64,000 nucleotides of DNA from Actinomycetes bacterium (GTDB taxonomy: Bacteria; Actinomycetota; Acidimicrobiia; Acidimicrobiales; Acidimicrobiaceae), in contig JAKARV010000009.1 in the NCBI GenBank assembly GCA_021819205.1, forward strand, positions 2,880 through 66,879. The letters are read 5' to 3'. This document shows positions 1 to 64,000 of the stretch, one piece after another; positions within the stretch are counted from its first letter, which is position 1; each line of letters begins with the position of its first letter. The position numbers and the translations under genes are program-made. The notes under the pieces are model-generated. The model saw only the letters and a list, made by a program, of their open reading frames with translations. It searched no databases and was not told the DNA's origin.

Positions 1-65
1 CTTGTCGGGCCGATTCAAAGTTAATTGGACCACGGATCCCCGGCGTTCGATCTCAAGCACTGCCA

Positions 66-2339
66 CTACGAACCTCCTTGCGGGATACGGTTACTTTTTT
101 TACTTTTGGGGTTGCCGCCGACCGCCACCAATGCGTCCACTGCGATGACGCCATCGGCGGAGACCACCACTGGATTGATGTCGATCGAAGTGATCTCCGG
201 ATGTTCAACGGCGGCTTGCGAGATCGCCTCAAGGAGTTCGGTCAAGGGTGCGGTCGCAAAGGGTTGGCTTGCTCCGCGGAGACGGGTTACGGCAACCGCA
301 AGCCGGTTGGCCTCATCGGGGATCAGCGGTGCCAGCGAAAACGCTACCATTCCGTTGACTTCCGCGGCAACTCCACCAAAGCCAACCGCGACTACGGGGC
401 CGTAAACCGGATCTCGCTGCATGCCGCAGATCACTTCAAGTCCGGCCGGCACCTGCTTGGCTACGATGACCGCTTGTCCCATTCGTTCAGCTTCGCTCTC
501 GGCTCTATCCCGGGAATAGACATTGAGGGCTACGCCATTGAGGTTGCTCTTGTGGGCCGGCCCGTCCATCTTCACTGCGACTGGAAATCCGATTTGCTCG
601 GCAATATCGGCAGCTTCAGCCGACGACGAAGCCCGCCTAAAGGTTGCGAATGGAACTCCGTATTGGGCAAGAAAGGTCGCCGATTCAAACTCTGAGAGAA
701 CTCCGGGGTGCAGGCGGCGTTTACTGCGGCGGAACGATCGGGGACGCTCGAGCCGCTTTGCGTAGCTACTCCAGCGGCCAACGTTGGCTATGGCTCGCAT
801 GGAATTCTCGATCCCCCGCAACAGGGCGATGTCTTCAGCGTAGGCGAGCCGTTGAATCTCTTGTGGAGGTTCGATTGCGTTGGCCGATACGACTATCGGA
901 ACTATCCGGGATTCGCGGGCGGCTGTCGCGAGCGATCTGACTATGAGGGTGCACCACTCGTTGTCGTCGGCACTGCGATAACGGGTCAGGTCGACTTGCG
1001 CAACTATGGCGTCGTAGAGCGAAGCTCTCTGCATCACTTGGAAGCAATGCGTGTAGACCGGCTCCACTTCGCCCATTGCCCAAGCGTCAATAGGATTGTT
1101 GGCCAACTGCAACATCGGGAACTTATCGGCGAGTTCACGTCTGGCGGAGTCGGGCAGCTGAGGAAGAGAAAGCCGGTTATCTTCAGCGAGATCGGCCAAG
1201 AGGGCCGCTTCACCTCCGGATTCGGAGACGGCCCCAATCGCGAGCCCTCGCGGCCACCGCGAATGTCCCAAGAGCTCAAGCGTCTCCATCATCTCCAAAA
1301 TGTCGCGGACTTCAATTGCGCCATGGGCGTTCAGGTAAGCAGAAAAACCCTGGCTGGATCCGACCAAGGCTCCGGTGTGAGTGAGGGCCACTTGCGACGC
1401 GACGGTGGACCGGCCGACCTTGAGGCATACCACTGGTTTGCCGGCTTCGCGACAGCGGTGAAGAACTTCAGAGAAGGCTTTGGGCCGACGGATGGTTTCG
1501 AGAAAGATTCCGATCGCCTTTGTACCTTCGTCCGCCGCAAAATAAGCCAAGAAGTCGGCGGCGTCTCGGTTGGTTTCGCTGCCAGAGGATATGACTGTAC
1601 GGAAACCGATGCGAAGTCCTGCGGTAATGAAGGCTTCCGCAACCGAACCGGACTGGCTGATAATCGAGACGTGTCCAGGTTGGAAGGTGGAGGGAAGGCT
1701 TCCGAACCATAAGCTAGGCCCCCCTGGCTGTGCGTAGCCCATGCAGTTCACGCCAAGAATGGCTGCGCCATACCGTTCGGCCATTGCGACGATCTGCTGG
1801 CGAATCGTTTCGGCGCCGCTCCCGGCTTCGGCACCGAGGCCGGGAATGACTAGCGCGCGAACCCCCGAGTCCAAAGCCTCTGACATGGCTTGCTCCAGGT
1901 ATGCCGGTCCCACCAGGAGTATCGCGGCTTCCGGAGTTTCGGGGAGCAATTTTACCGTTGGATAGCAGGGCCGCCCCAGCACTTCCAAGCGGTTTGGGTT
2001 GACGAGCCACGAACGGGTGGCGCTCTCTGCTGTCTCCACAGTTGCGGCATTCCGGTCCGAGGCTCCGATGATCGCGACCGAGGCGGGCTCGAGAAGCGAG
2101 CCGAGGGGACGAAGGATGGCGGCATCGGCCCTCATCGGGAGCCGTCCGCGTTCTTCATCCGCAAGCCTCTGCCGGAGAGCCTGCGCTTCATGATGTCTTT
2201 GCCGGGCGCGCAAAGCGCCGACATTTTGCCGGATGTGATTGCGCAAATACTGGTCAACGCCACCTGGGGAGCGCATCGTTGCGGGCGGCGGAAGACGTAG
2301 GTTTTTGGAGTGATCTGCCGCCGCTTCGGCGAGTCGCAT
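66..2339 (-). CDS. ADP-forming acyl-CoA synthetase (acetate--CoA ligase family; CoA-binding + succinyl-CoA-synthetase-like + ATP-grasp domains)
   Basis: 757-aa ORF. CoA-binding start (SVAIIGASDR), ligase-CoA-like middle (GVNCMG, IISQSGS) and a C-terminal ATP-grasp region (LSEFESATFLAQYGVP...PVAVKM). The true start may be the internal Met at 2135. Confidence 0.8.
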   Translation of the reverse strand: MRLAEAAADHSKNLRLPPPATMRSPGGVDQYLRNHIRQNVGALRARQRHHEAQALRQRLADEERGRLPMRADAAILRPLGSLLEPASVAIIGASDRNAATVETAESATRSWLVNPNRLEVLGRPCYPTVKLLPETPEAAILLVGPAYLEQAMSEALDSGVRALVIPGLGAEAGSGAETIRQQIVAMAERYGAAILGVNCMGYAQPGGPSLWFGSLPSTFQPGHVSIISQSGSVAEAFITAGLRIGFRTVISSGSETNRDAADFLAYFAADEGTKAIGIFLETIRRPKAFSEVLHRCREAGKPVVCLKVGRSTVASQVALTHTGALVGSSQGFSAYLNAHGAIEVRDILEMMETLELLGHSRWPRGLAIGAVSESGGEAALLADLAEDNRLSLPQLPDSARRELADKFPMLQLANNPIDAWAMGEVEPVYTHCFQVMQRASLYDAIVAQVDLTRYRSADDNEWCTLIVRSLATAARESRIVPIVVSANAIEPPQEIQRLAYAEDIALLRGIENSMRAIANVGRWSSYAKRLERPRSFRRSKRRLHPGVLSEFESATFLAQYGVPFATFRRASSSAEAADIAEQIGFPVAVKMDGPAHKSNLNGVALNVYSRDRAESEAERMGQAVIVAKQVPAGLEVICGMQRDPVYGPVVAVGFGGVAAEVNGMVAFSLAPLIPDEANRLAVAVTRLRGASQPFATAPLTELLEAISQAAVEHPEITSIDINPVVVSADGVIAVDALVAVGGNPKSKKSNRIPQGGS

Positions 2340-2555
2340 GCGACTTCGCCGCCACCGGAGATAGAGGTTCTCGCAGATGCTCGCCGATGCCTTTCGATGC
2401 AGCCGTGCACGCGTTGGATCGGCGGCGCTGCCTGCGCGCTGTCGAGTGCTTGGCGCGGCGGTTTGGATATGAGCAGCTGAAAATTTACCGACAGGTCGTG
2501 TTGACGGCGCGGTGCGATCATGCCAATCGCCAGGGAGTGGCGTTTGTCCAATCGA

Positions 2556-3998
2556 CTACTGCAAGGCATGGTCCTCTCCTAGAGATATTGCAATGTGCTT
2601 CATTTGGGTATACTCCTCGATCCCGTAGATCGAGAGGTCTTTCCCGTAGCCCGATTTGCCGAAGCCACCGTGGGGCATCTCGGAGGCCATGGGAGCGTGG
2701 ACATTTACGGAGACCGCACCGAACGCCAGGTCTCTGGCAAAACGCACGGCGCGTGCTGCGTCGCTAGTCCATACGCTGGCCGAAAGGCCTTGAGACACGC
2801 CGTTCGCCATTTGGAGCGCTTTTTTTTCATTGGCGAAGCTTTGGACGGTCATGGCCGGCCCGAAGATCTCTTCTTGCACAATCGGGTCACTCTGCGATAC
2901 GCCGGTAATCACGGTCGGCTGGAAGAAAAACCCGGGTCCGTCCAGAGCCTTTCCTCCGTGGACGACGATGCGCGTCCCTCCGGAACGGGCGATCAGGTTT
3001 TGCACCCGCTCCATCTGGGTTTGCGAAATGAGCGGCCCGCAGTCAGAAGGCGACGCTGGTGGGCCGCATGTCGTTTTGGAAGCGGAGGAGATCAGCAGGT
3101 CTAGAAGTTCGTCGCAAACTCTTGAATCGGCCAACACCCGGGTTGCAGCGGTGCAGTCTTGGCCGGTGTTGTAGTAGGCGGCGCTGGCTATTTCGGCTGC
3201 TGCTCTTGGGAGATCTGCATCCGCGAAGACGATTGCGGGGGCGTTTCCACCAAGCTCCAGCTGCACTCTTGCGAGCCGATCGGATGCTGCTCGCGCTACG
3301 GCACGTCCGGCCATCGTGCTGCCGGTTATCGATACCAGCGATACCGCTGGATTGCGGACGAGGGCTTCTCCGGTGGACTTCGGGCCGCAGAGTACGTTCA
3401 AGACGCCGTTCGGAAAAACGTCCTGGAGAAGTTCGGCCATGCGGACCGTAGATGCCGGAGCCAGCTCGGAGGGTTTGAGGACGACCGAGTTGCCGGCAGC
3501 GATGGCCGGCGCCCACTTCCATACCGCCATCATTAGCGGATAGTTCCAGGGCGTGATCAGGGCGCAGACTCCGACCGGCTCCCGCCGGACCGACGAGATC
3601 ACTCCCGGCAAGTATTCGTCGAACGACCGTCCTTCGAGGACGCGGCAGGCGCCGGCAAAAAACCGGATCTGGTCGATGATCGCCGGCATCTCGTCCTCGA
3701 TCATCTGCCGAAGCGGTTTTCCGGTGTCGGTGGCCTCTAGCGAACAAAGTTCTTCCGCTCCGGCTTCGATTGCGGCTGCCGCCTCCAGTAGGGCTGCTGA
3801 CCGGCGGCTCGGCGTCTCTCGGCTCCACGCCGGAAAGGCCGCAGCTGCTGCCGCGCACGCAACGTCGACGTCGCCGGCCGAAGAACTTGGCGCGGACGCA
3901 TACGCCAATCCGGTCGATGGGTCGATGACGGGGAAGGTTTGCGCATCCACCTTCAATTCGACGCTTGAACCCCCGACAAAATTCTTGAAAAGGGCCAT
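2556..3998 (-). CDS. NAD(P)-dependent aldehyde dehydrogenase (aminobutyraldehyde/betaine-aldehyde DH-like)
   Basis: 480 aa. ALDH hallmarks are visible: ITPWNYPL, catalytic-Glu motif ELGGNAP, catalytic-Cys motif GQDCTAATR and C-terminal EEIFGP. Confidence 0.9.
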   Translation of the reverse strand: MALFKNFVGGSSVELKVDAQTFPVIDPSTGLAYASAPSSSAGDVDVACAAAAAAFPAWSRETPSRRSAALLEAAAAIEAGAEELCSLEATDTGKPLRQMIEDEMPAIIDQIRFFAGACRVLEGRSFDEYLPGVISSVRREPVGVCALITPWNYPLMMAVWKWAPAIAAGNSVVLKPSELAPASTVRMAELLQDVFPNGVLNVLCGPKSTGEALVRNPAVSLVSITGSTMAGRAVARAASDRLARVQLELGGNAPAIVFADADLPRAAAEIASAAYYNTGQDCTAATRVLADSRVCDELLDLLISSASKTTCGPPASPSDCGPLISQTQMERVQNLIARSGGTRIVVHGGKALDGPGFFFQPTVITGVSQSDPIVQEEIFGPAMTVQSFANEKKALQMANGVSQGLSASVWTSDAARAVRFARDLAFGAVSVNVHAPMASEMPHGGFGKSGYGKDLSIYGIEEYTQMKHIAISLGEDHALQ

Positions 3999-4118
3999 TT
4001 TGTGTCTTCACCGCCTGTCTGATCCGGTTCCCGGAATGTTTTTGAAATTCGCTTGGCCGCGTAAGATCAAATAGTAGACTGAATGTTCAGTCAATCATCA
4101 CGGTGACGTTGATATTTT

Positions 4119-5519
4119 TTGATTGGAGCGCGTCCAATGCTAGGCAAGCAGCAAAAAGGGAGTTCAACAAGCGACCTGAACGAGGCCATTGCCGCAGAGG
4201 AGGCGGTCTTTCTGGAGCGGCAGCCCCTCTCTAGGCAGCTGTATCGGCGGGCGATAGGATCCCTCGCCGGCGGGGTTACCAGCAGCTGGCAGATCACCAC
4301 TCCCCAACCGGTATTCATCGAGGAGGGCCGGGGTTCACACATCGTCGATGTCGATGGCCAGGAGTACGTGGATCTCCACGGGGGTTATGGTGCCGGGCTT
4401 GCCGGACACGCCCACCCGGCCATAGTCGCCGCGGTAGCGGACCGGGTAGCTCGAGGCACTCACTTTGCGCAACCGAATGAGGACGCCATCGTTGTTGCCG
4501 AGAACCTCGCGTCTCGGTTCGGGCTCCCGCTTTGGCGCTTCACCAACTCCGGCACCGAGGCAACGATGGACGCAGTGCATCTGATGCGCGCCGTGACCGG
4601 GCGGGATCTGATCGTGAAGATGGAGGGTTGCTACCACGGCCATCACGACTCCGTGCAGGTGTCGGTGGCACCGGCGGCAGACGAGGTTGGATCGCTTCTC
4701 GTGCCCAACCGGGTTCCGGCCACTCTGGGGGTTCCGCGAGCGATCACCGATTTGACTCTGATCGCCACCTTCAACAGCGTGGCGTCTGTCAAGTCTCTTC
4801 TTGACCAGCACCCAGGGAAGATAGCAGGGGTCATAGTCGAGCCGGTAATGATGAACGCCGGAATTATCGAACCCATCGGCGGCTACCTGGCGGAGTTGAA
4901 GTCGTTGCTTCATGAACATGGCGCACTCCTGGCATTCGACGAGGTGAAAAGCGGGTTGACCGCGGGTTATGGCGGAGCTACTGCCGCCTACGGCGTAGAA
5001 CCCGACCTGATCTGTCTGGCCAAGGCGATTGGGGGCGGCTTGGTTGTCGGAGCCGTTGGCGGCACCGAGGCGACGATGGGCAAGGTGGTCGATGGTACCT
5101 ACGAGATGGTGGGTACTTTCAACGGGAATGCGCTTTCGATGGCCGCCGCGCGGGCAATGCTCGAGCGGGTCGCAACGTATGAAGCCTATGAGAAGCTGTT
5201 TGCGCTGCAGCGGCTGGCAGCGGAGAAAATTGCCATGTCCATCGAAAAGTCGCTAATCAAGGCCCGTGTCGTAACGGTTGGAGCCAAGGGCTGTGTAACG
5301 TTCTCGCCGGAACCGGTCATCAACTATCGCGACTTTTTGGCTATAGATGACCGCTTCAATCATCTTCACTGGCTATATCAGCACAACCGGGGCGTATTTT
5401 TGCCTCCGTGGGGAAAGATCGAGCAGTGGACGATATCTTTTCAACACAGCGATGCCGACATGGAGCGCTTTACCACCAACTTCGCCGAGTTTGCGGAGTT
5501 GGTTGCCTCGTTGCAGTAG
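4119..5519 (+). CDS. Class-III PLP-dependent aminotransferase (GSA-aminomutase-like fold)
   Basis: 466 aa. Motifs NSGTEATMDA, FDEVKSG and LAKAIGGG (PLP lysine region) are typical of class-III transaminases. An alternative start lies at 4137. Confidence 0.85.
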   Translation: MIGARPMLGKQQKGSSTSDLNEAIAAEEAVFLERQPLSRQLYRRAIGSLAGGVTSSWQITTPQPVFIEEGRGSHIVDVDGQEYVDLHGGYGAGLAGHAHPAIVAAVADRVARGTHFAQPNEDAIVVAENLASRFGLPLWRFTNSGTEATMDAVHLMRAVTGRDLIVKMEGCYHGHHDSVQVSVAPAADEVGSLLVPNRVPATLGVPRAITDLTLIATFNSVASVKSLLDQHPGKIAGVIVEPVMMNAGIIEPIGGYLAELKSLLHEHGALLAFDEVKSGLTAGYGGATAAYGVEPDLICLAKAIGGGLVVGAVGGTEATMGKVVDGTYEMVGTFNGNALSMAAARAMLERVATYEAYEKLFALQRLAAEKIAMSIEKSLIKARVVTVGAKGCVTFSPEPVINYRDFLAIDDRFNHLHWLYQHNRGVFLPPWGKIEQWTISFQHSDADMERFTTNFAEFAELVASLQ

Positions 5520-5555
5520 TCTGGCGCCGTCCCGACGATTTAAACCCCCTCCATT

Positions 5556-6293
5556 TCAGACGTTGTTACCCAGGACAAACCCGAGCTGCTGGGAGGCGGT
5601 ATCCATGGCCAGCTCGTATGCGCGCTGCGGTGAAACCGCCGGATCCTCGAGGGCGGTCTGGATAGCCAGTCCGTCCAAAAGGGCGGCGAAAATTATCGCA
5701 AAATCATCGACGTTGATCGGCCTGAACTCCTTGGCTGCCATCCCATCGTTCACGATCGCGCGAATGGTGTCGCGAAAGTGTTCGTCGAACTCTTCCCGCA
5801 CTTTCCGAAGCTGAGGCTCCCGGAGCGCTTGGCTCCATAGGTCAAGCCAGACGATCCACGAGTCATCGACAAAAATCGCACTTTCGTGATCCGGACGGGA
5901 GAGACCGCTGCGGTCTGGTGGAAGACAGGTCATGGCCACGACCCTTTCGAGCTGGGCGGCCGCGGATTCGACTTCAGATACCCTGCGTGCCATCTCGCTA
6001 TACCAGTCGCTTTCCGACCTGCGCATCGCCTCCGCCAACAGGCTGGAGCGGGTTTTAAAGTAGTAGATGACCAACGCGGGGCTAACCCCCGCACGCTCTG
6101 CCACGTCGGCGATTCGAGTTTCGGGAAAGCCCCGGTCGATTATTACTTCAACGGCTGCTGCAAGGATCTGTCCCGATCGCGAGTCCGCAGAGGGGTCGGT
6201 CTTCACGGGTTTCGTTGTCAATGGATCCTCCTTGCGCGCAACTCCCTGGAAGTTTAGGCAACGAAAGCCGGAGCCCACCTGCGTCGGCGTCAC
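5556..6293 (-). CDS. TetR-family transcriptional regulator
   Basis: 245 aa. N-terminal HTH reads ILAAAVEVIIDRGFPETRIADVAERAGVSPALVIYYF. It is divergent from the binding-protein gene at 6510. Confidence 0.85.
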   Translation of the reverse strand: MTPTQVGSGFRCLNFQGVARKEDPLTTKPVKTDPSADSRSGQILAAAVEVIIDRGFPETRIADVAERAGVSPALVIYYFKTRSSLLAEAMRRSESDWYSEMARRVSEVESAAAQLERVVAMTCLPPDRSGLSRPDHESAIFVDDSWIVWLDLWSQALREPQLRKVREEFDEHFRDTIRAIVNDGMAAKEFRPINVDDFAIIFAALLDGLAIQTALEDPAVSPQRAYELAMDTASQQLGFVLGNNV

Positions 6294-6435
6294 TTATGCG
6301 GCCGCGGATGATGCTGGCCCGATGGAGCCCTCTCGGCTGTACTCCACCCTGCGCTGGAGTTTTGCCGGCCACGCCAGGTTTGTTCTGACGATTTTTCATC
6401 ACGCTAGCCGCCAAACATGCTAAAGTCAGATCCAT

Positions 6436-6449
6436 TGTTTGTCTAAACA
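6436..6449. promoter_or_regulatory. Candidate TetR operator (TGTTT-gtct-AAACA) in the divergent TetR/SBP intergenic region
   Basis: Imperfect 14-bp palindrome with 5-bp arms, read directly from the sequence between the divergent genes 5556-6293 and 6510-8333. Confidence 0.25.
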
Positions 6450-6509
6450 CTCAGTCAGTGTCGGTTTGCGCAGGTCAAGCGCAATAGTGACCAGGAAGGA
6501 ATCACAGAG

Positions 6510-8333
6510 ATGACGGAAGTGGGTTTTCGTGAACGGTTGGGCAAGCGCGTTGTTGCCCAGGCCGCTCTGGTGCTGCTTGCAGCAACCCTTGTAATGAGCG
6601 CCTGCTCAACTACGAGTTCCGCGTCGTCAAGCGGCGCGACGGTAACCTACGCCCATGGAGTCGGCGACCAGTTCAGCTGGATCCTCCCTTTGCCGAATCA
6701 ATCAAACTACGATCCGTGGGATCAGAACACCGAATACAGCATGTGGCGTCCCCTCTACTACGCCGGGGATGGCAACATCCCGATCATCGACCAGAAGCTG
6801 AGCCTTGCGTACCCCCCGGTCTGGTCGAACAACAACACCACGGTTACCATCAAGCTCAAGAACTACAAATGGTCTGACGGCGTTCCAGTTACCACGCGAG
6901 ATGTGCAGTTCTTCTTCAACCTCTATAAAGCCAACAAGTCCAACATTGCGACTTATATCCCGGGAGACATGCCGGACAACGTCAAGAGCATCGACTACGT
7001 CAGTCCAACCGAGTTTGTAATGCATCTGACTGGAAGTTTTAGCCAACAGTGGTTTACAGATAACGAGCTGACCTTGATCGTTCCACTTCCTCAGCAGGTG
7101 TGGGATGTCAAATCCGCCGGAGGCAAGGTGGGCAATTACGACCTAAGCGCGGCAGGCTCTCGCGCCGTGTTCCACTATCTGTCGAGTCAATCGAAAACGG
7201 TGTCCACCTACGCTACCAACCCGATTTGGAAAGTTGTCGACGGGCCGTGGCGGCTGACCGGGTATAACCCAACCACCTATCAGACGACCTTGAGCGTGAA
7301 CTCGGCGTACTCCGGGCCAAACAAACCGAAGATTTCCCATGTCGTCTATGAGACTCCGACGAGCGCCACTGCGGAGGTTGATGCGCTGCGAAACGGATCT
7401 ATCGACATTGGCTACTTGCCGCTAAGCGATTACGAAGGGCTGAAGGGGTACTTCCAAAGCCACGGGTACACCGTTGCGCCTTGGGCTCCCGAGTATGTCC
7501 AATGGGCCGAGCTGGGCTACACCAGCCCGGTGTATGGCCCACTGGTGAAGCAGCTGTACATTCGCCAAGCGCTTCAGCATCTCGTGAACGAACCTCTTTA
7601 CCTGAAGGCGACTCTCCACGGGCTGGGGCAGCTAACTTATGGACCCGTTCCAAACCTGCCGGGTTCGCCTTATGTGAGTCCGCAAGAAAAAATTGATCCG
7701 TACCCCTACTCGACCCAAGCCGCACGTTCCCTGCTGATATCCCACGGTTGGACACCCGGAAGCGGAGGTACCATGCAGTGCTCGAGCCCGGGCGTTGGAG
7801 CCACGAACTGTGGTCCGGGAATACCGGCCGGGAAAAAGCTCGAGCTGTCGCTCTACTACGTGACCGGCTATCAAACCCTCGCATCGCAGGTGCAGGCGTT
7901 TGCTACCGCGGCCGCTGCGGCAGGAGTGGATGTCGTTCTCAATCCGGAGAGCCAGTCTACGCTTTTCTCGATTGGCGGGGTATGTCCGTCCTCAGGACCG
8001 TGCAACTGGGGGATTATCCTTTATAGCGCCTGGTTGTGGAATTACGGCCAAGCGGACGTCTATCCGACCGGCGGGCAGATGTTTGGCCAGGGAAATTATT
8101 GGGGTGGTGGATACTACAGCCCGACCGCCCAGAAGTTGATCGAGCTAACCCACACTCATACCGGAATCCAGTACCTGTACAACTACGAAAACTATATTTC
8201 CCGCCAGGTGGCAGCTCTGTGGTTCCCCACGTGGGATAACCGGATCTCGGTGGTGAAGGACAATATCAAGGGCTGGCAGCCCCAGCAGGCCTTTGGCAAT
8301 CCGGAACCCTCAAGGTGGTACGTGGTCTCTTGA
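6510..8333 (+). CDS. ABC transporter substrate-binding lipoprotein, family 5 (peptide/nickel type), copy 1
   Basis: 607 aa. Signal peptide with lipobox (LVMSAC). Long stretches are near-identical to the ORF at 13675-15528 (for example LPLPNQ.NY.PWDQN.EY.M.RPLY and KNYKWSDG). Confidence 0.85.
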   Translation: MTEVGFRERLGKRVVAQAALVLLAATLVMSACSTTSSASSSGATVTYAHGVGDQFSWILPLPNQSNYDPWDQNTEYSMWRPLYYAGDGNIPIIDQKLSLAYPPVWSNNNTTVTIKLKNYKWSDGVPVTTRDVQFFFNLYKANKSNIATYIPGDMPDNVKSIDYVSPTEFVMHLTGSFSQQWFTDNELTLIVPLPQQVWDVKSAGGKVGNYDLSAAGSRAVFHYLSSQSKTVSTYATNPIWKVVDGPWRLTGYNPTTYQTTLSVNSAYSGPNKPKISHVVYETPTSATAEVDALRNGSIDIGYLPLSDYEGLKGYFQSHGYTVAPWAPEYVQWAELGYTSPVYGPLVKQLYIRQALQHLVNEPLYLKATLHGLGQLTYGPVPNLPGSPYVSPQEKIDPYPYSTQAARSLLISHGWTPGSGGTMQCSSPGVGATNCGPGIPAGKKLELSLYYVTGYQTLASQVQAFATAAAAAGVDVVLNPESQSTLFSIGGVCPSSGPCNWGIILYSAWLWNYGQADVYPTGGQMFGQGNYWGGGYYSPTAQKLIELTHTHTGIQYLYNYENYISRQVAALWFPTWDNRISVVKDNIKGWQPQQAFGNPEPSRWYVVS

Positions 8334-8423
8334 ACGCGCTTTTCGACGTGAAGGGCTCGGGGGCGGCAGGCTTTTGAGCAGCTCAACACCTTGTGGTGTT
8401 CGCGCTATCGCTTCGGGAGACGG

Positions 8424-10052
8424 ATGAGAGCCGACGTGATCCTTCACTCGGGGAAAATTTGGGGATCCTCGGGCGAAGCAACCGCAGTGGCGATTGGCGG
8501 GACCAAGATAGTTGCGGTCGGCTCGGATTCGGCGGTTCGGGATGCCGTGGGCCATCCACGCGAGACCGTAGATCTTCGTGGCCGGACGGTTGTACCCGGG
8601 TTTCAAGATGGCCATGTCCACCCGGTTGACGGGGGTCTTCGAATCCTGTCGTGCGACCTGAGCACGGCGGGTTCAGCTGACGAGTGTTTTTCGGCTGTGG
8701 CCGCTTACGTGAGAGCGCATCCCGATCTGGCGGTGATCGTCGGCGATGGTTGGCTGCTTGAATGGTTTGAACGCGGAACTCCCCCCAGGAGGAGTCTTGA
8801 CGCGATAGTGGGAGATCGGATTGCCTTTCTAACCGAGACCGGCGGTCACTCCGCATGGGTCAGCACCGCTGCTCTCCAAGCCGCGGGCATCAGCAGAAGT
8901 ACTGCCGATCCGCGAGATGGACGCATCGAACGGGATTTGGACGGGGAACCGGTTGGCATGCTTCACGACGGCGCTATGGAGCTGGTCAAACGGTTGCTTC
9001 CCCAGCCGTCTCGAAGCGACATGTGCAAAGCCCTTGAAATCGGGCAGAAGCATCTGGTATCGCTGGGAATAACGGCTTGGCAAGATGCGATCGTGACTCC
9101 AGAGATCGATTTGGCTTATATCGATCTCGCCGGTGCTGGGAAACTGAGTGTCCGCGCATCGGCGGCCCTATGGTGGGACAGAGACGCGGGGGTTGACCAG
9201 CTGGAGGAGCTGTTGTGGCGCCGTTGCTTGCTTGAGGACGCCGACGTTCCGGCTCGCACCGTGAAGCTGATGCTCGATGGCGGGATCGAAGTAGGAACGG
9301 CTTGGATGCTCGAGCCTTACGCTGGCTATCTTGGGGGACCGCAAGGAGTCGAAGCCGGCAGGCCGTTCATTCCGGCGGAACAGGTCAACGAAGCCGTGTC
9401 GGCGATGGAGCGGATTGGCTTTCAAGCTCATTTTCACGCGATTGGCGACGCTGCGGTTCGTGCCGCGTTGGATGCGGTTGCCGTAGCCCGAGAGCAAAAC
9501 GGCGATCTCAAAAGGCGCCATCAGATCGCTCACGTCCAGGTAGTCCACCCGGAAGATATAAAAAGATTCGCGGCCCTAGGCGTGGCGGCAAACATCCAGG
9601 CTTTGTGGGCGTGCCACGAGCCCCAAATGGACGACCTCACGATTCCCGTTCTTGGCGAGACGCGGGCAAGTTGGCAGTACCCGTTCGGAGCGTTAGCGCG
9701 CAGTGGCGCCCATCTTGCTTGCGGAAGCGACTGGCCGGTTTCGAGCGCCGACCCGCTTGAACAGATCAAGGTTGCTATCCATCGCACGTGCGCGTCTTCT
9801 GCAGGCGATGCCGCCGCTCCCTTTTTTGCCGATCAGGCTTTGACTTTACCGATTGCGCTCAACGCTTTCACAAAGGGTTCTGCATACCTTCAATTCATCG
9901 ACGACACAACTGGGACAATAGAAGCGGGGAAGGAAGCCGACCTAGCCGTCCTCGATGGAGATATTGCCGATTTAAACGACTTCGGCGCCGAGAAGCCAAA
10001 AGTTGACATGACTTGGATTAGGGGCAAGCCGGTGTTCGAAAGGCAGGACTAG
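8424..10052 (+). CDS. Metal-dependent amidohydrolase (YtcJ-like, amidohydrolase_3)
   Basis: N-terminus ADVILHSGKIWG...VDLRGRTVVPGFQDGHVHP and later HFHAIGD and GSDWPV motifs. The ORF opens at 8391; the Met at 8424 is the more likely start. Confidence 0.8.
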   Translation: MRADVILHSGKIWGSSGEATAVAIGGTKIVAVGSDSAVRDAVGHPRETVDLRGRTVVPGFQDGHVHPVDGGLRILSCDLSTAGSADECFSAVAAYVRAHPDLAVIVGDGWLLEWFERGTPPRRSLDAIVGDRIAFLTETGGHSAWVSTAALQAAGISRSTADPRDGRIERDLDGEPVGMLHDGAMELVKRLLPQPSRSDMCKALEIGQKHLVSLGITAWQDAIVTPEIDLAYIDLAGAGKLSVRASAALWWDRDAGVDQLEELLWRRCLLEDADVPARTVKLMLDGGIEVGTAWMLEPYAGYLGGPQGVEAGRPFIPAEQVNEAVSAMERIGFQAHFHAIGDAAVRAALDAVAVAREQNGDLKRRHQIAHVQVVHPEDIKRFAALGVAANIQALWACHEPQMDDLTIPVLGETRASWQYPFGALARSGAHLACGSDWPVSSADPLEQIKVAIHRTCASSAGDAAAPFFADQALTLPIALNAFTKGSAYLQFIDDTTGTIEAGKEADLAVLDGDIADLNDFGAEKPKVDMTWIRGKPVFERQD

Positions 10053-10062
10053 CTGCCTCAAC

Positions 10063-12024
10063 TCATACCGAGGCGCCGACGATCAACCCCTCGAGTACCG
10101 CCTCCTCTACCGTGCGCGGCGCCATGCAGTCGCCAACGCCGTAGGTGGGAATGCCACTTGCTTGAAGCTCCGACAAAAGCTCGTCGCGAGATTGGCATCC
10201 GGTGGCGAGCACCGTGCAGCTGACGCCTTCGACGAGTACCGGCTCTTCGGTGAGAACGTGCTGGAGGTACACGGTATCGTCATCAACACCGTACAGCCGG
10301 GCCAAGGGAATGATCTCGATCTGCTGGCGGTGCAGATTTGCGAGGAGTCCATCCCGCACGTACTGCTGGAGCATCTCGCCAGGTGCGTATCCGGGGGTTG
10401 CCAGAGTGACTCGTTTGCCCTGCGCGGCGAGAAGTTGGGCTACGCCGATACCTACCCAGTCTGCCCTCCAATCGATCACCACCACTTTTTGATAAGTTTT
10501 TGCCTCTCCAGCGATTGCCGCCCAGGCGTCGATGACGGTGGGTGATCCCATAGTCGTCATTGGCGGCCAATAGGGCGTGGCCCCGGTGGCCACGATCACG
10601 GCGTCGGGGCTGAGAGAGTTGACCAGCGCCATGTCCGCGGTGGTTCGAGTTTTCGTGGTGACTCCCGATTGCGCTGCCTCTTTGATCAAATTTTCGGCCA
10701 CTACTGCAAACTCTTCCCGGCTCGGCAACCGCCCGGCGAGAAGAACTTGGCCCCCGAGTTGAGATTCAGCCTCGACCAGCGTGACCCGGTGGCCGCGATC
10801 GGCTGCAACTGCCGCCGCTTTGAGCCCGCCGGGACCGCCTCCGACTACCAGCACGCGCTTTGTTTTGGCGGCCGGCATGCGTTTCCCAAACTTCAATTCT
10901 CGTCCGGTCTCGGGATGCTGGATGCACGATATCGGATAGCCGGCGTGGAAGTGTCCGATACACGCCTGGTTGCAACCAACACAGGCACGGATTTTGTCCG
11001 GCGTTCCGGCAAAGGCAAGTGTTGGAAGCTGCGGGTCGCAGATGAGCGCGCGGGTCATGACGCAGGCATCGGCATCTTGGCGCTCGAGGATGCGCTCTGC
11101 GTCCTGCGGTTGATTGATTCGGCCTGCGATCATAACTGGCACGTCGACGAGGCCTTTGACTTGACGCGATACTTGGGAGACGTAGCCGTTAGCCCACCTC
11201 ATGTCGGGGACGATGTGGTCAGACCCGCCCAAGCTCGCCGAGGTGCCGGCGGTGACGCTTACATAGTCGACCAGTTTTTGTTTTGATAGAGCCTCCAACA
11301 CCTCCATGGCGATCTGTTCCGAAAGGCCGTTTGGGTCCCGTTCGCCGAGCGAGATTCGTATCCCAATGACTCCGGGGCTCAACTCCCCCCTCATCATCTC
11401 CAACGTCTCGGCAAGGAAACGCAACCGGTTCTCAGGCGTCCCTCCGTAGCCGTCGTTGCGGTGATTGATGAGCGGGTTGAGAAATTGGGATGGCAAATAG
11501 CCGTGGCTGGCAACGATCTCGACTCCATCCAAACCGGCCTTCGCCATACGGCGGGAAGCGGCGACGTATCCTACCTGAATTTCGCGGATTTCGCTGGTGG
11601 TGAGCGCCCGAGGCATTACTCGGAAGCGTTCATTGGGGACTGCTGACGGTGCCAACGCCACCGGAAGTGAACCGTCCTGAGACTCCATCACTTCCCTTCC
11701 AGGATGGAAAAGCTGTCCAAACAGCTTGGCTCCGTGGGGTTGGACGGCCCGCGCCAGCCGCTCATAACCGGCGATACACGCGTCGTCATTGGCCATGAGA
11801 ATGTGGGAGGTGTAGCGGGCCGATTCGCTAACCCCTGCCACCTGTATAACGATAAGTCCAACCCCGCCTTGGGCTCGAGCCTCTTGATACGCCACCAACT
11901 GGTCGGTGGGGCGACCGTCCTTTACCATAACGGTGTCGTGTCCGGATGACACTATCCGATTTTTCACCGTGATCGTACCAATGGTTAGCGGGGAGGCTAG
12001 ATGGGGGAACATCTCTTGGCTCAT
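10063..12024 (-). CDS. FMN / 4Fe-4S / FAD(NAD) flavoprotein of the 2,4-dienoyl-CoA reductase / amine dehydrogenase (Old Yellow Enzyme-fusion) family
   Basis: OYE-like N-terminal half, Cys cluster CVGCNQACIGHFHAGYPISC, then a GGGPGG dinucleotide fold. GAGGAGGAG lies 6 nt upstream of the ATG at 12024; the ORF opens at 12066. Confidence 0.8.
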   Translation of the reverse strand: MSQEMFPHLASPLTIGTITVKNRIVSSGHDTVMVKDGRPTDQLVAYQEARAQGGVGLIVIQVAGVSESARYTSHILMANDDACIAGYERLARAVQPHGAKLFGQLFHPGREVMESQDGSLPVALAPSAVPNERFRVMPRALTTSEIREIQVGYVAASRRMAKAGLDGVEIVASHGYLPSQFLNPLINHRNDGYGGTPENRLRFLAETLEMMRGELSPGVIGIRISLGERDPNGLSEQIAMEVLEALSKQKLVDYVSVTAGTSASLGGSDHIVPDMRWANGYVSQVSRQVKGLVDVPVMIAGRINQPQDAERILERQDADACVMTRALICDPQLPTLAFAGTPDKIRACVGCNQACIGHFHAGYPISCIQHPETGRELKFGKRMPAAKTKRVLVVGGGPGGLKAAAVAADRGHRVTLVEAESQLGGQVLLAGRLPSREEFAVVAENLIKEAAQSGVTTKTRTTADMALVNSLSPDAVIVATGATPYWPPMTTMGSPTVIDAWAAIAGEAKTYQKVVVIDWRADWVGIGVAQLLAAQGKRVTLATPGYAPGEMLQQYVRDGLLANLHRQQIEIIPLARLYGVDDDTVYLQHVLTEEPVLVEGVSCTVLATGCQSRDELLSELQASGIPTYGVGDCMAPRTVEEAVLEGLIVGASV

Positions 12025-12690
12025 CTCTTTCTCCTCCTCGTTTAGTAAGCGTTGCCAATCGGGCATGGGGTTTGTGGACGCTGCGAAATATCAAGAAGTT
12101 CTTGCGTTCGATCCGAAGCGGCATCGAGATCGATCAGACCAAAGGATCCAAGCGCGAATTCGTTGCCGGTCGGCGGCGGAAGGCGCAAGTAGAGTCTTTC
12201 CTGGGTGCACTTTGCTGTTTGACGTGCGCGCCAACGGGCTAAAACACGATCGGCCGTTGTCGGGCCGCACGTGAACCTTTTGTATTTAGGCGCCGTCATT
12301 GGCACTTCTCCCCGCCGGGCTCTCGGCGAGAGCCAATATTTAAATCGTTGTTCAATATTGTATAGTGCAAAATGCAGCCATCGTCAAGGCAGCCCAGGAC
12401 GGGTTGTGGCTGTCGAAGTTTTCCGCAACGGACTTTACTCTTGCCGGCAATGTTTTTTCCTTTTGCCTTGGCTAACTTCTTAATGTTGGCTCATAATCCG
12501 ATGGGGATGGTGCCTTGCCAATTGCGGCGAGTGGCCGTTTTTTGCCATCTGTTTTGCGCCAAGTGTTTCAACCGCGAAAACATTCAAGTTTTCAACAGCA
12601 AATGCTGCCAAACACGAGTAATGTAGTTGGAACCTAGCGTATTTCCAACGGAATACGTATGCCAAGAGCTGTTTTGGCGAGGGAGGGGGT

Positions 12691-13635
12691 GTGGACATGC
12701 CGCATGGCGCCGAGGAGATCGCCGACCAGGTGATCGCTGGCACCGGGGAGATGGTGGAGAGCGAAACGTTCGGCGATCTGTCGCCCTCGGCAAGCCCACT
12801 CTCCATCGCCTTACGCACTTTTTCGGCGAACAAACTTGCGGTTGCAAGCCTTGCAATGCTGGTGATAGTGGTGGCGTTCTGCTATCTCGGCCCCGTTTTT
12901 TATCATACGAACCAAATTGCCACCAATCTTCTTCGGGAGAACCAGGGTCCTTCCGCTGCCCACCCCCTCGGGACTAGCCCAACCGGCAAGGATGAGCTGG
13001 GACGGTTGATGCTTGGGGGGCAGAGCACCATTGAACTCGGATTGGCGGTAGGGGTAATAGCTACCGGTTTCGGGCTTGTTTGGGGAACCGTCAGCGGGTT
13101 TATTGGCGGAGCGGTCGATTCGATAATGATGCGGGTTGTGGACGCCCTCCTCTCCATCCCGTTTCTTTTCTTTGTGATTCTGTTGGCGTCGATCGTCCGG
13201 CCAACCTTGATCTTGGTCATCTTGGTCATCTCCGGGGTGAGCTGGTTGTCCACGGCGCGTTTGGTGCGAGGTGAAACACTGTCGTTGAGAACGCGGGACT
13301 ATGTCAGCGCCGCCCGGGGGTTTGGAGCATCCAACACTCGGCTGATCGCCAGGCACATCGGTCCAAACGTTCTCGGTGTGCTGGTAGTCAATGCAACGCT
13401 TAAGGTGGCTGACGCGATTTTGACCTTTGCTGCTCTTGGGTACCTCGGATTGAGCGTACCTCCGCCGGCCACGAATTGGGGGGAGATTCTTGCCGGAGGC
13501 GTGAACAATTTTTTTGACGGATATTGGTGGCAGCTCTGGCCGGCGGCCATCTTGATCGTGGTGACCGTGCTGGCGGTCAACGTATTGGGAGACGCCCTTC
13601 GAGACGTGGTAGAGGCGCGGCTCAATCAGCGGTAG
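12691..13635 (+). CDS. ABC transporter permease (DppC/OppC-like)
   Basis: 314 aa, multi-TM, with an EAA-loop region (ARGFGASNTRLIARHIGPN). Confidence 0.85.
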   Translation: MDMPHGAEEIADQVIAGTGEMVESETFGDLSPSASPLSIALRTFSANKLAVASLAMLVIVVAFCYLGPVFYHTNQIATNLLRENQGPSAAHPLGTSPTGKDELGRLMLGGQSTIELGLAVGVIATGFGLVWGTVSGFIGGAVDSIMMRVVDALLSIPFLFFVILLASIVRPTLILVILVISGVSWLSTARLVRGETLSLRTRDYVSAARGFGASNTRLIARHIGPNVLGVLVVNATLKVADAILTFAALGYLGLSVPPPATNWGEILAGGVNNFFDGYWWQLWPAAILIVVTVLAVNVLGDALRDVVEARLNQR

Positions 13636-13674
13636 CCCAACTTTTAGCTAAACGAAGATAGATGGAGGTAACAG

Positions 13675-15528
13675 ATGGAGCGAAGCACAGTCCGGGCAGG
13701 AAAAAGCTTGCCAATTGGCGCGCCACCACGCTGGTGGCGGGGGGTTCGGCTTGGCGGTGTGGTGGCGGCGCTCGCGGTAGTGGCCGCGGCTTGCGGGTCC
13801 ACTACCACCTCCACCCCCACGTCGAGTTCTTCAGGAGTTCCGGCCAACTACGCCACCTTCGCCCTGCACTCCGGGGATACGTACAGCTGGGTGCTCCCGC
13901 TGCCAAACCAGGCAAACTACGAACCGTGGGACCAGAACGCCGAGTACGGAATGTATCGCCCGCTCTACATCGCCGGCAACGGTTCACAGCCGGTTATAAA
14001 CTACGCCGCGAGTCTAGCCAATCCGCCGGTTTATTCGAACAACAATACTTCAGTTACCGTCACCCTCAAGAACTACAAATGGTCGGATGGGCAGCCGTTA
14101 ACAACCCGGGACGTCCAGTTTTTTTATAATTTGTACAAGGCCAATAAGGATTCGATTGCGAGCTATGTTTCCGGTAACTTTCCCGATAATGTGGCAAGCT
14201 TTACCGTAAACAACGCCAAAACTTTCACCCTCACTTTGAAGAGTCCGGTCAATCCGCTATGGTTTACCGACAATGAGTTGAGCGCCTTTGTGCCGCTACC
14301 GCAGCACGTCTGGGATCGGACATCTGCCTCTCAAGCAGTTGGCAACTACGATATGACGACGGCGGGGGCGGTTGCGGTATTCAAGTACCTGACTGCCCAG
14401 TCGTCAAAGCTGGCAACTTACGCCACAAACCCGCTGTGGAAAGTGGTGGACGGTCCATGGAAGCTTCAGTCCTACGATCCAACTACGGGACGGACGGTGT
14501 TCTCTCGCAATAACGCGTTCTCGGGCGCGCTGCCCAAGCTATCGGGTTACGTGCTGGAGAGCTTTACCAGCCAAACCGCGGAGGTGGACGCGCTGAGAAA
14601 CGGTCAACTGGACTACGGCTACCTGCCGTTGAGCGATTACGGGATATCGCAGAGCCTCGCCAAGGCCGGCTTCACTCTTGCTCCTTGGCCAACCGAGTAC
14701 GTGCAGTGGGCAGAGCTGGGTTACACCTCGAAGAAGTACGGTCCTTTGGTCAAGCAGCTCTACATCCGCCAGGCCTTGCAGCACCTGATCAACGAGCCAC
14801 TCTATCTAAAGACGACGCTGCATGGCGATGGGCAGCTCACCTATGGACCCGTTCCCAATCTCCCGGGATCGCCGTACGTGACTCCGCAGGAGAAAACCGA
14901 TCCGTACCCGTACTCGCCAAGTGCGGCAAAAGCGCTCGTTGCCGCGCATGGCTGGACGGTCAAGAACGGCGTGTTTGTCTGCACTTCCCCGGGAACGGCT
15001 GCGAACGAGTGCGGTGCGGGGATAACCGCGAACGAGCAGTTGAATCTTCTGTTTATGTACCAGACCGGAACCCCAACGCTAGCTGCCCAGGTCGGGGCGT
15101 TTGATACCGCAGCCAAGGCTGCCGACATCGGCATCACCCTCGACCCGCAGTCCCAGAGCACCATGTTTTCGATCGGTGGCGTCTGTCCGTCTGCCGGTCC
15201 GTGCAATTGGGGGATCATCCTCTACCGTACGTTCCTCTGGAACTACGGCCAGGGGGATGTTTTGCCTACGGGTGGACAGATGTTCGGGCAAGGCAACTAT
15301 TGGGGTGGGGGTTACTACAGCCCGCAGGCCCAGGCGCTGATCGCCGCCACCCATACCCAGCCGGGTCTGCAGCCGCTCTTCAACTACGAAAACTACATAT
15401 CGTCCCAGGTCGCTGCGTTGTGGTTCCCAACCTGGGATGAGCAGATCTCTGTGGTTTCCAAAAAGCTTCATGGATGGAGCCCGCAGCAGGTGTTCGGAGA
15501 TCCGCAGCCATCCAGGTGGTACTTCTAG
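13675..15528 (+). CDS. ABC transporter substrate-binding lipoprotein, family 5, copy 2
   Basis: 617 aa. Lipobox AAAC. Paralog of the ORF at 6510-8333. Confidence 0.85.
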   Translation: MERSTVRAGKSLPIGAPPRWWRGVRLGGVVAALAVVAAACGSTTTSTPTSSSSGVPANYATFALHSGDTYSWVLPLPNQANYEPWDQNAEYGMYRPLYIAGNGSQPVINYAASLANPPVYSNNNTSVTVTLKNYKWSDGQPLTTRDVQFFYNLYKANKDSIASYVSGNFPDNVASFTVNNAKTFTLTLKSPVNPLWFTDNELSAFVPLPQHVWDRTSASQAVGNYDMTTAGAVAVFKYLTAQSSKLATYATNPLWKVVDGPWKLQSYDPTTGRTVFSRNNAFSGALPKLSGYVLESFTSQTAEVDALRNGQLDYGYLPLSDYGISQSLAKAGFTLAPWPTEYVQWAELGYTSKKYGPLVKQLYIRQALQHLINEPLYLKTTLHGDGQLTYGPVPNLPGSPYVTPQEKTDPYPYSPSAAKALVAAHGWTVKNGVFVCTSPGTAANECGAGITANEQLNLLFMYQTGTPTLAAQVGAFDTAAKAADIGITLDPQSQSTMFSIGGVCPSAGPCNWGIILYRTFLWNYGQGDVLPTGGQMFGQGNYWGGGYYSPQAQALIAATHTQPGLQPLFNYENYISSQVAALWFPTWDEQISVVSKKLHGWSPQQVFGDPQPSRWYF

Positions 15529-15543
15529 GAGTATGCAGCAACG

Positions 15544-16485
15544 ATGCTTGGTTACTCTTTAAGACGCTTCGGGCAAGCCCTGATCACAATCTTCGTGGTT
15601 AGCCTGATCGTGTTCGGAGTACTGCACGCTTTGCCTGGTGGCCTGGTTCGCGCGCAGCTTGGCTCGAAGGCAACCGCAATTCAGGTGCACTCGCTGGAGG
15701 TCCAGGAGGGGCTTCTCCGTCCACTGCCGATCCAGTATCTGACCTGGCTGTGGAGTGCGCTGCGGGGTAATCTCGGATTCTCGTACAAGCTGAACGAGAG
15801 CGTGGCTACGCTGATTGGAACCTACGTCCCAAGAACGTTCCTCCTCGTGCTGGTCTCGCTCCTTCTAGCGGTGAGTATCGCCATACCCATGGGTTTGTGG
15901 CAGGGCTATCGCCGGAATCGGGCGGACGACCACGCCTTGAGTGCAACAATGTTGATCTTGTACTCAATGCCAACATTCTTGTTGGGAGTGATACTGATCC
16001 TGGTGTTCAACTTGTGGCTTCCGGTCTTTCCTTCTACCGCCTCCGACTTCGGTGGAAGCCTTGCGACCGATGCTGCCGATTTGGCGCTGCCGGTGCTCAC
16101 ACTGTGCCTCGCAAACGTCAGCTACTTCAGCAGGTACATGCGTTCCGCCGTGATCGACAACCTTCTCGAAGACTACGTGCGGACCGCAAAAGCCAAGGGA
16201 GCCACCAGCAGGCGGGTGTTGCTTCGCCATGTGCTGCGGAATTCGATGACCTCTACAGTGACGCTGCTTGGCCTTAGCCTGCCGTACACGATCTCCGGTT
16301 CGCTAATAGTCGAAGCCCTGTTCAATTACCCTGGAGCGGGTCTGCTGTTCTGGAACTCGGCCCAGAATCGCGATTTTCCGGTCCTGCTGGGAATCGTGCT
16401 TGTAGTTACGGTGGCAACTGTCGCCGGCAACTTTTTGGCAGATATCGCTTACGGAATAATCGATCCTCGGGTACGGCTCCGATGA
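15544..16485 (+). CDS. ABC transporter permease (DppB/OppB-like)
   Basis: 313 aa. N-terminus MLGYSLRRFGQALITIFVVSLIVF is typical of DppB/OppB; EAA loop RTAKAKGATSRRVLLRHVLRN. Confidence 0.85.
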   Translation: MLGYSLRRFGQALITIFVVSLIVFGVLHALPGGLVRAQLGSKATAIQVHSLEVQEGLLRPLPIQYLTWLWSALRGNLGFSYKLNESVATLIGTYVPRTFLLVLVSLLLAVSIAIPMGLWQGYRRNRADDHALSATMLILYSMPTFLLGVILILVFNLWLPVFPSTASDFGGSLATDAADLALPVLTLCLANVSYFSRYMRSAVIDNLLEDYVRTAKAKGATSRRVLLRHVLRNSMTSTVTLLGLSLPYTISGSLIVEALFNYPGAGLLFWNSAQNRDFPVLLGIVLVVTVATVAGNFLADIAYGIIDPRVRLR

Positions 16486-17891
16486 CCGGACATCGCCTTG
16501 GCATCGGAGCTTTAGCGAACACGAAGAACGAAGTGTTTTGGCTTGACGATCAGAGTATTCCCGAAATGCGCGCACCGCTCGTCCACTCTACATCGGCAGA
16601 TTGTGTAGTTGTGGGCGGGGGATTTACCGGGTTGTGGTCGGCGCTTTTAATAAAGGAAAGACGTCCAAATTGGCGGGTTGTCTTGCTCGAGGGGTTTCGC
16701 ATTGCCTGGGGCGCAAGCGGGCGAAACGGTGGTTTTTGCGATGCGAGCGTAACTCATGGGCTGTCCAACGGGCTAGCGCACTTCCAGGATGAGATTCGGA
16801 TCCTGGAGGAGCTGGGGGAGAAGAACCTTTCCGCGATCGAGGAACTCGTCAGTGGCGAGCAGATCGATTGCGACCTTTCGGGCAGGGGAACTTTGGATGT
16901 CGCTACGGAGCAGTGGCAGTTGGACGATCTTGCCGAGATTGCGAAGATCGCTCCGGAGTACGGGTACGAAGTTTCTCTGCTTGATTCAAGCGAGGTTCGG
17001 AAGCGGGTCGATTCTCCAACCTATAAGGGTGGGTTGTATATTGGCAATCGGTGCGCAATGGTCAATCCGGCCCGGCTTGCCTGGGGCTTGGCGGAGGTGG
17101 CGCAGCGCCGTGGCGTTGAGATTTTTGAGGGTACGTTGGTGGCCGGCCTCGAAGATTGCGGAAGCGAGGTGGAGGTGCGGACCACTGCACCGGCAACTGT
17201 TCGAACGCCAAGAGTCGTCCTTGGGACCAACGCGTTTCCCCCGCTTTTGAAGGGCATCCAACCGTTCATTGTGCCGGTATACGACTATGCATTGGTGACG
17301 GAGCCTCTTCACAGCGATCGGCTGGCCGCGATCGGGTGGTTTGGCCGTGAAGGGTTGTCGGATGCCGGCAACTTGTTTCACTACTACCGGATGACGGCAG
17401 ACAACCGGATACTTTTCGGCGGTTATGACGCCGTGTACCATTACGGCAACGGGATAAAACCCGAATATGGGAACAATGTTCGAACATTCGCCAAGCTCTC
17501 TAGCCACTTCTTCACCACGTTTCCCCAGCTCGACGGGGTCGAGTTTACGCACGCGTGGGGCGGAGTGATCGATACCAGCAGCCGGTTCGCAATGCACTTC
17601 GGCCAACGGTTCCGAAAGAAAGTTCACTACGCGGTTGGATTCACCGGGCTTGGAGTCGGCGCCACCAGGTTTGCCGCCGACGTGTTGGCCGATCGGGTTA
17701 TTGGGCAAGAAGGCCCGGCGAGCAGTTTGCGATTTGCTCGTACCAAGCCAGTTCCATTTCCTCCGGAACCCTTTCGGAAGCTCGTTGTCGAGGCGACAAA
17801 ACAGTCTTTGATCGCGGCCGATCGGAACCAGGGCCGGCGCAACCTGTGGTTGAGGCTTCTTGACCGGGCGGGGGTTGGATTTGACTCCTGA
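16482..17891 (+). CDS. FAD-dependent (DAO-family) amine oxidoreductase, PuuB/sarcosine-oxidase-like
   Basis: 469 aa. Dinucleotide fold VVVGGGFTGL followed by GASGRNGG. The start overlaps the permease stop (ATGA). Confidence 0.8.
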   Translation: MTGHRLGIGALANTKNEVFWLDDQSIPEMRAPLVHSTSADCVVVGGGFTGLWSALLIKERRPNWRVVLLEGFRIAWGASGRNGGFCDASVTHGLSNGLAHFQDEIRILEELGEKNLSAIEELVSGEQIDCDLSGRGTLDVATEQWQLDDLAEIAKIAPEYGYEVSLLDSSEVRKRVDSPTYKGGLYIGNRCAMVNPARLAWGLAEVAQRRGVEIFEGTLVAGLEDCGSEVEVRTTAPATVRTPRVVLGTNAFPPLLKGIQPFIVPVYDYALVTEPLHSDRLAAIGWFGREGLSDAGNLFHYYRMTADNRILFGGYDAVYHYGNGIKPEYGNNVRTFAKLSSHFFTTFPQLDGVEFTHAWGGVIDTSSRFAMHFGQRFRKKVHYAVGFTGLGVGATRFAADVLADRVIGQEGPASSLRFARTKPVPFPPEPFRKLVVEATKQSLIAADRNQGRRNLWLRLLDRAGVGFDS

Positions 17892-19959
17892 TCTGCATCA
17901 GCACCCCAATGTTCTCGAGGTCAAGCAGCTTTCCACTCACATTCGGCAAAAAAGGTTCTCGATCCAGGCTGTTGATGGGGTGAGCTTTACGGTGGCCCAA
18001 GGTGAGACGCTTGGGATAGTGGGCGAGTCGGGATGCGGCAAGACGATCACTGCGCTTTCGATCATGGGGTTGCTTCCCCCGGGTGGAGAGGTGGTGGGCG
18101 GGAGCATCAGCCTCGACGGCGTTGAGCTGGTCGGCATGGACAGGGCCGAGTTGAGATCGCGCCGGGGATCGACCGTCGGCATGGTGTTCCAGGACCCGCT
18201 GACCTCGCTGAATCCGTCGAAGACGATCGGATGGCAGATTGGCGAGCCGCTGCGCATACACCGCCGCGCGAACAAAAAGGAGCAGCGAGAGCGGGCGCTT
18301 GAGCTGCTTTCGCTGGTGGGGATTCCGGCTCCTGCGGAGCGAATCGACGATTTCCCCCACCAACTCTCCGGTGGCATGCGCCAAAGGGTAATGATCGCAA
18401 TCGCGCTCGCGATGGAGCCGAAGCTGCTGATCGCGGATGAACCGACGACCGCTCTTGACGTGACCATCCAGGCGCAGATCCTTGACCTTCTTGACGGCCT
18501 CAAAGAGCAACTTGGCATGGGCCTCATGTTGGTGACGCACGACCTCGGTGTGATTGCCGGCCACGCCGACCGCGTCGTCGTCATGTACGCCGGCCAGGTG
18601 GTTGAGGAGGGGGCCGTTGGAGAGCTATTTGCCAGCATGAAGCATCCGTATACCCAATCGCTGCTCTCGTCGATTCCCCGTGTTGGCCAGGATCGCGCGC
18701 GCACCCTATCCTCGATACCGGGACTTCCGCCAGATTTGGCCAGCCCCCCTCTGGGCTGCCGCTTTGCACCCCGGTGCAGTCGCGCTCAAGAGAACTGCGC
18801 TTCCGCGGAACCAGCTCTCGGGCAGGTTTCGGCGACGCATCAATATGCTTGCCACCATCCGGTAAACGGGCCGCTGGAACCGGCCACTGCAGCCGTGGCC
18901 GTGCATGAGCGAGGCCCAAACGGGAACGGCGCCGATCGGCGAGTGCTGGTTTCGGCGAGAGACCTCACCAAGGAGTTCTCGCTCCATTCCGGGCTGCTGC
19001 AACGACGAGTGGGGACGGTGCATGCGGTTGCCGGGGTCTCATTCGACATCTATGCCGGCGAGACCTTTGGCGTCGTCGGCGAGTCCGGGTGTGGAAAGAC
19101 TACGCTAGGGCGGATCCTCGTGGGGCTCGAGTCGCAGACGTCGGGGTCGCTCCTGTTCGACGGCACGGACATCGCAACCCAAAGCAGGCGCGAACTTTGC
19201 CGCCTCAGGCGCAACTTCCAACTTATGTTTCAAGATCCGTACGCCTCGCTCGATCCGCGAATGAGGATAGGAACCTCACTCCAGGAACCCCTGGTGGTTC
19301 AGCGGCAGGGCGACCGCAAAGCGCGCTCGGCAAGGGTCATGGGGTTGCTGCGGGAAGTCGGCCTCAGGCCGGAGGCGGTCGAGCGATACCCCCACGAGTT
19401 CTCCGGAGGCCAGCGGCAGCGCGTGGGATTTGCGCGTTCCTTGGTGCTGAATCCGAGGCTGATCGTTGCCGATGAGCCTGTATCCGCGTTGGACGTCTCG
19501 ATTCGTTCGCAGATTATCAATATGATGCGGCGGCTTCAAGCGGTTCACGACCTCACGTACGTGGTAATCTCCCATGACATGGCTGTGATCAGCTATCTGG
19601 CCGATCGAGTTGGCGTGATGTACCTTGGCCGGATGGTTGAAGTAGCCAGCTCGACAGAACTCTTCAAACGCCCGGCCCACCCCTACACCCAGGGTCTGTT
19701 GAAGTCGGTTCCCGTGCCCGATCCGGCGATAGCGCGCACCGCCGGGCGCAAACCGGTAGTACTCGGCGAACTCCCGTCGCCAATCAACCCTCCATCCGGT
19801 TGCCATTTTCGAACGCGATGTCCGTTCGTGATCGACTTGTGCTCGAAGGAGATTCCACAAGCCGTGGAGGTCGCACCGGGGCACTCGGTCTCATGCCATC
19901 GAAGTCAAGAGGTATACAGTGGCGATCTGGTGGTGGGCAGCACTAGCGTCCGGGATTGA
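17860..19959 (+). CDS. Fused double ATPase of the peptide-type ABC importer (DppD-DppF fusion)
   Basis: 699 aa. Two Walker A motifs (GESGCGKT twice), two signature motifs (LSGGMRQR, FSGGQRQR) and two OppD/F-type Cys tails (CRFAPRC, CHFRTRCP). Confidence 0.9.
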   Translation: MTGRGLDLTPDLHQHPNVLEVKQLSTHIRQKRFSIQAVDGVSFTVAQGETLGIVGESGCGKTITALSIMGLLPPGGEVVGGSISLDGVELVGMDRAELRSRRGSTVGMVFQDPLTSLNPSKTIGWQIGEPLRIHRRANKKEQRERALELLSLVGIPAPAERIDDFPHQLSGGMRQRVMIAIALAMEPKLLIADEPTTALDVTIQAQILDLLDGLKEQLGMGLMLVTHDLGVIAGHADRVVVMYAGQVVEEGAVGELFASMKHPYTQSLLSSIPRVGQDRARTLSSIPGLPPDLASPPLGCRFAPRCSRAQENCASAEPALGQVSATHQYACHHPVNGPLEPATAAVAVHERGPNGNGADRRVLVSARDLTKEFSLHSGLLQRRVGTVHAVAGVSFDIYAGETFGVVGESGCGKTTLGRILVGLESQTSGSLLFDGTDIATQSRRELCRLRRNFQLMFQDPYASLDPRMRIGTSLQEPLVVQRQGDRKARSARVMGLLREVGLRPEAVERYPHEFSGGQRQRVGFARSLVLNPRLIVADEPVSALDVSIRSQIINMMRRLQAVHDLTYVVISHDMAVISYLADRVGVMYLGRMVEVASSTELFKRPAHPYTQGLLKSVPVPDPAIARTAGRKPVVLGELPSPINPPSGCHFRTRCPFVIDLCSKEIPQAVEVAPGHSVSCHRSQEVYSGDLVVGSTSVRD

Positions 19960-20075
19960 GATGGTGATCGGATCCGCCGTAGCTACGGGGGACGCAGGCC
20001 GCGTCCGCGACGCAGCGTGGGTTAGGCCGGATTGGGCGATGACGAGCCGACAACAAGTTTGGCCGGTTTATTTTG

Positions 20076-20105
20076 AAGCGCCAGCGTTGTCCTGGAGCGC
20101 TTTTG
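20076..20105 (+). terminator. Candidate intrinsic terminator after the ABC ATPase gene
   Basis: aagcgccag-cgttgtc-ctgg(a)gcgctt hairpin (9 bp with one bulge) followed by TTTT, about 115 nt after the stop at 19959. Confidence 0.35.
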
Positions 20106-20444
20106 TCGAAAATCTTCGGCCGTTGGAAGGTTCGAACGATCGCTTCTCGCAGACGTTCTGTCGTCTGGCAAAGGGTGTCATTTTTGGCGCCCTATCCGGC
20201 GGCCACGTTGTAAAGGAAACCGGTCGTCCAAGCGTGGCTGCAAGCGTCGGTTATTTCAAACGTCCAACACCGATTTTAAGGGAAACATGATGTACATTGA
20301 CGGCGTACGCCGAGCAAGTCGACGTTGGTGCTTGGGGCAACTCCAACGGCTTTAGGGATCGGTGGTTTTGTTGTGTTAGACGGGACATTGTTGCGGGCAC
20401 ACGTTGGCTATGAATAACAAAAATCAAAAAGAAGAGGCATTGCC

Positions 20445-21833
20445 ATGGTGAAGATTGACGGCGGCTGGGATCTACCGAGTTTTTGGTTGGCAGAACTTGC
20501 CCCATTTGCACGACGTCCTCCGCTGAAAAGTTCCCAAACCGTCGATGTGGCGATTGTCGGCGCTGGGTTGAGCGGTCTGTGGACCGCATTTTATTTGACC
20601 ACCATAGATCCCGGGTTGAAAGTCGCCGTGGTGGAGAGGGAGACGGCGGGTTACGGGGCAAGCGGGCGAAACGGCGGTTGGGTGTCTTCGCTTTTTCCGG
20701 TTGGGTGGGAAAAACTGAACCGCCAGTTTGGCAAGGACGCGTCACAGCGCCTTTCGAAGGAATTGGTGGAGACATTGAACGAGGTGGAGAGCCGAGTCGC
20801 CGAACTGGGGATTGACTGCGACTTCACCAGGGCCGGCGCCATCTCGTTTATGCGCAACGAGGCTCAAGTCAAGCGGGGCGTTTTTGAAGTAGCCGAAGCA
20901 GAGAACCTCCGCCTCGGAGCCAAGTGGAGTTTGCTCAATGCCGCGGAATCCGATGCCCTTCTTTGCGCCTCGTTAGTTCATGGAGCCACGTTCACTCCAG
21001 ATTGTGCGACGGTACAACCGGCAAGGCTCGTGCGGGGATTGGCGGATGCAGTAGAAGCAAGGGGAGTTGCAATCTATGAAAATTCCCCGGTAAACGGAGT
21101 TGAGAACGGCTCGGTATATGTAGGGTCAACACGGTTGGCTGCGTCAAAGGTGGTAGTGGCTACCGAGGGGTATACGGCTGGTATCGATCAGTGGAAAAAA
21201 ACCTTGCTTCCCCTGTATTCGATGATGATAGTTACGGAACCGTTGAGCGATAGCCAGTACGAGGCGATAGGTTCCCCGGCGGAGGGGTTGTGTTTTGCCG
21301 ATCACCGCAACTTGGTCATTTATGGGCAGATCACCCGGGACAGGCGCGTTGCTTTTGGCGGCCGGGGCGCTCCTTACCACTTCGGCTCCAGGGTGATGCG
21401 AAGTTTCGATACCCATGGTCCGACCCGCAACGGTTTGGAAGATACCCTGTACGACCTGTTTCCGGCGTTGGAAGGGATCCGGATCGTTCGCCATTGGGGC
21501 GGACCACTCGGCGTCTCCAGGGACTGGCTTCCCCGAGTCTCCAAAGATAGCCGCGGGTCGATCTGGAGGATCGGGGGATACGCCGGCGATGGGGTGGCTG
21601 CGAGCAATCTTTGCGGCCGGGTTGCCGCAAATGAGGTTTTGGGGGTTCCTGACGAGAGCATGGCGCGAAGGGTGTTTTCTACTCCTCCCCGCGATTGGGA
21701 GCCAGAGCCACTCCGCTGGGCGGGTGTCAACCTTGGACTCGGACTTACGCGGGTTGTGGATGCTCTCGAGGATCGCGGGGCTGGAACTGGTTGGCTTGAT
21801 AGGTTGCGAAGGAAACTTATTGGGCAAGGTTGA
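20445..21833 (+). CDS. FAD-dependent (DAO-family) amine oxidoreductase, paralog of 16482-17891
   Basis: 462 aa. Motifs VAIVGAGLSGL and GASGRNGG; same overall architecture as the ORF at 16482. Confidence 0.8.
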   Translation: MVKIDGGWDLPSFWLAELAPFARRPPLKSSQTVDVAIVGAGLSGLWTAFYLTTIDPGLKVAVVERETAGYGASGRNGGWVSSLFPVGWEKLNRQFGKDASQRLSKELVETLNEVESRVAELGIDCDFTRAGAISFMRNEAQVKRGVFEVAEAENLRLGAKWSLLNAAESDALLCASLVHGATFTPDCATVQPARLVRGLADAVEARGVAIYENSPVNGVENGSVYVGSTRLAASKVVVATEGYTAGIDQWKKTLLPLYSMMIVTEPLSDSQYEAIGSPAEGLCFADHRNLVIYGQITRDRRVAFGGRGAPYHFGSRVMRSFDTHGPTRNGLEDTLYDLFPALEGIRIVRHWGGPLGVSRDWLPRVSKDSRGSIWRIGGYAGDGVAASNLCGRVAANEVLGVPDESMARRVFSTPPRDWEPEPLRWAGVNLGLGLTRVVDALEDRGAGTGWLDRLRRKLIGQG

Positions 21834-22106
21834 ACCGTCAGGATGACGCATCGAGGAGGGGTTGGGCTATGGCGTTTGCGACCGTGATCAACCGCCGCGC
21901 CGGTTGGAGGGGTCTGCGCCGGGGTTTCGCGGTTTGGCCAGCTTGCTCGATTGCTGCGGGGAATGAGAGGTCGCATGTTCAATGAGTGGCGGAAGTCATT
22001 GAACCTTGAAGGCGCCTGGCTTTCGGTCTGGAGGGCGTCTTGGGTTCGAGCGCAGTTTGAGCGATAGCAGGGACCGTGACCGGCGGGGCGCTTTGGCGAG
22101 CGGGGC

Positions 22107-22301
22107 TCAAGAGAGTGTGAGCGCTCGTGCCGGGCAGGCCTTCGTCGCCCGCTTGGCCTCCCTAAGGGTGTTTTCGTCGATCTCTTCGCTAATGATTATC
22201 GGGTAGCCCCAGCGGTCGAGCGTGATGCAGGAGGGCGCCATCAGTGCGCAGATTCCGTGCCCATTGCAGGCGATGCGATCCAAAGCGAGCCGGGTGTGCA
22301 T
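22107..22301 (-). CDS. Small single-cluster ferredoxin (CxxHxxC...CP type)
   Basis: 64 aa. CNGHGIC ... ACP pattern, as in actinobacterial 3Fe-4S/4Fe-4S ferredoxins. Starts 2 nt after the NuoF-like stop. Confidence 0.75.
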   Translation of the reverse strand: MHTRLALDRIACNGHGICALMAPSCITLDRWGYPIIISEEIDENTLREAKRATKACPARALTLS

Positions 22302-22302
22302 C

Positions 22303-23550
22303 TTAAACCTTGAAGACCGGCTGGGGGCCCTTGGCAGAGCACTTGCGGTTTCGATGCAGATGAACCTCCTCGCTGAACGTGGCGATCGCAGAGTTGAGCA
22401 TCGCGGTGGCCGCGTCGGGATGGCTGCACCCTCCTCTGCCGGCGATCTCGCGGATGAGGCGGATCACCGACCGTTCGGCCCTCCGTGATGGTCGTGTTCC
22501 CAACGCAGCTGGCAGCTTTGCCTGGAGCGCTGGCAGTCCAAACTGGCATGGACCGCACTGCTTTGCGCTTTGGGAGGCGAGGAAGCCAAACAGCCGCTGC
22601 GCTTCGTTTAGGCCGCAGGCGCCCTCAGGGACGACTCCGACCAGGCCGCAGCCGAGGGATCCATTCTCCTCGGCGCCCAGAAGCTCGAAGGGAGGCACGA
22701 ACCGGCCACCGTACCCTCCTATCAAATAGGCAAGTGGTTCCGCGGTTGCGCCACCGGCGGCCTCCAGCACCTCCATTGTCGGAGAGGGGTGGAGCAGCTC
22801 GACTACGGTCCCGGGCGAAAAGACTCCCCCCGAGAGCGTGAGCAGGCGGGAGCCGGGGGAGTTTGGGGTACCAAGAGATCTGAAGGCGGCGCTTCCGATG
22901 CGGGCGATGCTCGCCATCTGGGCAAGGGTCTCCACGTTGAAGACGACGGTCGGCGCTCCATTCACGCCGGTGTCGATCGGTCGCGAGAAGGTAGGGAGGG
23001 CGATTTGGTTGTTGAGGAAGTTTACCGCCGCGCTGGACTCGCCGGAGACGTAGCCATTTGGGGCGATTGCAATTTCGATGCTGACATCCTGTTGGCGAAG
23101 CTGAGAGAGTGCCCGCTGGAGCGAGGCGTGGACGTGCCGGTAGTCGTGAATGTAAAAATAGATTTTGCTCGCCGAGACGGCCTTTGCCGCAAGCCACGCC
23201 CCCTCGATGATTAGAAAAGGGCGATGGAGCATGAGCGCTTTGTCTTTGAGGCTGGCCGGCTCGCTCTCCGACCCGTTGGCCACCACTACCGCGTGTCGAC
23301 CTCGAGCCCTTGCGGCCGCGATCTTGAGGTGGGCGGGGAAGCCCGCCCCGCCTCGTCCGGTAAGGCCGGCGCTACGGACACGGTCTACAATCTCGTCCGC
23401 GGAAAGATCGGGGAGGAGTCCATAGAGCTCTCGGTGCGCCTGGAGATCCCAAAGGTAGGCTTGGCCGTTCCTTAGGAGCGATAGCTCGGACACCTCTGAA
23501 CTCGAGTCGGCTCCGGCGAAGGTGGCTGCCTGTCCAACGCCGGTGCTCAT
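22303..23550 (-). CDS. NuoF-like NADH/FMN-binding iron-sulfur protein (complex-I 51-kDa-subunit-like, stand-alone)
   Basis: GLTGRGGAGFPAHLKI and VVANGSESEPASLKDKALM match the NuoF FMN/NADH site; the C-terminal Cys motif is KQCGPC...GGCSHP. The Met at 23550 overlaps the upstream stop (ATGA). The 572-aa ORF in the track is an N-terminal over-extension. Confidence 0.75.
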   Translation of the reverse strand: MSTGVGQAATFAGADSSSEVSELSLLRNGQAYLWDLQAHRELYGLLPDLSADEIVDRVRSAGLTGRGGAGFPAHLKIAAARARGRHAVVVANGSESEPASLKDKALMLHRPFLIIEGAWLAAKAVSASKIYFYIHDYRHVHASLQRALSQLRQQDVSIEIAIAPNGYVSGESSAAVNFLNNQIALPTFSRPIDTGVNGAPTVVFNVETLAQMASIARIGSAAFRSLGTPNSPGSRLLTLSGGVFSPGTVVELLHPSPTMEVLEAAGGATAEPLAYLIGGYGGRFVPPFELLGAEENGSLGCGLVGVVPEGACGLNEAQRLFGFLASQSAKQCGPCQFGLPALQAKLPAALGTRPSRRAERSVIRLIREIAGRGGCSHPDAATAMLNSAIATFSEEVHLHRNRKCSAKGPQPVFKV

Positions 23551-24206
23551 GCGCTTCTTACCTCCCGAACCCTGGAGGCAAAAAGGCCACACAAAACCGT
23601 CTCCACCAAGATGACCAGGTAGAGCGGTAGCAGCTCTGGCGTGTCGGTGCCGGCGGTCACGCCATGGATCCAGGCCGCGAGGAACATGACTATAGCCAAC
23701 CGGTGAATCGAGAGCCAGCTCGGCCCCACCAACAAGCCAGAGAGGGCCGCCGAACCTCCAACGGCGAGTCCTAGGTAGAGAGCGGCAGTTCCAATAGCGA
23801 CAGCGAGCGGACGGTAGGTGGCCGAGAACGGGACGATGATCCCGATAAACCCCACTCCGGCGTACTTGTCGATCGCCAGGGTGAGTAGGTGGACCACCAG
23901 GAACGAGCCGCCGATCGCCGCGAGGATGCGGTGCAGCCGCAAGAGCGTTAGCTGGCTTATCCCGGCCCGGTAGAGCGGGATCTTGCCTCTGGCCGCAAAG
24001 CCCAGGTTGGTGAGGACCCAAAGTATGAGCAGAGTGGCGATTCCAAAAATCCGCCCAAGTTCCCAGGGGAGGAACTTCAATGGCAATGCCCCGATCACCA
24101 TTCGCTCGAAAACGTAGCCGAAGGCCGCCGCCGTCACCAGTGCGGAGGCGGCTGCAACGGTGGCCGGCCTGGGCTCTCGTGCCGGCTGGCTCAGCTCGCT
24201 AGCCAC
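23547..24206 (-). CDS. Stand-alone ferric-reductase-domain (FRD / MsrQ-YedZ-like) di-heme membrane protein
   Basis: 219 aa, about 6 TM helices. Two intramembrane His pairs have NOX/FRE-type spacing: HRILAAIGGSFLVVH (H-x13-H) and HRLAIVMFLAAWIH (H-x12-H). Confidence 0.65.
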   Translation of the reverse strand: MASELSQPAREPRPATVAAASALVTAAAFGYVFERMVIGALPLKFLPWELGRIFGIATLLILWVLTNLGFAARGKIPLYRAGISQLTLLRLHRILAAIGGSFLVVHLLTLAIDKYAGVGFIGIIVPFSATYRPLAVAIGTAALYLGLAVGGSAALSGLLVGPSWLSIHRLAIVMFLAAWIHGVTAGTDTPELLPLYLVILVETVLCGLFASRVREVRSA

Positions 24207-25117
24207 CTCAACTGGTCCTGCATCTGTGTGGAAAAGCGATAGCTCCCATCATCGAACACCCAGAAGGCCGCGACATTCTCCTCCTCGGCAATCTCGTTGA
24301 TCCGGTTTTGGCCGCTTAGAAACAAGGTCTTGGAGAGTACTTCGGCGCGTGCGGGGTCAGAATGTAGCACGGTCACCGAGAGAAGGCCTTCGCCTCCCGG
24401 AAGGCCGGTCGCCGGGTCGATGAGGTGGTGCACCGGGACTCCGCCTCGGCGCCAGCTGCGAAGTCGGATTGACGAAGTGGCGCAGCCGGCATCGTGGACC
24501 GCGACAATTGCAATGTGGCCGGTCCCGTTTGGATTTTCAATTCCGATCAGCCACTCGTCGGCGTCGGCTGGAGCTCCCTTTGCGTAGCAGTCTCCTCCGG
24601 CTTCGATCAGGAACGCCGACGAGTAGGTTCCGAGAGTTGTCGCTGCATCCCGTACCGCAAGCCCCTTCCCGATTCCGCCGAGATCGATTGGGTGGGATCC
24701 GACTTTAACGGACAAACTCCTGGCGTCGAACTCCGGGCTCCAAGTTGGAAGTGGATTGCGGCGATCGGGCACCATTGCGCCCTCCTCGTCGCCGACCTGG
24801 GAGAAGGTTTCAGCGTAGCCCAACCGGCACAGGTCTTCGAAAACCCGCGGATCAAAGATCTTCTGAGTCTCCAGATAACCTTCGTAAGCCTCTTTGATCG
24901 CGGTGAAGGTCAGTCGTGATACCCGATGCATGTGGGAAGGATCGTGGTTGATCTCCGAAAGTTCGCTGCTCTCTTTGAAGCGCGAGAGTGTGGCCTCGTA
25001 GCGCCTGAAGACCGATACCACTTCTGCTCCTTGCCACTCCTCGGTATCGCTTTCACTTGCATCTGCAATCAGGATGCTGATGTTCGAAGCCATCGCCTTG
25101 GTCTGGATCTTGATCAT
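24191..25117 (-). CDS. apbE: FAD:protein FMN transferase (ApbE family), no recognisable signal peptide or lipobox
   Basis: 308 aa. ApbE motifs DLGGIGKG, EAGGD and ATSSIRLR...VHHLIDPATGLP. The N-terminus MIKIQTKAMASNISILIADASESD is not signal-like. Confidence 0.85.
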   Translation of the reverse strand: MIKIQTKAMASNISILIADASESDTEEWQGAEVVSVFRRYEATLSRFKESSELSEINHDPSHMHRVSRLTFTAIKEAYEGYLETQKIFDPRVFEDLCRLGYAETFSQVGDEEGAMVPDRRNPLPTWSPEFDARSLSVKVGSHPIDLGGIGKGLAVRDAATTLGTYSSAFLIEAGGDCYAKGAPADADEWLIGIENPNGTGHIAIVAVHDAGCATSSIRLRSWRRGGVPVHHLIDPATGLPGGEGLLSVTVLHSDPARAEVLSKTLFLSGQNRINEIAEEENVAAFWVFDDGSYRFSTQMQDQLRWLAS

Positions 25118-25121
25118 CGGC

Positions 25122-25457
25122 CTACCCGAGTCCAGAAGCGCCGGTCGTGGCGTGGGCCGCGGGAGTGTTCACTGGGGGAAGGTTCGGCAGCGAGAAGTTG
25201 AGAGCGGATTTGCCTGCTTGGGGCGAGAGACTTTGGATGCTTGAGATTGCTCGAAGGTCCTGTTCAAGAAGGCGTTGGAGCTGGGAGACCTGAAGTTGCT
25301 GGGAGATGAGTGCGGCCTTGCGAATAGCAGCTGCGCGCTCCCGCTGAACCTGTGCCATCTGGGACTTTACCGGCCCCGCGGCAACTGCCACGCTTGCCGC
25401 AGCTGTTGCCGCAGCAAGCGTGGTGGGAACCCAGCGGATTAACGTTCCCAGTGACAT
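25122..25457 (-). CDS. Membrane-anchored coiled-coil protein with C-terminal ATTGASG tail (hypothetical)
   Basis: 111 aa from the Met at 25457, with AGGGAGG 7 nt upstream. One N-terminal hydrophobic helix, a Q/L-rich heptad-like segment, and the ending ...PAAHATTGASGLG. Confidence 0.5.
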   Translation of the reverse strand: MSLGTLIRWVPTTLAAATAAASVAVAAGPVKSQMAQVQRERAAAIRKAALISQQLQVSQLQRLLEQDLRAISSIQSLSPQAGKSALNFSLPNLPPVNTPAAHATTGASGLG

Positions 25458-25482
25458 AAATCTGCCTCCCTTCGCAGGGCCT

Positions 25483-26064
25483 TTAGTTGTCGCTGCTGGA
25501 GGATGAGCCGCCGTTGTCGCCGCTGCCCTGCTGCTGCCCATCTCCTGAGTGAGAGTCGGTGCTGGAAGTGCCGGAGGCGCCGGTGGTAGCGCTCACCGGC
25601 GGGGTAATGGTGTTGCTCGGTGTCGCCGCCAGGGCCTGCGCCTCCTGCTCCAACTGCGTCTGCTCTGCTGCAAGCTTCTGCGCCTCAAGCTGCAGGTTCG
25701 CCTCCTGCTGCTGGACGGTGGTGTTAGTGCTGGCGATCTTGGCGTTCTCCTGCGCCATCACCCCCTTCAGGCGCCCCTCCGCCGCGGCGATCTCGGCGTG
25801 GAGGCGTGCCTCTTGGGATTTGAGCGACCCTACGGACCCCGTTGCCGGAGTTGCCGGAGTTGCCGGGGTTGCCGGGGTTGCCGGGGTTGCCGGGGTTGCC
25901 GGAGTTGCCGGAGTTGCCGGAGTTGCCGGGGTAACCGCGATCTGGGAAGGTGGAGTTGTTGTGGCGGAGGTACTTGCCGTTACGTTCACTGCAGCCGCGG
26001 TTCCACCCGCCACCACGCCGCCAGCAGCCAGAAGTTTGATCAGCCACTGTATCTTTCCGGTCAT
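25483..26064 (-). CDS. Membrane-anchored/secreted protein: (PAT)x10 linker + coiled coil + ATTGASG-containing Ser/Gly-rich tail (hypothetical)
   Basis: 193 aa with AAGGAGAGG upstream of the ATG. N-terminal hydrophobic helix, 10 PAT repeats, Q/E/A-rich coiled coil, then ...PPVSATTGASGTSSTD.... Confidence 0.55.
   Translation of the reverse strand: MTGKIQWLIKLLAAGGVVAGGTAAAVNVTASTSATTTPPSQIAVTPATPATPATPATPATPATPATPATPATPATGSVGSLKSQEARLHAEIAAAEGRLKGVMAQENAKIASTNTTVQQQEANLQLEAQKLAAEQTQLEQEAQALAATPSNTITPPVSATTGASGTSSTDSHSGDGQQQGSGDNGGSSSSSDN
25841..25930. repeat. Tandem 9-bp repeat (gttgccggr) x10 encoding (Pro-Ala-Thr)10
   Basis: Ten consecutive in-frame units counted directly, with only the third-position a/g varying. 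Confidence 0.95.
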
Positions 26065-26319
26065 CGACCTCTCCTTTCGGTTGGATTTCGATGAATACAG
26101 CTTCGATGTCCAAGTTGAACTAAACCTAAGCTGACTATGAGAAAACTCTAATCTGGCATAAATTAGATCACGGATAGTGGCGAAATGTGCTCGCAGGTTG
26201 GGTGCAGGTTGAGGTATTTAGAAAAATTCCTCGATAAAGGCCGCGCACAAAACAAATTGAAAATCATTAAACGCTATAGAAAACTATGGTAGGGTCTAAG
26301 AATAGCCAAGGAGGGCAGA
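26065..26319. promoter_or_regulatory. AT-rich divergent control region between the redox/coiled-coil operon and the T4SS-like operon
   Basis: 255 bp, visibly less GC-rich than its surroundings. Both flanking genes have strong SD sequences. It contains a direct repeat CTAT(G)AGAAAACT at 26135-26147 and 26274-26285. Confidence 0.45.
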
Positions 26320-26607
26320 ATGACATGGATGTCACTAGATGTAAGCTTGACCCCCGATCCGAGCGCGTTGCCTGGCGGATCGATTTTGCAGCAGCTGGCA
26401 GACGGCATCGGAGGTTGGGCGCTGATTCTTGCGTTGGTCGGGCTGGTAGTTGGCGCGGCAACCTGGGCGCTGGGCGCTCACTCGCAGAACTACCAGCAGT
26501 CGTATCTGGGACGCAGGGCGGTACTGGTCTCGGTTGCGGCGGCGCTAATCATCGGGGCTGCTCCAGCGATCATAAACTTCTTTTTTCATCTGGGCCTTGG
26601 CGCGTAA
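26320..26607 (+). CDS. Small two-TM pilin-like membrane protein (resembles actinobacterial DUF6112 / VirB2-analog proteins)
   Basis: 95 aa with AAGGAGG SD. Pattern PDPSALPGG...(TM)...WALGAHSQN...GRRAVLVS...(TM)...INFFF matches my recollection of the DUF6112 family found at the head of actinobacterial T4SS clusters. Confidence 0.6.
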   Translation: MTWMSLDVSLTPDPSALPGGSILQQLADGIGGWALILALVGLVVGAATWALGAHSQNYQQSYLGRRAVLVSVAAALIIGAAPAIINFFFHLGLGA

Positions 26608-26610
26608 CGG

Positions 26611-27669
26611 GTGTTGAACAGCCTCTTCGGGATACCCCTGGCGGCCCTTGGGCGGGCACTCGTCTCGGTGGCCGCTGCTGCGGCGGGATCGTTTTTGACC
26701 CGCACAACCGTGGAGCTTGCCTCCTGGTTATTGAGGGAGATCACCCAAATTCTGCTAGCCCCGGGAGGACTGAACCTTGGTGCTGGATTTTTTGCACGCG
26801 CCTACTTGGGTTCCGCCAAGCTTGCGGCAGAACTCGCCCTTCCCGCGCTGTTGCTGGCGGTGGTGGCCACCATTCGCAAAGGATCACTCGCGGGCCTAAC
26901 CGAAATCCTGCTCAGGGTCCCGGTCGCGTTCCTCGTGATCGGTATTGCACCTGCGGTCGTGGAGCTGTTGGCGCGAGTCGTGGACGCCGCGGCAGGTACC
27001 GGCCTGGTGGGCATCTCTGCGCTCCCGCGGTTAGCTGACCTACTCCAGGCTGGAATCGGCAACCCGATGCTGGGCCCGGTCGTTGGAACGTTTCTAGCGG
27101 CCATCGCCCTGGCCGGGGCGGTGCTGATCTACGTCGAGTTGATCGGGAGGGACGCTGCACTTTACCTATGCCTGTCGATGCTACCCCTCACTGCTATCGG
27201 GATAATTTGGCCAGCCCTGAGGCACTGGTTTTCGAAGACGCTCAAGCTGATCGCCGGTCTGCTGTTGACCAAACTCGTGCTTGCGGCGGCGGTGGGACTC
27301 GGTGCGGGCGCTATTGCCGGCGCTGGGGGTGGTACCGCCGCCGAAGCCGCCGCCGGAGCTGCCCTGATCATCGCCGGGGCGTTTGCGCCGCCGGTTGTCT
27401 TTAGGGTTGTCGGCTTTTCGGAGCTTGCTCTCGTCGAGCTCTCCGGCTCGATCGCCAAGGTAGCTGCCTCCCGTACCGCGGGCGGCGCGCAGCGGGCGAT
27501 CTCGGGAGCGATGGCACTCCCCGAATGGATGGAGGTCTCCCGCCTCTCCTCGCAGCCGTCGCGGCTTCCCTGGTACTCGGGGTATCCGCCCCCATCTGAG
27601 CTGGCAGAGCGGGCGAAGAGCGATCCTTGGATGCACGAGTTTCTTTACCGGGGGCGGAAGCGGGGATGA
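26611..27669 (+). CDS. Polytopic membrane protein, VirB6/TrbL-like
   Basis: 352 aa with at least 6 hydrophobic helices and a Gly/Ala-rich segment. The GTG start lies 3 nt after the upstream stop. Its position in the cluster matches TrbL/VirB6. Confidence 0.5.
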   Translation: MLNSLFGIPLAALGRALVSVAAAAAGSFLTRTTVELASWLLREITQILLAPGGLNLGAGFFARAYLGSAKLAAELALPALLLAVVATIRKGSLAGLTEILLRVPVAFLVIGIAPAVVELLARVVDAAAGTGLVGISALPRLADLLQAGIGNPMLGPVVGTFLAAIALAGAVLIYVELIGRDAALYLCLSMLPLTAIGIIWPALRHWFSKTLKLIAGLLLTKLVLAAAVGLGAGAIAGAGGGTAAEAAAGAALIIAGAFAPPVVFRVVGFSELALVELSGSIAKVAASRTAGGAQRAISGAMALPEWMEVSRLSSQPSRLPWYSGYPPPSELAERAKSDPWMHEFLYRGRKRG

Positions 27670-28859
27670 GCGAACGCATCCTGTTGGGAACGCCCGCCCA
27701 GGGAACCAGGATCCTCGGCATCCCCCTTGCCCGGGCATCCGCGGGCTCGGCTGCCGTTGCCAGCGCTCTCGCCGGTTGGGCGGGGTACGGTACCGCTGGC
27801 CTCCTTTTTGCCCTTCTCGTTATCGGGGCCGGTGCACTTGGGCTTGCCTACTTGCACCGATCAACGATCTATCCGGGGGCGTGGTTGCGACTGGTGGCCA
27901 AACGGCATCGCGGTGGCTTTGTCGATGACGGTGGGTACCTGGCTACGGTGGGCACGGCACGAACGGTACTGGCCTTTCGGCTCGAGCTCGCCACGCCGAG
28001 ACTATTCGGCCGAATTGAAGGGGAGGAGGGGGTGGACTGGGTCAGGCTGTTAACCGTGACCGCCAAACTTGCCGCTGGATTCCGTGGCGGCGCCAGGGTG
28101 GTGCTGTCGACCAGCATCTTGCCCTCGCTCCTCCGGTCGTCTTCTCCACCACTGCTCGAACCGGTGTACGAGGTAGTGTCGCGGCTAACCCTCTCACCGC
28201 GCTCAAAGCTGAACCGAACGGAACTAGAAAGGCTGGGTACCTGTGCGCAGCAGCTCTCCGCGCTCTCTTCCGAACTCGCGACGGTGCGCCTCGTGCGCCT
28301 CGAAGGTGGTCGCGCGCTTCTCGAGAGCTCGGTTGCTTCTCTTATTACCGGGGTGAATTCGGAAATTGTCGAGAGGGAGGACCGCCTCGAACTTGCGGGG
28401 TCGGTGGCATCGGTTCTAATGATCAAGGGGTGGGGGGAGGCTTCGCCACCACCTGGCCTATTGGCTCCGTTGTTCGCAGCCACTCCCCCGGCACGGTTGA
28501 TGGGGGTAGTGCTGGATCCGCTCGAGGCGAGAAGGGCGTTCCGCACCGTTGGGAGAGCTCGTGCCGAGCAGGAGGCGGACTCCCGGCTCTTGAGGCAGCA
28601 CGGCTACCTGGAGCGGCTGGCGGAGAGTGCTCGCACAACCGCCGCGGCGCTGCAGGAGGAGCGGCTTCTCGCCGGGTATGCCCTTGCCCGGTTTCAGATC
28701 GTCTCGGTAGTGCTTGCCCCCAACCGGGCCGGTCTGCGCAGAGAGCTTCGGGAGATGATCGAACTGGGGCTCCGCTGCAACGTCGAGTTCGCCGTGGCGC
28801 TCGGGCACCAGCGGGAGTGGTTCGAGCTGGCAACCGCGGGGGTTGAGGGATGGAGCTAG
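27666..28859 (+). CDS. TM-hairpin protein with a VirB4 N-terminal-like domain (SCO6880-family-like; VirB3/VirB4N analog)
   Basis: 397 aa from the Met at 27666 (ATGA overlap). The N-terminal double TM is followed by about 330 soluble residues with no Walker motifs. It sits immediately upstream of the ATPase. Confidence 0.5.
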   Translation: MSERILLGTPAQGTRILGIPLARASAGSAAVASALAGWAGYGTAGLLFALLVIGAGALGLAYLHRSTIYPGAWLRLVAKRHRGGFVDDGGYLATVGTARTVLAFRLELATPRLFGRIEGEEGVDWVRLLTVTAKLAAGFRGGARVVLSTSILPSLLRSSSPPLLEPVYEVVSRLTLSPRSKLNRTELERLGTCAQQLSALSSELATVRLVRLEGGRALLESSVASLITGVNSEIVEREDRLELAGSVASVLMIKGWGEASPPPGLLAPLFAATPPARLMGVVLDPLEARRAFRTVGRARAEQEADSRLLRQHGYLERLAESARTTAAALQEERLLAGYALARFQIVSVVLAPNRAGLRRELREMIELGLRCNVEFAVALGHQREWFELATAGVEGWS

Positions 28860-30022
28860 CGTGGCAGGCTACAACGGACGCGCTCGCCAGGATACCGGTT
28901 CCGACGGCGAGCCCGCTGACGGGAGGAGAACGCAACCCGCTCGGGTTGCTCGCCACCGGCGGGACTTTCTGCTTCGACCCATTCGACCTCTACGCCCGGG
29001 GCCAGATTACCAACCCAAACCTTCTCGTTCTTGGCGATGTCGGACGGGGCAAAAGCACCATGGTGAAGACGTTTCTTCATCGCGGCCTTGGTGAAGGCCA
29101 GTCGCTGGCTATCGTCGATCCGAAGGGAGAGTACCGGGAGCTTGGAAAAGTTTTGGGGGCGACTTGGCTCGCACCGGGCGATACTGGCGGGATCGATCCG
29201 TTTGCCGGATATGGTTCGAGCCCGTCGGAGGTGGCAACTGCGGTATTGGCGTTTATATCGTTGGCGCTTGGGCGCGATCCCACCGATGTCGAAAAGGCGG
29301 TCGCGGCCGCGATAGCACGCCATCTCGCCGCCGAGCGCCGACCCCCGAGTATTCGGCACCTCATCCACCTCTGTGGCCGTCCCAGCCTGGTAGGGGCGAT
29401 GGTGCCAACCATTCTCCGAGGGGAGGCGGAACGGTTGATGGCCGCCATGGGGATGGACCTCGAGCGGGTGGTAACGGGAGACCTCGCCGGTCTGTTCGCC
29501 GTCGATGGCAGGACGAAGCCGCTACCGGAGCGTGTGGTGATCGATCTCGGGGCAGTGGGGAGCGGGGAGCTTGGAGCGCTCGCTACTGCCGCAATCTTGC
29601 GGAGCCGGATCGCTGATCTGGCCCTAAGGCGCATTGGTGCCGGTTATGTGGTTCTGGACGAGGCATGGTCGGTGCTGCGCGACGGGAAAAACGCCGCCTC
29701 GATACGTTCTTTGCTCAAGCTTTCGCGAGCTTACGGCGCTTCCGTGATCGCGGTGACCCATCGGCTCTCGGATTTGAGTTCTGGCGCAAGGGAACTGGTC
29801 CGAGAGTGCGGAAGCGTCTCCCTCTTCTCTCAAGGGATCGGGGAGGCAGCGGAACTCCAGGAGTGGTTCGGATTTGATCCGCTACGTTGCAGCCTGGCCT
29901 CCGATCTTCCGCGGGGGAGGGCGATCTGGCTCTTGGGGCGGCGCGAATTCCTGGTAGACCACGTGGTGAAGCCGTCCGAAGCCGGCATGGTCGATACCGA
30001 CTCGCGGATGGTTGCGCGATGA
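28850..30022 (+). CDS. VirB4/TraC-type secretion ATPase (ATPase domain only)
   Basis: 390 aa. Walker A GDVGRGKST, Walker B YVVLDEAW, then VTHRLSDL. It overlaps the upstream gene by 10 nt. Confidence 0.75.
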   Translation: MELAWQATTDALARIPVPTASPLTGGERNPLGLLATGGTFCFDPFDLYARGQITNPNLLVLGDVGRGKSTMVKTFLHRGLGEGQSLAIVDPKGEYRELGKVLGATWLAPGDTGGIDPFAGYGSSPSEVATAVLAFISLALGRDPTDVEKAVAAAIARHLAAERRPPSIRHLIHLCGRPSLVGAMVPTILRGEAERLMAAMGMDLERVVTGDLAGLFAVDGRTKPLPERVVIDLGAVGSGELGALATAAILRSRIADLALRRIGAGYVVLDEAWSVLRDGKNAASIRSLLKLSRAYGASVIAVTHRLSDLSSGARELVRECGSVSLFSQGIGEAAELQEWFGFDPLRCSLASDLPRGRAIWLLGRREFLVDHVVKPSEAGMVDTDSRMVAR

Positions 30023-31239
30023 TTGCGCTCCTCTTGCTGCTGGTTCTGGTGGCGGCGGGGGTAACGGTCGGCCGGGACGGCAACTTCCGACACTCTCCGA
30101 ACTCTCGCCGGCTCTCCCCCGGCGATGGCCGGCGTCTTCACCGGTGGCGTTTCGGGTCGCCGACGCATTTTTCCCACCCATCGTGCGATCTGAGAATCGC
30201 CGCCGGGAGGCGGGAGATCCGCTTGGACTCCGAGTCCTCTCTCCTGGTGGTTGGACCCACCCGATCGGGAAAGACCCGGTCGGTGGTAGCCCCGAACTTG
30301 ACGCGGTGGAACGGCCCGCTCCTCTATGCGTCGGTCAAAGACGAACTGCTGAACGAGGAGGTGTTATCGGCGCGGTCGGCGTTTGGAGCGGTGTACGTGC
30401 TTGGGCCTTCCCCGCGCGCTAGCGCCTCGTGGTGGCCGGCTCTCGAAGCCAACTCGGCTGCCGCAGCCCAAAGGATGGCGAACATCGTAATCTCGGTTCA
30501 CGGCGGGAACGGAATCGATGGGACCGAGACCCGGTTCTGGTACGGGCTGGCAGAGCCGGTCCTGGCCGGCCTGCTCCGGGCGGCCAACCTCGCGGGGATT
30601 CCCGAGTCCGAAGTCGCTTCGTCGCCGGCTCTCGCCGAGCGTCTGCTGGAGAAGGCCGGAGAAGGGCAGTTGGCGTCGGAGGTAGCGGGCGCAGGTGGGC
30701 TTGACCAGAGGACCCGAAGTTCGGTGCTGCTCACAGTGAAGCAGCTGCTCGACCCGCTCTCCCGGATCGAGCAGCGCGGGCCGGCGGTAGCGCTCTCGGA
30801 TCTGCTGCCGGGGTCGGTCCTGCTGGTAGGCTCGATCGGCCAGCAACAGGAGGCGGCGATCTACCTCTCTACCTTCATCTCCGCCTACCTCCGGACCGTT
30901 CTTGAGCCCGGAGCCGGGGCGGCGCGGCTCCTTCTCCTCGATGAGGCGGCGCACCTCTCGCGGGTGCCGGAGTTGGCGGCGGCCGCCTCAGTCGGAATCG
31001 GCCTCGGGATCAGGATGGTCACGGTGGTCCAAGATCTCTCGCAGTTGGCAGCGCGTTACCGGGATGGGTGGCGCTCCATCGTCAGCAACCATACCGCGCA
31101 GCTTTTCCTGGGAACCGGAGGCGACGGGCTGACGCGCGACTACCTGACTCAAGCCTTTGGCGGAGATCCGCCGAACGGCAAAATCCTGCTTGAGAGGAGG
31201 AGACGGCCGTCGGTGATTTGGGAGCTACGCAAAGCTTAG
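30019..31239 (+). CDS. Type IV coupling protein (VirD4/TraG-like, TraM-recognition-domain type)
   Basis: 406 aa from the Met at 30019 (ATGA overlap). N-terminal TM MIALLLLLVLVAAGV, Walker A GPTRSGKT, Walker B LLLLDEAAH. Confidence 0.75.
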   Translation: MIALLLLLVLVAAGVTVGRDGNFRHSPNSRRLSPGDGRRLHRWRFGSPTHFSHPSCDLRIAAGRREIRLDSESSLLVVGPTRSGKTRSVVAPNLTRWNGPLLYASVKDELLNEEVLSARSAFGAVYVLGPSPRASASWWPALEANSAAAAQRMANIVISVHGGNGIDGTETRFWYGLAEPVLAGLLRAANLAGIPESEVASSPALAERLLEKAGEGQLASEVAGAGGLDQRTRSSVLLTVKQLLDPLSRIEQRGPAVALSDLLPGSVLLVGSIGQQQEAAIYLSTFISAYLRTVLEPGAGAARLLLLDEAAHLSRVPELAAAASVGIGLGIRMVTVVQDLSQLAARYRDGWRSIVSNHTAQLFLGTGGDGLTRDYLTQAFGGDPPNGKILLERRRRPSVIWELRKA

Positions 31240-31252
31240 GTTCGGGTGCTCC

Positions 31253-31648
31253 GTGCCGATGTCATTCTCCATGATCGAACAAGATCCAGGTATCGTCGAG
31301 GCGAACCTCCTTTTGGCACAGTTGGAGGAGGCGCTCACCGAGATGGAGAGGGTGGTCTCCGAAGACCAGTACGCCCAACTCGCGAGGGTTTCGGCGCAGG
31401 TTGAGGCGGTCGTGGCCGGGTTGAGCCGGCTGAAGATCGGAGCCGAAGGTAGCGATTCGGCAGTCGAGCAGCTCCGCGAGCGGCATCACCACCTCGCCAC
31501 CAGGGCAAGCGGCTTGGCCGCCGCTTGCTTCTGGCGCTCCCTGCTGGTATCGAACCTGCTCCGCGACCTAGGACTGGATTTGGGCATCTACGGAAGGGAT
31601 GGGCTGATCGAGCCCCAAGGCGTGCACTCTGTAAGCGAGAACGCATGA
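31253..31648 (+). CDS. FlgN-like flagellar export chaperone (putative)
   Basis: 131-aa helical, acidic protein. The call rests on its position directly upstream of flgK (ATGA overlap), as in flgN-flgK-flgL operons; no strong motif was seen. Confidence 0.4.
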   Translation: MPMSFSMIEQDPGIVEANLLLAQLEEALTEMERVVSEDQYAQLARVSAQVEAVVAGLSRLKIGAEGSDSAVEQLRERHHHLATRASGLAAACFWRSLLVSNLLRDLGLDLGIYGRDGLIEPQGVHSVSENA

Positions 31649-33027
31649 GCGGTGGCTCCCTGTACATAGCGCTCTCCGGGCTAGAGGCTCAGCAGGCAGC
31701 GCTGCAGGTCGTCAGCGAAAATGTCTCCAACGCCAACACGCCGGGGTACTTGGCCGAGTCGACCAATCTGGCTAATCTCCAGGTGGCGGGGAGCCCAATC
31801 GGAAGCGGCGTTACCGTTGCGGGAATAGTGCAGTCGAGCAGCACCTTCGCCAAGCAAATGGAGCTCCAGGCTTCCGCTTCGAACTCCTATGCCTCCCAGC
31901 TCCAGTCGTTGCTGTCGAGCGCGCAGAACTTTTTCATGGAGCCGTCGTCGTCTGGGCTATCTGAACAGATGAGCACGATGTGGAACTCATTTTCTTCGGT
32001 GGCGAACGACCCTACCCAGACGGGTCCGCGGATGCAGGTGGTCGCGAACGCCACCGATGTGGCGAACGCCATCAATCAGGCCGCAACCGGTTTGACAAGC
32101 CTCTTCAACCAGACGGCCAGCGCCATCGGCAGCCAGCTCCAGACCGTTAACCAGCAGCTATCGGACGTTGCCACGCTCAACCAGCAGATTGCCGCGCAGT
32201 CGGGGAGCCAAGGAGGGGCGAACTCGCTGATAGATCAGCGAAACCAGCTTTTGAACCAGCTCACTTCGGAGATTGGAGTCACGGTGTCGCCTGCCGCAGC
32301 CGGACAAGTAAACGTGCTTTCCGGAGGCATCGCTTTGGTCCAGGGTTCCCAAGCGGAGCAGCTCACCTACACTGCTGGAAGCGGATCCCCGCCGAGCACG
32401 CCGAACACTGCATCGGTATCGCTCGTCTCGAGTGGGACTGTGCTCCCGGTTGCTTCGGGGCAGGTGGGGGCGGAGCTGACCGTCTTGAACTCCAACCTGC
32501 CGACCTACGGCAACTACCTCAACCAGCTCGCCACGAGCTTGGCAAGCCAAGTAAACCAGCAGCTGGCAGCGGGAGAGAGCACGACCACTTCGGGTACCGG
32601 CTCCCAGGCGGGGATTCCGCTCTTCGTTGGGGCTGGGGGATCGCCAATCAACGCGTCCAACATCGAGGTGAACTCGCAGATAGCGAGCGACCCGATGCTG
32701 ATTGCGGCTTCCGGGAACCCATACGCCGCTGCCGATGGCAGCAATGCCCAGGCAGTTGCCAATCTCCAGACCCAGCCCACCGGACCCAACGCCCTCTGGT
32801 CCCAGATCAGCGGATCCGTGGGAGTGGACGTCGCCAACTCGCAAACCCTTGCCACCAGCGCCAACTCGGTCTACCAGCAGGCGTACGGGCAAGAGCAGGC
32901 GGTCAGCGGCGTTAACGTAAACGCCCAGCTGGTCAACATGGTGAACTACCAGAACGCTTACCAGGCCGCCGCCAAGTTGATCGGTACCATCTCCCAGACC
33001 CTCCAGTCCCTGATCCAGTCGGTATAG
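31645..33027 (+). CDS. flgK: Flagellar hook-associated protein 1 (FlgK)
   Basis: N-terminus MSGGSLYIALSGLEAQQAALQVVSENVSNANTPGY and C-terminus VNMVNYQNAYQAAAKLI are canonical FlgK termini. Confidence 0.9.
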   Translation: MSGGSLYIALSGLEAQQAALQVVSENVSNANTPGYLAESTNLANLQVAGSPIGSGVTVAGIVQSSSTFAKQMELQASASNSYASQLQSLLSSAQNFFMEPSSSGLSEQMSTMWNSFSSVANDPTQTGPRMQVVANATDVANAINQAATGLTSLFNQTASAIGSQLQTVNQQLSDVATLNQQIAAQSGSQGGANSLIDQRNQLLNQLTSEIGVTVSPAAAGQVNVLSGGIALVQGSQAEQLTYTAGSGSPPSTPNTASVSLVSSGTVLPVASGQVGAELTVLNSNLPTYGNYLNQLATSLASQVNQQLAAGESTTTSGTGSQAGIPLFVGAGGSPINASNIEVNSQIASDPMLIAASGNPYAAADGSNAQAVANLQTQPTGPNALWSQISGSVGVDVANSQTLATSANSVYQQAYGQEQAVSGVNVNAQLVNMVNYQNAYQAAAKLIGTISQTLQSLIQSV

Positions 33028-33037
33028 GAGGACCGAA

Positions 33038-33943
33038 ATGCTGCAGATCCCGTCCGAGCTAGCGCTATCTTCGGCGATGGCAAACTCGTTGACCAACTAT
33101 CAGAACCAGCTCAATCAGCTGGAGATCACGCTCGCCCAAGGGCAGAACATCAGCCAGCCGTCGGACAACCCCAGTGGCGTGGTCGCCCTCGGAAACGCCA
33201 CCGCATCCCTCAGCGCCTACCAGCAGTTCGCCACTAACATCAAGACCGGCGAGACCGTAGCATCGCTGGCCAACTCCTCGCTCAACCAGGCCGTCAACTT
33301 GGTACAGCAGATCCGGTCGGCGATGATCCAGGTGGGTTCGCCAGGAGTTACCGCCTCCTCGGCAGCCGGGATCGCGTCGCAGATCTCGGGTCTGGAACAG
33401 TCGTTGCTCGGCGTCGCCAACACGACCTATCTTGGGAACGCGATCTTTGCCGGAACCAGCGGCGCGGCGGTAGCCTACTCCCAGCCAGGCGGCAGCGGCA
33501 CTGCGGTCAGTTACAATGGCAACTCGACTGCGACCGAGGTGGCGGCGGCGCCGGCGCTCTCGATCGCGACGTCGGTTACCGATCCGTTTGGAGTGACTTC
33601 AGCTTCGGGAGGGGTCTTTGCCGCCATCAACCAAACGCTTTCGGACATCTCGAGCGGAAACTACTCCGCGGTTACCAGCAGCGACTTGAACTCGGTCACG
33701 ACGGCGCTCGGCAACCTTACCGACCAGGCCGCCAAGGCTGGGGTCAACTACAGCCAGTTCCAGTTGATGTCGAACCAGGTCTCGGCGGCGGTCACCAGTA
33801 TCACCGGCCAGGTGGCATCGATCCAGAATCTTGACTATGCCTCACTTACCACCCAGTACCAGCAGCAGTTGAACAACTACCAGGTAGCGCTGTTTGCCGC
33901 CTCCAAGGTCGCACAGCCGTCGCTGGCGAGTTATTTGCCCTAG
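33038..33943 (+). CDS. flgL: Flagellar hook-associated protein 3 (FlgL)
   Basis: 301 aa. Flagellin-like N-terminus (...LAQGQNISQPSDNPSGV...) and C-terminal helical region; follows flgK. Confidence 0.85.
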   Translation: MLQIPSELALSSAMANSLTNYQNQLNQLEITLAQGQNISQPSDNPSGVVALGNATASLSAYQQFATNIKTGETVASLANSSLNQAVNLVQQIRSAMIQVGSPGVTASSAAGIASQISGLEQSLLGVANTTYLGNAIFAGTSGAAVAYSQPGGSGTAVSYNGNSTATEVAAAPALSIATSVTDPFGVTSASGGVFAAINQTLSDISSGNYSAVTSSDLNSVTTALGNLTDQAAKAGVNYSQFQLMSNQVSAAVTSITGQVASIQNLDYASLTTQYQQQLNNYQVALFAASKVAQPSLASYLP

Positions 33944-33981
33944 ATCCAACCGTACGCAAAACGATGCAAGGAGAGTATGCG

Positions 33982-34437
33982 ATGAAGGTTCAAGAGGAGA
34001 GCGCGGCAACCGCCCTCTCGCTTCCACTGGCGTTCCCGATCGGCCTGCCGGGATTCGAGACGTACCACAGCTTCCACCTCGTGGGTCTCGGGCCGGCGTA
34101 CGGCCCTTACCTGGGTTTGCGCTGCGCAATCGACGAAGGGCCTACTTTCGTTGTGGTTCAGCCGAGCGAGATCGGGATCACGCTTGAACTAGAGATCGAC
34201 GACTTCCACCAAGCACTGCTCGGAATCAAGGATGCCTCCGAAGTTCTGGTAATGCTCATCGCGACCTTGCGCGAGGAGAAAGCCTTCCCTACGGTCAATA
34301 CCCAGGCTCCGCTGGTGATCAACGTCACCAACTGGAAAGTTGCCCAAGTCTCCCAGTCCAACGCCGAGTACCGGTTGGACCAGGAGGCAGAGGTAGCGTT
34401 CTACGACGCGGAACGGGCTATTGCTGCCCTTCGGTAG
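33982..34437 (+). CDS. fliW: Flagellar assembly factor FliW (CsrA antagonist)
   Basis: LAFPIGLPGFE...FVVVQP...INVTNWKVAQV pattern. AAGGAG lies 8 nt upstream of the ATG at 33982. Confidence 0.85.
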   Translation: MKVQEESAATALSLPLAFPIGLPGFETYHSFHLVGLGPAYGPYLGLRCAIDEGPTFVVVQPSEIGITLELEIDDFHQALLGIKDASEVLVMLIATLREEKAFPTVNTQAPLVINVTNWKVAQVSQSNAEYRLDQEAEVAFYDAERAIAALR

Positions 34438-34645
34438 TTGTCTTCCGCAGGGCCTGCTCGGACGACTCCGCTGCCATCCGGTTCGCGGCCTGCAAGGCTT
34501 CGAAAATCTCCTGCCGATGGACGTCCACGTTTCGTGGTGCCTCGATGCCGATCCGCACCTGATCCCGGTGTACATCGAGCACGGTAATCACGATGTCGGT
34601 CCCGATCACGATGCTCTGGCTTGCCTTCCGGGTGAGTACTAACAC
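34418..34645 (-). CDS. csrA: Carbon storage / translational regulator CsrA
   Basis: 75 aa. MLVLTRKASQSIVIG.DIVITVLDV..DQVRIGIEAP..V.VHRQEI is a near-consensus CsrA. GTG start with GGGAGG upstream. Confidence 0.9.
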   Translation of the reverse strand: MLVLTRKASQSIVIGTDIVITVLDVHRDQVRIGIEAPRNVDVHRQEIFEALQAANRMAAESSEQALRKTTTEGQQ

Positions 34646-34953
34646 TGCGCCTCCCTGCGCCCGTAGGCGATCGTCCCCTCACTGAATATCGCGGATCCCA
34701 CAAAGACAATTTCATCGCCCACTCAAGGTGAGAGCAACATACATTATCTTGCCGACCCATTAGCAATAGTACCACAGGTGGTGGGGGTGCTACCGGAGTT
34801 TCGCCATCTGTTGAAGCAAAGTCGCAGCTCCCAAGGGAGACGGACGGTGCCGGGCGACCATGGACCGGTGGCTGGCAACCCTGGAGACATTTCGGTAAAG
34901 CGAACGCGGCTGGGTGTCGAAAGAGAACCATCGCAAGACTTAAGGAGGAGTCG

Positions 34954-37155
34954 ATGGCGGAGTTTTCAAAGGAAGAGTTGAGCGAGTTTTTGGTCGAGTC
35001 TGGCGAGAGCCTAGACCGCCTCGACGAAGAGCTGCTGGCGCTCGAGACCGATCCCGAGGCCAGCGAGAGCATAAGCTCAATCTTCCGTACCGTACACACC
35101 ATCAAGGGAACCTGCGGCTTTCTGGGGTTCGCGCGCCTGGAGAGCGTTGCTCACGAGGGTGAGAATTTGCTGGCGCGCCTGAGGGATGGAGAGATCTCCA
35201 TGAACCGCTCGATCGCCGATGCTCTCTTGGAGCTCGAGGATGCCTTGCGATCGATGCTCTCGGCCATCACCGCCACCGGCTCCGATGGCGACGACGATTT
35301 TCCCGATCTCCGCTCACGCCTGGCCGATCTTGCAGCCGCAAAGGCCGAAGCCAAAAGTTCGGGACCCTTGAAGCTGCCCCCAAACGCCTTCGTTTTCTCC
35401 GCAGCTGCGGATGGTGACGCTGCGGCCAAAGACGGCGATGCGGCAGATGGCGGAGGCGAAACGGTTCCGTCCGGAGGGGCGATTCCGGATGCGCGGGACG
35501 CCAAGGGTGGCCAGAAGGATCCGTCCGGCCCGCGTCCCGTGGCCATCGACACCTTGGTAAGGGTTGACGTTTCTCTGCTCGATCGGCTGATGAACCTGGT
35601 CGGGGAGCTGGTGCTCGCTCGCAATCAGGTGCTGCAGCTGGCTTCGATCAAGGAGGATTCGCAGCTCAGCGCCACAACTCAGCGGCTTAGCCTGATCACC
35701 TCCGAACTGCAGGAGAACGTGATGAAGACCAGGATGCAGCCGATCGGCAACCTGCTTGGCAAGTTTCCCCGGATCGTCCGCGACCTCGCCAACACCTGCG
35801 GCAAGCGGGTTCGCCTGGAGATCGAGGGGCGCGACACCGAACTCGACCGGACCATAGTCGAAGCGATTCGGGACCCGCTCACGCATCTCATCCGAAATGC
35901 CGTTGACCACGGGGTCGAAATGCCGGCTGCTCGAGCCGCCGCCGGAAAGCCCGAGGAGGGTTGGATTCGAATCCTTGCGTACCACGAGGGAGGTTTCGTC
36001 AACATCGAGGTCGCCGACGATGGAGCCGGAATCGATCCCAAGGCTATCGCCGCAAAGGCGCTCTCCCTCGGCCTCATCTCCAGCGAAGATCTGGCCAGCC
36101 TCACCGAACGCGAGGTGTTGGAATTGCTTTTCGTGCCCGGCTTTTCGACCGCCGCCTCGGTTACCAGCGTCTCCGGCCGCGGCGTCGGCATGGACGTGGT
36201 CAAGACCAACGTCGAGCAGATCAGGGGTAGTATCGAGATCATCTCGGTCAAAGGGCAGGGAACAACCTTCAAGTTGCGAATCCCGCTCACGCTGGCGATT
36301 ATTCCTGCACTTGTGGTCGAGGCCGGTCAAGAGCGCTTCGCCATCCCCCAGGTCTCGCTCTTGGAGCTGGTGAGGTTGGAGAGTTCGGGCATGGCCGAGT
36401 CGATCAACTTCGTCGATAGCACTCCGGTCATGCGCCGGCGCGACCAGCTGCTGCCGCTGCTGGACCTGGGATCGTTGCTCGGTATCGGCGAGTCCTGGTA
36501 CGAGCGCCAGCTGGACGCGATCAACGTGGTGATCCTCCGCACCGAAAGTGGCGCCTTTGGTGTTGTCGTTGATCGGGTGATCGACACCCAGGAGATCGTG
36601 GTCAAGCCGCTTGGCTCTCAGGTATCGCAGCTGCAACAGTACTCCGGGGCGACGATAATGGGAGACGGCTGCGTCGCGCTGATCCTGGACGTGAACGGCA
36701 TTGCCCGGTATGGGGGCGTCGGCGCCGCCGCTGCGGAGCAGCCAATACTGCGCGAAAGTGCGGAGGAGTTCGAAGGCGAGGCCGTGCTGGTGGTCAGGGC
36801 CGGCACCGAGGAGAGGGTGGCACTCCCGCTGCGCGAGATCGACCGCCTCGAGACTTTCCCGGTCAACTCCATCGAGATGGCCGAAGGGGAACCCGTAGTC
36901 CAGTACCGGGGATCGATCATGCGGCTGTTCTGGCTATCGCAGTTGGTGGGTGCCACCGGAGTGGATCCCGACTCCGATGAGATCCAGGTGGTTGTTCCGA
37001 GTTCCGACCTTCCCACCTGCGGCATCGTCATCGAGGAGATCTTGGATATTACCCACACTAGCTCCTTGGACGAACGAATCGCCGTGATCGGAGGGAAAGT
37101 GACCCGGATAGAGTTGCTGGCTCACTTGGTGGGCGAGCCCGTAGGAGGTCGATGA
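34954..37155 (+). CDS. cheA: Chemotaxis histidine kinase CheA
   Basis: 733 aa. Hpt motif HTIKGTCGF, HATPase G-boxes (DDGAGID, GRGVGMD) and a C-terminal CheW-like domain. AAGGAGG SD. Confidence 0.95.
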   Translation: MAEFSKEELSEFLVESGESLDRLDEELLALETDPEASESISSIFRTVHTIKGTCGFLGFARLESVAHEGENLLARLRDGEISMNRSIADALLELEDALRSMLSAITATGSDGDDDFPDLRSRLADLAAAKAEAKSSGPLKLPPNAFVFSAAADGDAAAKDGDAADGGGETVPSGGAIPDARDAKGGQKDPSGPRPVAIDTLVRVDVSLLDRLMNLVGELVLARNQVLQLASIKEDSQLSATTQRLSLITSELQENVMKTRMQPIGNLLGKFPRIVRDLANTCGKRVRLEIEGRDTELDRTIVEAIRDPLTHLIRNAVDHGVEMPAARAAAGKPEEGWIRILAYHEGGFVNIEVADDGAGIDPKAIAAKALSLGLISSEDLASLTEREVLELLFVPGFSTAASVTSVSGRGVGMDVVKTNVEQIRGSIEIISVKGQGTTFKLRIPLTLAIIPALVVEAGQERFAIPQVSLLELVRLESSGMAESINFVDSTPVMRRRDQLLPLLDLGSLLGIGESWYERQLDAINVVILRTESGAFGVVVDRVIDTQEIVVKPLGSQVSQLQQYSGATIMGDGCVALILDVNGIARYGGVGAAAAEQPILRESAEEFEGEAVLVVRAGTEERVALPLREIDRLETFPVNSIEMAEGEPVVQYRGSIMRLFWLSQLVGATGVDPDSDEIQVVVPSSDLPTCGIVIEEILDITHTSSLDERIAVIGGKVTRIELLAHLVGEPVGGR

Positions 37156-37589
37156 CCATGGCCCAGGAGCAGTACTGCACCTTCAAGCTCGACAGCCTGG
37201 TGCTTGGCCTTTCGGTCGTGCACGTGCAGGAGGTGATCCGGCACCAGCAGATCACCCGAGTCCCGCTGTCAAAGCAGATCGTGAGCGGTTTGATGAACCT
37301 TCGAGGGCAGATCGTTTCCGCTCTTGATCTGCGCCGGCGTTTCGGCATCGAAGAGTCGTTTCCGCAGGAGCCGATGAGCCTGATCGTGGTGGTCCAAGGG
37401 GAGTCGATTGCGCTGCTGGTCGACGAGATCGGTGACGTGATCACCGCTGAAGCCGCCGACTTCGAACCGGTTCCGGAGACTCTGGGTCCGCCCGCAAGCG
37501 AGCTAATCCGCTCGGTTCTTCGTACCGCCAACGGGCTGCTTCTCCTTCTCGACCTGGATGCCGCCGTCCAGTTCGCGATGGCCACCTGA
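37152..37589 (+). CDS. cheW: Chemotaxis coupling protein CheW
   Basis: 145 aa, single CheW-like domain (YCTFKLDSLVLGLSVVHVQEV). ATGA overlap with cheA. Confidence 0.9.
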   Translation: MTMAQEQYCTFKLDSLVLGLSVVHVQEVIRHQQITRVPLSKQIVSGLMNLRGQIVSALDLRRRFGIEESFPQEPMSLIVVVQGESIALLVDEIGDVITAEAADFEPVPETLGPPASELIRSVLRTANGLLLLLDLDAAVQFAMAT

Positions 37590-37590
37590 G

Positions 37591-38685
37591 GTGTCGAAGG
37601 TCCTGATAGCCGACGACTCGTCGGTAGTGCGGTCCCAGCTGACCAAGTGGTTCCAGGCCGAGCCCGAGTTCGAAGCGGTCTTTGCCGCCGAGGACGGGGA
37701 GATGGCCGTTGCCCAGTTCGAGAGGGTGCGTCCAGACTTGGTAATCCTCGACGTGGAGATGCCCAAGCTCACCGGGATAGAGGCGGTAGAGCGGATCCGG
37801 AGACTGGACAAGCGCGTGCCGGTAGTGATGTTCTCCACTTTGACCAGTGCTGGCAGCCGACAGACGGTTCTCGCCCTCCTCGCCGGCGCGAGCGACTACA
37901 CCGTAAAGCCGGGCGGCGGCGTTTCCCTCGATCAGTCGCGCGACTCGTTGATGACGAAGGCGAAGGCGCTGCTGCGCTACTCCAGGCCTATAGCCGCACC
38001 CATCGGCCGGAAACCGTCGCCACATCAGGGCGAGAGCCCGCAGCGCCGCTTCCGGAGCCAGGCTCCGCAAGCACCGGTGCGCAGGCCGGGAAGTTCGGGG
38101 TGGTTGATCGTCGTTGCCTCTTCAACCGGCGGCCCGGCTGCTCTGGGAGAGTTCCTGGCTGGCGTGGGAAGCAATCCGCCGGCTCCGGTGCTGGTGGTTC
38201 AGCATATGCCGGCAATGTTTTTGGATATCTTGGCCTCGCGGCTCGATGCCAAGAGTCCGCTCGACGTCCGGGTGGCCGCCGGCGGGGAAAAAATTTCATC
38301 CGGAGGGGTGTGGTTGGCTCCGGCCGGCTCGCACCTCGAAGTAAGGCGGATCGGGCAGGTGGCGGAGTTGGCATTGACCGATGCCCCGCCGGAGAACTCG
38401 TGCAAGCCCGCGGCTGACGTCTTGTTCTCGTCGGCGGCGGCCTTTGCCCCAAGGGTGGTGGGCGTTGTTCTCACCGGGATGGGGATGGACGGAACCCGGG
38501 GGGCCAAGGCGATAAGTGGCTCCGGCGGCAGGATCATCGCCCAGAGTCAGGAGTCGTCGGTGGTCTGGGGCATGCCGGGTTCGGCAGCCGCCGCAGGGGT
38601 GGTGGAGTGGTTCGGTTCTCCGGCGGAGCTTGGCCAGAGAGCGGTAGATCTGGCTGGACAGAGGGTTGCGCTGAGGTCCCGGTGA
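37591..38685 (+). CDS. cheB: Chemotaxis response regulator / protein-glutamate methylesterase CheB
   Basis: REC domain (KVLIADDS...DLVILDVEMP) plus methylesterase domain (ASSTGGP, HMP, GMGMDG). GTG at 37591 lies just after the cheW stop; the alternative ATG is at 37558. Confidence 0.9.
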   Translation: MSKVLIADDSSVVRSQLTKWFQAEPEFEAVFAAEDGEMAVAQFERVRPDLVILDVEMPKLTGIEAVERIRRLDKRVPVVMFSTLTSAGSRQTVLALLAGASDYTVKPGGGVSLDQSRDSLMTKAKALLRYSRPIAAPIGRKPSPHQGESPQRRFRSQAPQAPVRRPGSSGWLIVVASSTGGPAALGEFLAGVGSNPPAPVLVVQHMPAMFLDILASRLDAKSPLDVRVAAGGEKISSGGVWLAPAGSHLEVRRIGQVAELALTDAPPENSCKPAADVLFSSAAAFAPRVVGVVLTGMGMDGTRGAKAISGSGGRIIAQSQESSVVWGMPGSAAAAGVVEWFGSPAELGQRAVDLAGQRVALRSR

Positions 38686-39500
38686 GCGAGGTTGGTGCTC
38701 TGGCCTACGAGGCTTTGCGGCAGTTCCTCGTTCGCGAGGTGGCCATCGAGTTGGGGCCGGACCGCCAGTACCTGGTCTCCTCCCGCCTTCACACCCTGGC
38801 CCTTCGTGGCGGCTTCTCCTCCATCGACGAGCTGGTCTTTGCCATGCAATCGGGGAGGCGCAGGGATCTGATTCAGGGCGTTATCGACGCCATGGTCACC
38901 AACGAGACTTTTTTCTTCCGGGACAAGCCGGTCTTTGACACCCTGGTCACTTCGGTGATCCCGAGGCTCTTCGAGCAGAGGCGTGGCGACAACATCCGGG
39001 TGTGGTCGGCCGCTTCCGCCTCCGGCCAAGAGCCCTACTCGTTGGCGATGCTAATCCTCGACCGGCTCCCGAACCTTGCCAAGCGGCTGTCGATCCTTGC
39101 AACCGACGTCTCCGTCGAGATGGTAGAGAGGGTTCGAAAAGGGTGGTTTTCGCATTTGGAGATGAGTCGTGGGCTTCCTCCGGTGTACCAAAAAACCTTT
39201 TTCCAGCCTGCAGGCGACGGCTTCCAGCTTCGCGCCGATGTCCGTTCCCTGGTGAAGTCGGAGGTGCTCAATTTGATTCGGCCTTGGCCGGGGATGGGGC
39301 CGTTTGAGCTGGTCTTCCTGCGGAACGTGCTGATCTATTTTCCACAGCAGTACAAGCGCCAGGTGATTGCGCAGCTTGAAAGGACCTTGCTGCCGGGTTC
39401 GGTAGTGCTGCTCGGTACCGGAGAGTCGATGCTTGGCCTCTCCGAGAAGTTCGAGACCGTGCGCCTTGCCCAGGCGCAGTTCCACCGCTTCGCCCCCTAA
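38682..39500 (+). CDS. cheR: Chemotaxis protein methyltransferase CheR
   Basis: TNETFFFRD, VWSAASASGQEPYS and FLRNVLIYF motifs. GTGA overlap with the cheB stop; the ORF opens at 38607. Confidence 0.85.
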   Translation: MSEVGALAYEALRQFLVREVAIELGPDRQYLVSSRLHTLALRGGFSSIDELVFAMQSGRRRDLIQGVIDAMVTNETFFFRDKPVFDTLVTSVIPRLFEQRRGDNIRVWSAASASGQEPYSLAMLILDRLPNLAKRLSILATDVSVEMVERVRKGWFSHLEMSRGLPPVYQKTFFQPAGDGFQLRADVRSLVKSEVLNLIRPWPGMGPFELVFLRNVLIYFPQQYKRQVIAQLERTLLPGSVVLLGTGESMLGLSEKFETVRLAQAQFHRFAP

Positions 39501-39557
39501 AGCAAGACTTGCCAACGCCCGGCTTTTGCGGCATGGTTATAGTACTCCGTGTGCTAG

Positions 39558-40388
39558 GTGGGGATTGGTGTGCCAAGGTCGAGCGTTGTACCGCTGTCTC
39601 AAAGTGCGTACCTGAGTATCAGGTCGGCGATTGTCGAGCTCAAGATCGAGCCAGGAAGTTTTCTGTTGGATCGGGATATTGCCGACACGGTCGGCGCTTC
39701 GAGGACGCCGGTTCGGGAGGCGCTGGCGCGGCTCGAGGTGGAGGGGTGGATCGAGTCGGTGCCGAGGAAGGGGTACCGCGTTCTTCCGATCAACTACGAG
39801 GAGCTCCCGGAGATCATCGGAATGCTCTCCGGCATTGAGGAGGCGGGCGCTGTCGCCATGGCCGGAGAGGGCAACCGCTTCAAGGTGTCGGTGCTTCGCG
39901 ATATCAACGCCCAGTTGCGGCTCCTAGCCGACGATGGTGATTGGGAGATGTTTCTCGGCCTTGACAACAACTTCCATCGGATGGCGGTGAGCGAGGCGGT
40001 GGGGCATCACCTGACCGGTTCGATCTACTCGCTCCTGGTCGACCAGCTCCACCGGGCGCGGAAGCTCCAGCCGCTGGCGATCGGAGAGCTCCGGCATCAC
40101 GTGGAGGAGCATCGGGTCTTCATCCTCGCAGTCGAGCTGGGAGATGCAGATGCCGCTGCCCTGCTCGCCAGGGGGCATCGCCAGCGCCTTGCCAATCGGC
40201 TTCTCTCCCTCACCGTCGAAACGGCCCAGCTTCGGGAGGTCGAGATGGAGGGTGAGCCGGCTCAACCCGATAGCGGAAGAGGGCTGGACGAACTTTCCAT
40301 GACTCCCTCCGGCAGCATCAGGGCGCGCCTCGGGCGGATCCGATCCAAGGTGCTTCCTTCGGAGGAGGGCATCTCCACTGAGGATTGA
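39558..40388 (+). CDS. GntR-family (FCD-type) transcriptional regulator embedded in the che cluster
   Basis: 276 aa. Winged HTH (DIADTVGASRTPVREALARLEVEGWIESVPRKGYRV) followed by a helical FCD-like domain. Confidence 0.8.
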   Translation: MGIGVPRSSVVPLSQSAYLSIRSAIVELKIEPGSFLLDRDIADTVGASRTPVREALARLEVEGWIESVPRKGYRVLPINYEELPEIIGMLSGIEEAGAVAMAGEGNRFKVSVLRDINAQLRLLADDGDWEMFLGLDNNFHRMAVSEAVGHHLTGSIYSLLVDQLHRARKLQPLAIGELRHHVEEHRVFILAVELGDADAAALLARGHRQRLANRLLSLTVETAQLREVEMEGEPAQPDSGRGLDELSMTPSGSIRARLGRIRSKVLPSEEGISTED

Positions 40389-40508
40389 TTGGTGGTGCGC
40401 CCCCCTTAAAGTGGCGCTTTGCCGCCACCGCCCGCTCCCGCAGGGGTAAAGCCTCCGCGCCTTCATGCCGATATGAGTGGTGCGGAGATGGATATCCGAG
40501 GAGTAACA

Positions 40509-40877
40509 ATGAGAATCTTGATCGCGGATGACTCGCGGGCCATGCGGATGATTGTGGTCAGGCAATTGAGGCAGGCGGGCTTCGAGGATGCAGAGTTTAT
40601 CGAGGCCGCAGATGGTGCGGAGGCGCTGGCGAAGGCCCGAGAGCACTCCCCGAACTTGATCGTGTCCGACTGGAACATGCCTGAGGTAAACGGCCTGGAG
40701 TTTCTGCGGCAGCTGCGCGCCAGCGGAGACGATACCGTCTTTGGCTTCGTAACCTCGGAGGGGACACCGGACATGATTCAGCTGGCGCGGTCTAACGGAG
40801 CCTCTTTTTTGATCGCCAAGCCGTTTACGCCGGAGACCTTTCGGGACACCCTTAACGCGGTTGGGGTGGAGCTATGA
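40509..40877 (+). CDS. cheY: Chemotaxis response regulator CheY
   Basis: 122-aa single REC domain (MRILIADDS...IVSDWNMP...KPF). GAGGAG SD before the ATG at 40509. Confidence 0.9.
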   Translation: MRILIADDSRAMRMIVVRQLRQAGFEDAEFIEAADGAEALAKAREHSPNLIVSDWNMPEVNGLEFLRQLRASGDDTVFGFVTSEGTPDMIQLARSNGASFLIAKPFTPETFRDTLNAVGVEL

Positions 40878-41332
40878 GCGATCTGCTTGACTGGTCGATG
40901 TCGGTCGTGGAGGGGGTCCAGGCGCTCGAGGAGGGGATCTTCAAGGTCTTTGACGGCGTTCCCCGCATGATTGATGAGAAGGCTCCGCTCAATCTGCCGG
41001 GCGCGTGGGTATCGTTGATCGGAGGCAGGTTGGCTCTCCAGTTCGGGCTGATCGCCGAGTACGCGACCTTGGAACAGCTTGCTCTCCGCTTTACCGGATT
41101 CGATTTGGTCAACGAGATAGATGTCACGGACGCAATCACCGAGGTCGCCAATATCGTCGGTGGGGTGGCCAAGCGCTCGATGATCTCCCACGATCCGTTG
41201 TTGACCAGTGGGCTCCCGATCTTCCTTTTCGGGAGATTGGTGGTTCCGTCCCAGGTGGACCAGGCGCTGATTGAGGTTCCGAGCAGTGCGGGAAACGTGT
41301 ATTTCGCAACCCTAGTTCAGAAGGATGCCTGA
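40874..41332 (+). CDS. cheX: CheX/CheC-family CheY-P phosphatase
   Basis: 152 aa. Contains the phosphatase signature D-x3-E-x2-N-x(~22)-P (DAITEVAN...GLP). ATGA overlap with cheY. Confidence 0.7.
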   Translation: MSDLLDWSMSVVEGVQALEEGIFKVFDGVPRMIDEKAPLNLPGAWVSLIGGRLALQFGLIAEYATLEQLALRFTGFDLVNEIDVTDAITEVANIVGGVAKRSMISHDPLLTSGLPIFLFGRLVVPSQVDQALIEVPSSAGNVYFATLVQKDA

Positions 41333-41834
41333 GATGCCGGCTACCGGATTTGATATACCGATCTTGCCCAGGCTTGACGATGTCGAGAAGTTGCTTCATG
41401 GTCTCTTCGGGCGCGAGGTTACCGCCAAGCGGCTTCCCCAGCTGACCGCTGTCGACGACCCATGGCTGCATGCGGACTACCGCGACAAGGATGGGCGACT
41501 CCGGGCCATGGCGGTATGCGACAAGGGGGTGGCACTCGCCTTTGGAGGCGCGCTCTCGTTGATACCTCCGGCGGTTGTCAAGGAGTCGGCGAACGCGGCC
41601 GCTTTGCCGGAGAACCTCTTCGACAACGCCTACGAGGTGCTAAACGTCTTTGCCAGCCTCTTCAACGATCACCGCCAAGGGGCGCTGCACGTTCGCCTTG
41701 GCGAAGTCTTGGAGAGGCAGCCCTTCGACGAGGAGATGCGGCTGCTTTTCGAGCAAAAAACCAACCGCGTCGATGCCGGCCTCGAGATTGCCGGTGGCTA
41801 CGGAGGCGGGAAGATCTCGTTGCGAGTGGCTTGA
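41325..41834 (+). CDS. Second, divergent CheX/CheC-like protein (putative)
   Basis: 169 aa. Carries a D-x3-E-x2-N element (DNAYEVLN), but the following Pro is about 25 residues away. Overlaps the cheX stop. Confidence 0.4.
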   Translation: MPEMPATGFDIPILPRLDDVEKLLHGLFGREVTAKRLPQLTAVDDPWLHADYRDKDGRLRAMAVCDKGVALAFGGALSLIPPAVVKESANAAALPENLFDNAYEVLNVFASLFNDHRQGALHVRLGEVLERQPFDEEMRLLFEQKTNRVDAGLEIAGGYGGGKISLRVA

Positions 41835-41835
41835 G

Positions 41836-43845
41836 ATGGCCGCGAGGATAGCCGCAGTCCGGCTGGGCACCTCAGTGGCCGGGAAGCCGGCGCACCTCGG
41901 TCCGGTGCCGGCATTTGACTGGCGCCTGCGCGAGAGCGCGCCCAAGGGGCTGCTCTCCACGCTTGGCAACTTCGACTGGATCCTTCTGCTCGACCATTCG
42001 GTTCTGCCGTCGCGGAGGCTCGTCCCCGATTTGGTGGCGGCCGCGCATTTTGCCGGCCCCGGACGGGTTGTGGTGCCGCGTTGTCCAAACGTTTACGGGC
42101 CGCAGCGGCTGGTCGTGGGCGCAGACGAGGACCTCGCCACCGAAAAGGGACGGCTTGCTTTCACCAGCCGGCAGGCGAGGGCCTACGCTGGTGAGCTGGA
42201 GGGAACCTCGTTCGTCTCCGATTTGGCGGCGCTGGTTCCGGCTGCGCTCTTTTCCGGGGTGGCCGGTGCGAGGTACCCGGATACCGCCGCGCTCTTTGGC
42301 ACGCTGCTCGCGACGGCTGAAGTGAGGATCGCCTACCAAGCGGTGGCGTTCTCGACCGAGATCAAGGAGAAGCTGATTCCGGTCGCACCGGCGCCGGATC
42401 CCCTGGTCAGTTGCTGCATCATCACCAAGAACGAGGAGCGGGATGTCGAGAAGTGCATCCGTTCCGTGACCGCGCTCGTGGACGAGGTGATCGTCTACGA
42501 TACCGGTTCGACCGACGCGACTGTTTCAATCGCGCGTGGCTTGGGGGCGACGGTGGTTGACGGCGAATGGCGCAACGACTTTGCCTGGGCTCGCAACCAG
42601 GGCTTGGGTTACGCGCGCGGCCGCTGGGTCTTCTGGCTCGATGCCGACGAAGTGCTTGCCGGGGACACCGCCGCGCTCCGGACCCGCCTCGCCGATCCGC
42701 TGCTTCCCTACGAGGCCTACTCGATCAGGATCGTCTCCCCGACGGGATCGGGGCTCTCCCGCTCGGAACACTTTGCCAACCGCGTGTTCAGGCGGGCGAC
42801 CTCTCACTGGCGAGGCGCGCTCCACGAGACGATCTGGCTGCGGGACGGATCGCGGACCAGTTACTCGGTCCAAGCCGACGAGATCCACCTCGACCACTCG
42901 GGATACCTCGACCAGACGATGGGGGAGAAGCACAAAGGCGAGCGCAACCTGGAAGTCGCCTCCCAGAACCGCTCCGCTGGGCACCAGGCTGAAATCGCGC
43001 TGCACAAGGCGCGCTCCCAGCTGCTCCTTGGCGAGTACGCTGCTGCTCGCGACCTGTGCCGCAAGTCGGTGATCGGATCGAAGGTGCCGTCGCTGGAGAA
43101 GTTCGCCTACCTGGTGATCGCCGACAGCTCCCGGGCGCTCGGCGATTATGCGGAGGCCTATTGGGCGATCGAGCAACTGGACACCATCGGCACCCACCCC
43201 TTCATCGGCCTGGAGCAGAAGGCGAGATGCCTATTGGAGGAGGGGCGATATCGAGAGGCGCTTGACGCGGTGACAAAGATCGATCGCTGGATCGCCGACA
43301 GCGATGGCCTCACGGCTGACCCGGTGCGGCTCAACGGGATCAGGGCCCAGGCGCTTGCCGGATTGGGCCGTCTCGATGAAGCGGTAGCGGCCATCCTCGA
43401 TGGACTTCGCTCCGGGCTTCTCGACATCCACTTGGGGGTACTGATCGGGTGGATGGATGAGATCGGCATCGAGCTCTCGGAGCTCGCGAGCGCGATCCCG
43501 AAGGAGAAGGAGAACGTGGTCGTAGCCCAGCTACTCCAGATCAATGCCGAGGTGGCAGATCGGGTGATCACCGGGCTGCTTGCCGAGATGCCCGGGAACC
43601 GGGCGCTGCTTGCCGCGGCGTCGCTGGTGGCGAGGGTGCTTCCGCTAGAGCGCGCCGCCTACTGGTCCCAGCTGCTGGTGGATGCGAACCTCGGGCTCTC
43701 GTCCCCGCTGATCGCGATAGCGAAGGACGAAAGTTCGGATCGCGATCGCCGGCTCGAGGCCGCGCGAATCGGTTGTGAAGAGCAGCAGATTGGCGAGTGT
43801 GCCTCCATCTTCATGGAACTTTCCGCCCTAGGCGCCCGCCGCTAG
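41836..43845 (+). CDS. Family-2 glycosyltransferase fused to C-terminal TPR-like repeats
   Basis: GT2 core VSCCIITKNEERDVEKCIRS...VYDTGSTD...WLDADE, with a helical repeat region after residue ~430. ATG at 41836; the 731-aa ORF in the track is over-extended. Confidence 0.75.
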   Translation: MAARIAAVRLGTSVAGKPAHLGPVPAFDWRLRESAPKGLLSTLGNFDWILLLDHSVLPSRRLVPDLVAAAHFAGPGRVVVPRCPNVYGPQRLVVGADEDLATEKGRLAFTSRQARAYAGELEGTSFVSDLAALVPAALFSGVAGARYPDTAALFGTLLATAEVRIAYQAVAFSTEIKEKLIPVAPAPDPLVSCCIITKNEERDVEKCIRSVTALVDEVIVYDTGSTDATVSIARGLGATVVDGEWRNDFAWARNQGLGYARGRWVFWLDADEVLAGDTAALRTRLADPLLPYEAYSIRIVSPTGSGLSRSEHFANRVFRRATSHWRGALHETIWLRDGSRTSYSVQADEIHLDHSGYLDQTMGEKHKGERNLEVASQNRSAGHQAEIALHKARSQLLLGEYAAARDLCRKSVIGSKVPSLEKFAYLVIADSSRALGDYAEAYWAIEQLDTIGTHPFIGLEQKARCLLEEGRYREALDAVTKIDRWIADSDGLTADPVRLNGIRAQALAGLGRLDEAVAAILDGLRSGLLDIHLGVLIGWMDEIGIELSELASAIPKEKENVVVAQLLQINAEVADRVITGLLAEMPGNRALLAAASLVARVLPLERAAYWSQLLVDANLGLSSPLIAIAKDESSDRDRRLEAARIGCEEQQIGECASIFMELSALGARR

Positions 43846-44528
43846 AGCGCTACGGCGAACGCCAGCTCTTCAAGCGCGGCCGGGCCGCGGTCGCGGTAAA
43901 CGGTCACCTCTCCCTCTCCCGAGACCCTCAACTCTCCGTTTGAGCCGCGGATCAGCGCGGTGCGCTCGTCGATCGCGACGATTACGGCGGAGTGGCCCGC
44001 GAGCGCGAGCGTGCGTTCCTTGCGGTCGCGGTTCCAGGCGTTTGCGTGGGGGAGGACGGCGATCCCTGGAAATATCCCCAACCCCAGCGTGAGCGCTCCA
44101 CCGCGCGGATCGATCATCGGGTTGGCAAGAACCATTGCCGACGCCGATGACGCCACCAGCGTTCCTCCCTGCCGGATGACCTCCTTGATCGCTTCCAGCG
44201 TTGGCGAGTCCTTGAGCACCGACCTCAGGTGCAGTGGAGAGCCCCCGGTGAGGTAGAGCAGTCGGGACTTTGCCACCTCGCCAGCGAGCCCGTAATCGCA
44301 CGCGTCGGCCCGTGAGTAGATCGGTACCGGCCGCACCGGATAGCCAAGGCCGGAGAAGTATTCGGTAGCCCTAGCGACCGCCAGCTGCGGCGACTCAAAG
44401 GCGGCAGCGGTGGGGAGGACGGTGATCTCTTTCGGCCGCTCTGCCTCGAGAAGCTCGCCATCGAAGGAGCACCCCTCGCAAAACTCTCCGCCTCCGACGA
44501 GGGCGATTGTCCCGGTGTTGTGCTCCAT
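43842..44528 (-). CDS. Peptidase S51 / type-1 glutamine-amidotransferase-like (cyanophycinase/dipeptidase-E family)
   Basis: 228 aa. IALVGGGEF...LYLTGGSP...ASSASAM pattern (nucleophile Ser region). Confidence 0.65.
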   Translation of the reverse strand: MEHNTGTIALVGGGEFCEGCSFDGELLEAERPKEITVLPTAAAFESPQLAVARATEYFSGLGYPVRPVPIYSRADACDYGLAGEVAKSRLLYLTGGSPLHLRSVLKDSPTLEAIKEVIRQGGTLVASSASAMVLANPMIDPRGGALTLGLGIFPGIAVLPHANAWNRDRKERTLALAGHSAVIVAIDERTALIRGSNGELRVSGEGEVTVYRDRGPAALEELAFAVAL

Positions 44529-44599
44529 GGTCGGCTAGCCTACCACCGCGAACGGCCCGCCTGACTAGCATGCCGCGAACAACGTTGCTACTCTTCTTG

Positions 44600-45448
44600 A
44601 TGGTGGGGAAGCGCGTTGGAGTGGTTGGTGGCGGGACGATGGGTTCCGGCATCGCCGAGGCGTGCATCCGTTCGGGCTTCTCGGTCATGCTGCGGGTCAG
44701 GACAGAGCGGAGCGAGCAGGCGGCCAGGGCTTACGTGCTGCGCACGCTCGCTCGAGACCTGGAGCGCGGGAAGATCGATCGCAAAGCCCACGACGCCGCT
44801 ATCGAGCGGCTTACCGTCACCACCAAGCTCGAGGATCTCGCCGAATGCGATCTGGTCATCGAGTCGGTGGTCGAGGACCTGTCGGTTAAGCGCCACCTCT
44901 TTGCCGAACTAGACCGGCTGCTCGCTCCAGATGCGCTGCTCGCTACCAACACATCGACGCTTGCCGTTGCTTCACTCGCGGCAGCGACCAAGCGCCCGGA
45001 GAAGGTGGTTGGGATCCACTTCTTCAACCCGGTTTCGCGGCTCTCGCTGGTGGAGGTGGTTCGAACCCTGGTGGTATCGGAGGAGACCGTCGAGAGGGCA
45101 TCAGCCTTTGCACGAAGCCTCGGCAAGGAGCCGATAACGGTTGCAGACGAGGCTGGGTTCGTGGTGAACGCGTTGCTCTTCCCCTACCTCAACAGCGCGG
45201 TGAAATTGCTCGAACGCCATGTGGCGTCGATGGAGGATATCGACCGCGCCATGAAGCTCGGATGCAACTTTCCGATTGGGCCATTTGCGCTTCTTGATCT
45301 GGTCGGGCTCGATGTCGCCCAAGCGATCTTGGGCGAACTCTACCAGGAGTCCGGAGACCCGGCGGTGCTGGCCGCTCCGACGATCAAGCGGATGTGCGCC
45401 GCCGGCTATCTTGGCAAAAAGACTGGTCGGGGTTTTTACACCTACTAG
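44600..45448 (+). CDS. 3-hydroxyacyl/3-hydroxybutyryl-CoA dehydrogenase
   Basis: VGVVGGGTMGSGIA Rossmann start, HFFNP motif and C-terminal GKKTGRGFY. Internal Met at 44600. Confidence 0.85.
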   Translation: MVGKRVGVVGGGTMGSGIAEACIRSGFSVMLRVRTERSEQAARAYVLRTLARDLERGKIDRKAHDAAIERLTVTTKLEDLAECDLVIESVVEDLSVKRHLFAELDRLLAPDALLATNTSTLAVASLAAATKRPEKVVGIHFFNPVSRLSLVEVVRTLVVSEETVERASAFARSLGKEPITVADEAGFVVNALLFPYLNSAVKLLERHVASMEDIDRAMKLGCNFPIGPFALLDLVGLDVAQAILGELYQESGDPAVLAAPTIKRMCAAGYLGKKTGRGFYTY

Positions 45449-45459
45449 AACGGGTTAGT

Positions 45460-47451
45460 ATGGCGAGGCTTGCGCGTCCCGATCGCGAATGGATGATGAG
45501 GACTTACGCCGGACATTCGTCCGCACGGGCCAGCAACGCCCTCTTCCGCTCGAACTTGGCAAAAGGCCAGACCGGCCTGTCTGTCGCCTTCGACCTGCCG
45601 ACCCAACTTGGCTACGACCCGGACTTTCCGCAGGCGCGGTCGGAGGTCGGGAAGGTAGGGGTTGCGGTCTCCCATCTTGGCCACGTCCGGGAGCTTTTTG
45701 CCGGGATTCCCCTTGACGCGATGAACACCTCGATGACCATTAACGCCACCGCTCCCTGGCTCTTCTCCCTCTACCTTGCGCTCGCCTCCGAGCAGGGGGT
45801 CGAGCACCGGACCCTCGCGGGAACCACCCAGAACGACATCGTCAAGGAGTACCTCTCCAGAGGTACCTTCATCTTTCCCCCAGAGCCATCGAAACGGCTA
45901 ACTGTCGATTTGATCTGTTACTCGGTGAAGCACGTTCCAAAGTGGAACCCGATCAACGTCTGCAGCTATCACCTCCAGGAGGCTGGCGCGACTCCTGTCC
46001 AGGAGGTTGCCTACGCCCTCGCGACCGCGATTGGCGTTCTCGACGCCGTGAAGGCGTCGGGACAGGTAGACGAGAAAGAGTTTGCCAGCGTTGTAGGAAG
46101 GGTCTCCTTTTTCGTCAACTCCGGAACCCGCATCGTTACCGAGATCTCCAAGATGCGCGCCTTCACCCGGCTGTGGGATCGGATCTGCTTCGAACGGTAC
46201 GGTATCGGGGATCCGAACCTGCGCCGGTTCCGCTACGGCGTCCAGGTCAACTCGCTGGGCCTTACCGAGGTCCAACCGGAGAATAACGTCTACCGGATCC
46301 TGCTGTCGGCGCTCGGCGTCACCATGTCGCGAGAGGCGAGGGCGAGGGCCCTCCAGCTTCCGGCGTGGAACGAGGCGATCGGGCTTCCGCGGCCATTCGA
46401 TCAGCAGTGGTCGCTCCGGGCCCAGCAGATCCTGGCTTTCGAGACCGACCTGCTCGAGTACCCGGACATCTTCGAAGGGAGCATGGTGGTCGAGGAGATC
46501 ACCGCTGGGATCTGCGAAGACGCTATGGCCGAAGTAACCCGAATTGTCGAAGCCGGTGGGGTTTTCGCCCAGATCGAAGAGCTCAAGACCGAGCTGGTAC
46601 GGGCGCAAGCGGCCCGGACACATCAGATCGAGACCGGCGAGCAGGTGGTCGTGGGGCTGAACCGCTTTACCGAATCCGAGCAGTCTCCGCTACTCACCGC
46701 CGGTAGCCGAGCCCATTACGAGGCGGATGCGGAGGAGATCGACGGTGTTGTAGCCGCGCTTGCCAGTTTCAAGGCTTCGCGCGACCGGGTCCAGATCGAA
46801 AGGGCGCTCTCCAACCTGGCCGCCGCCGCTCGCGGTGGAGACAACATCATCCCCCCGTCGATAGAGCTGGCTCGAGCCGGAGGAACCACCCAGGAGTGGG
46901 CGGACACCTTGCGGGAGGTCTTCGGGGTGTACCGTGCCCCAACCGGTATCAAGGGAGCTCACGGAGTCCGGGGGGAGCACCTATCGTTGATCGCGAGCCG
47001 GGTCGCGAGGCTTCCCGGCGGACCGGCGCGCCTGCTTGTTGCCAAGCCGGGCATGGATGGCCACTCCAACGGAGCCGAGCAGATCGCCGCCGCCGCGCGT
47101 GATTCCGGTTTCGAAGTCATCTACCAGGGCATCAGGCAGAGCCCGGCGGAGATCGCCGCCGCCGCCCGCGATGAGGATGTGGATCTTATCGGGCTTTCGA
47201 TCCTCTCCGGTTCCCACGAGCGCCTGATCGCCGAGGTGATGGAGGAGCTTGCCGGCGCGGGGGTGAGCGCGCCGGTGGTCGTTGGTGGTATCATTCCGGC
47301 TGACGACGCCGTCCGGCTCAAGTTGCTTGGCGTGCGGGCGGTCTACACCCCGCGGGACTACCAGATAGCCGGAATCATGGCCGATTTGGCCAGGCTGGCC
47401 GAAAACCAGCGATTATCTGCTCAAGATCCAGGCCAGCAGGTCGAATGGTAA
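45460..47451 (+). CDS. Methylmalonyl-CoA mutase family protein (catalytic barrel + B12-binding domain on one chain)
   Basis: RTYAGHSSA and TQNDIVKEYLSRGTFIFP retain the Tyr and Arg that I recall distinguishing MCM from isobutyryl-CoA mutase. C-terminal GMDGHSNG is the DxHxxG-type B12 motif. Confidence 0.85.
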   Translation: MARLARPDREWMMRTYAGHSSARASNALFRSNLAKGQTGLSVAFDLPTQLGYDPDFPQARSEVGKVGVAVSHLGHVRELFAGIPLDAMNTSMTINATAPWLFSLYLALASEQGVEHRTLAGTTQNDIVKEYLSRGTFIFPPEPSKRLTVDLICYSVKHVPKWNPINVCSYHLQEAGATPVQEVAYALATAIGVLDAVKASGQVDEKEFASVVGRVSFFVNSGTRIVTEISKMRAFTRLWDRICFERYGIGDPNLRRFRYGVQVNSLGLTEVQPENNVYRILLSALGVTMSREARARALQLPAWNEAIGLPRPFDQQWSLRAQQILAFETDLLEYPDIFEGSMVVEEITAGICEDAMAEVTRIVEAGGVFAQIEELKTELVRAQAARTHQIETGEQVVVGLNRFTESEQSPLLTAGSRAHYEADAEEIDGVVAALASFKASRDRVQIERALSNLAAAARGGDNIIPPSIELARAGGTTQEWADTLREVFGVYRAPTGIKGAHGVRGEHLSLIASRVARLPGGPARLLVAKPGMDGHSNGAEQIAAAARDSGFEVIYQGIRQSPAEIAAAARDEDVDLIGLSILSGSHERLIAEVMEELAGAGVSAPVVVGGIIPADDAVRLKLLGVRAVYTPRDYQIAGIMADLARLAENQRLSAQDPGQQVEW

Positions 47452-48146
47452 GCATGCGACTTCGGGGGTTGGTATCTCTAGGAATCGGTTTGGCGGGCGT
47501 TGCCCTGGCAGCACTCGGCTATCACGAGCAGCAGGCGATCGAGGGGTTGGGAGGGTCTGTAGTGGGGTTCTTGGCTGTAGTTCTTTCACTGGCGTCGAAG
47601 GAGCGCAAGGAGGAGGTGGTCTTTGCCGCGGAAACGGTCGCAGATGCCGAGCCGGTGGATCCGATCACTGATCCTTTGACTGGCCTTCTGAACGACATCT
47701 TCTTCTCCGGCCTGCTCGGCACCAAAGTGGCGACGGCGAGGCGTCGGCTGTGGCCGCTTAGCATCGTTCTGCTTCAGCTGGTGATCGCCACCGACGACGA
47801 TGCCGCCATTGATTCGGCCGTCTACGAGTTTTCGAACATCGTCCGCACCACCATTCGGACTGCCGACGTTGCTTGCCGCGTGGGCGCCCGCACTTTCGGG
47901 CTTCTTCTCGACGATACCGACGAGGACGGGGCTGCATGGGTGGCCGAGCGGATCCAGATCGCCCAGGCTCGCCGGGCCGATAACTCGGTAGTGAAGGTGT
48001 GTGCCGGGGTCTCCAGCTATCCGAGCCACGGGATCGAGCCCGAGGAGTTGATGACCACGGCAAAAGAGGCCCTCCGCAGGTCGATGGAGGAGGTCGAGAC
48101 TCCTGGTCTCGGCAAGGTGATCGTTGCTCCGCAGCGGCCGCTCTGA
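47445..48146 (+). CDS. Membrane-anchored GGDEF-domain protein with degenerate active site (GARTF) and retained RxxD I-site
   Basis: 233 aa, two N-terminal TM helices. DPLTGLLN start of the GGDEF fold. IRTADVACRVGARTFGLLL occupies the place of RxxD-x5-GGDEF. Confidence 0.7.
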   Translation: MVSMRLRGLVSLGIGLAGVALAALGYHEQQAIEGLGGSVVGFLAVVLSLASKERKEEVVFAAETVADAEPVDPITDPLTGLLNDIFFSGLLGTKVATARRRLWPLSIVLLQLVIATDDDAAIDSAVYEFSNIVRTTIRTADVACRVGARTFGLLLDDTDEDGAAWVAERIQIAQARRADNSVVKVCAGVSSYPSHGIEPEELMTTAKEALRRSMEEVETPGLGKVIVAPQRPL

Positions 48147-48310
48147 CGCTTGCCCGTACTGGAACGGGCCCGGCGGACAATTCTGGGAGCCAACTTAAAT
48201 TTTTTGACCGGCCGACCAGCACGGTTGGCGTTTCTGGATGCACTGGCGGTCACGGCCCGGGTGGTTCTCTGTTAGTGTCTACTGGGACGTGCTGAAGTAG
48301 TCTGGCGCGA

Positions 48311-49576
48311 GTGCCGGGCAAACACGGTAGGAGGGTCTTGGATTTGAGGCGGTTGTCGAGGGCAGCGGTCAGCCGGGGGGCTGTGGTTCCCCTGATCGCG
48401 GCGCTCGTGGCCGCCGGAACCGGGACAAGCTGGACGCCCTCGAGTAGCCAGATTCAGGATGCCAAGGCGCAGGCGGCGGCGCTCACCGCCAAACTGGCTC
48501 AGCTTCGGGCCGAGACGCAAGCCGCGGCGTTAAGTTACCAGACGGCACAGCTGCAGGTACAACAGACGCAGGCGAATATCGCTGCAACCAGGACCAAAGT
48601 AGCGGCCGAGCAGACCCGGCTCAAGCTGCTGCGGAAGCAGGTCTCCGCCGAGGCGCTCAACCTTTTCGAGCAGTCCGGCTCCACCGCTCCGTTTCTTGCG
48701 ATTATGCAAGGGGGGGCGAACAGCGCCGCGATCGTGCAGGAAGACGTCTCCACCGCCTCGTCCATCCAGCAGCAGGCGGTCACCAGCTACCAGATGGTTA
48801 AGCAGCAGCTCCAGTCGCAGCTGCTCCAGTTGGGTTCGCTCGAGAAGCAGCAGCAGGCGGCGGTGAAGGTCGCAGCTCAAGACCAGGCGAACATTCAAGC
48901 GAACGTGAACCAGGCCCAGTCCCAGCTCGCCTCGGCCAACCAGCAGGTGGCCCAGTTGGTCGCTCAGCAACAGGCCGCGGCGGCACAAGCGGCGGCACAA
49001 GCAGCAGCCCAGGCCGCGGCGGCCGCGGCGGCACAAGCGGCGGCACAAGCAGCAGCCCAGGCGGCACCACCACCACCGCAGGCCCAAGTACCAGTTTCGA
49101 ACTCCGGCTACGCCAACCCCTTCCGCGCTATCGGGAATCTTCAGCCTGAGCGCATTGACCAAGGGGTGGATTTTGCTGGTAACGGACCGGTGTACGCGAT
49201 CGGTACTGGAGTGGTTATCAACATCAGCAATTCAGGTTGGCCGTATGGGAACTATATCACCTACCGGCTCACCAGCGGTCCTGCCTCAGGGGACGTAGTT
49301 TATATTGCCGAGGACATATCTCCTCAGGTCCAGCCTGGTGAGACCGTGGGTCCCAATACTGTAATCGGATACATGGGGCAAGGCGGGATCGAGACCGGAT
49401 GGGCAAATCCGGCTGGTGACGGCACCACGATGGCGGCGATCAGCGGCGAGTGGCCGGTGAATGCATCGACCGGGTTTGGTTATAACTTTTCCCAACTCCT
49501 ATCCAGTTTGGGAAGTCCTGGCGGATACGTACAAAACTATGTTTATGGGGGAGCTCCCGGCTTTCCGGCATGGTAA
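48311..49576 (+). CDS. Secreted coiled-coil protein with C-terminal degenerate LytM (M23-like) domain, EnvC-like architecture
   Basis: 421 aa. N-terminal anchor/signal and a long Q/A-rich coiled coil. In the C-terminal LytM-like fold the metal ligands are replaced (DQGVDF for HxxxD; IAED and GGIETG for the His motifs). Confidence 0.65.
   Translation: MPGKHGRRVLDLRRLSRAAVSRGAVVPLIAALVAAGTGTSWTPSSSQIQDAKAQAAALTAKLAQLRAETQAAALSYQTAQLQVQQTQANIAATRTKVAAEQTRLKLLRKQVSAEALNLFEQSGSTAPFLAIMQGGANSAAIVQEDVSTASSIQQQAVTSYQMVKQQLQSQLLQLGSLEKQQQAAVKVAAQDQANIQANVNQAQSQLASANQQVAQLVAQQQAAAAQAAAQAAAQAAAAAAAQAAAQAAAQAAPPPPQAQVPVSNSGYANPFRAIGNLQPERIDQGVDFAGNGPVYAIGTGVVINISNSGWPYGNYITYRLTSGPASGDVVYIAEDISPQVQPGETVGPNTVIGYMGQGGIETGWANPAGDGTTMAAISGEWPVNASTGFGYNFSQLLSSLGSPGGYVQNYVYGGAPGFPAW
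48977..49062. repeat. 38-bp direct repeat x2 (period 48 bp) encoding the AAQAAAQAAAQAA low-complexity tract
   Basis: gcggcggcacaagcggcggcacaagcagcagcccaggc occurs at 48977-49014 and again at 49025-49062. Confidence 0.85.
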
Positions 49577-49589
49577 AAGCCTAACCTGG

Positions 49590-49766
49590 CTATCTAAAGC
49601 TGCTCCTTCGGTGGTGGCCCTTGGCCCACCACCGGTTCTGGAAGCGCCAGCTGGCTGGATCCTGCCGAGGAAAAGCCTCCTCGCCGGTTGTGGTTTTCTC
49701 GGCGGCCAGGATCGCCACAGCCGCGGCAACAGCGGCCACCGCCTCCTCTTCGGTGATCCGGATCAC
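49590..49766 (-). CDS. Acyl-CoA carboxylase epsilon subunit (AccE-like), 58 aa
   Basis: [23 protein letters not shown]...WRFQNRWW resembles actinobacterial epsilon subunits. GTGA overlap with the beta-subunit stop. In the ORF track it is hidden in the tail of a 307-aa shadow ORF. Confidence 0.6.
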
Positions 49767-51322
49767 AGCGGGATGTTCCCGTGCTTGCGGCGGGGGATGT
49801 CCTCCTGTTTTGAGCCAAGCATCGCAAGCGCCGCGATCAACACCGCCCTCGTCTCCGCCGGGTCGATGACGTCGTCGATGTACCCGCGTTCGGCGGCGAT
49901 GTACGGATTGGCGTATCGCTCGGTGTACTCGTCGATCAGCTCCTGCCGGCGCAGCGTTGGATCCGCCGCCGAGGCGAGTTCCCGCCGGTGGATCACCTCG
50001 ACGGCTCCCTGCGGGCCCATCACCGCCAGTTCGGCCGATGGCCAGGCGAAGGCGAAGTCCGCTCCGATCGACTTGGAGTTCATCACCACGTAGGCGCCGC
50101 CGTAGGCCTTCCTGGTGATTACCTGGATCCGGGGAACCGACGCCTCGGAGAAGGCGTAGAGAAGCTTGGCGCCGTGGCGGATGATCCCGCCGTACTCCTG
50201 ATCGATCCCGGGAAGGAAGCCGGGCACGTCGACCAGCGTGATAAGCGGTATGTTGAAGGCGTCGCAGGTCCTCACGAAGCGGGCCCCCTTCTCGGAGGAG
50301 TCGATGTCGAGGACTCCGGCGAGCACGGCTGGCTGGTTGCCGATTACCCCGACCACCTTTCCGTCCATCCGGGCAAAGCCGCAGGTGATGTTGCGGGCCC
50401 AGTGAGGGAAGTACTCCAGGTACTCCTGGTCGTCGACGATCTCGGTGATGACGTTCTTCATGTCGTAGGGCTGGTTGGATGAGGATGGTATCAGCTCGCG
50501 GAGCGCCAGGCACGTCCGGTTGGGATCGTCCGCCGAGAGCCGGGAGGGCGGCATCTCCATGTTGTTCGATGGAAGGAACTCCAGCAGGTACTTCACTTCG
50601 TCGAGGCAGGACTTTTCGTCGTGGAGGACGAAGGAGGCGACGCCGGACTTGGTGGCGTGGCTCATGGCGCCGCCAAGCTCCTCAAGGGTCACCTCCTCGC
50701 CGGTGACCGTCTTGACGACGTCGGGTCCGGTGATGAACATGTGGGAGGTGTTTTGGACCATGAAGATGAAGTCGGTCATGGCCGGCGAGTACACCGCCCC
50801 TCCGGCGCACGGGCCAAGAATCACGCTGATCTGGGGGATGACGCCGGAGCTGGCCACGTTCCGGCGGAAGATGCCGCCGTACGAGTGGAGGGAGACCACC
50901 CCCTCTTGGATCCGGGCGCCGGCTCCATCGTTGAGGCCGATCATCGGGACGCCAACCGATGCGGCAAGGTCCATCACCTTGTGGATCTTTTCGGCAAACA
51001 CCTCGCCGAGAGCTCCGCCAAAGACGGTGAAGTCCTGCGAGAAGAGGCAGACCCTTCGGCCGCCGATGGTGCCGAAGCCGGTGATGACTCCGTCGGTGTA
51101 GGGGCGATTCTTCTCCAGGCCCATTCCGTTTGCGCGATGGCGGGCGAGGAGGTCGAGTTCCTGAAAGGAGCCCGGGTCGAGGAGGTATTCGATCCGCTCG
51201 CGTGCGGTCATCTTCCCCTTGGCGTGGTGCTTGGCCACCGCCGCTTCGGAGCCGGCGTGGTACGCCTGCTCCCGCCGCTCCCGCAGCTCTTCCAGCCGTT
51301 TCGACATAGGGTGATCGGTCAT
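49763..51322 (-). CDS. Acyl-CoA (propionyl-CoA) carboxylase beta subunit / carboxyltransferase
   Basis: 519 aa. Conserved along its whole length to the AccD5/PccB type ([35 protein letters not shown]). Confidence 0.9.
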
Positions 51323-51385
51323 AGCCTCCTAGGCTATCAGCTCGGGCTCTTCGGCAGGGAGGCGGCGGTGCAAGGGGGAGATCTT

Positions 51386-52039
51386 GTGGGGTACACGACG
51401 ACCCTCGAAGTCGACGCCGCGCTCGATCTTTACCGGCAGGGACTCTTTCCGCTCCCCGCCGGAGGAGCCTTTGCGTGGTTTTTTCCCGAGGTTCGCGCGG
51501 TGATGCGGCTTGGGCCGGAAGCGATCCCGGTCCCAACCTCGACGATCAAGCTTGCCAGCCGCTACCGGGTGGCGATCGATTCGAACCCGCTGGCCGTGGT
51601 GGAGGCGTGCGCCGGCACTCCCCGTCCCGGCGGTTGGATCGATGATGAGATGATCGGCTTCTACAAGGGGGCGATCCGGGCTGGGCACCTCCACTCGGTG
51701 GAGGTGTACGACGACGGAGATCTTGCAGGCGGTCTATTTGGGATCACAACCGGTGGTGTCTTCTGCGGAGAGTCGATGTTCCATGCCGCGCCCAATACCT
51801 CGAAGTTGGCGCTGGCGGTGCTGGCCGCAGAGGCGCGCCGCTGCGGCTACGCCCTGATCGACGGGCAGTGGATCACCAGCCACCTGATCTCCGTGGGTTT
51901 TGTAGCCGCCGACAGGAGGAGTTACCGGAGGATGCTTGCGGATGCGGCCAAAGCGTCTCCGTTGCCGCTTCCGAGTGGCCCCCTAGAGCTGGACCGTGCG
52001 CGGCTGCGAAGGCTTATCGCCCCGCTTCCGCACGCCTGA
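51386..52039 (+). CDS. aat: Leucyl/phenylalanyl-tRNA--protein transferase
   Basis: LYRQGLFP, HSVEVY..G.L.GGLFG...G.VF.GESMF motifs. GTG at 51386. The upstream part of the 472-aa track ORF is antisense to the carboxylase gene. Confidence 0.75.
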   Translation: MGYTTTLEVDAALDLYRQGLFPLPAGGAFAWFFPEVRAVMRLGPEAIPVPTSTIKLASRYRVAIDSNPLAVVEACAGTPRPGGWIDDEMIGFYKGAIRAGHLHSVEVYDDGDLAGGLFGITTGGVFCGESMFHAAPNTSKLALAVLAAEARRCGYALIDGQWITSHLISVGFVAADRRSYRRMLADAAKASPLPLPSGPLELDRARLRRLIAPLPHA

Positions 52040-52607
52040 CCGCAAACCAGGCTCCGGGAAGAAGCCCGGCGGCGATCACCATCTTCACCAGGTCGCCAAG
52101 GAGGAAGGGGAGCACGCCGAGTACGATCGCGGAGCCCAAGCCCACGTGGATGGAGAGCATGAGCCCGGTGACTCCGAAGGCGTAGATAACGATGTTCCCC
52201 AGCGCCATTGTGGTAACCATCCGGATCGGAGTACGATCCATCTTGCTCTCCGCCAGCGCCCCGACCACGAGCCCGGCGGCGATGAAGCCGACGAGGTACC
52301 CGAACGAGGGAGAGAGCGCCACCTTCACTCCACCCACCCCTCCGGCGAACCACGGCAGGCCGGCGAGCCCGGCTGCAAGGTATAGGAGAGTTCCCGCAAT
52401 CGCCCTGCGGTGGCCGAGGGCGGCGGCCCCGAGCAGGACGGCCAGGGTCTGCCCGGTAAGCGGCACCGGGGTGAAGGGGAGCGGTATCGAGATCTGGGAG
52501 AAAACTCCGATGAGTGCGGCGTAGCTTGCGACCAGGGCTATCTGGACCGGCAGCGAGTCGCTAAGCAGGTCGCTTAGAGTCTTGCGCTTCAAGGTGTGGC
52601 TATACAT
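52014..52607 (-). CDS. bioY: Biotin transporter BioY (ECF S-component)
   Basis: 197 aa, 6 TM. ISIPLPFTPVPLTGQTLAVLL and GYLVGF motifs. Confidence 0.85.
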   Translation of the reverse strand: MYSHTLKRKTLSDLLSDSLPVQIALVASYAALIGVFSQISIPLPFTPVPLTGQTLAVLLGAAALGHRRAIAGTLLYLAAGLAGLPWFAGGVGGVKVALSPSFGYLVGFIAAGLVVGALAESKMDRTPIRMVTTMALGNIVIYAFGVTGLMLSIHVGLGSAIVLGVLPFLLGDLVKMVIAAGLLPGAWFAVRRAEAGR

Positions 52608-52758
52608 TGCGCTCCTTTCGGTCCGTCCAAAGCTGGCGGTGCGATGCGTGGGTCGCCTCTTAGCTTATTGAATCCTTCACCCGGTTTCAGCCGGTGCGGG
52701 CGTGCCCGACACCCGGACCCGTTCTGGTACTCTCGAATCTGGCGAGGGGTTGGGGTGT

Positions 52759-53946
52759 ATGAGTCGCGGGCAGATCCACCGTATAGACCAGGTAGCTTCG
52801 GTGCTAGAGCGCCCTTCGGCTTCGCGGTGGGCGTGGCACCTGATGTTCGCGGCGTCGATGGCGGTGGTCATCGCCCTTACGATCGCGTATCCGTCGCCAC
52901 AAGGCAGGGACGAGACCTACCTGATCGTGTCGGTAGCCGCGATGGCGGTGGTTTGGGTGCTGCTCGGCCCCCGAGCCCTCGGCGCCGGCTCGAAACGGTG
53001 GTGGATTCCAGGAGCCCTTCTTGGCTCTGAGGCGCTGCTGCTGGCGATCGCGGTGCTCTTCAACGCCAACGCCAGCTACGCGATCATATGGCTTGCGGCG
53101 CTGGGCTACGCGCTGCTTCCGCTCCCGGTGTCGCTGGCCGGAGTGGTCGTTTACGAGATACTGATCGGTGCTGAGTCCCACTACTTCTCGGTCCCGGCGG
53201 TCCCGCTCTCCGAAGCCCTGGCCTGGATCCTGCCGGTTGCGATCTCTGGAAGCTTCATCGCCACCTTCGTCACCCGCCTGGTCGATCAGCGGAGGCAGCT
53301 CGCCGAGACCGTGGTCGAGCTCCACAACGCCCAGGGGAGGCTGTCCGACCTCTACCGGCAGATCGGGGAGCGGCGAGAGCGGGAGCGGATGGCGGAGCGG
53401 ATCCACGAGAGCATTGCCCAGCAGCTGATCGGGATCTTGCTGGTGGCGAGGGGGGCTGATGCCCGGCTAGCCGGCGAGGAACTCAAGCTGATCGCCGGCG
53501 AAGCCGAGACCGCCCTCGAGGCGGCCAGGCGGCTCATCAACAGCATCGATGGGCAAGAGGAGGGGGTAACCCTCGCTGACGTTCTCGAGGTTCAGGCGGC
53601 CCGTCTGGACGCCGCTGGCCTGATGGCCGAGGTGGTGGTCTCCGAGCTTCCCTGTCTTGACGAGGACCAGCTCGAGTGCTTGGCGGTCATCGCCAGGGAG
53701 GCGGTGACCAATATCTTGAAGCACGCCGGCGCTTCGCGTGCCTCCATAACGCTCAAGGCAAGCGAAAAAGAGGTGGAGCTTTCCATCGACGACGATGGAA
53801 AGGGGTTTGTGACCGCGAGCGCCCAGCAACCGGATCACTTCGGGCTCCGGTTGATGCGCCATCGAGTCGAGCAGTCGCTTGGTGTTCTCGAGGTCCTCTC
53901 CTCTGTCGGGTGCGGAACCAAAATCGCGGTCAGGATGCCGGTGTGA
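52759..53946 (+). CDS. Sensor histidine kinase (HisKA_3 / NarL-partner type) with polytopic N-terminus
   Basis: Multi-TM N-terminus, H-box ERIHESIAQQL and a HATPase C-terminus. The start is uncertain (52702 or 52759). Confidence 0.8.
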   Translation: MSRGQIHRIDQVASVLERPSASRWAWHLMFAASMAVVIALTIAYPSPQGRDETYLIVSVAAMAVVWVLLGPRALGAGSKRWWIPGALLGSEALLLAIAVLFNANASYAIIWLAALGYALLPLPVSLAGVVVYEILIGAESHYFSVPAVPLSEALAWILPVAISGSFIATFVTRLVDQRRQLAETVVELHNAQGRLSDLYRQIGERRERERMAERIHESIAQQLIGILLVARGADARLAGEELKLIAGEAETALEAARRLINSIDGQEEGVTLADVLEVQAARLDAAGLMAEVVVSELPCLDEDQLECLAVIAREAVTNILKHAGASRASITLKASEKEVELSIDDDGKGFVTASAQQPDHFGLRLMRHRVEQSLGVLEVLSSVGCGTKIAVRMPV

Positions 53947-54569
53947 TCCGGGTTGTCATCGTCGACGACCATCCGATAGTGCGGCGCGGACTGGCGCAGG
54001 TCTTCTCCCACGCCCCGGACATGATCATCGTCGGGGAGGCGAGCGGGGTCTTAGACGCCCGTCCCCTGATCGAACGAGAGGAGCCGGACGTGATCTGCTC
54101 GGACCTCAAGCTCGCCGACGGGGATGGCACCGATCTCATCGGCTGGGTTAGCCGCCGGGGGAGGGGCGTTCCGCTGGTTCTGACCACCTACGACCAGCCC
54201 GCTCTAGCCCGTTCCGCCATCGTAGCCGGGGCCCGCGGATACCTCCTCAAGGACGCCGGCGAGGAGCTGCTCTTCGATGCGGTCAGGGCGGTAGCCGCGG
54301 GATCCACCTACTTCGCCACCTCGATCAGCAAGAGGCTTGGGGACGTGGTCGATACCGAGGTAATCCTCTCCGAGCGGGAGATCGAGGTCCTGAGGCTGGC
54401 ATCGCAAGGATCGACAAACCAGATGATTGCGCGCAGCCTTGGGATTCACGAGGGGACGGTGAAGACCTACTTCGCCAGGGTTTTTGCCAAGCTGGACGTG
54501 AATACCCGGGCCCAAGCCGTCGCCACGGCCCTCCAACGCGGCTTCATCCTCTCCGAGCCCAGGGAGTGA
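53943..54569 (+). CDS. Response regulator, NarL/LuxR family
   Basis: VIRVVIVDDHPIVRRG REC domain plus LuxR HTH (LSEREIEVLRLASQGSTNQMIA). GTGA overlap with the kinase stop. Confidence 0.85.
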   Translation: MIRVVIVDDHPIVRRGLAQVFSHAPDMIIVGEASGVLDARPLIEREEPDVICSDLKLADGDGTDLIGWVSRRGRGVPLVLTTYDQPALARSAIVAGARGYLLKDAGEELLFDAVRAVAAGSTYFATSISKRLGDVVDTEVILSEREIEVLRLASQGSTNQMIARSLGIHEGTVKTYFARVFAKLDVNTRAQAVATALQRGFILSEPRE

Positions 54570-54691
54570 TGGCACAACTACCTTTGGCTGTGTTGCCGGT
54601 GTGTTAAACCGGCGCCCCCGACGGCCGAATCGGAGCTAGCGCCGTGGCTATCCTGGCAAGCAGGCGCCGGGGATTAGTTGAGGAGGGCGTC

Positions 54692-54994
54692 GTGCTCCTG
54701 ACCGAGAGAGACAAAGAGAAGCTGCTGATGGTTGTGGCGGGCGACCTTGCTCGCCGGCGGCTCCAGCGTGGTCTTGCCCTCAACTACCCGGAGTCGGTTG
54801 CCCTGATCTCGTGCGAACTTCTGGAGCAAGCGCGAGAGGGGGTCGGTGTAGCCGAGCTGATGGTAGCTGGCACCCGTATCCTCCGCCGCGACCAGGTCAT
54901 GGAGGGGGTGCCCGAGATGGTTGACGAGGTGCAGATAGAAGCGACTTTTCCCGACGGCACCAAGCTCGTGACCGTGCACAACCCGATCCGATAA
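54692..54994 (+). CDS. ureA: Urease gamma subunit
   Basis: 100 aa from the GTG at 54692, with GAGGAGG 6 nt upstream. [11 protein letters not shown]...RRLQRGL.LNYPE motif. Confidence 0.9.
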
Positions 54995-55009
54995 GAGGCG
55001 GTACGCAGG

Positions 55010-55288
55010 ATGATTCCGGGTGAATACCTGCTGGAGGAGGGCGAGATCGTTCTCAACTCCGGAGCCGTCGAAGTCGAGATCGAGGTTTTTAACTCCGGCG
55101 ATCGGCCGGTACAGGTGGGGTCGCACTTTCACTTTGCCGAGGTGAATGAGGCGCTGCTCTTCGATCGCGCCGCTGCCCACGGGCACCGCTTGGGCATCGC
55201 GTCCGGGACCGCCGTGCGCTTCGAACCGGGCCAGACTCGCCGCGTCGTGCTCATCGGCTTCACCGGTGGCGAAGCCGAGGGGCGGTGA
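55010..55288 (+). CDS. ureB: Urease beta subunit
   Basis: 92 aa. MIPGEY...[16 protein letters not shown]. Confidence 0.9.
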
Positions 55289-56991
55289 CGGTGCGGATTA
55301 CGCGTTCTGAGTACGCGGCCCACTACGGGCCTACCACCGGCGACCGGGTGCGGCTGGCCGACACCAGCCTGGTGGTGGAGGTGGAGTTCGACCTCACCAC
55401 ATACGGCGAGGAGGCCAAGTTCGGAGGCGGCAAGACCATCCGCGACGGGATGGGGCAGAACCCGGTGATAACCCGCGCTGGGGGCGCTCCCGACCTGGTG
55501 ATCACCAACGCGCTGATTGTAGATGCCAACGGCATCTACAAGGCGGATGTCGCCGTGCGCGACGGCATGATCGCCGCCATTGGCCACGCCGGCAACTCGT
55601 TGGTCTCAAGGGGCGTGGATATCGAGATCGGCGCGAGCACCGAGATCATCGCCGGGGAGGGGATGATCTTGACTGCGGGGGGCGTCGACAGCCATGTCCA
55701 CTTCATCTCCGCCGACCAAGTCGCCACCGCGGTCTCGTCGGGAGTGACGACCATGCTCGGAGGCGGGACAGGCCCGGCCACCGGGACCAACGCCACGACG
55801 GTGACCCCGGGATCCTGGTACCTTGCCCGGATGATGGAGGCGGTCGATGGACTGCCGGTGAACGTTGGTTTCATGGGCAAGGGCAACTCCTCGTCGCACG
55901 AGGCGATTCGGGAACAGGTGCTGGCCGGAGCGATGGGGTTGAAGCTCCACGAAGACTGGGGTTCGACGCCACGAGCGATACGCACCTGCCTGGACATTGC
56001 CGAGGAGGCCGACGTCCAAGTGGCGATCCATACCGACACTCTCAACGAGGCAGGGTTTGTCGAAACCACCATCGAGGCGGTTGCCGGACGGACCATCCAC
56101 GCCTTCCACACCGAGGGAGCCGGCGGGGGCCACGCGCCCGACATCATCAAGGTGGCGGGGTTGGCGAACTTCCTCCCCTCCTCTACCAACCCGACCAGGC
56201 CGTTTACGGTTAACACGATCGAAGAACATCTGGACATGTTGATGGTCTGCCACCACTTGGACCGCGGGGTCGCCGAAGACGTGGCCTTTGCCGACTCCCG
56301 GATCCGGCCCGAGACCATAGCCGCCGAGGACGTGCTCCACGATCTGGGGGCAATCTCGATGATCTCCTCGGACTCCCAGGCCATGGGTCGGGTGGGGGAG
56401 GTAGTCGTAAGGACGTGGCAGACCGCGCACAAGATGAAGCTGGAGCGCGGCGCGGCAGAGGGGGACTCGGATCGCGCCGACAACCAGCGGGTGAAGCGGT
56501 ACATCGCCAAGTACACCATCAACCCGGCCATAGCCGCCGGGATCGGCGAGTACGTCGGTTCGGTAGAGGTGGGCAAGCTTGCCGACCTCGTCCTCTGGAA
56601 GCCTCCGTTCTTCGGAGTCCGGCCGGAGATGGTGATCAAGTCGGGGATGATCTGCCACTCGCCGAGCGGGGATCCGAACGCCTCGATTCCGACCCCTCAA
56701 CCCCGCCTCTACAAGCCCCAGTTCGGCTCGATGGGCCGGGCGGCGCCGGCCCTCGGGGCGACGTTCGTCTCGGCGCCAAGTCTGGAAGCGGGTACGCTCC
56801 CGGCGTCCGGACGGCGGTACTTGCCGGTGAGGAGTACCAGAAGCATCTCCAAGGCGGACATGGTGCATAACGCCAGGACCGGCGTGATCGAAGTGAATCC
56901 GCAGACCTACGAGGTCCGGCTGGACGGGGAGATCATGACCTCGCTCCCGGCAACCGAGCTTCCGATGACGCAGCGGTACTTCCTCTTTTAG
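55285..56991 (+). CDS. ureC: Urease alpha subunit
   Basis: 568 aa. [19 protein letters not shown] and [17 protein letters not shown] nickel-site motifs. Confidence 0.95.
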
Positions 56992-56993
56992 CC

Positions 56994-57689
56994 ATGGAAG
57001 CTGCCGCAACCGGATGCACCGCAGAGACGATTGCGAGGATGCACTACTTCTTTGATGCAACCTTTCCAACCGGGGCTTACGCGCACAGCTTCGGCTTCGA
57101 GAGCTTCGTGGTGGCGGCGGCCCCGGCTACGGTCGAAGGCGCCGGCCGCTGGATACGGGAGTTTCTCGCCTTCGCGCTCTGGCCCGCGGATCTGGAGGTC
57201 ATAAGCCGGACACTGGAGTCGGGGTTGGATGGGCGTGAAGGTGGCGGCCTGTTCGACCTAGACCGCAGGTTGCACGCCTCCCGGTCCACCGCGGAAGCAC
57301 GGCTCGCCGCCTGCAGGCTGTCTGCCTCGATTCGCGCCGCCGCTACCTGCGCCTACCCGGAACTTCAACTTCCCGGGGTGGCCGCGGGGTTTAAGGAGCC
57401 GGCGTCCGCGGTAGCCGTGGTCGCGCTCTCGCTGGGGTGGCCGGAGTTGCAGACGCGCCTTCTCTACCTTGTCTCCCAGGTGGTATCGCTGGCGTCGGTA
57501 CTGGTCCGGCACGGCCGGCTTGGCCAATCCGGCCAGCTGCAGCTGGTGGAGGGGTTGAACGCGGAGTGCGCCAGGCTGGCGGCGACTCGACCGGACGGAG
57601 CCCAGCTGGCGGCGCCGGCTTTCAACTGGTCATTGGAGCGGGATCAGATCCACCACGTGACGCTCTCGCCGCGTCTCTACCAGTCGTGA
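56994..57689 (+). CDS. ureF: Urease accessory protein UreF
   Basis: 231 aa. [13 protein letters not shown] motif; position between ureC and ureG. Confidence 0.8.
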
Positions 57690-57703
57690 TCAAGGAGGTT
57701 GAT

Positions 57704-58336
57704 ATGGAAAGAGCAGCCGATGCGGGAATCCTCTCCATCAAGGCGCCGCTTACGGTCGGGGTAGGGGGGCCGGTTGGCTCCGGCAAGACCATGCTGGTGC
57801 GCCGGCTTGTCGAGTCGATGAGCGCAGAGCTGTCGATCGGCGTGGTGACCAACGACATCTACACCAAGGAGGATGCGGAGTTCCTCTGGCGCCTGGAGAT
57901 CCTCGACCCCGACCGGATCGTCGGTGTCGAGACCGGCGGCTGCCCGCACTCGGCGATCAGGGACGACGTCTCGATGAACCTCGCCGCGGTGGGCGAACTT
58001 CGGGCGCGCCACCGGGATCTGGATCTGATCCTGGTGGAGTCGGGAGGCGACAACCTTACCGCTTCCTTCTCCCCCGATCTCGCCTCGGTCTCGATCTACG
58101 TCATCGACGTGGCCCAGGGCGACAAGATCCCGCGCAAGGGAGGACCGGGTCTCACCCACTCGGACCTGCTGGTTATCAACAAGATCTCCCTTGCCGGTTA
58201 CGTCGGTGCCGACCTCGAGGTGATGGGCCGTGACTCGGCTGCGCTTCGGGGCGGCCTTCCTGCCGTCTTCGCCGATCTCGCCACACTGGTCGGGTTGGAG
58301 GAGATAATCGGCTGGCTCCGCCGGCAGCTGAGGTAG
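57704..58336 (+). CDS. ureG: Urease accessory GTPase UreG
   Basis: [13 protein letters not shown]-loop, ETGGCPH and ESGGDN motifs. AAGGAGG SD before the ATG at 57704. Confidence 0.9.
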
Positions 58337-58338
58337 GC

Positions 58339-59130
58339 GTGGTTCAACCGGATTCGCTACTGGAAATCGAGGTTGACGGAACCGGTGCTGCGGCCGTCCA
58401 CCGGACCGGGCAGTTCCGAATCTCGCGCCGCTGTGGCGCCCTGCACGGGCTCCCCCTCTACCTGATCACCGAGGTGGGTCCCGGCCTATTCCCCGGTGAG
58501 CGCCACGAGATCCGGATCCGTGTCCGGGAGTCAGCGCGGGTGGCGATCGCCGGACAGTCGGCCCTCAAGATCCACGCCGGGGAGGCCGCGTTGCCAGCGG
58601 TGTTGCGAGTCCAAATCGAGGTGGAGCGTGGGGCGACCCTGCTTTTCATGCCGGAGCCGGTGGTCGGGTACTCCGGCTCCCGTCTCGACTCCGCTACCGA
58701 TATCGACGCCGATGCCGGCGCAATCGCCGCTGTCGGCGAGATCATCGCCCACCCGGCATCCACTCCGCACTTTGGCGCTCCTCTCCTCCTCTCCACTACG
58801 GCTACCATCCGTTTGGGCGGCGATTTGGCGATGGCCGACCGCTTCTCCTCTTTTGGCGACCCGGTTTTCACCCCGGCGGAGGCGTGGTTGCGGGCTACCG
58901 GCGGCGGGTGCGTCGGATCGCTCTACCTCTTGGGAATGGAGCCTCCCGCGTCAAAGGCTTGTGCCGCTGGACCGGCTGAGACCCTTCTCGCCACTCCGAT
59001 AGAGAAGGTGTCGGTGCTCCGGGTTCGGGCTCCTGAGGCCGACCGGATCCAGGCGGTCTTCCGGGAGTACGCGGCTTCGCTGTTTGAGGTAGGCCAAAGC
59101 GCGGTTAACGCTGGCGCAATGGCGCCGTAA
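58339..59130 (+). CDS. ureD: Urease accessory protein UreD/UreH
   Basis: 263 aa. The call rests mainly on position after ureG and a UreD-like beta-rich composition. Confidence 0.7.
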   Translation: MVQPDSLLEIEVDGTGAAAVHRTGQFRISRRCGALHGLPLYLITEVGPGLFPGERHEIRIRVRESARVAIAGQSALKIHAGEAALPAVLRVQIEVERGATLLFMPEPVVGYSGSRLDSATDIDADAGAIAAVGEIIAHPASTPHFGAPLLLSTTATIRLGGDLAMADRFSSFGDPVFTPAEAWLRATGGGCVGSLYLLGMEPPASKACAAGPAETLLATPIEKVSVLRVRAPEADRIQAVFREYAASLFEVGQSAVNAGAMAP

Positions 59131-59235
59131 CACCGGTGGCGTAAGCTCTGCTTCGGCGCCTTTTGTGCCGGATCTTGCAAGGAGGAGCATGGGAGTCTTG
59201 GGAGCGCTGCCGGTGGCAGCCGGAGGAGGAGAAGT

Positions 59236-59658
59236 TTGGTGGCGGCGATGAGCGGTCCCATCGTGCGCACCGTGCTGGGACCGGTGTCCGGCGTGCCGCT
59301 TCCGGTAGCCCCGTACAGCCACGCTGTCGCCTATGGGGGGTTAATCTACATCACCGGCCAGATGCCGATCGACCCCGAGACGGGAGAGCTGGTGCCAGGG
59401 GGAATCGTGGCCCAGACGCGGCAGGTGATGGAGAATTTGAAGGCGGTTCTTTCCGCCGTGGGTTCCAGGCTGGAGCGCGCCCTCTACGTCAGGGCGTACC
59501 TCACCTCCATGGAGCTTTACGCCGACTTCAACTCCGCCTACGCCGCCTACTTTGACGCGAAACTCTTGCCAGCGCGGACTTGCGTTGCGGTGAGCGGGAT
59601 GGCTGTGGGCGCTGACGTCGAGATCGATATGGTGGCTGCCGAGGGAGAGAGCGCATGA
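59236..59658 (+). CDS. RidA/YjgF-family reactive-intermediate deaminase
   Basis: PYSHAV..GGLIYITGQ.P.DPETGELV...RTCV.V..L..GA.VEI pattern. Confidence 0.8.
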   Translation: MVAAMSGPIVRTVLGPVSGVPLPVAPYSHAVAYGGLIYITGQMPIDPETGELVPGGIVAQTRQVMENLKAVLSAVGSRLERALYVRAYLTSMELYADFNSAYAAYFDAKLLPARTCVAVSGMAVGADVEIDMVAAEGESA

Positions 59659-60740
59659 CCCCTACCCACGTAGCATCCCGGATGGGGAACGTCCTCTGGG
59701 GGCTCCTTCCCAGCGAGCACGACCCCTTTGTCGCCAAGATCCGCTCCGGCGATGTCATCACCGTTGACGCACTCTCCCACGAGGGGATAATGGAGGATCA
59801 GGGGCGCGATCCACGGCGCTGGCTAGAGTCGCGCGGTCTCGACCCGTCGCTGGTGCTGCCGGACGCGGTCGAGATTGCTGGCGAGTATCCGGGGCGCGAT
59901 CCGCTTGCCGACGGGCCGCACGTGGTCACCGGCCCGATCGGAGTGGAGGGCGCGGAGCCAGGAGATGTCTTGAGGGTCGACTACCTCGAGCTTTTGCCGA
60001 GGACCCCCTTTGGTGTGGTCTCCTCGCGACACGGCTACGGGGCGCTCCCGGGGGAGTATCCGCTCGAGAGCACGGTTCCGCTCGGCGATCCGGAGATCGA
60101 GTGGCCGGGCTTGGTGAGCGTGCTCTGCTCACTCGAGGGGGATCGCGGGAGCGAGAGGCTGCTGATCAAGCCCAGGGGAGCGCTGCCGGCGATTGAACTT
60201 CCCTTTGCGCCCTTCCTGGGACTGGTGGGTGTCGTTCCGGCCGGCACCGGGCGCCTGAACTCGATACCCCCGTCCGACTACGGCGGCAACATGGACATCA
60301 GGGACCTGGTAACCGGAACCTCCCTCTACCTTCCTGTCCAAATCGAGGGGGCCGGACTCTACTTGGGCGACCCGCACTACGCCCAGGGACACGGAGAGGT
60401 TGCACTCACCGCCGTTGAAGCCTCGCTCGCCGCGACCATCAGGGTTTCGGTGTTGAAGGGAGCGGCGGCCACCTCCCTGGTGGGCGCGCTCACCACTCCC
60501 TTCGGCGAGAGCGCTACCCACTGGTTTTGCGTCGGGATGGATCGCGACCTTGACGAAGCGATGCGCCGGTCGGTGCGGGAGGCGCTTCGCTTCCTGCGGG
60601 AGCGTTTCTCCATCCCTACCGAGGAGGCGTACGCCTACCTGAGCGCAGCGGCCGACTTCGTGGTCACCCAGGTGGTGGACGGGGTGAAGGGAGTCCACTG
60701 CCAGCTCCGGAAGCAGGACTTTCGCTCCTACCTGGTGTAG
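59655..60740 (+). CDS. Acetamidase/formamidase-family amidohydrolase
   Basis: 361 aa. GGNMDIRDL....LYLPV...GAGLYLGDPHYAQGHGE motif. ATGA overlap with the RidA gene. Confidence 0.8.
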   Translation: MTPTHVASRMGNVLWGLLPSEHDPFVAKIRSGDVITVDALSHEGIMEDQGRDPRRWLESRGLDPSLVLPDAVEIAGEYPGRDPLADGPHVVTGPIGVEGAEPGDVLRVDYLELLPRTPFGVVSSRHGYGALPGEYPLESTVPLGDPEIEWPGLVSVLCSLEGDRGSERLLIKPRGALPAIELPFAPFLGLVGVVPAGTGRLNSIPPSDYGGNMDIRDLVTGTSLYLPVQIEGAGLYLGDPHYAQGHGEVALTAVEASLAATIRVSVLKGAAATSLVGALTTPFGESATHWFCVGMDRDLDEAMRRSVREALRFLRERFSIPTEEAYAYLSAAADFVVTQVVDGVKGVHCQLRKQDFRSYLV

Positions 60741-60932
60741 TCTTTGGCGTGAGCGGGATGCAAGGATTCTGGCAGGTTTCGGGCGATACCGGGAGTCCGG
60801 CGTAGGCTGGCGCGGTGTCATGGTGAATGTGGCTCGCAAGGCACCCACGCGCACGCGGCTTGCCGGTGATTGCGGGGCCGCACTCTCTTGGCGCAGGTCG
60901 TCAGCTGGACCAAAGTTGTTTGTTTTTGGCAC

Positions 60933-62063
60933 CTAGGAGCGTTGGTTGAGCATCGTCGCCACCGCCCTGGCTTGCTCGAGTGCGGCCAAGGAACTCGGGC
61001 CGGTTGCGGTGACGTGCCCGACGACCCCGTTGGGCCGGGACCCGCCGTACAGATGAATTGTGGTCCCTGGCTGTGTCGCCATCCGGGCTCGGTGCAGCAG
61101 GGCGCTGTTGCCCTGGCCGTCGTTGGGGATGTATACGGTTGCCGCCGGACTCTTCAGGCCCGCCGGTGCCAGCTTCCAATCCAGTATCCCCCTTAGGTGC
61201 TGGTGAAACTGGGAAGTCGTGCACGCCTCCAATGTCAGGTCGCCGAAGTGGTGGGGGCGGAGCGCGACTTCGTTGATGAAGACCTCCCCTTGGGTAGAGA
61301 CCAGGAAGGTCACCGCGCCGATTCCCGAGACTTCCAGCCAGGAGAGCAGCGATTCGGCGAGCCGGCTCGACCTTTGGACGATCGCTTCGGGAAGCTCTGC
61401 GGGTATGGTCAACTCCCGATACAAGCCCATCGCGCCGTGGGTCGCGATCGGCGGGTAGGTGACCGACTGGCCGGAGGAGTTCCGGGCAACCAGAACGACG
61501 CACTCGGTGGCGACTTCGATATGCCGCTCCGCGATCCAGCTGATCCGCGGGTTGCCCAGGTTCTCGCCGAGGACGCGTTGGGCGTTCCTCCGGGTAACGA
61601 AGATCCGGGTGTTGCGGCTGCCGTAGCCGCTTTCCCTGGCTTTGAGGAGTACTGGCCACCCGTGCTCGCCGGCAAAGGCAAAAACGTCCTCCTGACGGGT
61701 GATCGGCGCTCGTTGTGGGACCGGGACCCCCGTTTCACCGATCGCCGGGAGCAAGTTGTGAAGCTCGAGCCGGTCCGCGGTGATGGCGAGCGCCTTGGCG
61801 TGCGGGCGGAGCACGAATCCTTCCCTCTCCAGCCGCCAGAGATGCACCAGCGGCACAGTCTCCTGGCTGATGGTGGTCACTGTACCGTTGCGCCCCGCTG
61901 CGACCAGATCCGGATATCGGCGCGGCGTGCCGATGGTGTACTCCGCTCCGGCCGCGACTGCCGGGTCGCTTCGGGTCGCCGCGAGCACGTGGAGTCCGAT
62001 CCGGTAGTCGAGCGCCGCCCGGTAGGTCAGCTCCGCCAGTTGCCCCGCTCCAATCATCACCAC
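60933..62063 (-). CDS. ATP-grasp enzyme, PurK-like (N5-carboxyaminoimidazole ribonucleotide synthase family), divergent
   Basis: VVMIGAGQLA start, ATP-grasp core, INEVALRPHHFG and GHVTATG motifs resemble PurK but deviate from the consensus (GGGQLGRM, HNSGH). The start is set at the GTG at 62063, downstream of the P-II-like gene; the ORF opens at 62228. Confidence 0.6.
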   Translation of the reverse strand: MVMIGAGQLAELTYRAALDYRIGLHVLAATRSDPAVAAGAEYTIGTPRRYPDLVAAGRNGTVTTISQETVPLVHLWRLEREGFVLRPHAKALAITADRLELHNLLPAIGETGVPVPQRAPITRQEDVFAFAGEHGWPVLLKARESGYGSRNTRIFVTRRNAQRVLGENLGNPRISWIAERHIEVATECVVLVARNSSGQSVTYPPIATHGAMGLYRELTIPAELPEAIVQRSSRLAESLLSWLEVSGIGAVTFLVSTQGEVFINEVALRPHHFGDLTLEACTTSQFHQHLRGILDWKLAPAGLKSPAATVYIPNDGQGNSALLHRARMATQPGTTIHLYGGSRPNGVVGHVTATGPSSLAALEQARAVATMLNQRS

Positions 62064-62122
62064 CTTGGCGGCGAGCGCTTCCGGGCGGGCTCTTGCGGTC
62101 CGGCCGATATCGCTGGTTGCGG

Positions 62123-62422
62123 TCACTGGAAGGGCTCCGGCCGGCTCACCGACGTGTCGGAGACGAACCTTTTTTCCGAGTGCCGCTTGGGCAGGAGTTG
62201 TATCGCTTCGATGGGCGTTCCCGCCCACCGGTTGGGGACGGCGGCCGCGAGCATGCTGGGCGTGCTCCTTTCCTTGAAGAGCGGGCGGCCCTGACGATAG
62301 CCGCGGTGGCCGCGCCCGGAGACCCCGGCCACCGCCGCAATGCCGGTGGCTCCAACCTCCGAGAACATGCCCGTGATCCCGGAGACGTCGTCCCCGGCCA
62401 CCACTACTTCCACCTTGGTCAT
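62123..62422 (-). CDS. P-II-like small signalling protein (the type usually paired with DUF1538 membrane proteins)
   Basis: 99 aa from the Met at 62422. MTKVEVVVAGDDV..I...F.EVGATG......VSGRG resembles the P-II beta-alpha-beta fold start. Confidence 0.5.
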   Translation of the reverse strand: MTKVEVVVAGDDVSGITGMFSEVGATGIAAVAGVSGRGHRGYRQGRPLFKERSTPSMLAAAVPNRWAGTPIEAIQLLPKRHSEKRFVSDTSVSRPEPFQ

Positions 62423-62732
62423 CTGGGTCAAGCTCCAGCTGCTGTCCACGGATGGAAACCTCCTACTGGGCGTCGCGTGCCGGGAGCCAAATTGTCCAGG
62501 TTCCATTTCGGATGCGAATGTTTTACGGTTCGTCCTTCCAGTCTTTGGCGGCCAGGTGCACCAATTCTTCGTTCAACAGCTTTCCGAGGACGGCGTTGCG
62601 GGCCACGACGCTTAGGAGATGCATGGATTCGTGAAAGGGTTGGTTGCCGCAGCGCACCGAGTGCAACGGGAGGCCGGCTTCGAGATCCCGCCTGCTCCCG
62701 GGACCGCGCCGATTCCTCCCACGATGTTGCGC

Positions 62733-63218
62733 TCACCCGCAGCTGCCAGCAGTTGCACCCGGCGACAAAGGCGGTGGCGTTTGGGGGCTCCGGCAGCAGT
62801 TTCGTGCATCGGGAACCTCCGCACTAGCGGCAAAGGCCAGCGCGGAGGCCGCGACGCCGACGGTGGCCCGTGTGCCAAGGGAGGGGATGGCGAAGGGCGC
62901 GACCGGCGGATTCTTTCGGCGTATTTGGAGTCTCGAGCCGAGGAAGAGGGTGGCTTTGGCGCGGGGGTGGCCCAACAGGTGGACCAGTGCCGCAAGGTAG
63001 GCGCCAATGATGCACTTGGCGATCATTAACTTCAGCTGGCTCATAGTGGAGAAGATCACGGACTTTTCGATGTTGGACCCTCCGGTTGCGGCTTTTGCAG
63101 CAAATATCGCGGCGTTGGCCGGGATGGCAAAGGCAACTGCTACCGCCGCGGCAAGCAGAGGGAGCGCCGCGCTGGTGAATGCAAGTTGGCCGATTGACCC
63201 GGTAACCTGGTACATCAC
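62733..63218 (-). CDS. Hydrophobic membrane protein (DUF1538-like?), possibly truncated or frameshifted at its 3' end
   Basis: 161-aa ORF. The first ~130 residues are TM-like; the last ~30 (ARNCCRSPQTPPPLSPG...) look out-of-frame. An unexplained 310-bp gap separates it from the P-II-like gene. Confidence 0.35.
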   Translation of the reverse strand: MMYQVTGSIGQLAFTSAALPLLAAAVAVAFAIPANAAIFAAKAATGGSNIEKSVIFSTMSQLKLMIAKCIIGAYLAALVHLLGHPRAKATLFLGSRLQIRRKNPPVAPFAIPSLGTRATVGVAASALAFAASAEVPDARNCCRSPQTPPPLSPGATAGSCG

Positions 63219-63475
63219 TAGCCCTTCGGCTGGCTGGCAGCCAATTTCGCTTGGCGGGCGATATATACGAAGACCATCACGTGAACAATAGTACGTGTTA
63301 TATAACGGGCAAGCTTAATTGCGAGAAAATTTTGAGTCACGGATCGATTTTGGAAGGCGCGGATCGGGGGCCTTGTTTGCAGGGTTTCAGGTTTGCGTTC
63401 CGGTCTTGCGCAAGTACCGCTTCTGGGACTTTTCCAGGCGCGCGAACGGAGTGCAGATGGTGATCGTGGATGAGC

Positions 63476-64000
63476 TCAAGTTTTGCGGATCGCCGTAGCC
63501 ATGGCGTGGAATCCCCCGTCGGCGTGGATTACCTCGCCGGTGATCGCCCGGGAGAGGTCCGAAAGCAAAAAGCAGGCGGTGTCGGCGGTAGGAGTGGTGG
63601 CTTTGCTGTCCCAATTCAGCGGTGCCTGGCGGCGCCAGGCACCGAGAAGCAGGTCGAAGTCGGGGATGCTACTGGCAGCCCGGGTCTCGAGGGGTCCGGC
63701 GGCGACGAGGTTTGCCCGCACCGAGTTCGGACCGAGATCCCGCGCGAGGTAACTGTTTAGCGAGCGGAGGGCGCTTTTCAACGGTCCCATCCAGTTGTAC
63801 ATCGGCCAAGCCCTCGAGCTGTCGAAGTCGATCCCTACCAGGCTTGCGCCGTTGGGGGGCGCGAGGTTGAGCAGGAGTTGGGCAAGGGCTGCGTAGGTCC
63901 AGACGCTGGTCCGTAGCGCCAGCTCTACGTCTGCAGCCGGAACTCCCATGACCCCGTTAAGGACGCTTCGCGGGGCAAAGGCGATCGCGTGGAGGATCCC
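63476..64000 (-). CDS. Enoyl-ACP reductase (FabI/InhA family), N-terminus outside the window
   Basis: The frame stays open to the window edge. SDR-type YNWMGPLKSALRSL (Y-x6-K region), VRANLVAAGP and ITGEVIHADGGFH motifs. Confidence 0.8.
   Translation of the reverse strand, partial: GILHAIAFAPRSVLNGVMGVPAADVELALRTSVWTYAALAQLLLNLAPPNGASLVGIDFDSSRAWPMYNWMGPLKSALRSLNSYLARDLGPNSVRANLVAAGPLETRAASSIPDFDLLLGAWRRQAPLNWDSKATTPTADTACFLLSDLSRAITGEVIHADGGFHAMATAIRKT

Follow-up and report, generated by a model that had tools for sequence, protein, structure and literature searches.

The window, that is, the whole stretch of 64,000 nucleotides of an Actinomycetes bacterium that we analyzed (contig JAKARV010000009.1), harbors a tightly packed run of six minus-strand genes at positions 22107-26064. 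They encode, in this order, two proteins that we call A and B, an ApbE, an FRD membrane protein, a NuoF-like protein and a ferredoxin:

25483..26064, minus strand: protein A gene, 193 aa; ORF and public gene call; AAGGAG ribosome-binding site
25122..25457, minus strand: protein B gene, 111 aa; ORF preceded at 7 nt by a GGGAGG site; also 111 aa in the public call
24191..25117, minus strand: ApbE gene, 308 aa; Pfam PF02424, E 4e-45
23547..24206, minus strand: FRD protein gene, 219 aa, GTG start; weak match to Pfam PF01794
22303..23550, minus strand: NuoF-like gene, 415 aa; Pfam Complex1_51K (E 4e-35) and NADH_4Fe-4S (E 1e-10)
22107..22301, minus strand: ferredoxin gene, 64 aa; Pfam Fer4_15, E 4e-11

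The packing of these six ORFs had been pointed out in a first-pass annotation of this DNA, and all six agree with the gene calls of public assemblies of the same organism; the Pfam matches likewise bear out the ApbE, NuoF-like and ferredoxin families it had named. The junctions range from a 16-nt overlap (ApbE/FRD) to a 25-nt gap (A/B, containing GGGAGG), with a 4-nt gap between B and ApbE, an ATGA overlap between the FRD and NuoF-like genes and a 1-nt gap before the ferredoxin gene, and ribosome-binding sites precede A and B. For protein B, the most probable start is the ATG at 25457 rather than an in-frame ATG further upstream (25541, giving a 139-aa ORF), because the GGGAGG site belongs to the former. 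Outside the operon, one flank matches DAO and the opposite flank T4SS-like families, and a peptide ABC-transporter ATPase is also among the adjacent genes in the precomputed Pfam list.

The gene set is syntenic outside its source genome. Among 88 related loci, 49 share the order ApbE>FRD>NuoF>Fd, mostly in Actinomycetota; 80 of the loci come from a scan of GTDB species representatives, and about 60 of these belong to Actinomycetota judging by their record titles, with the cultured Paractinoplanes durhamensis and Actinotalea fermentans among the sources. All six genes are also found together in the related locus L008, whose NuoF-like protein is 76% identical, and in L009, L011 and L013 (43-48%), each time within unrelated flanks. 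This supports a conserved operon and excludes a chance cluster, since the synteny spans dozens of species.

The FRD protein scores 19.6 bits against Ferric_reduct (PF01794), below the Pfam gathering score of 28, and its homologues do carry this domain. Its helices hold two pairs of histidines:

23889..23933, minus strand: His92...His106, H-x13-H, in the third helix (translation and homologue alignment)
23664..23705, minus strand: His168...His181, H-x12-H, in the fifth helix, followed by a family-wide HGVTAGTD loop

All four histidines are invariant across 18-26 homologues, and the AF2 model shows six transmembrane helices (pLDDT 82.8). The best-probability Foldseek matches are the SpNOX structures 8qq7/8qt6 (probability 0.97-0.98), the transmembrane domain of NOX5 (5o0t, TM-score 0.60/0.63) and 8u86. 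The 219-aa protein is thus predicted to be a NOX-type FRD with two b hemes, as the histidine spacing had led the first-pass annotation to propose; its subfamily comprises 1204 clusters at 50% identity (E <= 1e-30). The TAGTD loop was also considered as an ApbE site and rejected: its residues are in the wrong order, and it is found family-wide, even in loci without ApbE.

The flavin and NADH site motifs noted earlier in the NuoF-like protein, GRGGAGFP (residues 65-72) and SESEPASLKD (residues 94-103), are present and kept in the family. Like NuoF/Nqo1, the protein combines the Complex1_51K fold and the GRGGxxFP and ExEPxSxKD motifs with a C-terminal Fe-S domain, and it aligns with T. thermophilus Nqo1 at E 4e-40. 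Unlike them, it stays far under the NuoF equivalog cut-off (TIGR01959, 178 bits versus 559) and has no NuoE or NuoG partner, and the CGEET of NuoF/Nqo1 reads SGESS. The SCGKC of Nqo1 pairs with SAKQC, so that the first cysteine of the N3 cluster is replaced by alanine. In the family, C-x18-26-C-x2-C-x30-50-C is retained in 52 of 57 members and CxxCxxC in none of the 57, and a conserved cysteine about 22 residues upstream may replace the missing ligand. Judged from these alignments, the protein would have an FMN/NAD(P)H site and a single Fe-S cluster whose first cysteine ligand is shifted. The ferredoxin reads CNGHGIC...CP and hence is of the CxxHxxC...CP type that had been described; Cxx?xxC...CP is found in 58 of 59 family members, the variable residue being His in 33, and the protein probably carries a single cluster, [3Fe-4S] or [4Fe-4S].

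The ApbE aligns with TM1553 of T. maritima and Ftp of T. pallidum and retains the DLGGIxKG, GGD, ATS and HHxIDPxTG blocks. Its N-terminus shows no signal peptide, lipobox or hydrophobic stretch, and the ORF cannot be extended upstream; a signal peptide was likewise not found in the ApbE of any related locus. The lack of an export signal, remarked on before for this one protein, therefore holds for all its relatives, and the enzyme is predicted to be cytoplasmic. FMN_bind is absent from the families seen at least twice among 144 flanking proteins of 36 loci.

The first-pass annotation had treated the ApbE as an orphan. This view does not survive a closer look at the two coiled-coil proteins A and B, whose C-terminal tails bear a conserved ApbE-type motif, which makes both proteins likely ApbE substrates:

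25840..25929, minus strand: (PAT)x10 tandem repeat, protein A residues 46-75, a flexible spacer
25573..25593, minus strand: tag A, SATTGAS, protein A residues 158-164; Ser164, which lies 29 residues before the C-terminus, is the predicted FMN acceptor
25134..25154, minus strand: tag B, HATTGAS, protein B residues 102-108; predicted FMN acceptor Ser108

Protein A begins with a Lys-flanked, Ala/Gly-rich export or anchor segment, continues with the PAT-repeat linker (10 units in the window, 3 in two conspecific NCBI MAGs) and one long helix (residues 79-146), and ends in a disordered, Ser/Gly/Asp-rich tail that bears the tag and closes with DN; in a single-sequence AF2 model the helix has a pLDDT >90 and its flanks are disordered. 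Protein B has an N-terminal hydrophobic segment, a helical region, a Pro-rich linker and its tag three residues from the C-terminus. Neither has a family match in Pfam, and protein A has none in NCBIfam either. A-type proteins occupy the same slot in many loci, and many have acidic or His-rich tails; B has only two homologues detectable by sequence, and in most related loci a B-type protein can be recognized from its position and tag. Lys and Arg average 3.3 in the 12 residues before the hydrophobic segment versus 0.58 after it (before exceeds after in 59 of 71), which predicts an N-in/C-out orientation; no twin-arginine motif was found in the window's own A and B. There is a conflict of topology here, in that the ApbE is predicted to be cytoplasmic in every locus and the tags are predicted to lie outside.

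Both tags share the seven-residue register of the ApbE motif D-x-x-[ST]-G-A-[ST], and the core [ST]GA[ST] of the family consensus, P-x-[TV]-H-[AT]-T-T-G-A-S-G, is that of the ApbE motif. At position -6, canonically Asp, tag A has Ser and tag B has His; among 71 tags this position is His in 59, Gln in 8 and Asp in 4, with Pro at -9 in 64, Gly at +1 in 53 and Ser as acceptor in 67. For the strict motif [HDQ]xxT[GR]A[ST], the expression was composed after inspection of the data, with only its core [ST]GA[ST] fixed beforehand. Of the 415 same-strand ORFs that occupy the slot adjacent to ApbE/FRD, 68 have it within their last 50 aa, whereas it turns up in 2 of the 5268 ORFs from other parts of these loci (Fisher p = 5e-77); outside the window, ORFs were called by a longest-ORF heuristic, and MAGs make up most of the loci. 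If each tail is shuffled, 0.29 of the 71 would be expected to carry the motif. The tag adjoins the FRD gene in three phyla, and in Chloroflexota and Bacillota loci without NuoF, tagged pairs sit between FRD and ApbE. The seven residues of the motif suffice for ApbE and work best at a protein terminus, a D-to-A change has a minor effect only, the ApbEs studied favor Thr as acceptor, and cytosolic ApbEs are known (PMC12052999).

Building on the gene order, domain families, histidine conservation, fold, synteny, and tag conservation and enrichment computed here, we infer the cofactor content, the direction of electron flow, flavinylation and its site, and the acceptor as follows. We think it reasonably probable that the operon encodes a split NOX-type transmembrane conduit which moves NAD(P)H electrons outward and in which ApbE flavinylates the tails of A and B. 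On the cytoplasmic side, a non-covalent FMN of the NuoF-like protein would accept the electrons of NAD(P)H and pass them to the protein's Fe-S cluster, and the ferredoxin would shuttle them to the inner heme of the FRD protein, whose two bis-His b hemes would relay them through the membrane. Proteins A and B, possibly paired through their long helices, would be the acceptors on the outer side. ApbE would join FMN to the last Ser of SATTGAS in A and of HATTGAS in B, probably in the cytoplasm, given that it lacks an export signal, and before the C-terminal tag exits the cell. The tethered flavins would then hand electrons from the outer heme to an external acceptor, for which metal ions are suggested by the many A proteins with acidic or His-rich tails; O2 or a cell-envelope enzyme would be alternatives.

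It is conceivable, though rather unlikely, that the conduit is real and the tails of A and B stay unflavinylated, the peptide being a docking, metal-binding or heme-contacting element at the outer face of the FRD protein, with ApbE serving the NuoF-like protein or another cytoplasmic client or making FMN by FAD hydrolysis. The predicted topology, with no signal peptide on ApbE in any locus and the tails outside, would fit this, as would the conservation of His at -6 and Pro at -9 beyond the known needs of ApbE and the FAD pyrophosphatase activity of some ApbE homologues (PMC4767422). B-like tails (PVVTGGS) also occur beside FRD-NuoF-Fd with no ApbE nearby; such tails, ending in TGGS or SGGS, lack an adjacent ApbE in L094, L095 and L028, and some A proteins are entirely without tag, which is why the tail may dock on the FRD protein in addition to, or instead of, being flavinylated. 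However, the tag agrees with the ApbE motif in its exact seven-residue register and its T-G-A-S core, it co-localizes with ApbE in three phyla and two gene orders, no conserved [ST]GA[ST] was found in the other operon proteins, and FMN_bind is missing from the recurrent flanking families.

Even if the tails are flavinylated, electrons could run inward, from external or cell-wall donors through tails and hemes to the ferredoxin, which would deliver them to the NuoF-like protein or to another acceptor in the cytoplasm. The sequence itself is compatible with either direction, and reversal is possible in principle for such systems (Méheust et al., PMC8238504), but we regard it as very improbable, as the characterized FRD-family systems, NOX and MsrQ with Fre, draw on cytosolic NAD(P)H (PMC12525009), and NAD+ reduction via b hemes and flavins would, on general thermodynamic grounds, be uphill for most external donors. 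We give still less credence to the genes being part of a characterized complex (Rnf, Nqr, complex I, MsrPQ or Listeria-type EET) or a chance juxtaposition, the latter being excluded by the synteny described above. The NuoF-like protein does match the NuoF and RnfC models weakly, but all NCBIfam scores lie far under the cut-offs (178 versus 559 for NuoF, 73 versus 246 bits for RnfC), the six proteins match no Rnf/Nqr membrane-subunit, NuoE/G, MsrP, Ndh2 or EetA/B family in Pfam or NCBIfam, and the adjacent genes match the DAO, T4SS-like and ABC-transporter families named at the outset.

With respect to the conduit from NADH to heme that had been read from this locus, the operon, the di-heme FRD protein and the NuoF-like motifs thus stand, whereas the orphan ApbE, the impossibility of placing the gene set and the novelty of its split design do not. 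The operon can be placed in the "MsrQ-like" group of flavinylation-associated gene clusters, an operational class that Méheust et al. 2021 (PMC8238504) defined by bioinformatics alone as ApbE plus an FRD protein; a NuoF-like (PF10589) protein is counted in 31 of the clusters, and NAD(P)H was proposed as the cytosolic donor. Those clusters likewise place a PF01794-type membrane cytochrome beside apbE, mostly in Actinobacteria, but they usually hold a gene for an FMN-binding domain, instead of which the window operon has two domain-less tagged proteins. That survey retained ApbE and FMN_bind genes only if their products had a signal peptide or a site for lipidation, and the window's ApbE family has neither. 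An earlier split NOX-like system is MsrQ with the soluble reductase Fre (PMC12525009, as described there with its ref. 26). In E. coli, too, an FRD-family membrane protein works with a separate soluble NAD(P)H-dependent reductase; MsrQ, however, has one heme and an FMN site, with Arg replacing a heme-ligating His of NOX (PMC12525009), whereas the window protein has all four His, lacks an MsrP partner and is paired with a donor of another protein family.

Eukaryotic NOX/DUOX and bacterial SpNOX share the six-helix FRD, the two bis-His b hemes with x13/x12 spacing and NAD(P)H as presumed donor, but the window FRD lacks their fused FAD/NADPH dehydrogenase domain. Electrons would be supplied to it by a NuoF-like FMN/Fe-S protein and a ferredoxin, both separate polypeptides, and its proposed outer acceptor is a tethered FMN and not O2 directly. 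In Listeria-type EET (Ndh2, EetA/B, PplA, FmnB), NADH electrons also reach ApbE-flavinylated, membrane-tethered extracellular proteins in a Gram-positive organism (PMC8238504). There, quinone and EetA/B take the place of the hemes, PplA has folded FMN_bind domains, and FmnB is described as flavinylating outside the cytosol (PMC9973259), unlike the predicted cytoplasmic ApbE of the window.

Flavinylation of a natural domain-less tail was not reported in the literature searched, and seven-residue flavin-tagged tails would, on the strength of the motif, be a kind of flavin-carrying protein not described there. The closest counterpart is the engineered "flavin-tag" (Tong et al. 2021, as related in PMC12052999), which has the same length, register and terminal position. 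It is man-made, whereas the tags of the window family would be natural, with His, Gln or Asp at -6, Ser as acceptor, and additional conserved residues P -9, T -4 and G +1.

The redox operon occupies 22107-26064 on the minus strand, and two public assemblies from this organism, GCA_027448105.1 and GCA_027408805.1, have identical gene calls there. The first-pass annotation had described six tightly packed ORFs with a set of heme, flavin and Fe-S motifs; this anatomy was right, and every quoted motif was found at the spacing claimed.

Genes of the redox operon in reading order
26064-25483, minus strand: A, small operon protein, 193 aa, tag SATTGAS with putative acceptor Ser164; then a 25-nt gap with GGGAGG
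25457-25122, minus strand: B, small operon protein, 111 aa, tag HATTGAS with putative acceptor Ser108; then a 4-nt gap
25117-24191, minus strand: ApbE, 308 aa; then a 16-nt overlap into the FRD gene
24206-23547, minus strand: FRD (ferric-reductase-domain) membrane protein, 219 aa; then an ATGA overlap
23550-22303, minus strand: NuoF-like protein, 415 aa; then a 1-nt gap
22301-22107, minus strand: ferredoxin, 64 aa; operon end

A scan for promoters and terminators gave no signal exceeding the shuffled expectation.

The ApbE protein matches PF02424 with 154.8 bits against a cut-off of 25.6 (E 4e-45), and the conserved FAD/Mg-site blocks DLGGIxKG, GGD, ATS and HHxIDPxTG could be aligned. In its fold and site blocks it is an ApbE/Ftp FAD:protein FMN transferase, and this is the activity predicted for it. 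The view of this enzyme as an orphan did not stand, since likely substrates are encoded in the operon itself: judging from their sequences, A and B are most likely the "missing substrate". A ends in ...PPVSATTGASG followed by a Ser/Gly/Asp tail, and B ends in ...PAAHATTGASGLG at its C-terminus. Both proteins contain TGAS as the core ([ST]-G-A-[ST]) of the tag, a C-terminal seven-residue putative flavinylation site whose register is that of the ApbE motif D-x-x-[ST]-G-A-[ST]. The canonical Asp at position -6 is absent, being Ser in A and His in B of the window, and across the loci of relatives this position is H in 59, Q in 8 and D in 4 of the 71 instances of T-[GR]-A-[ST]. Seven residues are enough for ApbE, terminal tags work best, and the effect of a D-to-A exchange is only minor (2025 review, PMC12052999).

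A and B proteins from several phyla gave no Pfam or NCBIfam family, just sub-threshold coiled-coil noise, and a homology search with B returned itself and one 68% relative and nothing else. Because the B family is invisible to sequence search in this way, its members were located by position and tag. All close relatives have the tagged pair, and in most of the distant loci it was identified by position. The family layout consists of two small ORFs beside ApbE/FRD (the "slot"), each bearing a hydrophobic segment at the N-terminus and P-x-[TV]-H-[AT]-T-T-G-A-S-G in the C-terminal part. In B-type proteins the acceptor Ser lies 0-4 residues from the C-terminus; A-type proteins continue beyond it for 8-38 residues, a stretch rich in Gly/Asp/Glu/His whose last two residues are DD or DN. 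The tag is doubled in some A proteins and missing from others. The strict pattern [HDQ]xxT[GR]A[ST] within the last 50 residues, written post hoc with the data in sight (only the core [ST]GA[ST] was predefined), occurred in 68 of 415 same-strand slot ORFs versus 2 of 5268 ORFs outside the slot in those loci (Fisher p = 5e-77), and shuffled tails would be expected to yield 0.29 of the 71 by chance.

By Pfam, the tags of A and B lie in none of the known flavinylated folds (FMN_bind, NqrB/RnfD, DUF2271, DUF3570, Flavodoxin_4, FMN_red), and FMN_bind (PF04205) was not among the families occurring at least twice in 144 flanking proteins from 36 loci. The searchable literature yielded nothing relevant on this tag sequence or on flavinylation of C-termini or coiled coils, and describes no such substrates. 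In an AF2 model, A is predicted to form one 68-residue helix with disorder on both sides, in the PAT-repeat linker and in the tail. The PAT repeat (window 25840-25929, minus strand) has 10 units in the window and in two ENA assemblies, but two NCBI MAGs of this species (loci L002 and L004, 6206-6724) have only 3; the difference of 63 nt reflects either a length polymorphism or an assembly collapse. Tagless A-type ORFs lie upstream of ApbE in nine loci (L053, L059, L060, L061, L063, L073, L079, L085 and L090). Their tails are long and rich in Asp/His/Glu, e.g., DDHDDDDHDEDHDDD, which suggests metal binding.

The topology of this pair poses a problem. ApbE has no hydrophobic N-terminal segment in any locus and no signal peptide, and in most loci it could be extended upstream by 0-25 residues at most, usually leaving no room for a signal segment. 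In the A/B family, the 12 residues preceding the hydrophobic segment contain 3.3 K+R versus 0.58 after it, and K+R is higher before than after in 59 of 71 tagged proteins. This fits the positive-inside rule, with A and B predicted to be N-in/C-out or else to carry a signal peptide that is cleaved. Hence the apparent conflict: a signal-less ApbE in all loci would have to modify tags that are predicted to be exported. Cytosolic ApbEs are known (PMC12052999), and our preferred reading is that FMN would be put on the tag in the cytoplasm, ahead of export; the tag sits at the extreme C-terminus, the last part to come out. Tat export was rejected as a way out of this conflict: twin-arginine n-regions occur in 28 of 40 B-type proteins of other lineages, but A and B of the window have no RR, and elsewhere the Arg-rich N-extensions may be spurious. 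Alternatively, the tail of A/B may dock on the FRD protein, in addition to or in place of being flavinylated; this would be in line with some loci in which B-like tails ending in TGGS occur without an adjacent ApbE.

The FRD protein scores 19.6 bits with Ferric_reduct (PF01794), below the Pfam cut-off of 28, while its homologues do carry PF01794. None of the four residues H92, H106, H168 and H181 varies in two alignments, one with 18 and one with 26 homologues (identity as low as ~26%), with spacings of x13 (H92/H106) and x12 (H168/H181). The AlphaFold2 model (pLDDT 82.8) has six TM helices, the third and fifth of which bear the His pairs. Foldseek searches with this model gave weak E-values; the high-probability matches were S. 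pneumoniae NOX 8qq7 and 8qt6 (prob 0.97-0.98) and the NOX5 TM domain 5o0t (TM-score 0.60/0.63), along with human NOX5, DUOX1 and STEAP1. Since all four His are kept, the protein is by sequence and model a NOX-type rather than an MsrQ-type FRD, with two hemes predicted to bind. MsrQ proper combines a single heme with an FMN site, and an Arg stands where NOX has a His ligand of the inner heme (PMC12525009). It differs, as a mono-heme protein with an MsrP partner, from the four-His protein of the window; no MsrP-type family was matched among the six operon proteins in Pfam and NCBIfam. NOX proper, in turn, carries a fused C-terminal FAD/NADPH dehydrogenase domain, whereas the protein of the window ends after helix 6.

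The loop HGVTAGTD of the FRD protein was considered as a flavinylation site and rejected, both because the order is A-G and not G-A and because the FRD subfamily conserves it throughout, even in loci that lack ApbE. An FRD sub-type with a beta-rich C-terminal extension of ~150 aa was seen in three loci (L012 5904-7004, L094 7916-9004, L095 7967-9004). Its B-like partner ends in PVV[TS][SG]GGS at the C-terminus, and L094 and L095 have NuoF and ferredoxin genes and no ApbE nearby.

On the donor side, the NuoF-like protein matches the Pfam families Complex1_51K (E 4e-35) and NADH_4Fe-4S (E 1e-10) and aligns over its whole length with T. thermophilus Nqo1 (E 4e-40). It reaches 177.7 bits with the NuoF model TIGR01959 (cut-off 558.65) and is likewise far under the RnfC cut-off of NCBIfam, and no nuo genes were seen adjoining the operon in the window. 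The protein retains the flavin-site loops GRGGAGFP and ESEPxSxKD, and the FMN-site motifs are conserved family-wide. CGEET of Nqo1, in contrast, is SGESS here, and the N3 motif SCGKC aligns to SAKQC, the first Cys being replaced by Ala. As CxxCxxC occurs in 0 of 57 family members and C-x18-26-C-x2-C-x30-50-C in 52 of 57, the family likely holds an Fe-S cluster with a shifted ligand. The ferredoxin belongs to Fer4_15 (E 3.6e-11) and has the cluster motif Cxx?xxC...CP, which is present in 58 of 59 relatives, the ? being His in 33. A non-Cys residue at this position is typical for [3Fe-4S] actinobacterial ferredoxins.

The class of this operon is not new, because Méheust et al. 2021 had defined "MsrQ-like" flavinylation-associated clusters; these are clusters in which a PF01794 gene accompanies apbE or a gene for an FMN-binding domain (PMC8238504). 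In the window, 16 nt are shared by the ApbE and FRD genes, and the FRD protein fits PF01794 in its His ligands and fold. The combination of ApbE, FRD and NuoF-like proteins was already noted in that 2021 paper, with 31 NuoF-like clusters, by bioinformatics only. "MsrQ-like" clusters typically, though not obligatorily, hold a PF04205 substrate gene, whereas A and B have no Pfam domain. The survey further filtered for a signal peptide or lipobox on ApbE or substrate; the ApbE of the window has no signal peptide, while A and B carry N-terminal segments that look export- or anchor-like. A split NOX-like arrangement has a precedent in MsrQ and the soluble reductase Fre (PMC12525009).

The whole six-gene set recurs in locus L008, whose NuoF-like protein is 76% identical, and in L009, L011 and L013 (43-48%), with unrelated flanks. 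A locus scan with a 9-sequence alignment, with a single genome for each GTDB species, turned up 199 relatives, and 80 loci were kept; going by record titles, these comprise ~60 Actinomycetota, 12 Chloroflexota, one Dormiibacterota, two Bacillota and five others. Two carriers are cultured, Paractinoplanes durhamensis NBRC 14914 and Actinotalea fermentans NBRC 105374. The order ApbE>FRD>NuoF>Fd holds in 49 of 88 non-redundant loci, and many of the remaining ones are truncated contigs. In Chloroflexota and Bacillota the order is FRD, two tagged proteins and ApbE, without NuoF or ferredoxin; tags persist here, e.g., ...VVTTTSASGKP and ...TVTGASGGGGGDTSSGGDN at the C-terminus. Searched against 1.84 billion representatives, the FRD subfamily profile gathered 1204 clusters (50% identity level) with E <= 1e-30.

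Next to the operon, only an OmpR-type response regulator paired with a HAMP-HisKA kinase recurs, in ~15 of 36 loci (15-17 of 144 flanking proteins; L012 2416-4550, L081 2952-5116, L090 3494-4765 and ~12 further loci). This recurrence suggests that expression may be regulated and signal-dependent; in the window, no such pair is adjacent to the operon. Locus L043 has the FRD-NuoF-Fd module twice on one contig, at 959-3022 and 5896-9161, ~3 kb apart. ApbE and tagged A/B are in view upstream of the second copy only, the upstream region of the first being cut by the locus end. In L005 and L006, high-GC Bacillota-like relatives without NuoF and ferredoxin, a DUF2231 membrane protein lies divergently upstream of A-B-ApbE-FRD (L005 4892-5416, L006 2649-3182) and a two-component system follows this set.

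The conduit idea of the first-pass annotation remains reasonable, and we would extend it outward. Electrons from NAD(P)H would enter the FMN and Fe-S cluster of the NuoF-like protein and pass from this cluster via the ferredoxin to the inner and then the outer b heme of the FRD protein; from there they would reach FMN tethered to B and A, and finally an external acceptor. This acceptor might be metal ions, to judge from the Asp/Glu/His-rich tails that many A proteins have. A and B would be exported or membrane-anchored helical proteins with a single redox element, the FMN on the seven-residue motif of a disordered tail, which the signal-less ApbE would load in the cytoplasm and which would be exported afterwards. 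Chloroflexota and Bacillota would possess versions of the conduit without NuoF. That all of this holds jointly, with A/B as the first natural flavin-tags, attachment in the cytoplasm before export and an outward conduit widespread in Actinomycetota, is a tentative proposal which we regard as possible and on balance somewhat doubtful.

Many bacteria wire redox chemistry beyond the cytoplasm via ApbE-dependent flavinylation, and in ~4% of surveyed genomes ApbE has no known substrate, according to the 2021 survey (PMC8238504). If our proposal is true, a natural substrate consisting of seven residues without a domain would constitute a new class of flavinylated proteins that is invisible to domain searches, and substrates could be assigned to substrate-less ApbE genes, at least those of this family. 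It also begs the question whether a protein can be flavinylated in the cytoplasm and then exported. The operon would make a large FRD family that is still uncharacterised (>1200 clusters at 50% identity) tractable to experiment, and cultured actinomycetes are among the carriers of this family. Possible roles include the reduction of metals, electron transfer to the outside of the cell or the production of reactive oxygen.

Divergent from the operon, between it and flagellar genes, lies a minimal T4SS-like gene set (26320-31239, plus strand) encoding a DUF6112/TrbC(VirB2)-like protein, a TrbL/VirB6-like protein, an unknown 410-aa protein, a VirB4-like AAA_10 ATPase and a VirD4/TraG coupling protein, with no relaxase in view. 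It also adjoins the operon in L008; as a component of the system it was rejected, since the linkage is confined to the closest relatives and absent from distant ones. At 31525-38685 (plus strand) follow FlgK, a flagellin-like protein, CheA and CheB, which are flagellar and chemotaxis genes; the species representative closest to this genome carries the label Actinomycetes.

Follow-up and report, generated by a model that had tools for sequence, protein, structure and literature searches.

The window analysed here (the whole stretch of DNA, 64,000 nt) carries on its minus strand an operon of six genes in the order A, B, ApbE, dihaem MsrQ-like membrane protein, NuoF-like protein and ferredoxin. 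The genes are translationally coupled, with gaps or overlaps between neighbours of −16 to +25 nt, and are arranged as follows.

25483..26064, minus strand: gene A, 193 amino acids (aa), with an N-terminal signal or anchor segment, a PAT linker, a Q/A/L/E-rich stretch, a long helix (residues 79–146) and a disordered S/G/D-rich tail
25841..25931 (approximate), minus strand: extended linker of A, made up of nine PAT tripeptide repeats
25122..25457, minus strand: gene B, 111 aa, with a weakly hydrophobic N-terminal segment, a long helix (residues 10–80) and a Pro-rich disordered tail ending ...PPVNTPAAHATTGASGLG-stop
24191..25117, minus strand: ApbE-family FAD:protein FMN transferase, 308 aa (Pfam PF02424, E = 4e-45)
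23547..24206, minus strand: MsrQ-like or ferric-reductase-like membrane protein, 219 aa, with six predicted transmembrane (TM) segments; the first 16 nt of the gene overlap the end of apbE
22303..23550, minus strand: NuoF-like NAD(P)H/FMN/[4Fe-4S] protein, 415 aa (Pfam PF01512 and PF10589; start codon checked)
22107..22301, minus strand: small single-cluster ferredoxin, 64 aa, which closes the operon (Pfam PF13459, E = 4e-11)

As the original prediction had stated, A and B lie directly upstream of ApbE, on the same strand and with coupled spacing. The ATG of B is preceded by a GGGAGG ribosome-binding site, that of ApbE lies 4 nt past the stop codon of B, and that of the NuoF-like gene shares an ATGA with the stop codon of the preceding MsrQ-like gene. 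A promoter and terminator scan of positions 21800–26400 returned nothing informative.

The relatives of this ApbE in the PDB are TM1553 and T. pallidum Ftp, and its HHLIDP and ATSS motifs are conserved. In place of A-D-A-L-S-T, which we take to be the canonical Mg-site motif of ApbE proteins, it has A-E-V-W-S-K. We dropped this substitution as a marker of altered specificity because it is also present in the ApbE of a canonical cluster (L027), and therefore cannot separate A–B-type from FMN_bind-type operons. The MsrQ-like protein matched Pfam PF01794 weakly (E = 1e-3; 19.6 bits, below the cut-off of 28). Its residues H92, H106, H168 and H181, spaced as H-x13-H and H-x12-H, were invariant in 70 of 70 homologues, and several residues of its outer face, W48, R52, Y131, R132 and D188 among them, are conserved. 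The operon thus holds the elements of an MsrQ-like system, namely a six-TM protein with two bis-His pairs, apbE and a NuoF-like donor with PF10589. It contains no FMN_bind gene, which is typical of MsrQ-like clusters, if not strictly defining.

Two proteins with one terminal peptide

The common plan proposed for A and B, with an anchor, a helix and an unstructured tail, was supported by AlphaFold2 models, in which B is a single helix followed by a disordered tail (residues 81–111) and A is disordered outside its helix. These helices may pair in an A/B coiled coil. Comparison of A with B was suggestive of paralogy, with a marginal BLASTP match (E = 0.095) and an hhalign probability of 97% that covers 34 helical columns only. 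Pfam and NCBIfam searches with A and B returned zero family matches, and neither protein has a fold known to hold flavin (FMN_bind, NqrB/RnfD, DUF2271, DUF3570, Flavodoxin_4 or FMN_red). Both are without a flavin-binding pocket, so an FMN tethered to them would be solvent-exposed unless docked on the MsrQ-like protein.

The C-terminal end of A reads ...SSSSSDN. Its orthologues have the same architecture, with a near-invariant C-terminal G-G-D-[DN] and between zero and five copies of the motif described below; some have three to five in tandem, and the A of locus L009 has five. The number of PAT repeats differs even between two near-identical relatives, in which A is 209 and 215 aa long.

The tails of A and B contain the same heptapeptide, ATTGASG.

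25570..25590, minus strand: ATTGASG in A, residues 159–165; candidate FMN attachment site Ser164 (nt 25575..25573)
25131..25151, minus strand: ATTGASG in B, residues 103–109, two residues ahead of the stop; candidate FMN attachment site Ser108 (nt 25136..25134)

In a six-frame translation of the 64-kb window, ATTGASG occurred exactly twice, both times in these adjacent minus-strand genes, which bears out the identity noted originally. Scanning the six operon proteins for [ST]G[AS][ST] returned the same two copies alone, and the description of the T-G-A-S pair as the only [ST]GA[ST] matches in the operon therefore stands. At the DNA level, the copies differ at 5 of 21 bases, every difference falling on a synonymous third position. 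Hence the peptide has been kept at the protein level, and a recent DNA repeat is excluded. These synonymous differences and the control ORF statistics given below together rule out a chance or low-complexity source of the heptapeptide.

Both copies have the [ST]-G-A-[ST] core of ApbE substrates, in each case as T-G-A-S, and both lack the conserved Asp of such substrates, an absence to which the original prediction had drawn attention. Three residues ahead of the core, where the Asp would stand, B of the window has His (context P-P-V-H-A-T-T-G-A-S-G) and A has Ser. Across 56 sequences, this position was most often His (19), followed by Gln (6), Asn (6), Ser (5), Asp (4), Thr (4) and other residues (12). 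The canonical D-x-x-[ST]-G-A-[ST] was not found in any real ORF of the window.

Conservation of the peptide and its linkage to apbE

The family was first reached through ApbE synteny; a direct search with B alone yielded one homologue. The ApbE-based set comprised 80 non-redundant related loci, in 32 of which the gene ending just upstream of apbE had [ST]GA[ST] within its last 12 aa. For operons of the NuoF type, the last 12 aa of the gene preceding apbE held [ST]GA[ST] in 24 of 35 cases. Variant endings of the T/S-x-x-S kind were found in 27 further loci of the 80, with the form [ST]-[RKH]-x-S in 19 and small variants in 8. By comparison, [ST]GA[ST] occurred in 14 of 5374 control ORFs (0.26%), and its background in ORFs of the related loci was 2.2e-4 per residue; the enrichment over control ORFs exceeds 100-fold.

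Independent gene calls recovered the same six-gene operon in unrelated neighbourhoods. All three B homologues from a profile search (3/3) lay directly upstream of an ApbE gene, so that the genetic linkage of B to apbE, a hallmark of ApbE substrates, is kept in both search directions. The annotated contexts had no conserved neighbour beyond the six genes, two-component and ECF-sigma genes being occasional only, and clustering of neighbouring ORFs gave mostly antisense shadow ORFs and low-complexity matches. An alternative substrate gene (FMN_bind) was present in only one of the 80 related loci, L027.

A heptapeptide not conserved in orthologues had been named in advance as a possible refutation. 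We found it to be conserved: in unforced MAFFT alignments of 39 and 20 B homologues, with a mean column identity of 20–31%, Thr105 and Ser108, the Thr and Ser of T-G-A-S, were the sole invariant columns, and P99 and A107 were at least 90% conserved. The B family comprises at least 351 clusters at 50% identity (E ≤ 1e-3). Among the best 145 of these 351, 100 had the strict motif and 44 had variants; of the representatives of the same best 145, 131 fitted the motif or variant pattern a few residues from the C terminus, and 13 further ones differed from it at the Gly or at a position beside the Gly. The motif Ser lies 0–5 residues from the C terminus. The core Gly is kept in only about 65–70% of members, its replacements being R, K, H, T, C, A or S in about a quarter to a third of relatives, and more distant operons have the endings T-R-T-S, T-K-S-S or T-H-V-S. 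When ApbE residues were tested for covariation with the motif state (G versus R/K/H), the top columns were confounded by phylogeny and gave no clean charge-compensating pattern. Together, conservation and gene order show, at the level of sequence, a functional peptide with a link to ApbE.

Comparison with known flavinylation systems

Judged by these sequence features, A and B are probably a new and widespread class of candidate ApbE substrates inside the known MsrQ-like system. MsrQ-like flavinylation-associated clusters with apbE have already been catalogued, and their proposed role is NAD(P)H-driven electron export, possibly iron reduction (Meheust et al. 2021, eLife, PMC8238504). Like the operon described here, these mainly actinobacterial clusters have a PF01794-type dihaem membrane protein beside apbE, and 31 published ones include a NuoF-like (PF10589) cytosolic donor (PMC8238504). 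The present operon differs in having no FMN_bind, DUF2271 or DUF3570 and, instead, two domain-less proteins with tagged tails. The published survey required a predicted signal peptide in the ApbE, FMN_bind or DUF protein (PMC8238504), a filter through which operons of this kind, with a signal-less ApbE and no FMN_bind, would drop out.

There is precedent for finding ApbE substrates in this way. DUF2271 and DUF3570 were identified as substrates by context and then confirmed; as with A and B, a conserved [ST]GA[ST] was present in unannotated proteins next to 'orphan' apbE genes (PMC8238504). Unlike A and B, both are folded, with domain sizes of about 135 and 420 aa, and they belong to other electron-transfer systems (P19/iron and DsbD-linked) (PMC8238504). 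PplA and the multi-flavinylated extracellular electron transfer (EET) proteins of Gram-positive bacteria resemble A and B in being associated with the membrane or wall, in carrying from one to many covalent FMNs and, for some, in having a coiled-coil core (PMC8238504, PMC11334425). They have been proposed to relay electrons across the wall, and A orthologues with three to five tandem motifs are comparable. However, every flavin of these proteins sits in an FMN_bind domain, and the ApbE of the PplA system (FmnB) is an exported lipoprotein that receives FAD from a dedicated transporter (PMC8238504, PMC11334425).

Two further cases place the motif outside the FMN_bind fold or at a terminus. In the FMN_red proteins of Lactococcus, flavinylation was predicted at sites on a C-terminal extension that is unstructured, and experiments confirmed that the proteins are flavinylated (Huang et al. 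2024, mSystems, PMC11334425). There, too, an ApbE motif is located on a disordered extension outside the FMN_bind fold, but the tail folds back onto the flavin site of a globular flavoprotein (PMC11334425), whereas A and B have no globular domain. For the ApbE tag, 7 residues suffice, placement is best at protein termini, and the effects of replacing the Asp with Ala are minor (PMC12052999). The engineered Flavin-tag (Tong et al. 2021, as described in PMC12052999) is a terminal 7-residue motif of which the B tail would be a natural lookalike; as described there, the tag is synthetic and follows the canonical D-x-x-[ST]-G-A-T. The A and B tails depart from it: the Asp gives way to His or another polar residue, the presumed acceptor is Ser, and the residue at the Gly position varies. 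The published ApbE motif is D-[AGS]-x-[ST]-[GS]-A-[ST], and the Gly substitutions seen in the family fall outside it.

Proposed function and location of the tails

On balance, we favour as reasonably probable a self-contained module for electron export, in which A and B serve as the acceptor subunits that carry flavin, alongside ApbE, the dihaem MsrQ-like protein, the NuoF-like protein and the ferredoxin. We infer covalent attachment of FMN, the direction of electron flow and the identity of the acceptor as follows. ApbE would move FMN from FAD onto the motif Ser (Ser108 of B and Ser164 of A), the motif acting as a natural 'flavin-tag' in place of the folded FMN_bind protein of canonical MsrQ-like clusters. 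Electrons from NAD(P)H would pass through the NuoF-like protein (FMN, Fe-S) and the ferredoxin to the haem pair of the MsrQ-like protein, then to the FMN tethered to the tails of B and A, and finally to an extracytoplasmic acceptor. A metal ion bound at the C terminus of A, which is acidic and often rich in His, may be this acceptor.

It is also conceivable, if rather unlikely, that the C-terminal peptide docks on the MsrQ-like protein or receives some other modification, such as O-glycosylation or phosphorylation, with A and B purely structural and the ApbE substrate encoded elsewhere in the genome. Such a role would account for the missing Asp, for distant endings that barely resemble [ST]GA[ST], and for a Gly position that tolerates R, K, H, T, C and A, which is unusual among known ApbE sites; the mismatch between ApbE and its putative substrates in localization, discussed below, would fit as well. 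Set against this, the best-conserved positions (T, A and S) are those in common with the ApbE motif, the peptide adjoins apbE whichever way the search is run, and the operons seen hold no alternative substrate gene except in the canonical L027. Moreover, the position taken by the FMN_bind gene in canonical MsrQ-like clusters (PMC8238504; L027) is filled in these operons by A and B.

We consider it distinctly improbable that the tails are flavinylated but cytoplasmic, with the tethered FMN feeding electrons from the NuoF-like protein and ferredoxin to the inner haem of the MsrQ-like protein. This would require that the weakly hydrophobic, Ala-rich N-terminal segments do not translocate the C terminus. 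An analogy is offered by E. coli MsrQ, which is fed by free flavin reduced by Fre. ApbE, which looked cytoplasmic in the original prediction, does lack a signal peptide in the window and in all A–B loci examined; with B stopping 0–60 nt ahead of it in these loci, ApbE has no space for such a peptide. In one locus (L043), ApbE is apparently fused to the cytoplasmic N terminus of the MsrQ-like protein, which puts it at the cytoplasmic face. Many N-terminal segments in the family are marginally hydrophobic (mean Kyte–Doolittle over 19 residues of 1.2–1.8; 1.46 for B of the window), and B of the window has more positive charge after its hydrophobic segment than before it.

That charge pattern had led to a C-in reading of B, which the family did not support: B of the window is an outlier, and in 49 of 59 sequences the positive charges are N-terminal of the segment, a distribution that predicts tails outside the cytoplasm. 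Many of the N termini are signal-peptide-like and have a cleavage-type site of the form xWA. Exported proteins of actinobacteria typically have long P/A/T-rich linkers and acidic tails, and the linkers and tails of A and B fit export in this respect. In L027, a signal-less ApbE is paired with an FMN_bind protein whose N-in anchor is strongly hydrophobic, so lack of a signal peptide in ApbE need not mean a cytoplasmic substrate. We also considered Tat export as a general answer to the localization mismatch; only 30 of the 59 B sequences have an RR ahead of the segment, and B of the window is not among these, so that Tat cannot be a universal solution.

The suggestion that A and B are wall-spanning accessories of the divergent T4SS-like operon, with a coincidental or recently duplicated heptapeptide, can be set aside: such a cluster (DUF6112/TrbC-like, TrbL/VirB6-like, VirB4-like and coupling protein genes) begins 256 nt upstream on the opposite strand and recurs in the closest relative, but none was called in the other annotated loci (L005 and L088–L093), where apbE is always adjacent, and the coupling of A and B to apbE, the five synonymous differences between the motif copies and the motif enrichment all speak against it. 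Orthologues with T4SS genes but without ApbE, likewise named in advance as a possible refutation, were looked for, and the A–B pair was instead found to accompany apbE and the MsrQ-like gene in unrelated neighbourhoods.

Returning to A and B as acceptor subunits of an electron-export module, we suggest one route by which a signal-less ApbE could reach exported-looking tails. Speculatively, A and B may be 'leashed flavin shuttles' that are loaded in the cytoplasm and then exported, a version that we regard as possible but doubtful. Here ApbE, docked at the cytoplasmic face of the MsrQ-like protein, would load the C-terminal tag before export. With an unfolded peptide as its tag in place of a folded FMN_bind domain, a chain already flavinylated could still be exported, and no export of FAD would be needed. 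The coiled-coil stalk and the Pro/Ala/Thr linker would then let the FMN swing between the outer haem and acceptors past the wall, which could include metal ions bound at the acidic, His-rich end of A. On the same scheme, A orthologues bearing three to five tandem tags would be domain-less multi-flavin relays.

The A–B family is widespread, its clusters being distributed over Actinomycetota, Chloroflexota and related lineages, and carriers of the operon include the culturable Cellulomonas (L041, L049). If A and B are indeed flavinylated, ApbE targets need no flavin-binding fold, and a bare terminal peptide on a stalk would be enough in nature; to our knowledge, such a peptide has so far been a sufficient ApbE target in protein engineering only. 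The accepted motif would widen to include R, K, H, T, C or A in place of the Gly and His in place of the Asp, which would improve genome-wide prediction of flavinylated proteins. The finding also raises the question of how a signal-less ApbE serves exported substrates in these Gram-positive lineages. The A–B operons would also provide a minimal model of tethered-cofactor electron transfer through the cell wall.

Two stalk proteins and their terminal peptide

Two small anchored proteins, A and B, are encoded directly ahead of apbE in a six-gene operon that diverges from a type IV secretion (T4SS)-like cluster.

Features of the operon and the divergent cluster
26064-25483, minus: gene A, 193 aa, preceded by a Shine-Dalgarno-like sequence
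25457-25122, minus: gene B, 111 aa, preceded by a Shine-Dalgarno-like sequence
24191-25117, minus: ApbE, FAD:protein FMN transferase (Pfam PF02424, E = 4e-45)
23547-24206, minus: ferric-reductase/MsrQ-like membrane protein (Pfam PF01794, weak, below the cut-off)
Downstream of the MsrQ-like gene: NuoF-like protein (Pfam PF01512 and PF10589)
Last operon gene: small ferredoxin (Pfam PF13459)
26320-31239, then 31525-37155, plus: T4SS-like cluster, leading into flagellar and chemotaxis genes

As the original prediction described, the heptapeptide ATTGASG occurs in both A and B: six-frame translation of the window yielded exactly two copies (A residues 159-165, B residues 103-109), and no further [ST]G[AS][ST] site is present among the six operon proteins. 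Because their coding copies differ at five positions, all synonymous third positions, identity is maintained at the peptide level. The apbE ATG lies 4 nt past the B stop codon, apbE and the msrQ-like gene overlap by 16 nt, an ATGA is common to the end of the latter and the start of the nuoF-like gene, and the ferredoxin gene starts just past the nuoF-like stop codon; this spacing indicates translational coupling.

No family match was found for A and B in Pfam or NCBIfam, for 39 B homologues in Pfam or for a few A and B homologues in NCBIfam, and source databases label such proteins 'hypothetical'. For B, AlphaFold2 gave one helix (residues 10-80) and then a disordered tail; for A, it gave a helix (79-146) with disorder on either side. 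Profile-profile comparison of A with B gave 97% probability, but over 34 helical columns only, so that paralogy is plausible, not established. A orthologues have a common N-terminal anchor, a helix, 0-5 motif copies and a near-invariant acidic end, G-G-D-[DN], often expanded to His/Asp/Glu-rich runs. Two near-identical orthologues (L002, 2984-3613, 209 aa; L003, 2832-3479, 215 aa) are distinguished solely by how many STT/PAT repeats the linker contains; the stalk linker of A therefore has repeat-length polymorphism.

Conservation of the peptide and its linkage to apbE

A direct search with B returned one homologue (68% identity, HATTGASGLG-stop unchanged), so relatives were traced through the synteny of ApbE. 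This protein has more than 2,000 homologues, the closest being 42-50% identical, about 300-340 aa long and from MAGs of Acidimicrobiales, Frankiales, Dormibacteria and similar. An ApbE-alignment scan with one genome per species gave 80 loci, about 35 of which keep the ApbE/MsrQ-like/NuoF-like/ferredoxin arrangement. In 32 of the 80 non-redundant loci (24 of 35 NuoF-type operons), the final 12 residues of the ORF ending just before apbE include the strict motif, [ST]GA[ST]; among control ORFs from the same loci, 14 of 5,374 (0.26%) have it near their end, and one of the 14 is in fact B in a rearranged operon. The ORF before apbE ends in [ST]-[RKH]-x-S in 19 of the 80 loci and in a small variant (TSAS, TGGS and similar) in eight; the remainder include incomplete contigs and one canonical FMN_bind cluster.

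When 39 B proteins were aligned unforced with MAFFT, mean column identity was 20%, Pro99 and Ala107 were at least 90% conserved, and the only two invariant columns were the Thr and Ser of T-G-A-S, as they were again in a second alignment of 20 database matches. The anchored profile of the B tail reads P-P-V-H-(A/T)-T-T-G-A-S-G, then 0-5 residues. Searching 1.84 billion cluster representatives with the B profile retrieved 351 clusters at E <= 1e-3 (250 at E <= 1e-10), nearly all 135-240 aa long with the match reaching the C terminus. Among the best 145 of these 351, 100 have the strict motif (95 as T-G-A-S) and 31 a variant (TGGS, TRAS, SGGS, TSAS, TKAS); 13 of the other 14 read HATT[T/C/A]ASG or HACTTASGKPC. 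The peptide is thus conserved in orthologues, and these comparisons show it to be the only constrained part of two otherwise fast-evolving, domain-less stalk proteins.

One B subgroup ends in H-A-C-T-T-A-S-G-K-P-C or H-A-T-T-C-A-S-G-K-x-C (loci L042 and L044; clusters P0171, P0235, P0253, P0278 and P0291), so that two Cys bracket the candidate Ser; a disulfide between them may close the tail into a loop. A 3944-aa protein (P0157) matched the profile in 29 separate stretches, almost certainly through coiled-coil or low-complexity similarity, not homology.

The divergent DUF6112/T4SS-like neighbour of the window recurs in the closest relative, whose ApbE is 79% identical. An operon at 48% ApbE identity adjoins a SNF2 helicase, with no T4SS genes there, and independent gene calls for three further contigs give the same six-gene set amid unrelated neighbours, with H-x-T-T-G-A-S in both small proteins. 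In the reverse direction, all three B homologues from a profile search made without reference to ApbE are immediately followed by an ApbE gene. A and B therefore travel with ApbE rather than with the T4SS, of which they might have been accessory parts. Layouts are A-B-ApbE-MsrQ-NuoF-Fd in Actinomycetota, MsrQ-A-B-ApbE in Chloroflexota and A-B-ApbE-MsrQ in Gaiellales, Thermoleophilia and others; the conserved core, common to all three, therefore consists of A, B, ApbE and the MsrQ-like protein. Taken as sequence evidence, these loci show a conserved, coupled operon and a peptide obligately linked to apbE.

In more distant ApbE/MsrQ-like operons (L058-L086: Gaiellales, Thermoleophilia, Anaerolineae and one Moraniibacteriota MAG), the gene before apbE has, as its very C terminus, T-R-T-S, T-K-S-S, T-R-S-S, T-H-V-S, T-R-A-S or S-R-G-S, and the upstream gene terminates in long runs of His/Asp/Glu, for example HEDHEDHGDHGDHGEHEDHEDDD. 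This pair may represent a diverged version of the A-B module.

The window's T4SS-like cluster encodes a DUF6112/TrbC-like pilin, a TrbL/VirB6-like protein, a 410-aa protein without assigned function, an AAA_10/TraG-P-loop ATPase and a TraG/VirD4-type coupling protein. It leads straight into flagellar/chemotaxis genes (FlgK, flagellin-N (FlgL-like), CheA), an unusual juxtaposition for a genome that appears Acidimicrobiales-like from best hits. Just downstream of the operon, on the plus strand, an oligopeptide-type ABC ATPase (17860-19959) lies between two paralogous FAD-dependent oxidoreductases of the DAO family (16482-17891 and 20445-21833).

Candidate ApbE substrates and their topology

No other candidate substrate was seen in the six-gene operon. 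A and B show the core motif expected of ApbE substrates and, as expected, are linked to apbE; they lack the Asp and a known fold. The Gly of the core can be replaced by R, K, H, T, C or A, which does not fit the published ApbE motif; this points either to looser specificity in these ApbEs or to some other function of the peptide. When ApbE columns were compared with the Gly or R/K/H state of the motif, the top-ranking ones were confounded by phylogeny and formed no clean pattern of charge compensation. We regard another role for the peptide as doubtful, and consider it reasonably probable that A and B are flavinylated, with their tails outside the membrane.

Counting Lys plus Arg up to 15 residues from the hydrophobic segment, B homologues have a mean of 3.3 before it and 1.1 after it, with an N-side excess in 49 of 59 sequences, which argues for a family that is N-in/C-out or secreted. 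The window's B is an outlier (one versus three), so the suggestion that its C terminus faces inwards holds for its own charges but not for the family; flavinylation on a cytoplasmic tether, which would suit those charges, is unlikely.

ApbE has no signal peptide, nor any space for one in the loci examined, as B stops 0-60 nt upstream. In L027, the one canonical cluster in the set of loci, which also has a ferric-reductase-FAD-NAD protein, the FMN_bind protein (DGVSGATLTS) is firmly membrane-anchored and the ApbE N terminus is not hydrophobic. The mismatch of compartments thus seems to be a trait of this ApbE clade and, judging from this one canonical locus, does not look like a specific argument against A and B. 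The clade has invariant Glu259 and Lys263 in its alignment (A-E-V-W-S-K, ApbE residues 256-263), a signature also present in the L027 ApbE; structurally characterised ApbE/Ftp proteins have A-D-A-L-S/A-T here, where Ftp binds Mg2+. Of 59 B sequences, 30 have twin arginines ahead of the hydrophobic segment; the window's B does not, so Tat export after cytoplasmic flavinylation is part of the answer at most. In L043 (6965-8665), ApbE and the MsrQ-like protein appear to occupy one continuous ORF, which may be a natural fusion with ApbE at the cytoplasmic N terminus of the membrane protein, or an assembly frameshift.

A possible tethered flavin in MsrQ-like systems

If A and B are flavinylated, ApbE would place FMN on Ser108 of B and Ser164 of A, and electrons from NAD(P)H would travel via the NuoF-like protein, ferredoxin and two haems to the tethered FMN and then an external acceptor. 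In the MsrQ-like protein, whose termini are predicted to be cytoplasmic by the positive-inside rule, H92, H106, H168 and H181 are invariant in 70 of 70 homologues, an arrangement that by alignment is the bis-haem pattern. On its predicted outer face, W48, R52, D113, P126, Y131, R132, G186 and D188 are invariant or nearly so in the same 70; they may form a docking site for the tethered flavin, with Arg, Trp and Tyr as candidates, or for the acceptor. Metal might be bound at the acidic, His-rich end of A, which would be consistent with the proposal that MsrQ-like systems reduce iron (PMC8238504).

Broad conservation across Actinobacteria is described for MsrQ-like clusters that contain apbE; 31 of them have a NuoF-like gene, and an FMN_bind gene is a typical member (PMC8238504). 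That survey retained only clusters in which ApbE or a known substrate has a predicted signal peptide, a filter that would have excluded operons like the window's; 4% of apbE-containing genomes are still without a substrate (PMC8238504). The closest precedents are Lactococcus FMN_red, with its site on an unstructured C-terminal extension, but of a folded flavoprotein (PMC11334425), and the engineered seven-residue Flavin-tag, which works best at termini (PMC12052999); the literature searched contained no description of a domain-less tail substrate. A and B would thus represent a new variant inside a known class of system, MsrQ-like with apbE. Some A orthologues carry the motif in tandem: five copies in L009 (2548-3153; SHATTGASG, SHAITGASG, AHTRTGASG and AHTTTGASG twice), and VHTTTRAS four times in L011 (6011-6550) and three times in L017 (6011-6544). 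If these copies are flavinylated, the three would be multi-flavinylated proteins without an FMN_bind domain.

Follow-up and report, generated by a model that had tools for sequence, protein, structure and literature searches.

The closest described relative of the locus considered here is the chromosomal, co-transcribed, and lineage-conserved cmdABCDEF operon of Streptomyces coelicolor (SCO4126-4131; Xie, Zeng & Qin 2009, PMC2782261). Within it, cmdB resembles the VirB4-like ATPase SCO6878, cmdC resembles SCO6880, and cmdD resembles SCO6881; the operon is related to plasmid transfer genes, yet it is dispensable for plasmid transfer, and its phenotype is developmental, involving aerial hyphae, chromosome segregation, and actinorhodin (PMC2782261). 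Deletion of cmdA (SCO4126), which would come last in the operon if transcription proceeds from SCO4131 to SCO4126, gave no visible phenotype (PMC2782261), and this was counted against the reading of the present operon as a translocon. Given the precedent of cmdABCDEF, the idea of a domesticated T4SS is not wholly new, and in Patescibacteria a chromosomal T4SS likewise serves a host function and not the spread of an element (PMC12102498; PMC12857230).

The present locus lies in a window of 64,000 nucleotides (the whole stretch of DNA analyzed) and comprises five ORFs from the ORF list of the window, together with the region upstream of them and the flagellar genes that follow:

26065-26319, + strand: AT-rich divergent intergenic region, presumed promoter region of the operon (sequence reading)
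26320-26607, + strand: 95-aa two-TM DUF6112 protein, VirB2/TrbC-pilin-like (Pfam, hydropathy)
26611-27669, + strand: 352-aa polytopic membrane protein, VirB6/TrbL-like (Pfam, hydropathy)
27666-28859, + strand: 397-aa TM-hairpin protein, VirB4 N-terminal-domain-like, shortened SCO6880-family member (NCBIfam, alignment, Foldseek)
28850-30022, + strand: 390-aa soluble P-loop ATPase, VirB4 C-terminal domain (Pfam, PDB profile match)
30019-31239, + strand: 406-aa VirD4/TraG-type coupling protein (T4CP) with a single N-terminal TM segment (Pfam, hydropathy)
31253-31648, + strand: 131-aa helical protein in the FlgN position, a flagellar gene outside the T4SS core (position, conservation)
31645-34437, + strand: flgK (31645-33027), flgL (33038-33943), and fliW (33982-34437) (Pfam on called genes)

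The five ORFs, of which the second begins with GTG, are joined, from 5' to 3', by a 3-nt gap, an ATGA, a 10-nt overlap, and a further ATGA, and the gene calls on public contigs carrying the window sequence were identical. The original prediction, made from the letters of the window, had given the same co-directional genes, sizes, and junctions, and re-reading of the ORFs matched it exactly; the motifs it had named, GDVGRGKST and VLDEAW in the ATPase and GPTRSGKT and LLLLDEAAH in the coupling protein, were present and conserved in relatives, with the Walker and catalytic motifs of both proteins intact. The GC content was not anomalous. A strong RBS, AAGGAGGG, was located at 26308-26315 ahead of the DUF6112 gene, and this site as well as the 5' ~95 nt of the intergenic region were conserved in the relative L012 (79% identity) despite a coding dS of ~1; a scan revealed no consensus sigma-70 promoter.

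The 95-aa protein, which has two hydrophobic segments, matched DUF6112 above the Pfam cut-off (38.6 bits vs. 25) and TrbC/VirB2 below the cut-off of that family (21.4 bits). Its gene was the most conserved of the operon, with 95% identity and a dN/dS of 0.043 relative to L012, and local identity of the protein was 76-87% in other Acidimicrobiaceae and 38-75% in the outgroup. The 352-aa protein contained seven hydrophobic segments (dN/dS of the gene relative to L012, 0.14) and matched TrbL slightly under the cut-off (23.3 bits vs. 25.9, E 6e-5); TrbL_4 was matched by 6 of the 30 members of its family, and one outgroup orthologue gave a weak match to SCO6881_fam. The VirB6-like and VirB2-like assignments, which are near or under the family cut-offs, were counted against the translocon reading.

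The next two proteins are two halves of one VirB4 encoded by two genes. The ATPase matches a VirB4 structure at the profile level, the fold matches of the 397-aa protein are to TrwK/VirB4, and a natural fusion is known (P0175, in which an SCO6880_fam region of 316 bits precedes a VirB4-type ATPase). In the 397-aa protein, a single N-terminal hydrophobic hairpin region (residues 35-63) was found, and the SCO6880_fam match covered only C-terminal residues 251-392 (32.7 bits vs. the NCBIfam cut-off of 60). Full-length SCO6880 proteins, including L089 (219 bits to SCO6880_fam), aligned with it over its entire length, and the short-form relative P0125 exceeded the same cut-off with 84 bits. The AF2 model of this protein was weak (pLDDT 54.5, pTM 0.49); the best 14 Foldseek matches of this low-confidence model in the PDB were all TrwK/VirB4 (E 1e-8 to 1e-6), and nothing else was matched at E below 1e-6. 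The 390-aa ATPase had no hydrophobic TM segment and matched AAA_10 (34.9 bits) and P-loop_TraG (32.7 bits) above the Pfam cut-offs, while the VirB4, TraC, and CD1110 models matched it only through their C-terminal parts. Its family profile matched PDB 4AG5, the VirB4 C-terminal domain, over the full length (E 1e-29), as well as TrwK residues 446-740; a weak CedB match was also obtained (E 2e-6), and Walker A and Walker B were invariant in 20 relatives. The dN/dS values relative to L012 were 0.19 for the 397-aa gene and 0.13 for the ATPase gene. What had been described as a TM-hairpin protein and a separate Walker ATPase was refined to the N- and C-halves of a single VirB4.

The 406-aa T4CP exceeded the Pfam cut-offs for T4SS-DNA_transf (64 bits), TraG-D_C (58 bits), and TrwB_AAD_bind (46 bits) and scored 77 bits with the CD1115 VirD4-like model; relatives share its conserved Walker A, Walker B, and QDxxQL motifs. 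Two stretches present in outgroup orthologues are missing from it, a ~40-aa insertion close to the C-terminus and a portion of the membrane region at the N-terminus; the dN/dS of its gene relative to L012 was 0.19. In the relative L013 the T4CP gene was frameshifted, so that the protein may be dispensable there, or the frameshift may be an assembly error. Thus, the T4SS core proposed originally is upheld by the HMMs, the 4AG5 and TrwK/VirB4 matches, and the P0175 fusion; among the families originally suggested, DUF6112 and T4SS-DNA_transf scored over their cut-offs, whereas TrbL and SCO6880_fam remained under theirs.

The operon is flanked by genes of metabolism (ABC transporters, ApbE, urease) and of motility (FlgK, FlgL, FliW, CsrA, CheAWBR), as had been noted. 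The late flagellar genes flgK-flgL-fliW follow the operon directly and co-directionally, in an order common to all flagellated relatives. The 131-aa gene starts 13 nt past the stop of the T4CP gene and shares an ATGA with flgK; its product had no family match in HMM searches but has conserved counterparts in Acidimicrobium and Ferrimicrobium relatives (C-terminal motif CFWRS..NLLRDLGLDLGIYG), and the Ferrithrix-group protein at the equivalent position matched Pfam FlgN (25 bits). In L013 this gene was lost along with flgK and flgL. No terminator-like site was found between the T4CP gene and the flagellar genes, and the two operons may be co-transcribed; the T4SS operon, lying directly upstream of flgN-flgK-flgL-fliW, may be expressed together with these late genes. 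Pfam annotation of the genes over ~78 kb, reaching from ~10 kb ahead of the window to ~4.5 kb beyond it, showed no relaxase, integrase, Rep, or ParA; the window contained no tRNA or tmRNA, and no att-like direct repeats were found around the cluster. The lack of a relaxase, integrase, Rep, ParA, tRNA, and flanking repeats had been noted for the window and held over the annotated sequence. Nor were a VirB8/TcpC-like protein, a peptidoglycan hydrolase (its absence from the operon had also been predicted), or an adhesin found in or near the operon, which was counted against a complete wall-spanning channel and leaves such a channel putative only.

The five genes were found in unchanged order, with the same flagellar/chemotaxis block after them (flgN-flgK-flgL-fliW/csrA/cheAWBR in the named genera), in A. 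ferrooxidans DSM 10331, Ferrimicrobium acidiphilum, and Ferrithrix thermotolerans, as well as in several MAGs, at an ATPase identity of only 35-41%; the chromosomal context is thus the same in three named genera and a number of MAG lineages. All five ORFs were intact at the same chromosomal position in at least 10 lineages from three genera, and the syntenic loci formed one clade in the tree. The upstream arrangement in Acidimicrobium ferrooxidans, Ferrimicrobium, and Ferrithrix was SerRS…FUR<RR<HK<, whereas in the window and L012 the upstream side was rearranged and only the downstream neighbors were kept; L013 retained the five-gene operon without flgN, flgK, and flgL. Divergence of the operon proteins tracked that of FlgK (pairwise identities, Spearman rho 0.63-0.83). 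The dN/dS between the window and L012 was 0.04-0.19 for the operon and 0.06-0.15 for flanking genes, and by this estimate the operon is under purifying selection. A longer orthologous operon was detected at the SerRS-RR-HK position in ~30 other Acidimicrobiales species, and its ATPase was conserved like SerRS (55-84% vs. 54-82%, rho 0.56); orthologues in other Acidimicrobiales also adjoin P450 and ROK genes, a non-flagellar context. All five window proteins were shorter than their outgroup orthologues. The window operon belongs, in shortened form, to a chromosomal family that extends across the Acidimicrobiales. A paralogous chromosomal "type B" locus, with a MobF/TrwC relaxase divergent from the five genes and lying among housekeeping genes, is found in other Acidimicrobiales.

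According to these comparisons, it was concluded that the operon is probably a chromosomally fixed, vertically inherited, and minimized T4SS of the actinobacterial SCO6880 type and not an ICE or its remnant, because the chromosomal context is shared at 35-41% identity, the proteins co-diverge with FlgK, selection is maintained, and mobility genes are absent. The same evidence sustains the original view of a domesticated chromosomal machine. A working mechanism can be deduced from what homologous T4SS parts are known to do. The VirB6-like protein, being polytopic, would form a membrane platform or channel. The 397-aa protein, combining a VirB3-like TM hairpin with the VirB4 N-domain, would dock the VirB4 C-domain ATPase, which is translated separately, and the two halves would be kept equimolar by the 10-nt overlap of their genes. 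The DUF6112 protein would act as a pilin-like subunit extracted from the membrane by VirB4 into a short conduit or pilus, and the VirD4-type hexameric ATPase would recruit a cytoplasmic macromolecule and feed it outward. In Acidimicrobiaceae, the operon has become shorter and has come to lie immediately ahead of flgN-flgK-flgL-fliW. DNA or a nucleoprotein is tentatively favored as the cargo, a protein being less probable and a non-secretory, Cmd-like role less probable still; plasmid-borne relatives of the operon were counted towards DNA, as were the MobF relaxase of the "type B" locus and the SLP2 transfer genes.

Export or conjugation of host chromosomal DNA, with the relaxase and oriT elsewhere in the genome and Hfr-like or Neisseria GGI-like donation as a host trait, is possible but somewhat unlikely. 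The T4CP keeps its TraG-D_C (relaxosome-recognition) region under selection, the sister "type B" locus bears a relaxase, and homologous genes of plasmid SLP2 are required for conjugal transfer (PMC2782261); however, no relaxase was found within the ~78 kb here or within ±10 kb in A. ferrooxidans and other loci of the clade, and there is no hydrolase or VirB8-like part. Only one A. ferrooxidans ATPase of this family was present among the homologues listed, a weak argument that no second locus linked to a relaxase exists there. It is unlikely that the operon is a T4SS that secretes proteins or delivers effectors on contact, or a pilus/adhesion device, co-expressed with late flagellar genes: the lack of a nearby relaxase, the extreme conservation of the pilin-like gene (dN/dS 0.04), the 13-nt, terminator-free spacing from flgN-flgK-flgL, and the lifestyle-essential chromosomal T4SSs of monoderm Patescibacteria (PMC12102498; PMC12857230) are consistent with it, but no conserved candidate effector or immunity genes adjoined the operon at the loci compared, and the non-flagellar orthologues and L013 show that the operon does not require the link to flagellar genes.

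An intracellular or envelope function like that of Cmd, supporting chromosome segregation or cell division without secretion, appears improbable, even though Streptomyces cmd mutants show segregation and septation defects with plasmid transfer unchanged (PMC2782261) and the ATPase of the orthologous operon in other Acidimicrobiales is conserved like SerRS. The likeness to cmd is one of family description, and the retained pilin-like protein and T4CP point to transport. Acidimicrobiaceae are unicellular rods without sporulating hyphae. That the five genes are a novel accessory of flagellar assembly is highly improbable: they adjoin flgN-flgK-flgL-fliW co-directionally, with no intervening terminator, in every flagellated clade member, but all five proteins have T4SS homologies, orthologues in other Acidimicrobiales adjoin P450/ROK genes, and L013 retained the operon without flgK and flgL. 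Least probable of all, and largely refuted, is an ordinary ICE or a decaying remnant that lost its relaxase and integrase while the T4SS genes drift to pseudogenes, since, although actinobacterial conjugative plasmids and ICEs carry the same protein families, all five proteins are shortened, and the T4CP of L013 is frameshifted, the ORFs are intact at an equivalent site in at least 10 lineages, dN/dS is low with invariant Walker motifs, and co-divergence with FlgK is accompanied by no borders, tRNA, or mobility genes.

Among known systems, the chromosomal T4SS reading preferred here shares VirB4 (split in the window), a VirD4 T4CP, and VirB6- and VirB2-like membrane proteins with R388 Trw and Agrobacterium VirB; it differs from the canonical VirB/VirD4 set in being without VirB1, B5, B7, B8, B9, B10, and B11, in its monoderm host, and in having VirB4 as two polypeptides. 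SCO6880-type T4SSs of plasmids and ICEs (SCO6871-6884, SLP2.19-23, and the Iamia sp. SCSIO 61187 plasmid) carry the same DUF6112, TrbL-like, SCO6880-family, "ATP-binding protein", and TraG/VirD4 components, but their proteins have only 26-34% identity to those of the window, whose operon is syntenic across genera; the Iamia genes lie amid an IS3 transposase, toxin-antitoxin genes, and a toprim protein, whereas the window has no mobility genes. The Patescibacteria T4SS is likewise host-encoded, lineage-wide, monoderm, and equipped with pilin genes (PMC12102498; PMC12857230), although its loci include VirB1-, VirB3-, and VirB8-like parts and several pilins and belong to epibionts, in contrast to five genes in free-living acidophiles. 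Helicobacter ComB and archaeal Ced/Ted are also domesticated minimal sets with a small two-TM pilin-like protein, a polytopic protein, and a VirB4/HerA-like ATPase. They are not known to have a VirD4 coupling protein, unlike the window operon, in which the conserved T4CP points to export of a cytoplasmic substrate and not to uptake. Compared by family description, cmdABCDEF is, like the window operon, chromosomal, built from the same actinobacterial families, and free of a relaxase; it differs in having six genes and a mycelial, sporulating host, whereas the window operon has five genes, is joined to flagellar genes, and encodes proteins much shorter than typical SCO6880-type proteins.

The window operon comprises five genes, with membrane topology taken from hydropathy:

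26320–26607, + strand: pilin-like protein, 95 aa; two TM segments
26611–27669, + strand: VirB6-like protein, 352 aa; seven hydrophobic segments
27666–28859, + strand: VirB4-N, 397 aa; a single hydrophobic hairpin region close to the N-terminus
28850–30022, + strand: VirB4-C ATPase, 390 aa; zero hydrophobic segments
30019–31239, + strand: coupling protein (T4CP), 406 aa; N-terminal TM

Genes 1 and 2 are separated by 3 nt, genes 3 and 4 overlap by 10 nt, and the other two junctions are ATGA; the first gene was preceded by a strong RBS (AAGGAGGG). The window sits on a MAG contig of ~67.6 kb and is spanned by a 100.5-kb contig of a sibling assembly; gene calls for the five ORFs were identical on the public contigs carrying the window sequence. 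The ORF reading and the public gene calls matched the co-directional ORFs, sizes and junctions of the original prediction, and its topologies (a two-TM pilin-like protein, a polytopic VirB6-like protein and a TM hairpin in the 397-aa protein) agreed with hydropathy.

By its VirB4 and VirD4 proteins, the operon is a type IV secretion system (T4SS) derivative. The T4CP scored above the cut-offs of T4SS-DNA_transf (64 bits), TraG-D_C (58 bits) and TrwB_AAD_bind (46 bits), and its Walker A and Walker B motifs were kept in relatives. The 390-aa ATPase exceeded the cut-offs of both AAA_10 and P-loop_TraG, and the VirB4, TraC and CD1110 models aligned with it only through their C-terminal halves. The profile of 20 ATPase relatives, in which the Walker A/B motifs were invariant, matched the crystal structure of the VirB4 C-terminal domain over its full length (4AG5, E = 1e-29) and also residues 446–740 of TrwK; these matches and the HMM scores bear out the Walker ATPase and T4SS coupling protein recognized earlier from motifs. 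The pilin-like protein exceeded the cut-off of DUF6112 (38.6 bits), and its two-TM topology was compatible with the sub-threshold matches to TrbC/VirB2 (21.4 bits, cut-off 27.9) and T4SS_pilin (14.6 bits). The VirB6-like protein reached 23.3 bits with TrbL, slightly under the cut-off of 25.9; TrbL_4 was matched by 6 of 30 members of its family, and SCO6881_fam weakly by one outgroup orthologue, that is, one of the longer orthologues from other Acidimicrobiales. Its family profile had no matches in the PDB, and the AF2 model built from the single sequence was too poor to use (pLDDT 44, pTM 0.21). Of the family assignments proposed for HMM verification, those of VirB4-C, VirD4 and DUF6112 stood above their cut-offs, and those of TrbL and SCO6880_fam remained below.

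The VirB4-N domain is contributed by the gene upstream of the 390-aa ATPase. The 397-aa product of this gene matched NCBIfam SCO6880_fam (NF042935) at 32.7 bits through its C-terminal part only, the curated cut-off of 60 bits not being reached, whereas the outgroup orthologue and the short-form relative P0125 scored 219 and 84 bits, respectively. With full-length SCO6880 proteins, it aligned end to end with internal deletions, and it can be regarded as a divergent, shortened SCO6880 member by descent, not by the curated threshold. Word-indexed searches returned two homologous proteins for the single sequence and four for the alignment; the AlphaFold model was weak (pLDDT 54.5, pTM 0.49) because the alignment was shallow, no deep alignment being obtainable. 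The top 14 Foldseek matches of this model in the PDB were all TrwK/VirB4 of R388 (E = 1e-8 to 1e-6, TM 0.40–0.46), and matches below these were worse than E = 1e-4; the SCO6880-type alignment profile searched against PDB sequences gave coiled-coil noise only. An exhaustive HMMER search identified P0175, a fusion protein of 928 aa with a complete SCO6880 region (residues 12–503, 316 bits) and, after it, an ATPase of VirB4 type (residues 455–898), in which the alignment of full-length VirB4 models begins within the SCO6880 part. As this fusion shows, pairs of SCO6880-family and ATP-binding proteins in Actinomycetota are split VirB4s. Given the alignment, the Foldseek matches and the P0175 fusion, the 397-aa and 390-aa proteins (787 aa together) are the two parts of a single VirB4 whose genes overlap.

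The ATPase homologues nearest to that of the window were found in a relative at 79% identity, followed by those of Ferrimicrobium at ~40% and of Acidimicrobium ferrooxidans DSM 10331 at 38%. The five genes occurred in one order in the window, the 79% relative, Ferrimicrobium, A. ferrooxidans, Ferrithrix thermotolerans DSM 19514 and additional MAGs, and downstream of them these relatives had genes for a small protein, FlgK, FlgL, FliW, CsrA (opposite strand), CheA-W-B-R and a GntR regulator. The comparison of distribution and synteny proposed with the original prediction thus revealed a context common to the Acidimicrobium, Ferrimicrobium, Ferrithrix and MAG lineages. On the upstream side (window 24191–26064 compared with L011, L013, L016, L018, L019–L021, L097 and L098), FUR<RR<HK< was present in all loci except the window and the 79% relative, as was SerRS where the contig extended far enough, whereas the window lineage had NuoF-like, membrane-protein and ApbE genes and those of two small secreted coiled-coil proteins. 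SerRS…ADH<FUR<RR<HK< probably represents the ancestral upstream neighbours, replaced in the window lineage; the divergent two-component system, a possible regulator of the operon elsewhere, therefore does not adjoin the window operon.

It should be noted that one of the two small proteins, a TM/coiled-coil protein of 193 aa (25483–26064, − strand) divergent from the operon, contains at 25823–25957 a 9-nt tandem repeat, GTTGCCGGR, of about 11 units, which on the − strand codes for a (Pro-Ala-Thr)n linker. The copy number varies among sibling MAG assemblies (193 aa vs. 172 aa, i.e., 63 nt or 7 units), and this protein and the adjoining 111-aa protein were confined, among the compared loci, to the window lineage and the 79% relative. 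A weak IcmG/DotF match of the 193-aa protein (E = 0.02) was dismissed as coiled-coil or low-complexity noise.

In the NJ tree of ATPase and T4CP, the Acidimicrobiaceae-type loci formed one clade, and pairwise identities of the T4SS proteins followed those of FlgK (Spearman rho 0.63–0.83, 28 non-independent pairs). Comparison of the window with its 79% relative, at a dS of about 1, gave the following dN/dS values, the pilin-like gene being the most strongly constrained of the operon:

pilin-like: 0.04
VirB6-like: 0.14
VirB4-N: 0.19
VirB4-C: 0.13
T4CP: 0.19
flanking genes: 0.06–0.15

The shared cross-genus context, the single clade, the co-divergence with FlgK and the low dN/dS point to an operon inherited vertically under purifying selection, in keeping with the domesticated chromosomal machine that had been proposed. 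In L013 (GCA_973533195.1), the T4CP gene (11184–12385) was frameshifted into parts of 260 and 140 aa, and flgN-like, flgK and flgL were absent, with fliW and csrA retained; the frameshift reflects either genuine T4CP decay that followed motility-gene loss or an error of assembly.

The window operon lacks the features that define an ICE or a conjugative plasmid, namely, a relaxase, an integrase with att sites or a tRNA, and a patchy, discordant distribution. No relaxase, integrase, Rep or ParA families were found among the Pfam-annotated genes, which span roughly −10 kb to +68.5 kb, no tRNA in the window and no direct repeats bracketing the operon. The GC content of the operon did not depart from that of the remainder of the window, and the surrounding genes were for transport, the metabolism of amino acids and CoA, ApbE, urease, flagella and chemotaxis. 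Family annotation together with the tRNA and repeat scans upheld the absence, already remarked from the sequence, of mobility genes, tRNA, flanking repeats and a hydrolase in the operon, and the Pfam-annotated gene lists agreed with the metabolism and motility flanks described then. Of the relaxase, integrase and att repeats just outside the window that had been named as speaking against domestication, no relaxase or integrase was seen among the annotated genes from ~10 kb before to ~4.5 kb after it. The reading of the locus as an ICE or an ICE remnant is rejected in view of the vertical inheritance under purifying selection. A VirB8-like protein and a peptidoglycan hydrolase are usual in monoderm conjugation systems; neither a VirB8/TcpC-like scaffold nor a VirB1-like hydrolase was found in the five proteins or the genes within ±10 kb, and the loci of the relatives were likewise without them. 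No adhesin was encoded in the window operon.

When one genome was scanned for each species, no fewer than 521 ATPase relatives were found, and nearly all of the top 80 came from Acidimicrobiales. Sorting the neighbours of the best relatives by ORF clustering and family searches revealed two recurrent chromosomal contexts, A and B. Type A (about 30 loci) had the order AhpC, ABC transporter, SerRS, RR<, HK<, the five T4SS genes, then P450 and ROK, with larger proteins (~511 aa for SCO6880, ~442 aa for the ATPase and ~590 aa for the T4CP), and its ATPase was as conserved as SerRS (identity 55–84% vs. 54–82%, rho 0.56). Since the upstream neighbourhood is common to type A and Acidimicrobiaceae, the window operon is a type A orthologue in which every gene has been shortened. 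The conserved + strand ORF clusters u272, u113, u302 and u137 upstream of the outgroup operons had no Pfam matches and were judged to be shadow ORFs opposite HK/RR. At the type B loci, of which there were about 20, these five genes lay between sigma-70/LPG-synthase and murT/gatD, with a 747-aa MobF/TrwC relaxase (199 bits) divergently transcribed from them; an integrase was not seen in these loci:

L044, 4135–6378, − strand: type B paralogous locus, MobF/TrwC relaxase divergent from the T4SS genes
L023, L027, L029, L039, L040, L047, L048, L070, L078, L079, L081, L093 and others: further type B loci

The type B clade was nested inside type A (NJ tree of ATPase and T4CP), and type B looks like a relaxase-bearing conjugation system that is also chromosomally fixed. 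Plasmid-borne relatives were few and distant (12 records, identity 26–34%); on an Iamia plasmid, the T4SS genes were found amid an IS element, toxin–antitoxin genes and a toprim protein. The operon is a T4SS derivative of five genes, fixed in its lineage, in which VirB4 is split, and it is orthologous across Acidimicrobiales.

The Acidimicrobiaceae operon is fused to a late flagellar gene block. In the window, co-transcription of the operon with flgN-like, flgK and flgL is possible, since only a 13-nt gap separates the T4CP gene from the flgN-like gene and the scan detected no terminator-like site between the T4CP gene and the flagellar genes; otherwise, the promoter/terminator scan and sigma-28 consensus search of the operon region provided nothing useful. 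The 131-aa protein in the FlgN position (31253–31648) had no detectable family, including in FlgN, FlgM and PDB searches, and carried a strongly conserved C-terminal motif, CFWRSxLVxNLLRDLGLDLGIYG; the Ferrithrix group had in the same position a 156-aa protein with a weak Pfam FlgN match. The flagellar link is not obligatory: type A has no flagellar neighbours, and L013 retains the operon, albeit with the frameshifted T4CP gene, without flgN, flgK and flgL. In the type B loci L047 (15–1200) and L093 (13–900), FlgL-like and FliW-like genes were located upstream of the T4SS genes at a distance of ~6.5 kb, a second and independent case in which this T4SS family lies near late flagellar genes. Beyond the che genes of the window, the 40.9–43.9 kb region (L009 3065–6401) contained genes for two small proteins lacking annotation, for a stand-alone response regulator and for a glycosyltransferase of 669 aa that carries TPR-like repeats; these may be further motility or flagellin-glycosylation genes.

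Judging from the known roles of homologous T4SS parts, the five proteins would form a cytoplasmic-membrane translocon with the VirB6-like protein as the platform, in which the halves of the split VirB3/4 ATPase would be held equimolar by the 10-nt gene overlap. A VirD4 hexamer would recruit the substrate from the cytoplasm, and transport would therefore be outward. The conjugative ancestry, the TraG-D_C region and the relaxase in the paralogous type B suggest DNA as the cargo, and the absence of a relaxase nearby and the Streptomyces precedent suggest protein export or a Cmd-like cell-biological role. We consider it rather unlikely, though conceivable, that the family is a conjugation-derived apparatus of the Acidimicrobiales core genome that serves the host, with a built-in ability to pass chromosomal DNA, or a protein signal, from cell to cell or to release it, of which one paralogue keeps MobF and the relaxase-less Acidimicrobiaceae locus is wired into the late flagellar operon, with transfer competence expressed together with motility. 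For comparison, conjugation of pLS20 depends on flagellar rotation (PMC11730352).

The five-gene machine is a stable, selected part of the chromosome common to a family of acid-mine iron oxidisers, including cultured type strains, and its set of pilin-like, VirB6-like, split VirB4 and VirD4 proteins may be the smallest T4SS set kept by selection. The cultured strains open the question of the role of a host-owned T4SS in a Gram-positive cell, and the idea is raised that Acidimicrobiia exchange DNA or proteins via a host-encoded system, possibly coordinated with motility.

To our knowledge, the T4SSs known in monoderm Actinomycetota belong almost exclusively to plasmids and ICEs, and the DNA-uptake derivatives ComB and Ced, which also serve for comparison, have no coupling protein, whereas the T4CP is conserved in the window operon. 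Literature searches found no description of such a system in Acidimicrobiia, Acidimicrobium has no entry in the supplementary data of Guglielmini et al. 2011, and no chromosomal actinobacterial system of the window-operon type is mentioned in a T4SS review from 2025 (PMC12857230). Another comparator is the chromosomal T4SS of Patescibacteria (PMC12102498; PMC12857230). The closest described system is cmdABCDEF of Streptomyces (SCO4126–4131), the likeness resting on published family descriptions and on the SCO6880/6881 family matches of the window operon family. Cmd is a chromosomal, co-transcribed operon in which cmdB, cmdC and cmdD resemble SCO6878, SCO6880 and SCO6881 as well as the transfer genes of plasmid SLP2, and its deletion affected aerial hyphae, septation and chromosome segregation and left plasmid transfer unaffected (PMC2782261). 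Cmd is the only studied chromosomal relative, and its developmental phenotype is unexplained.
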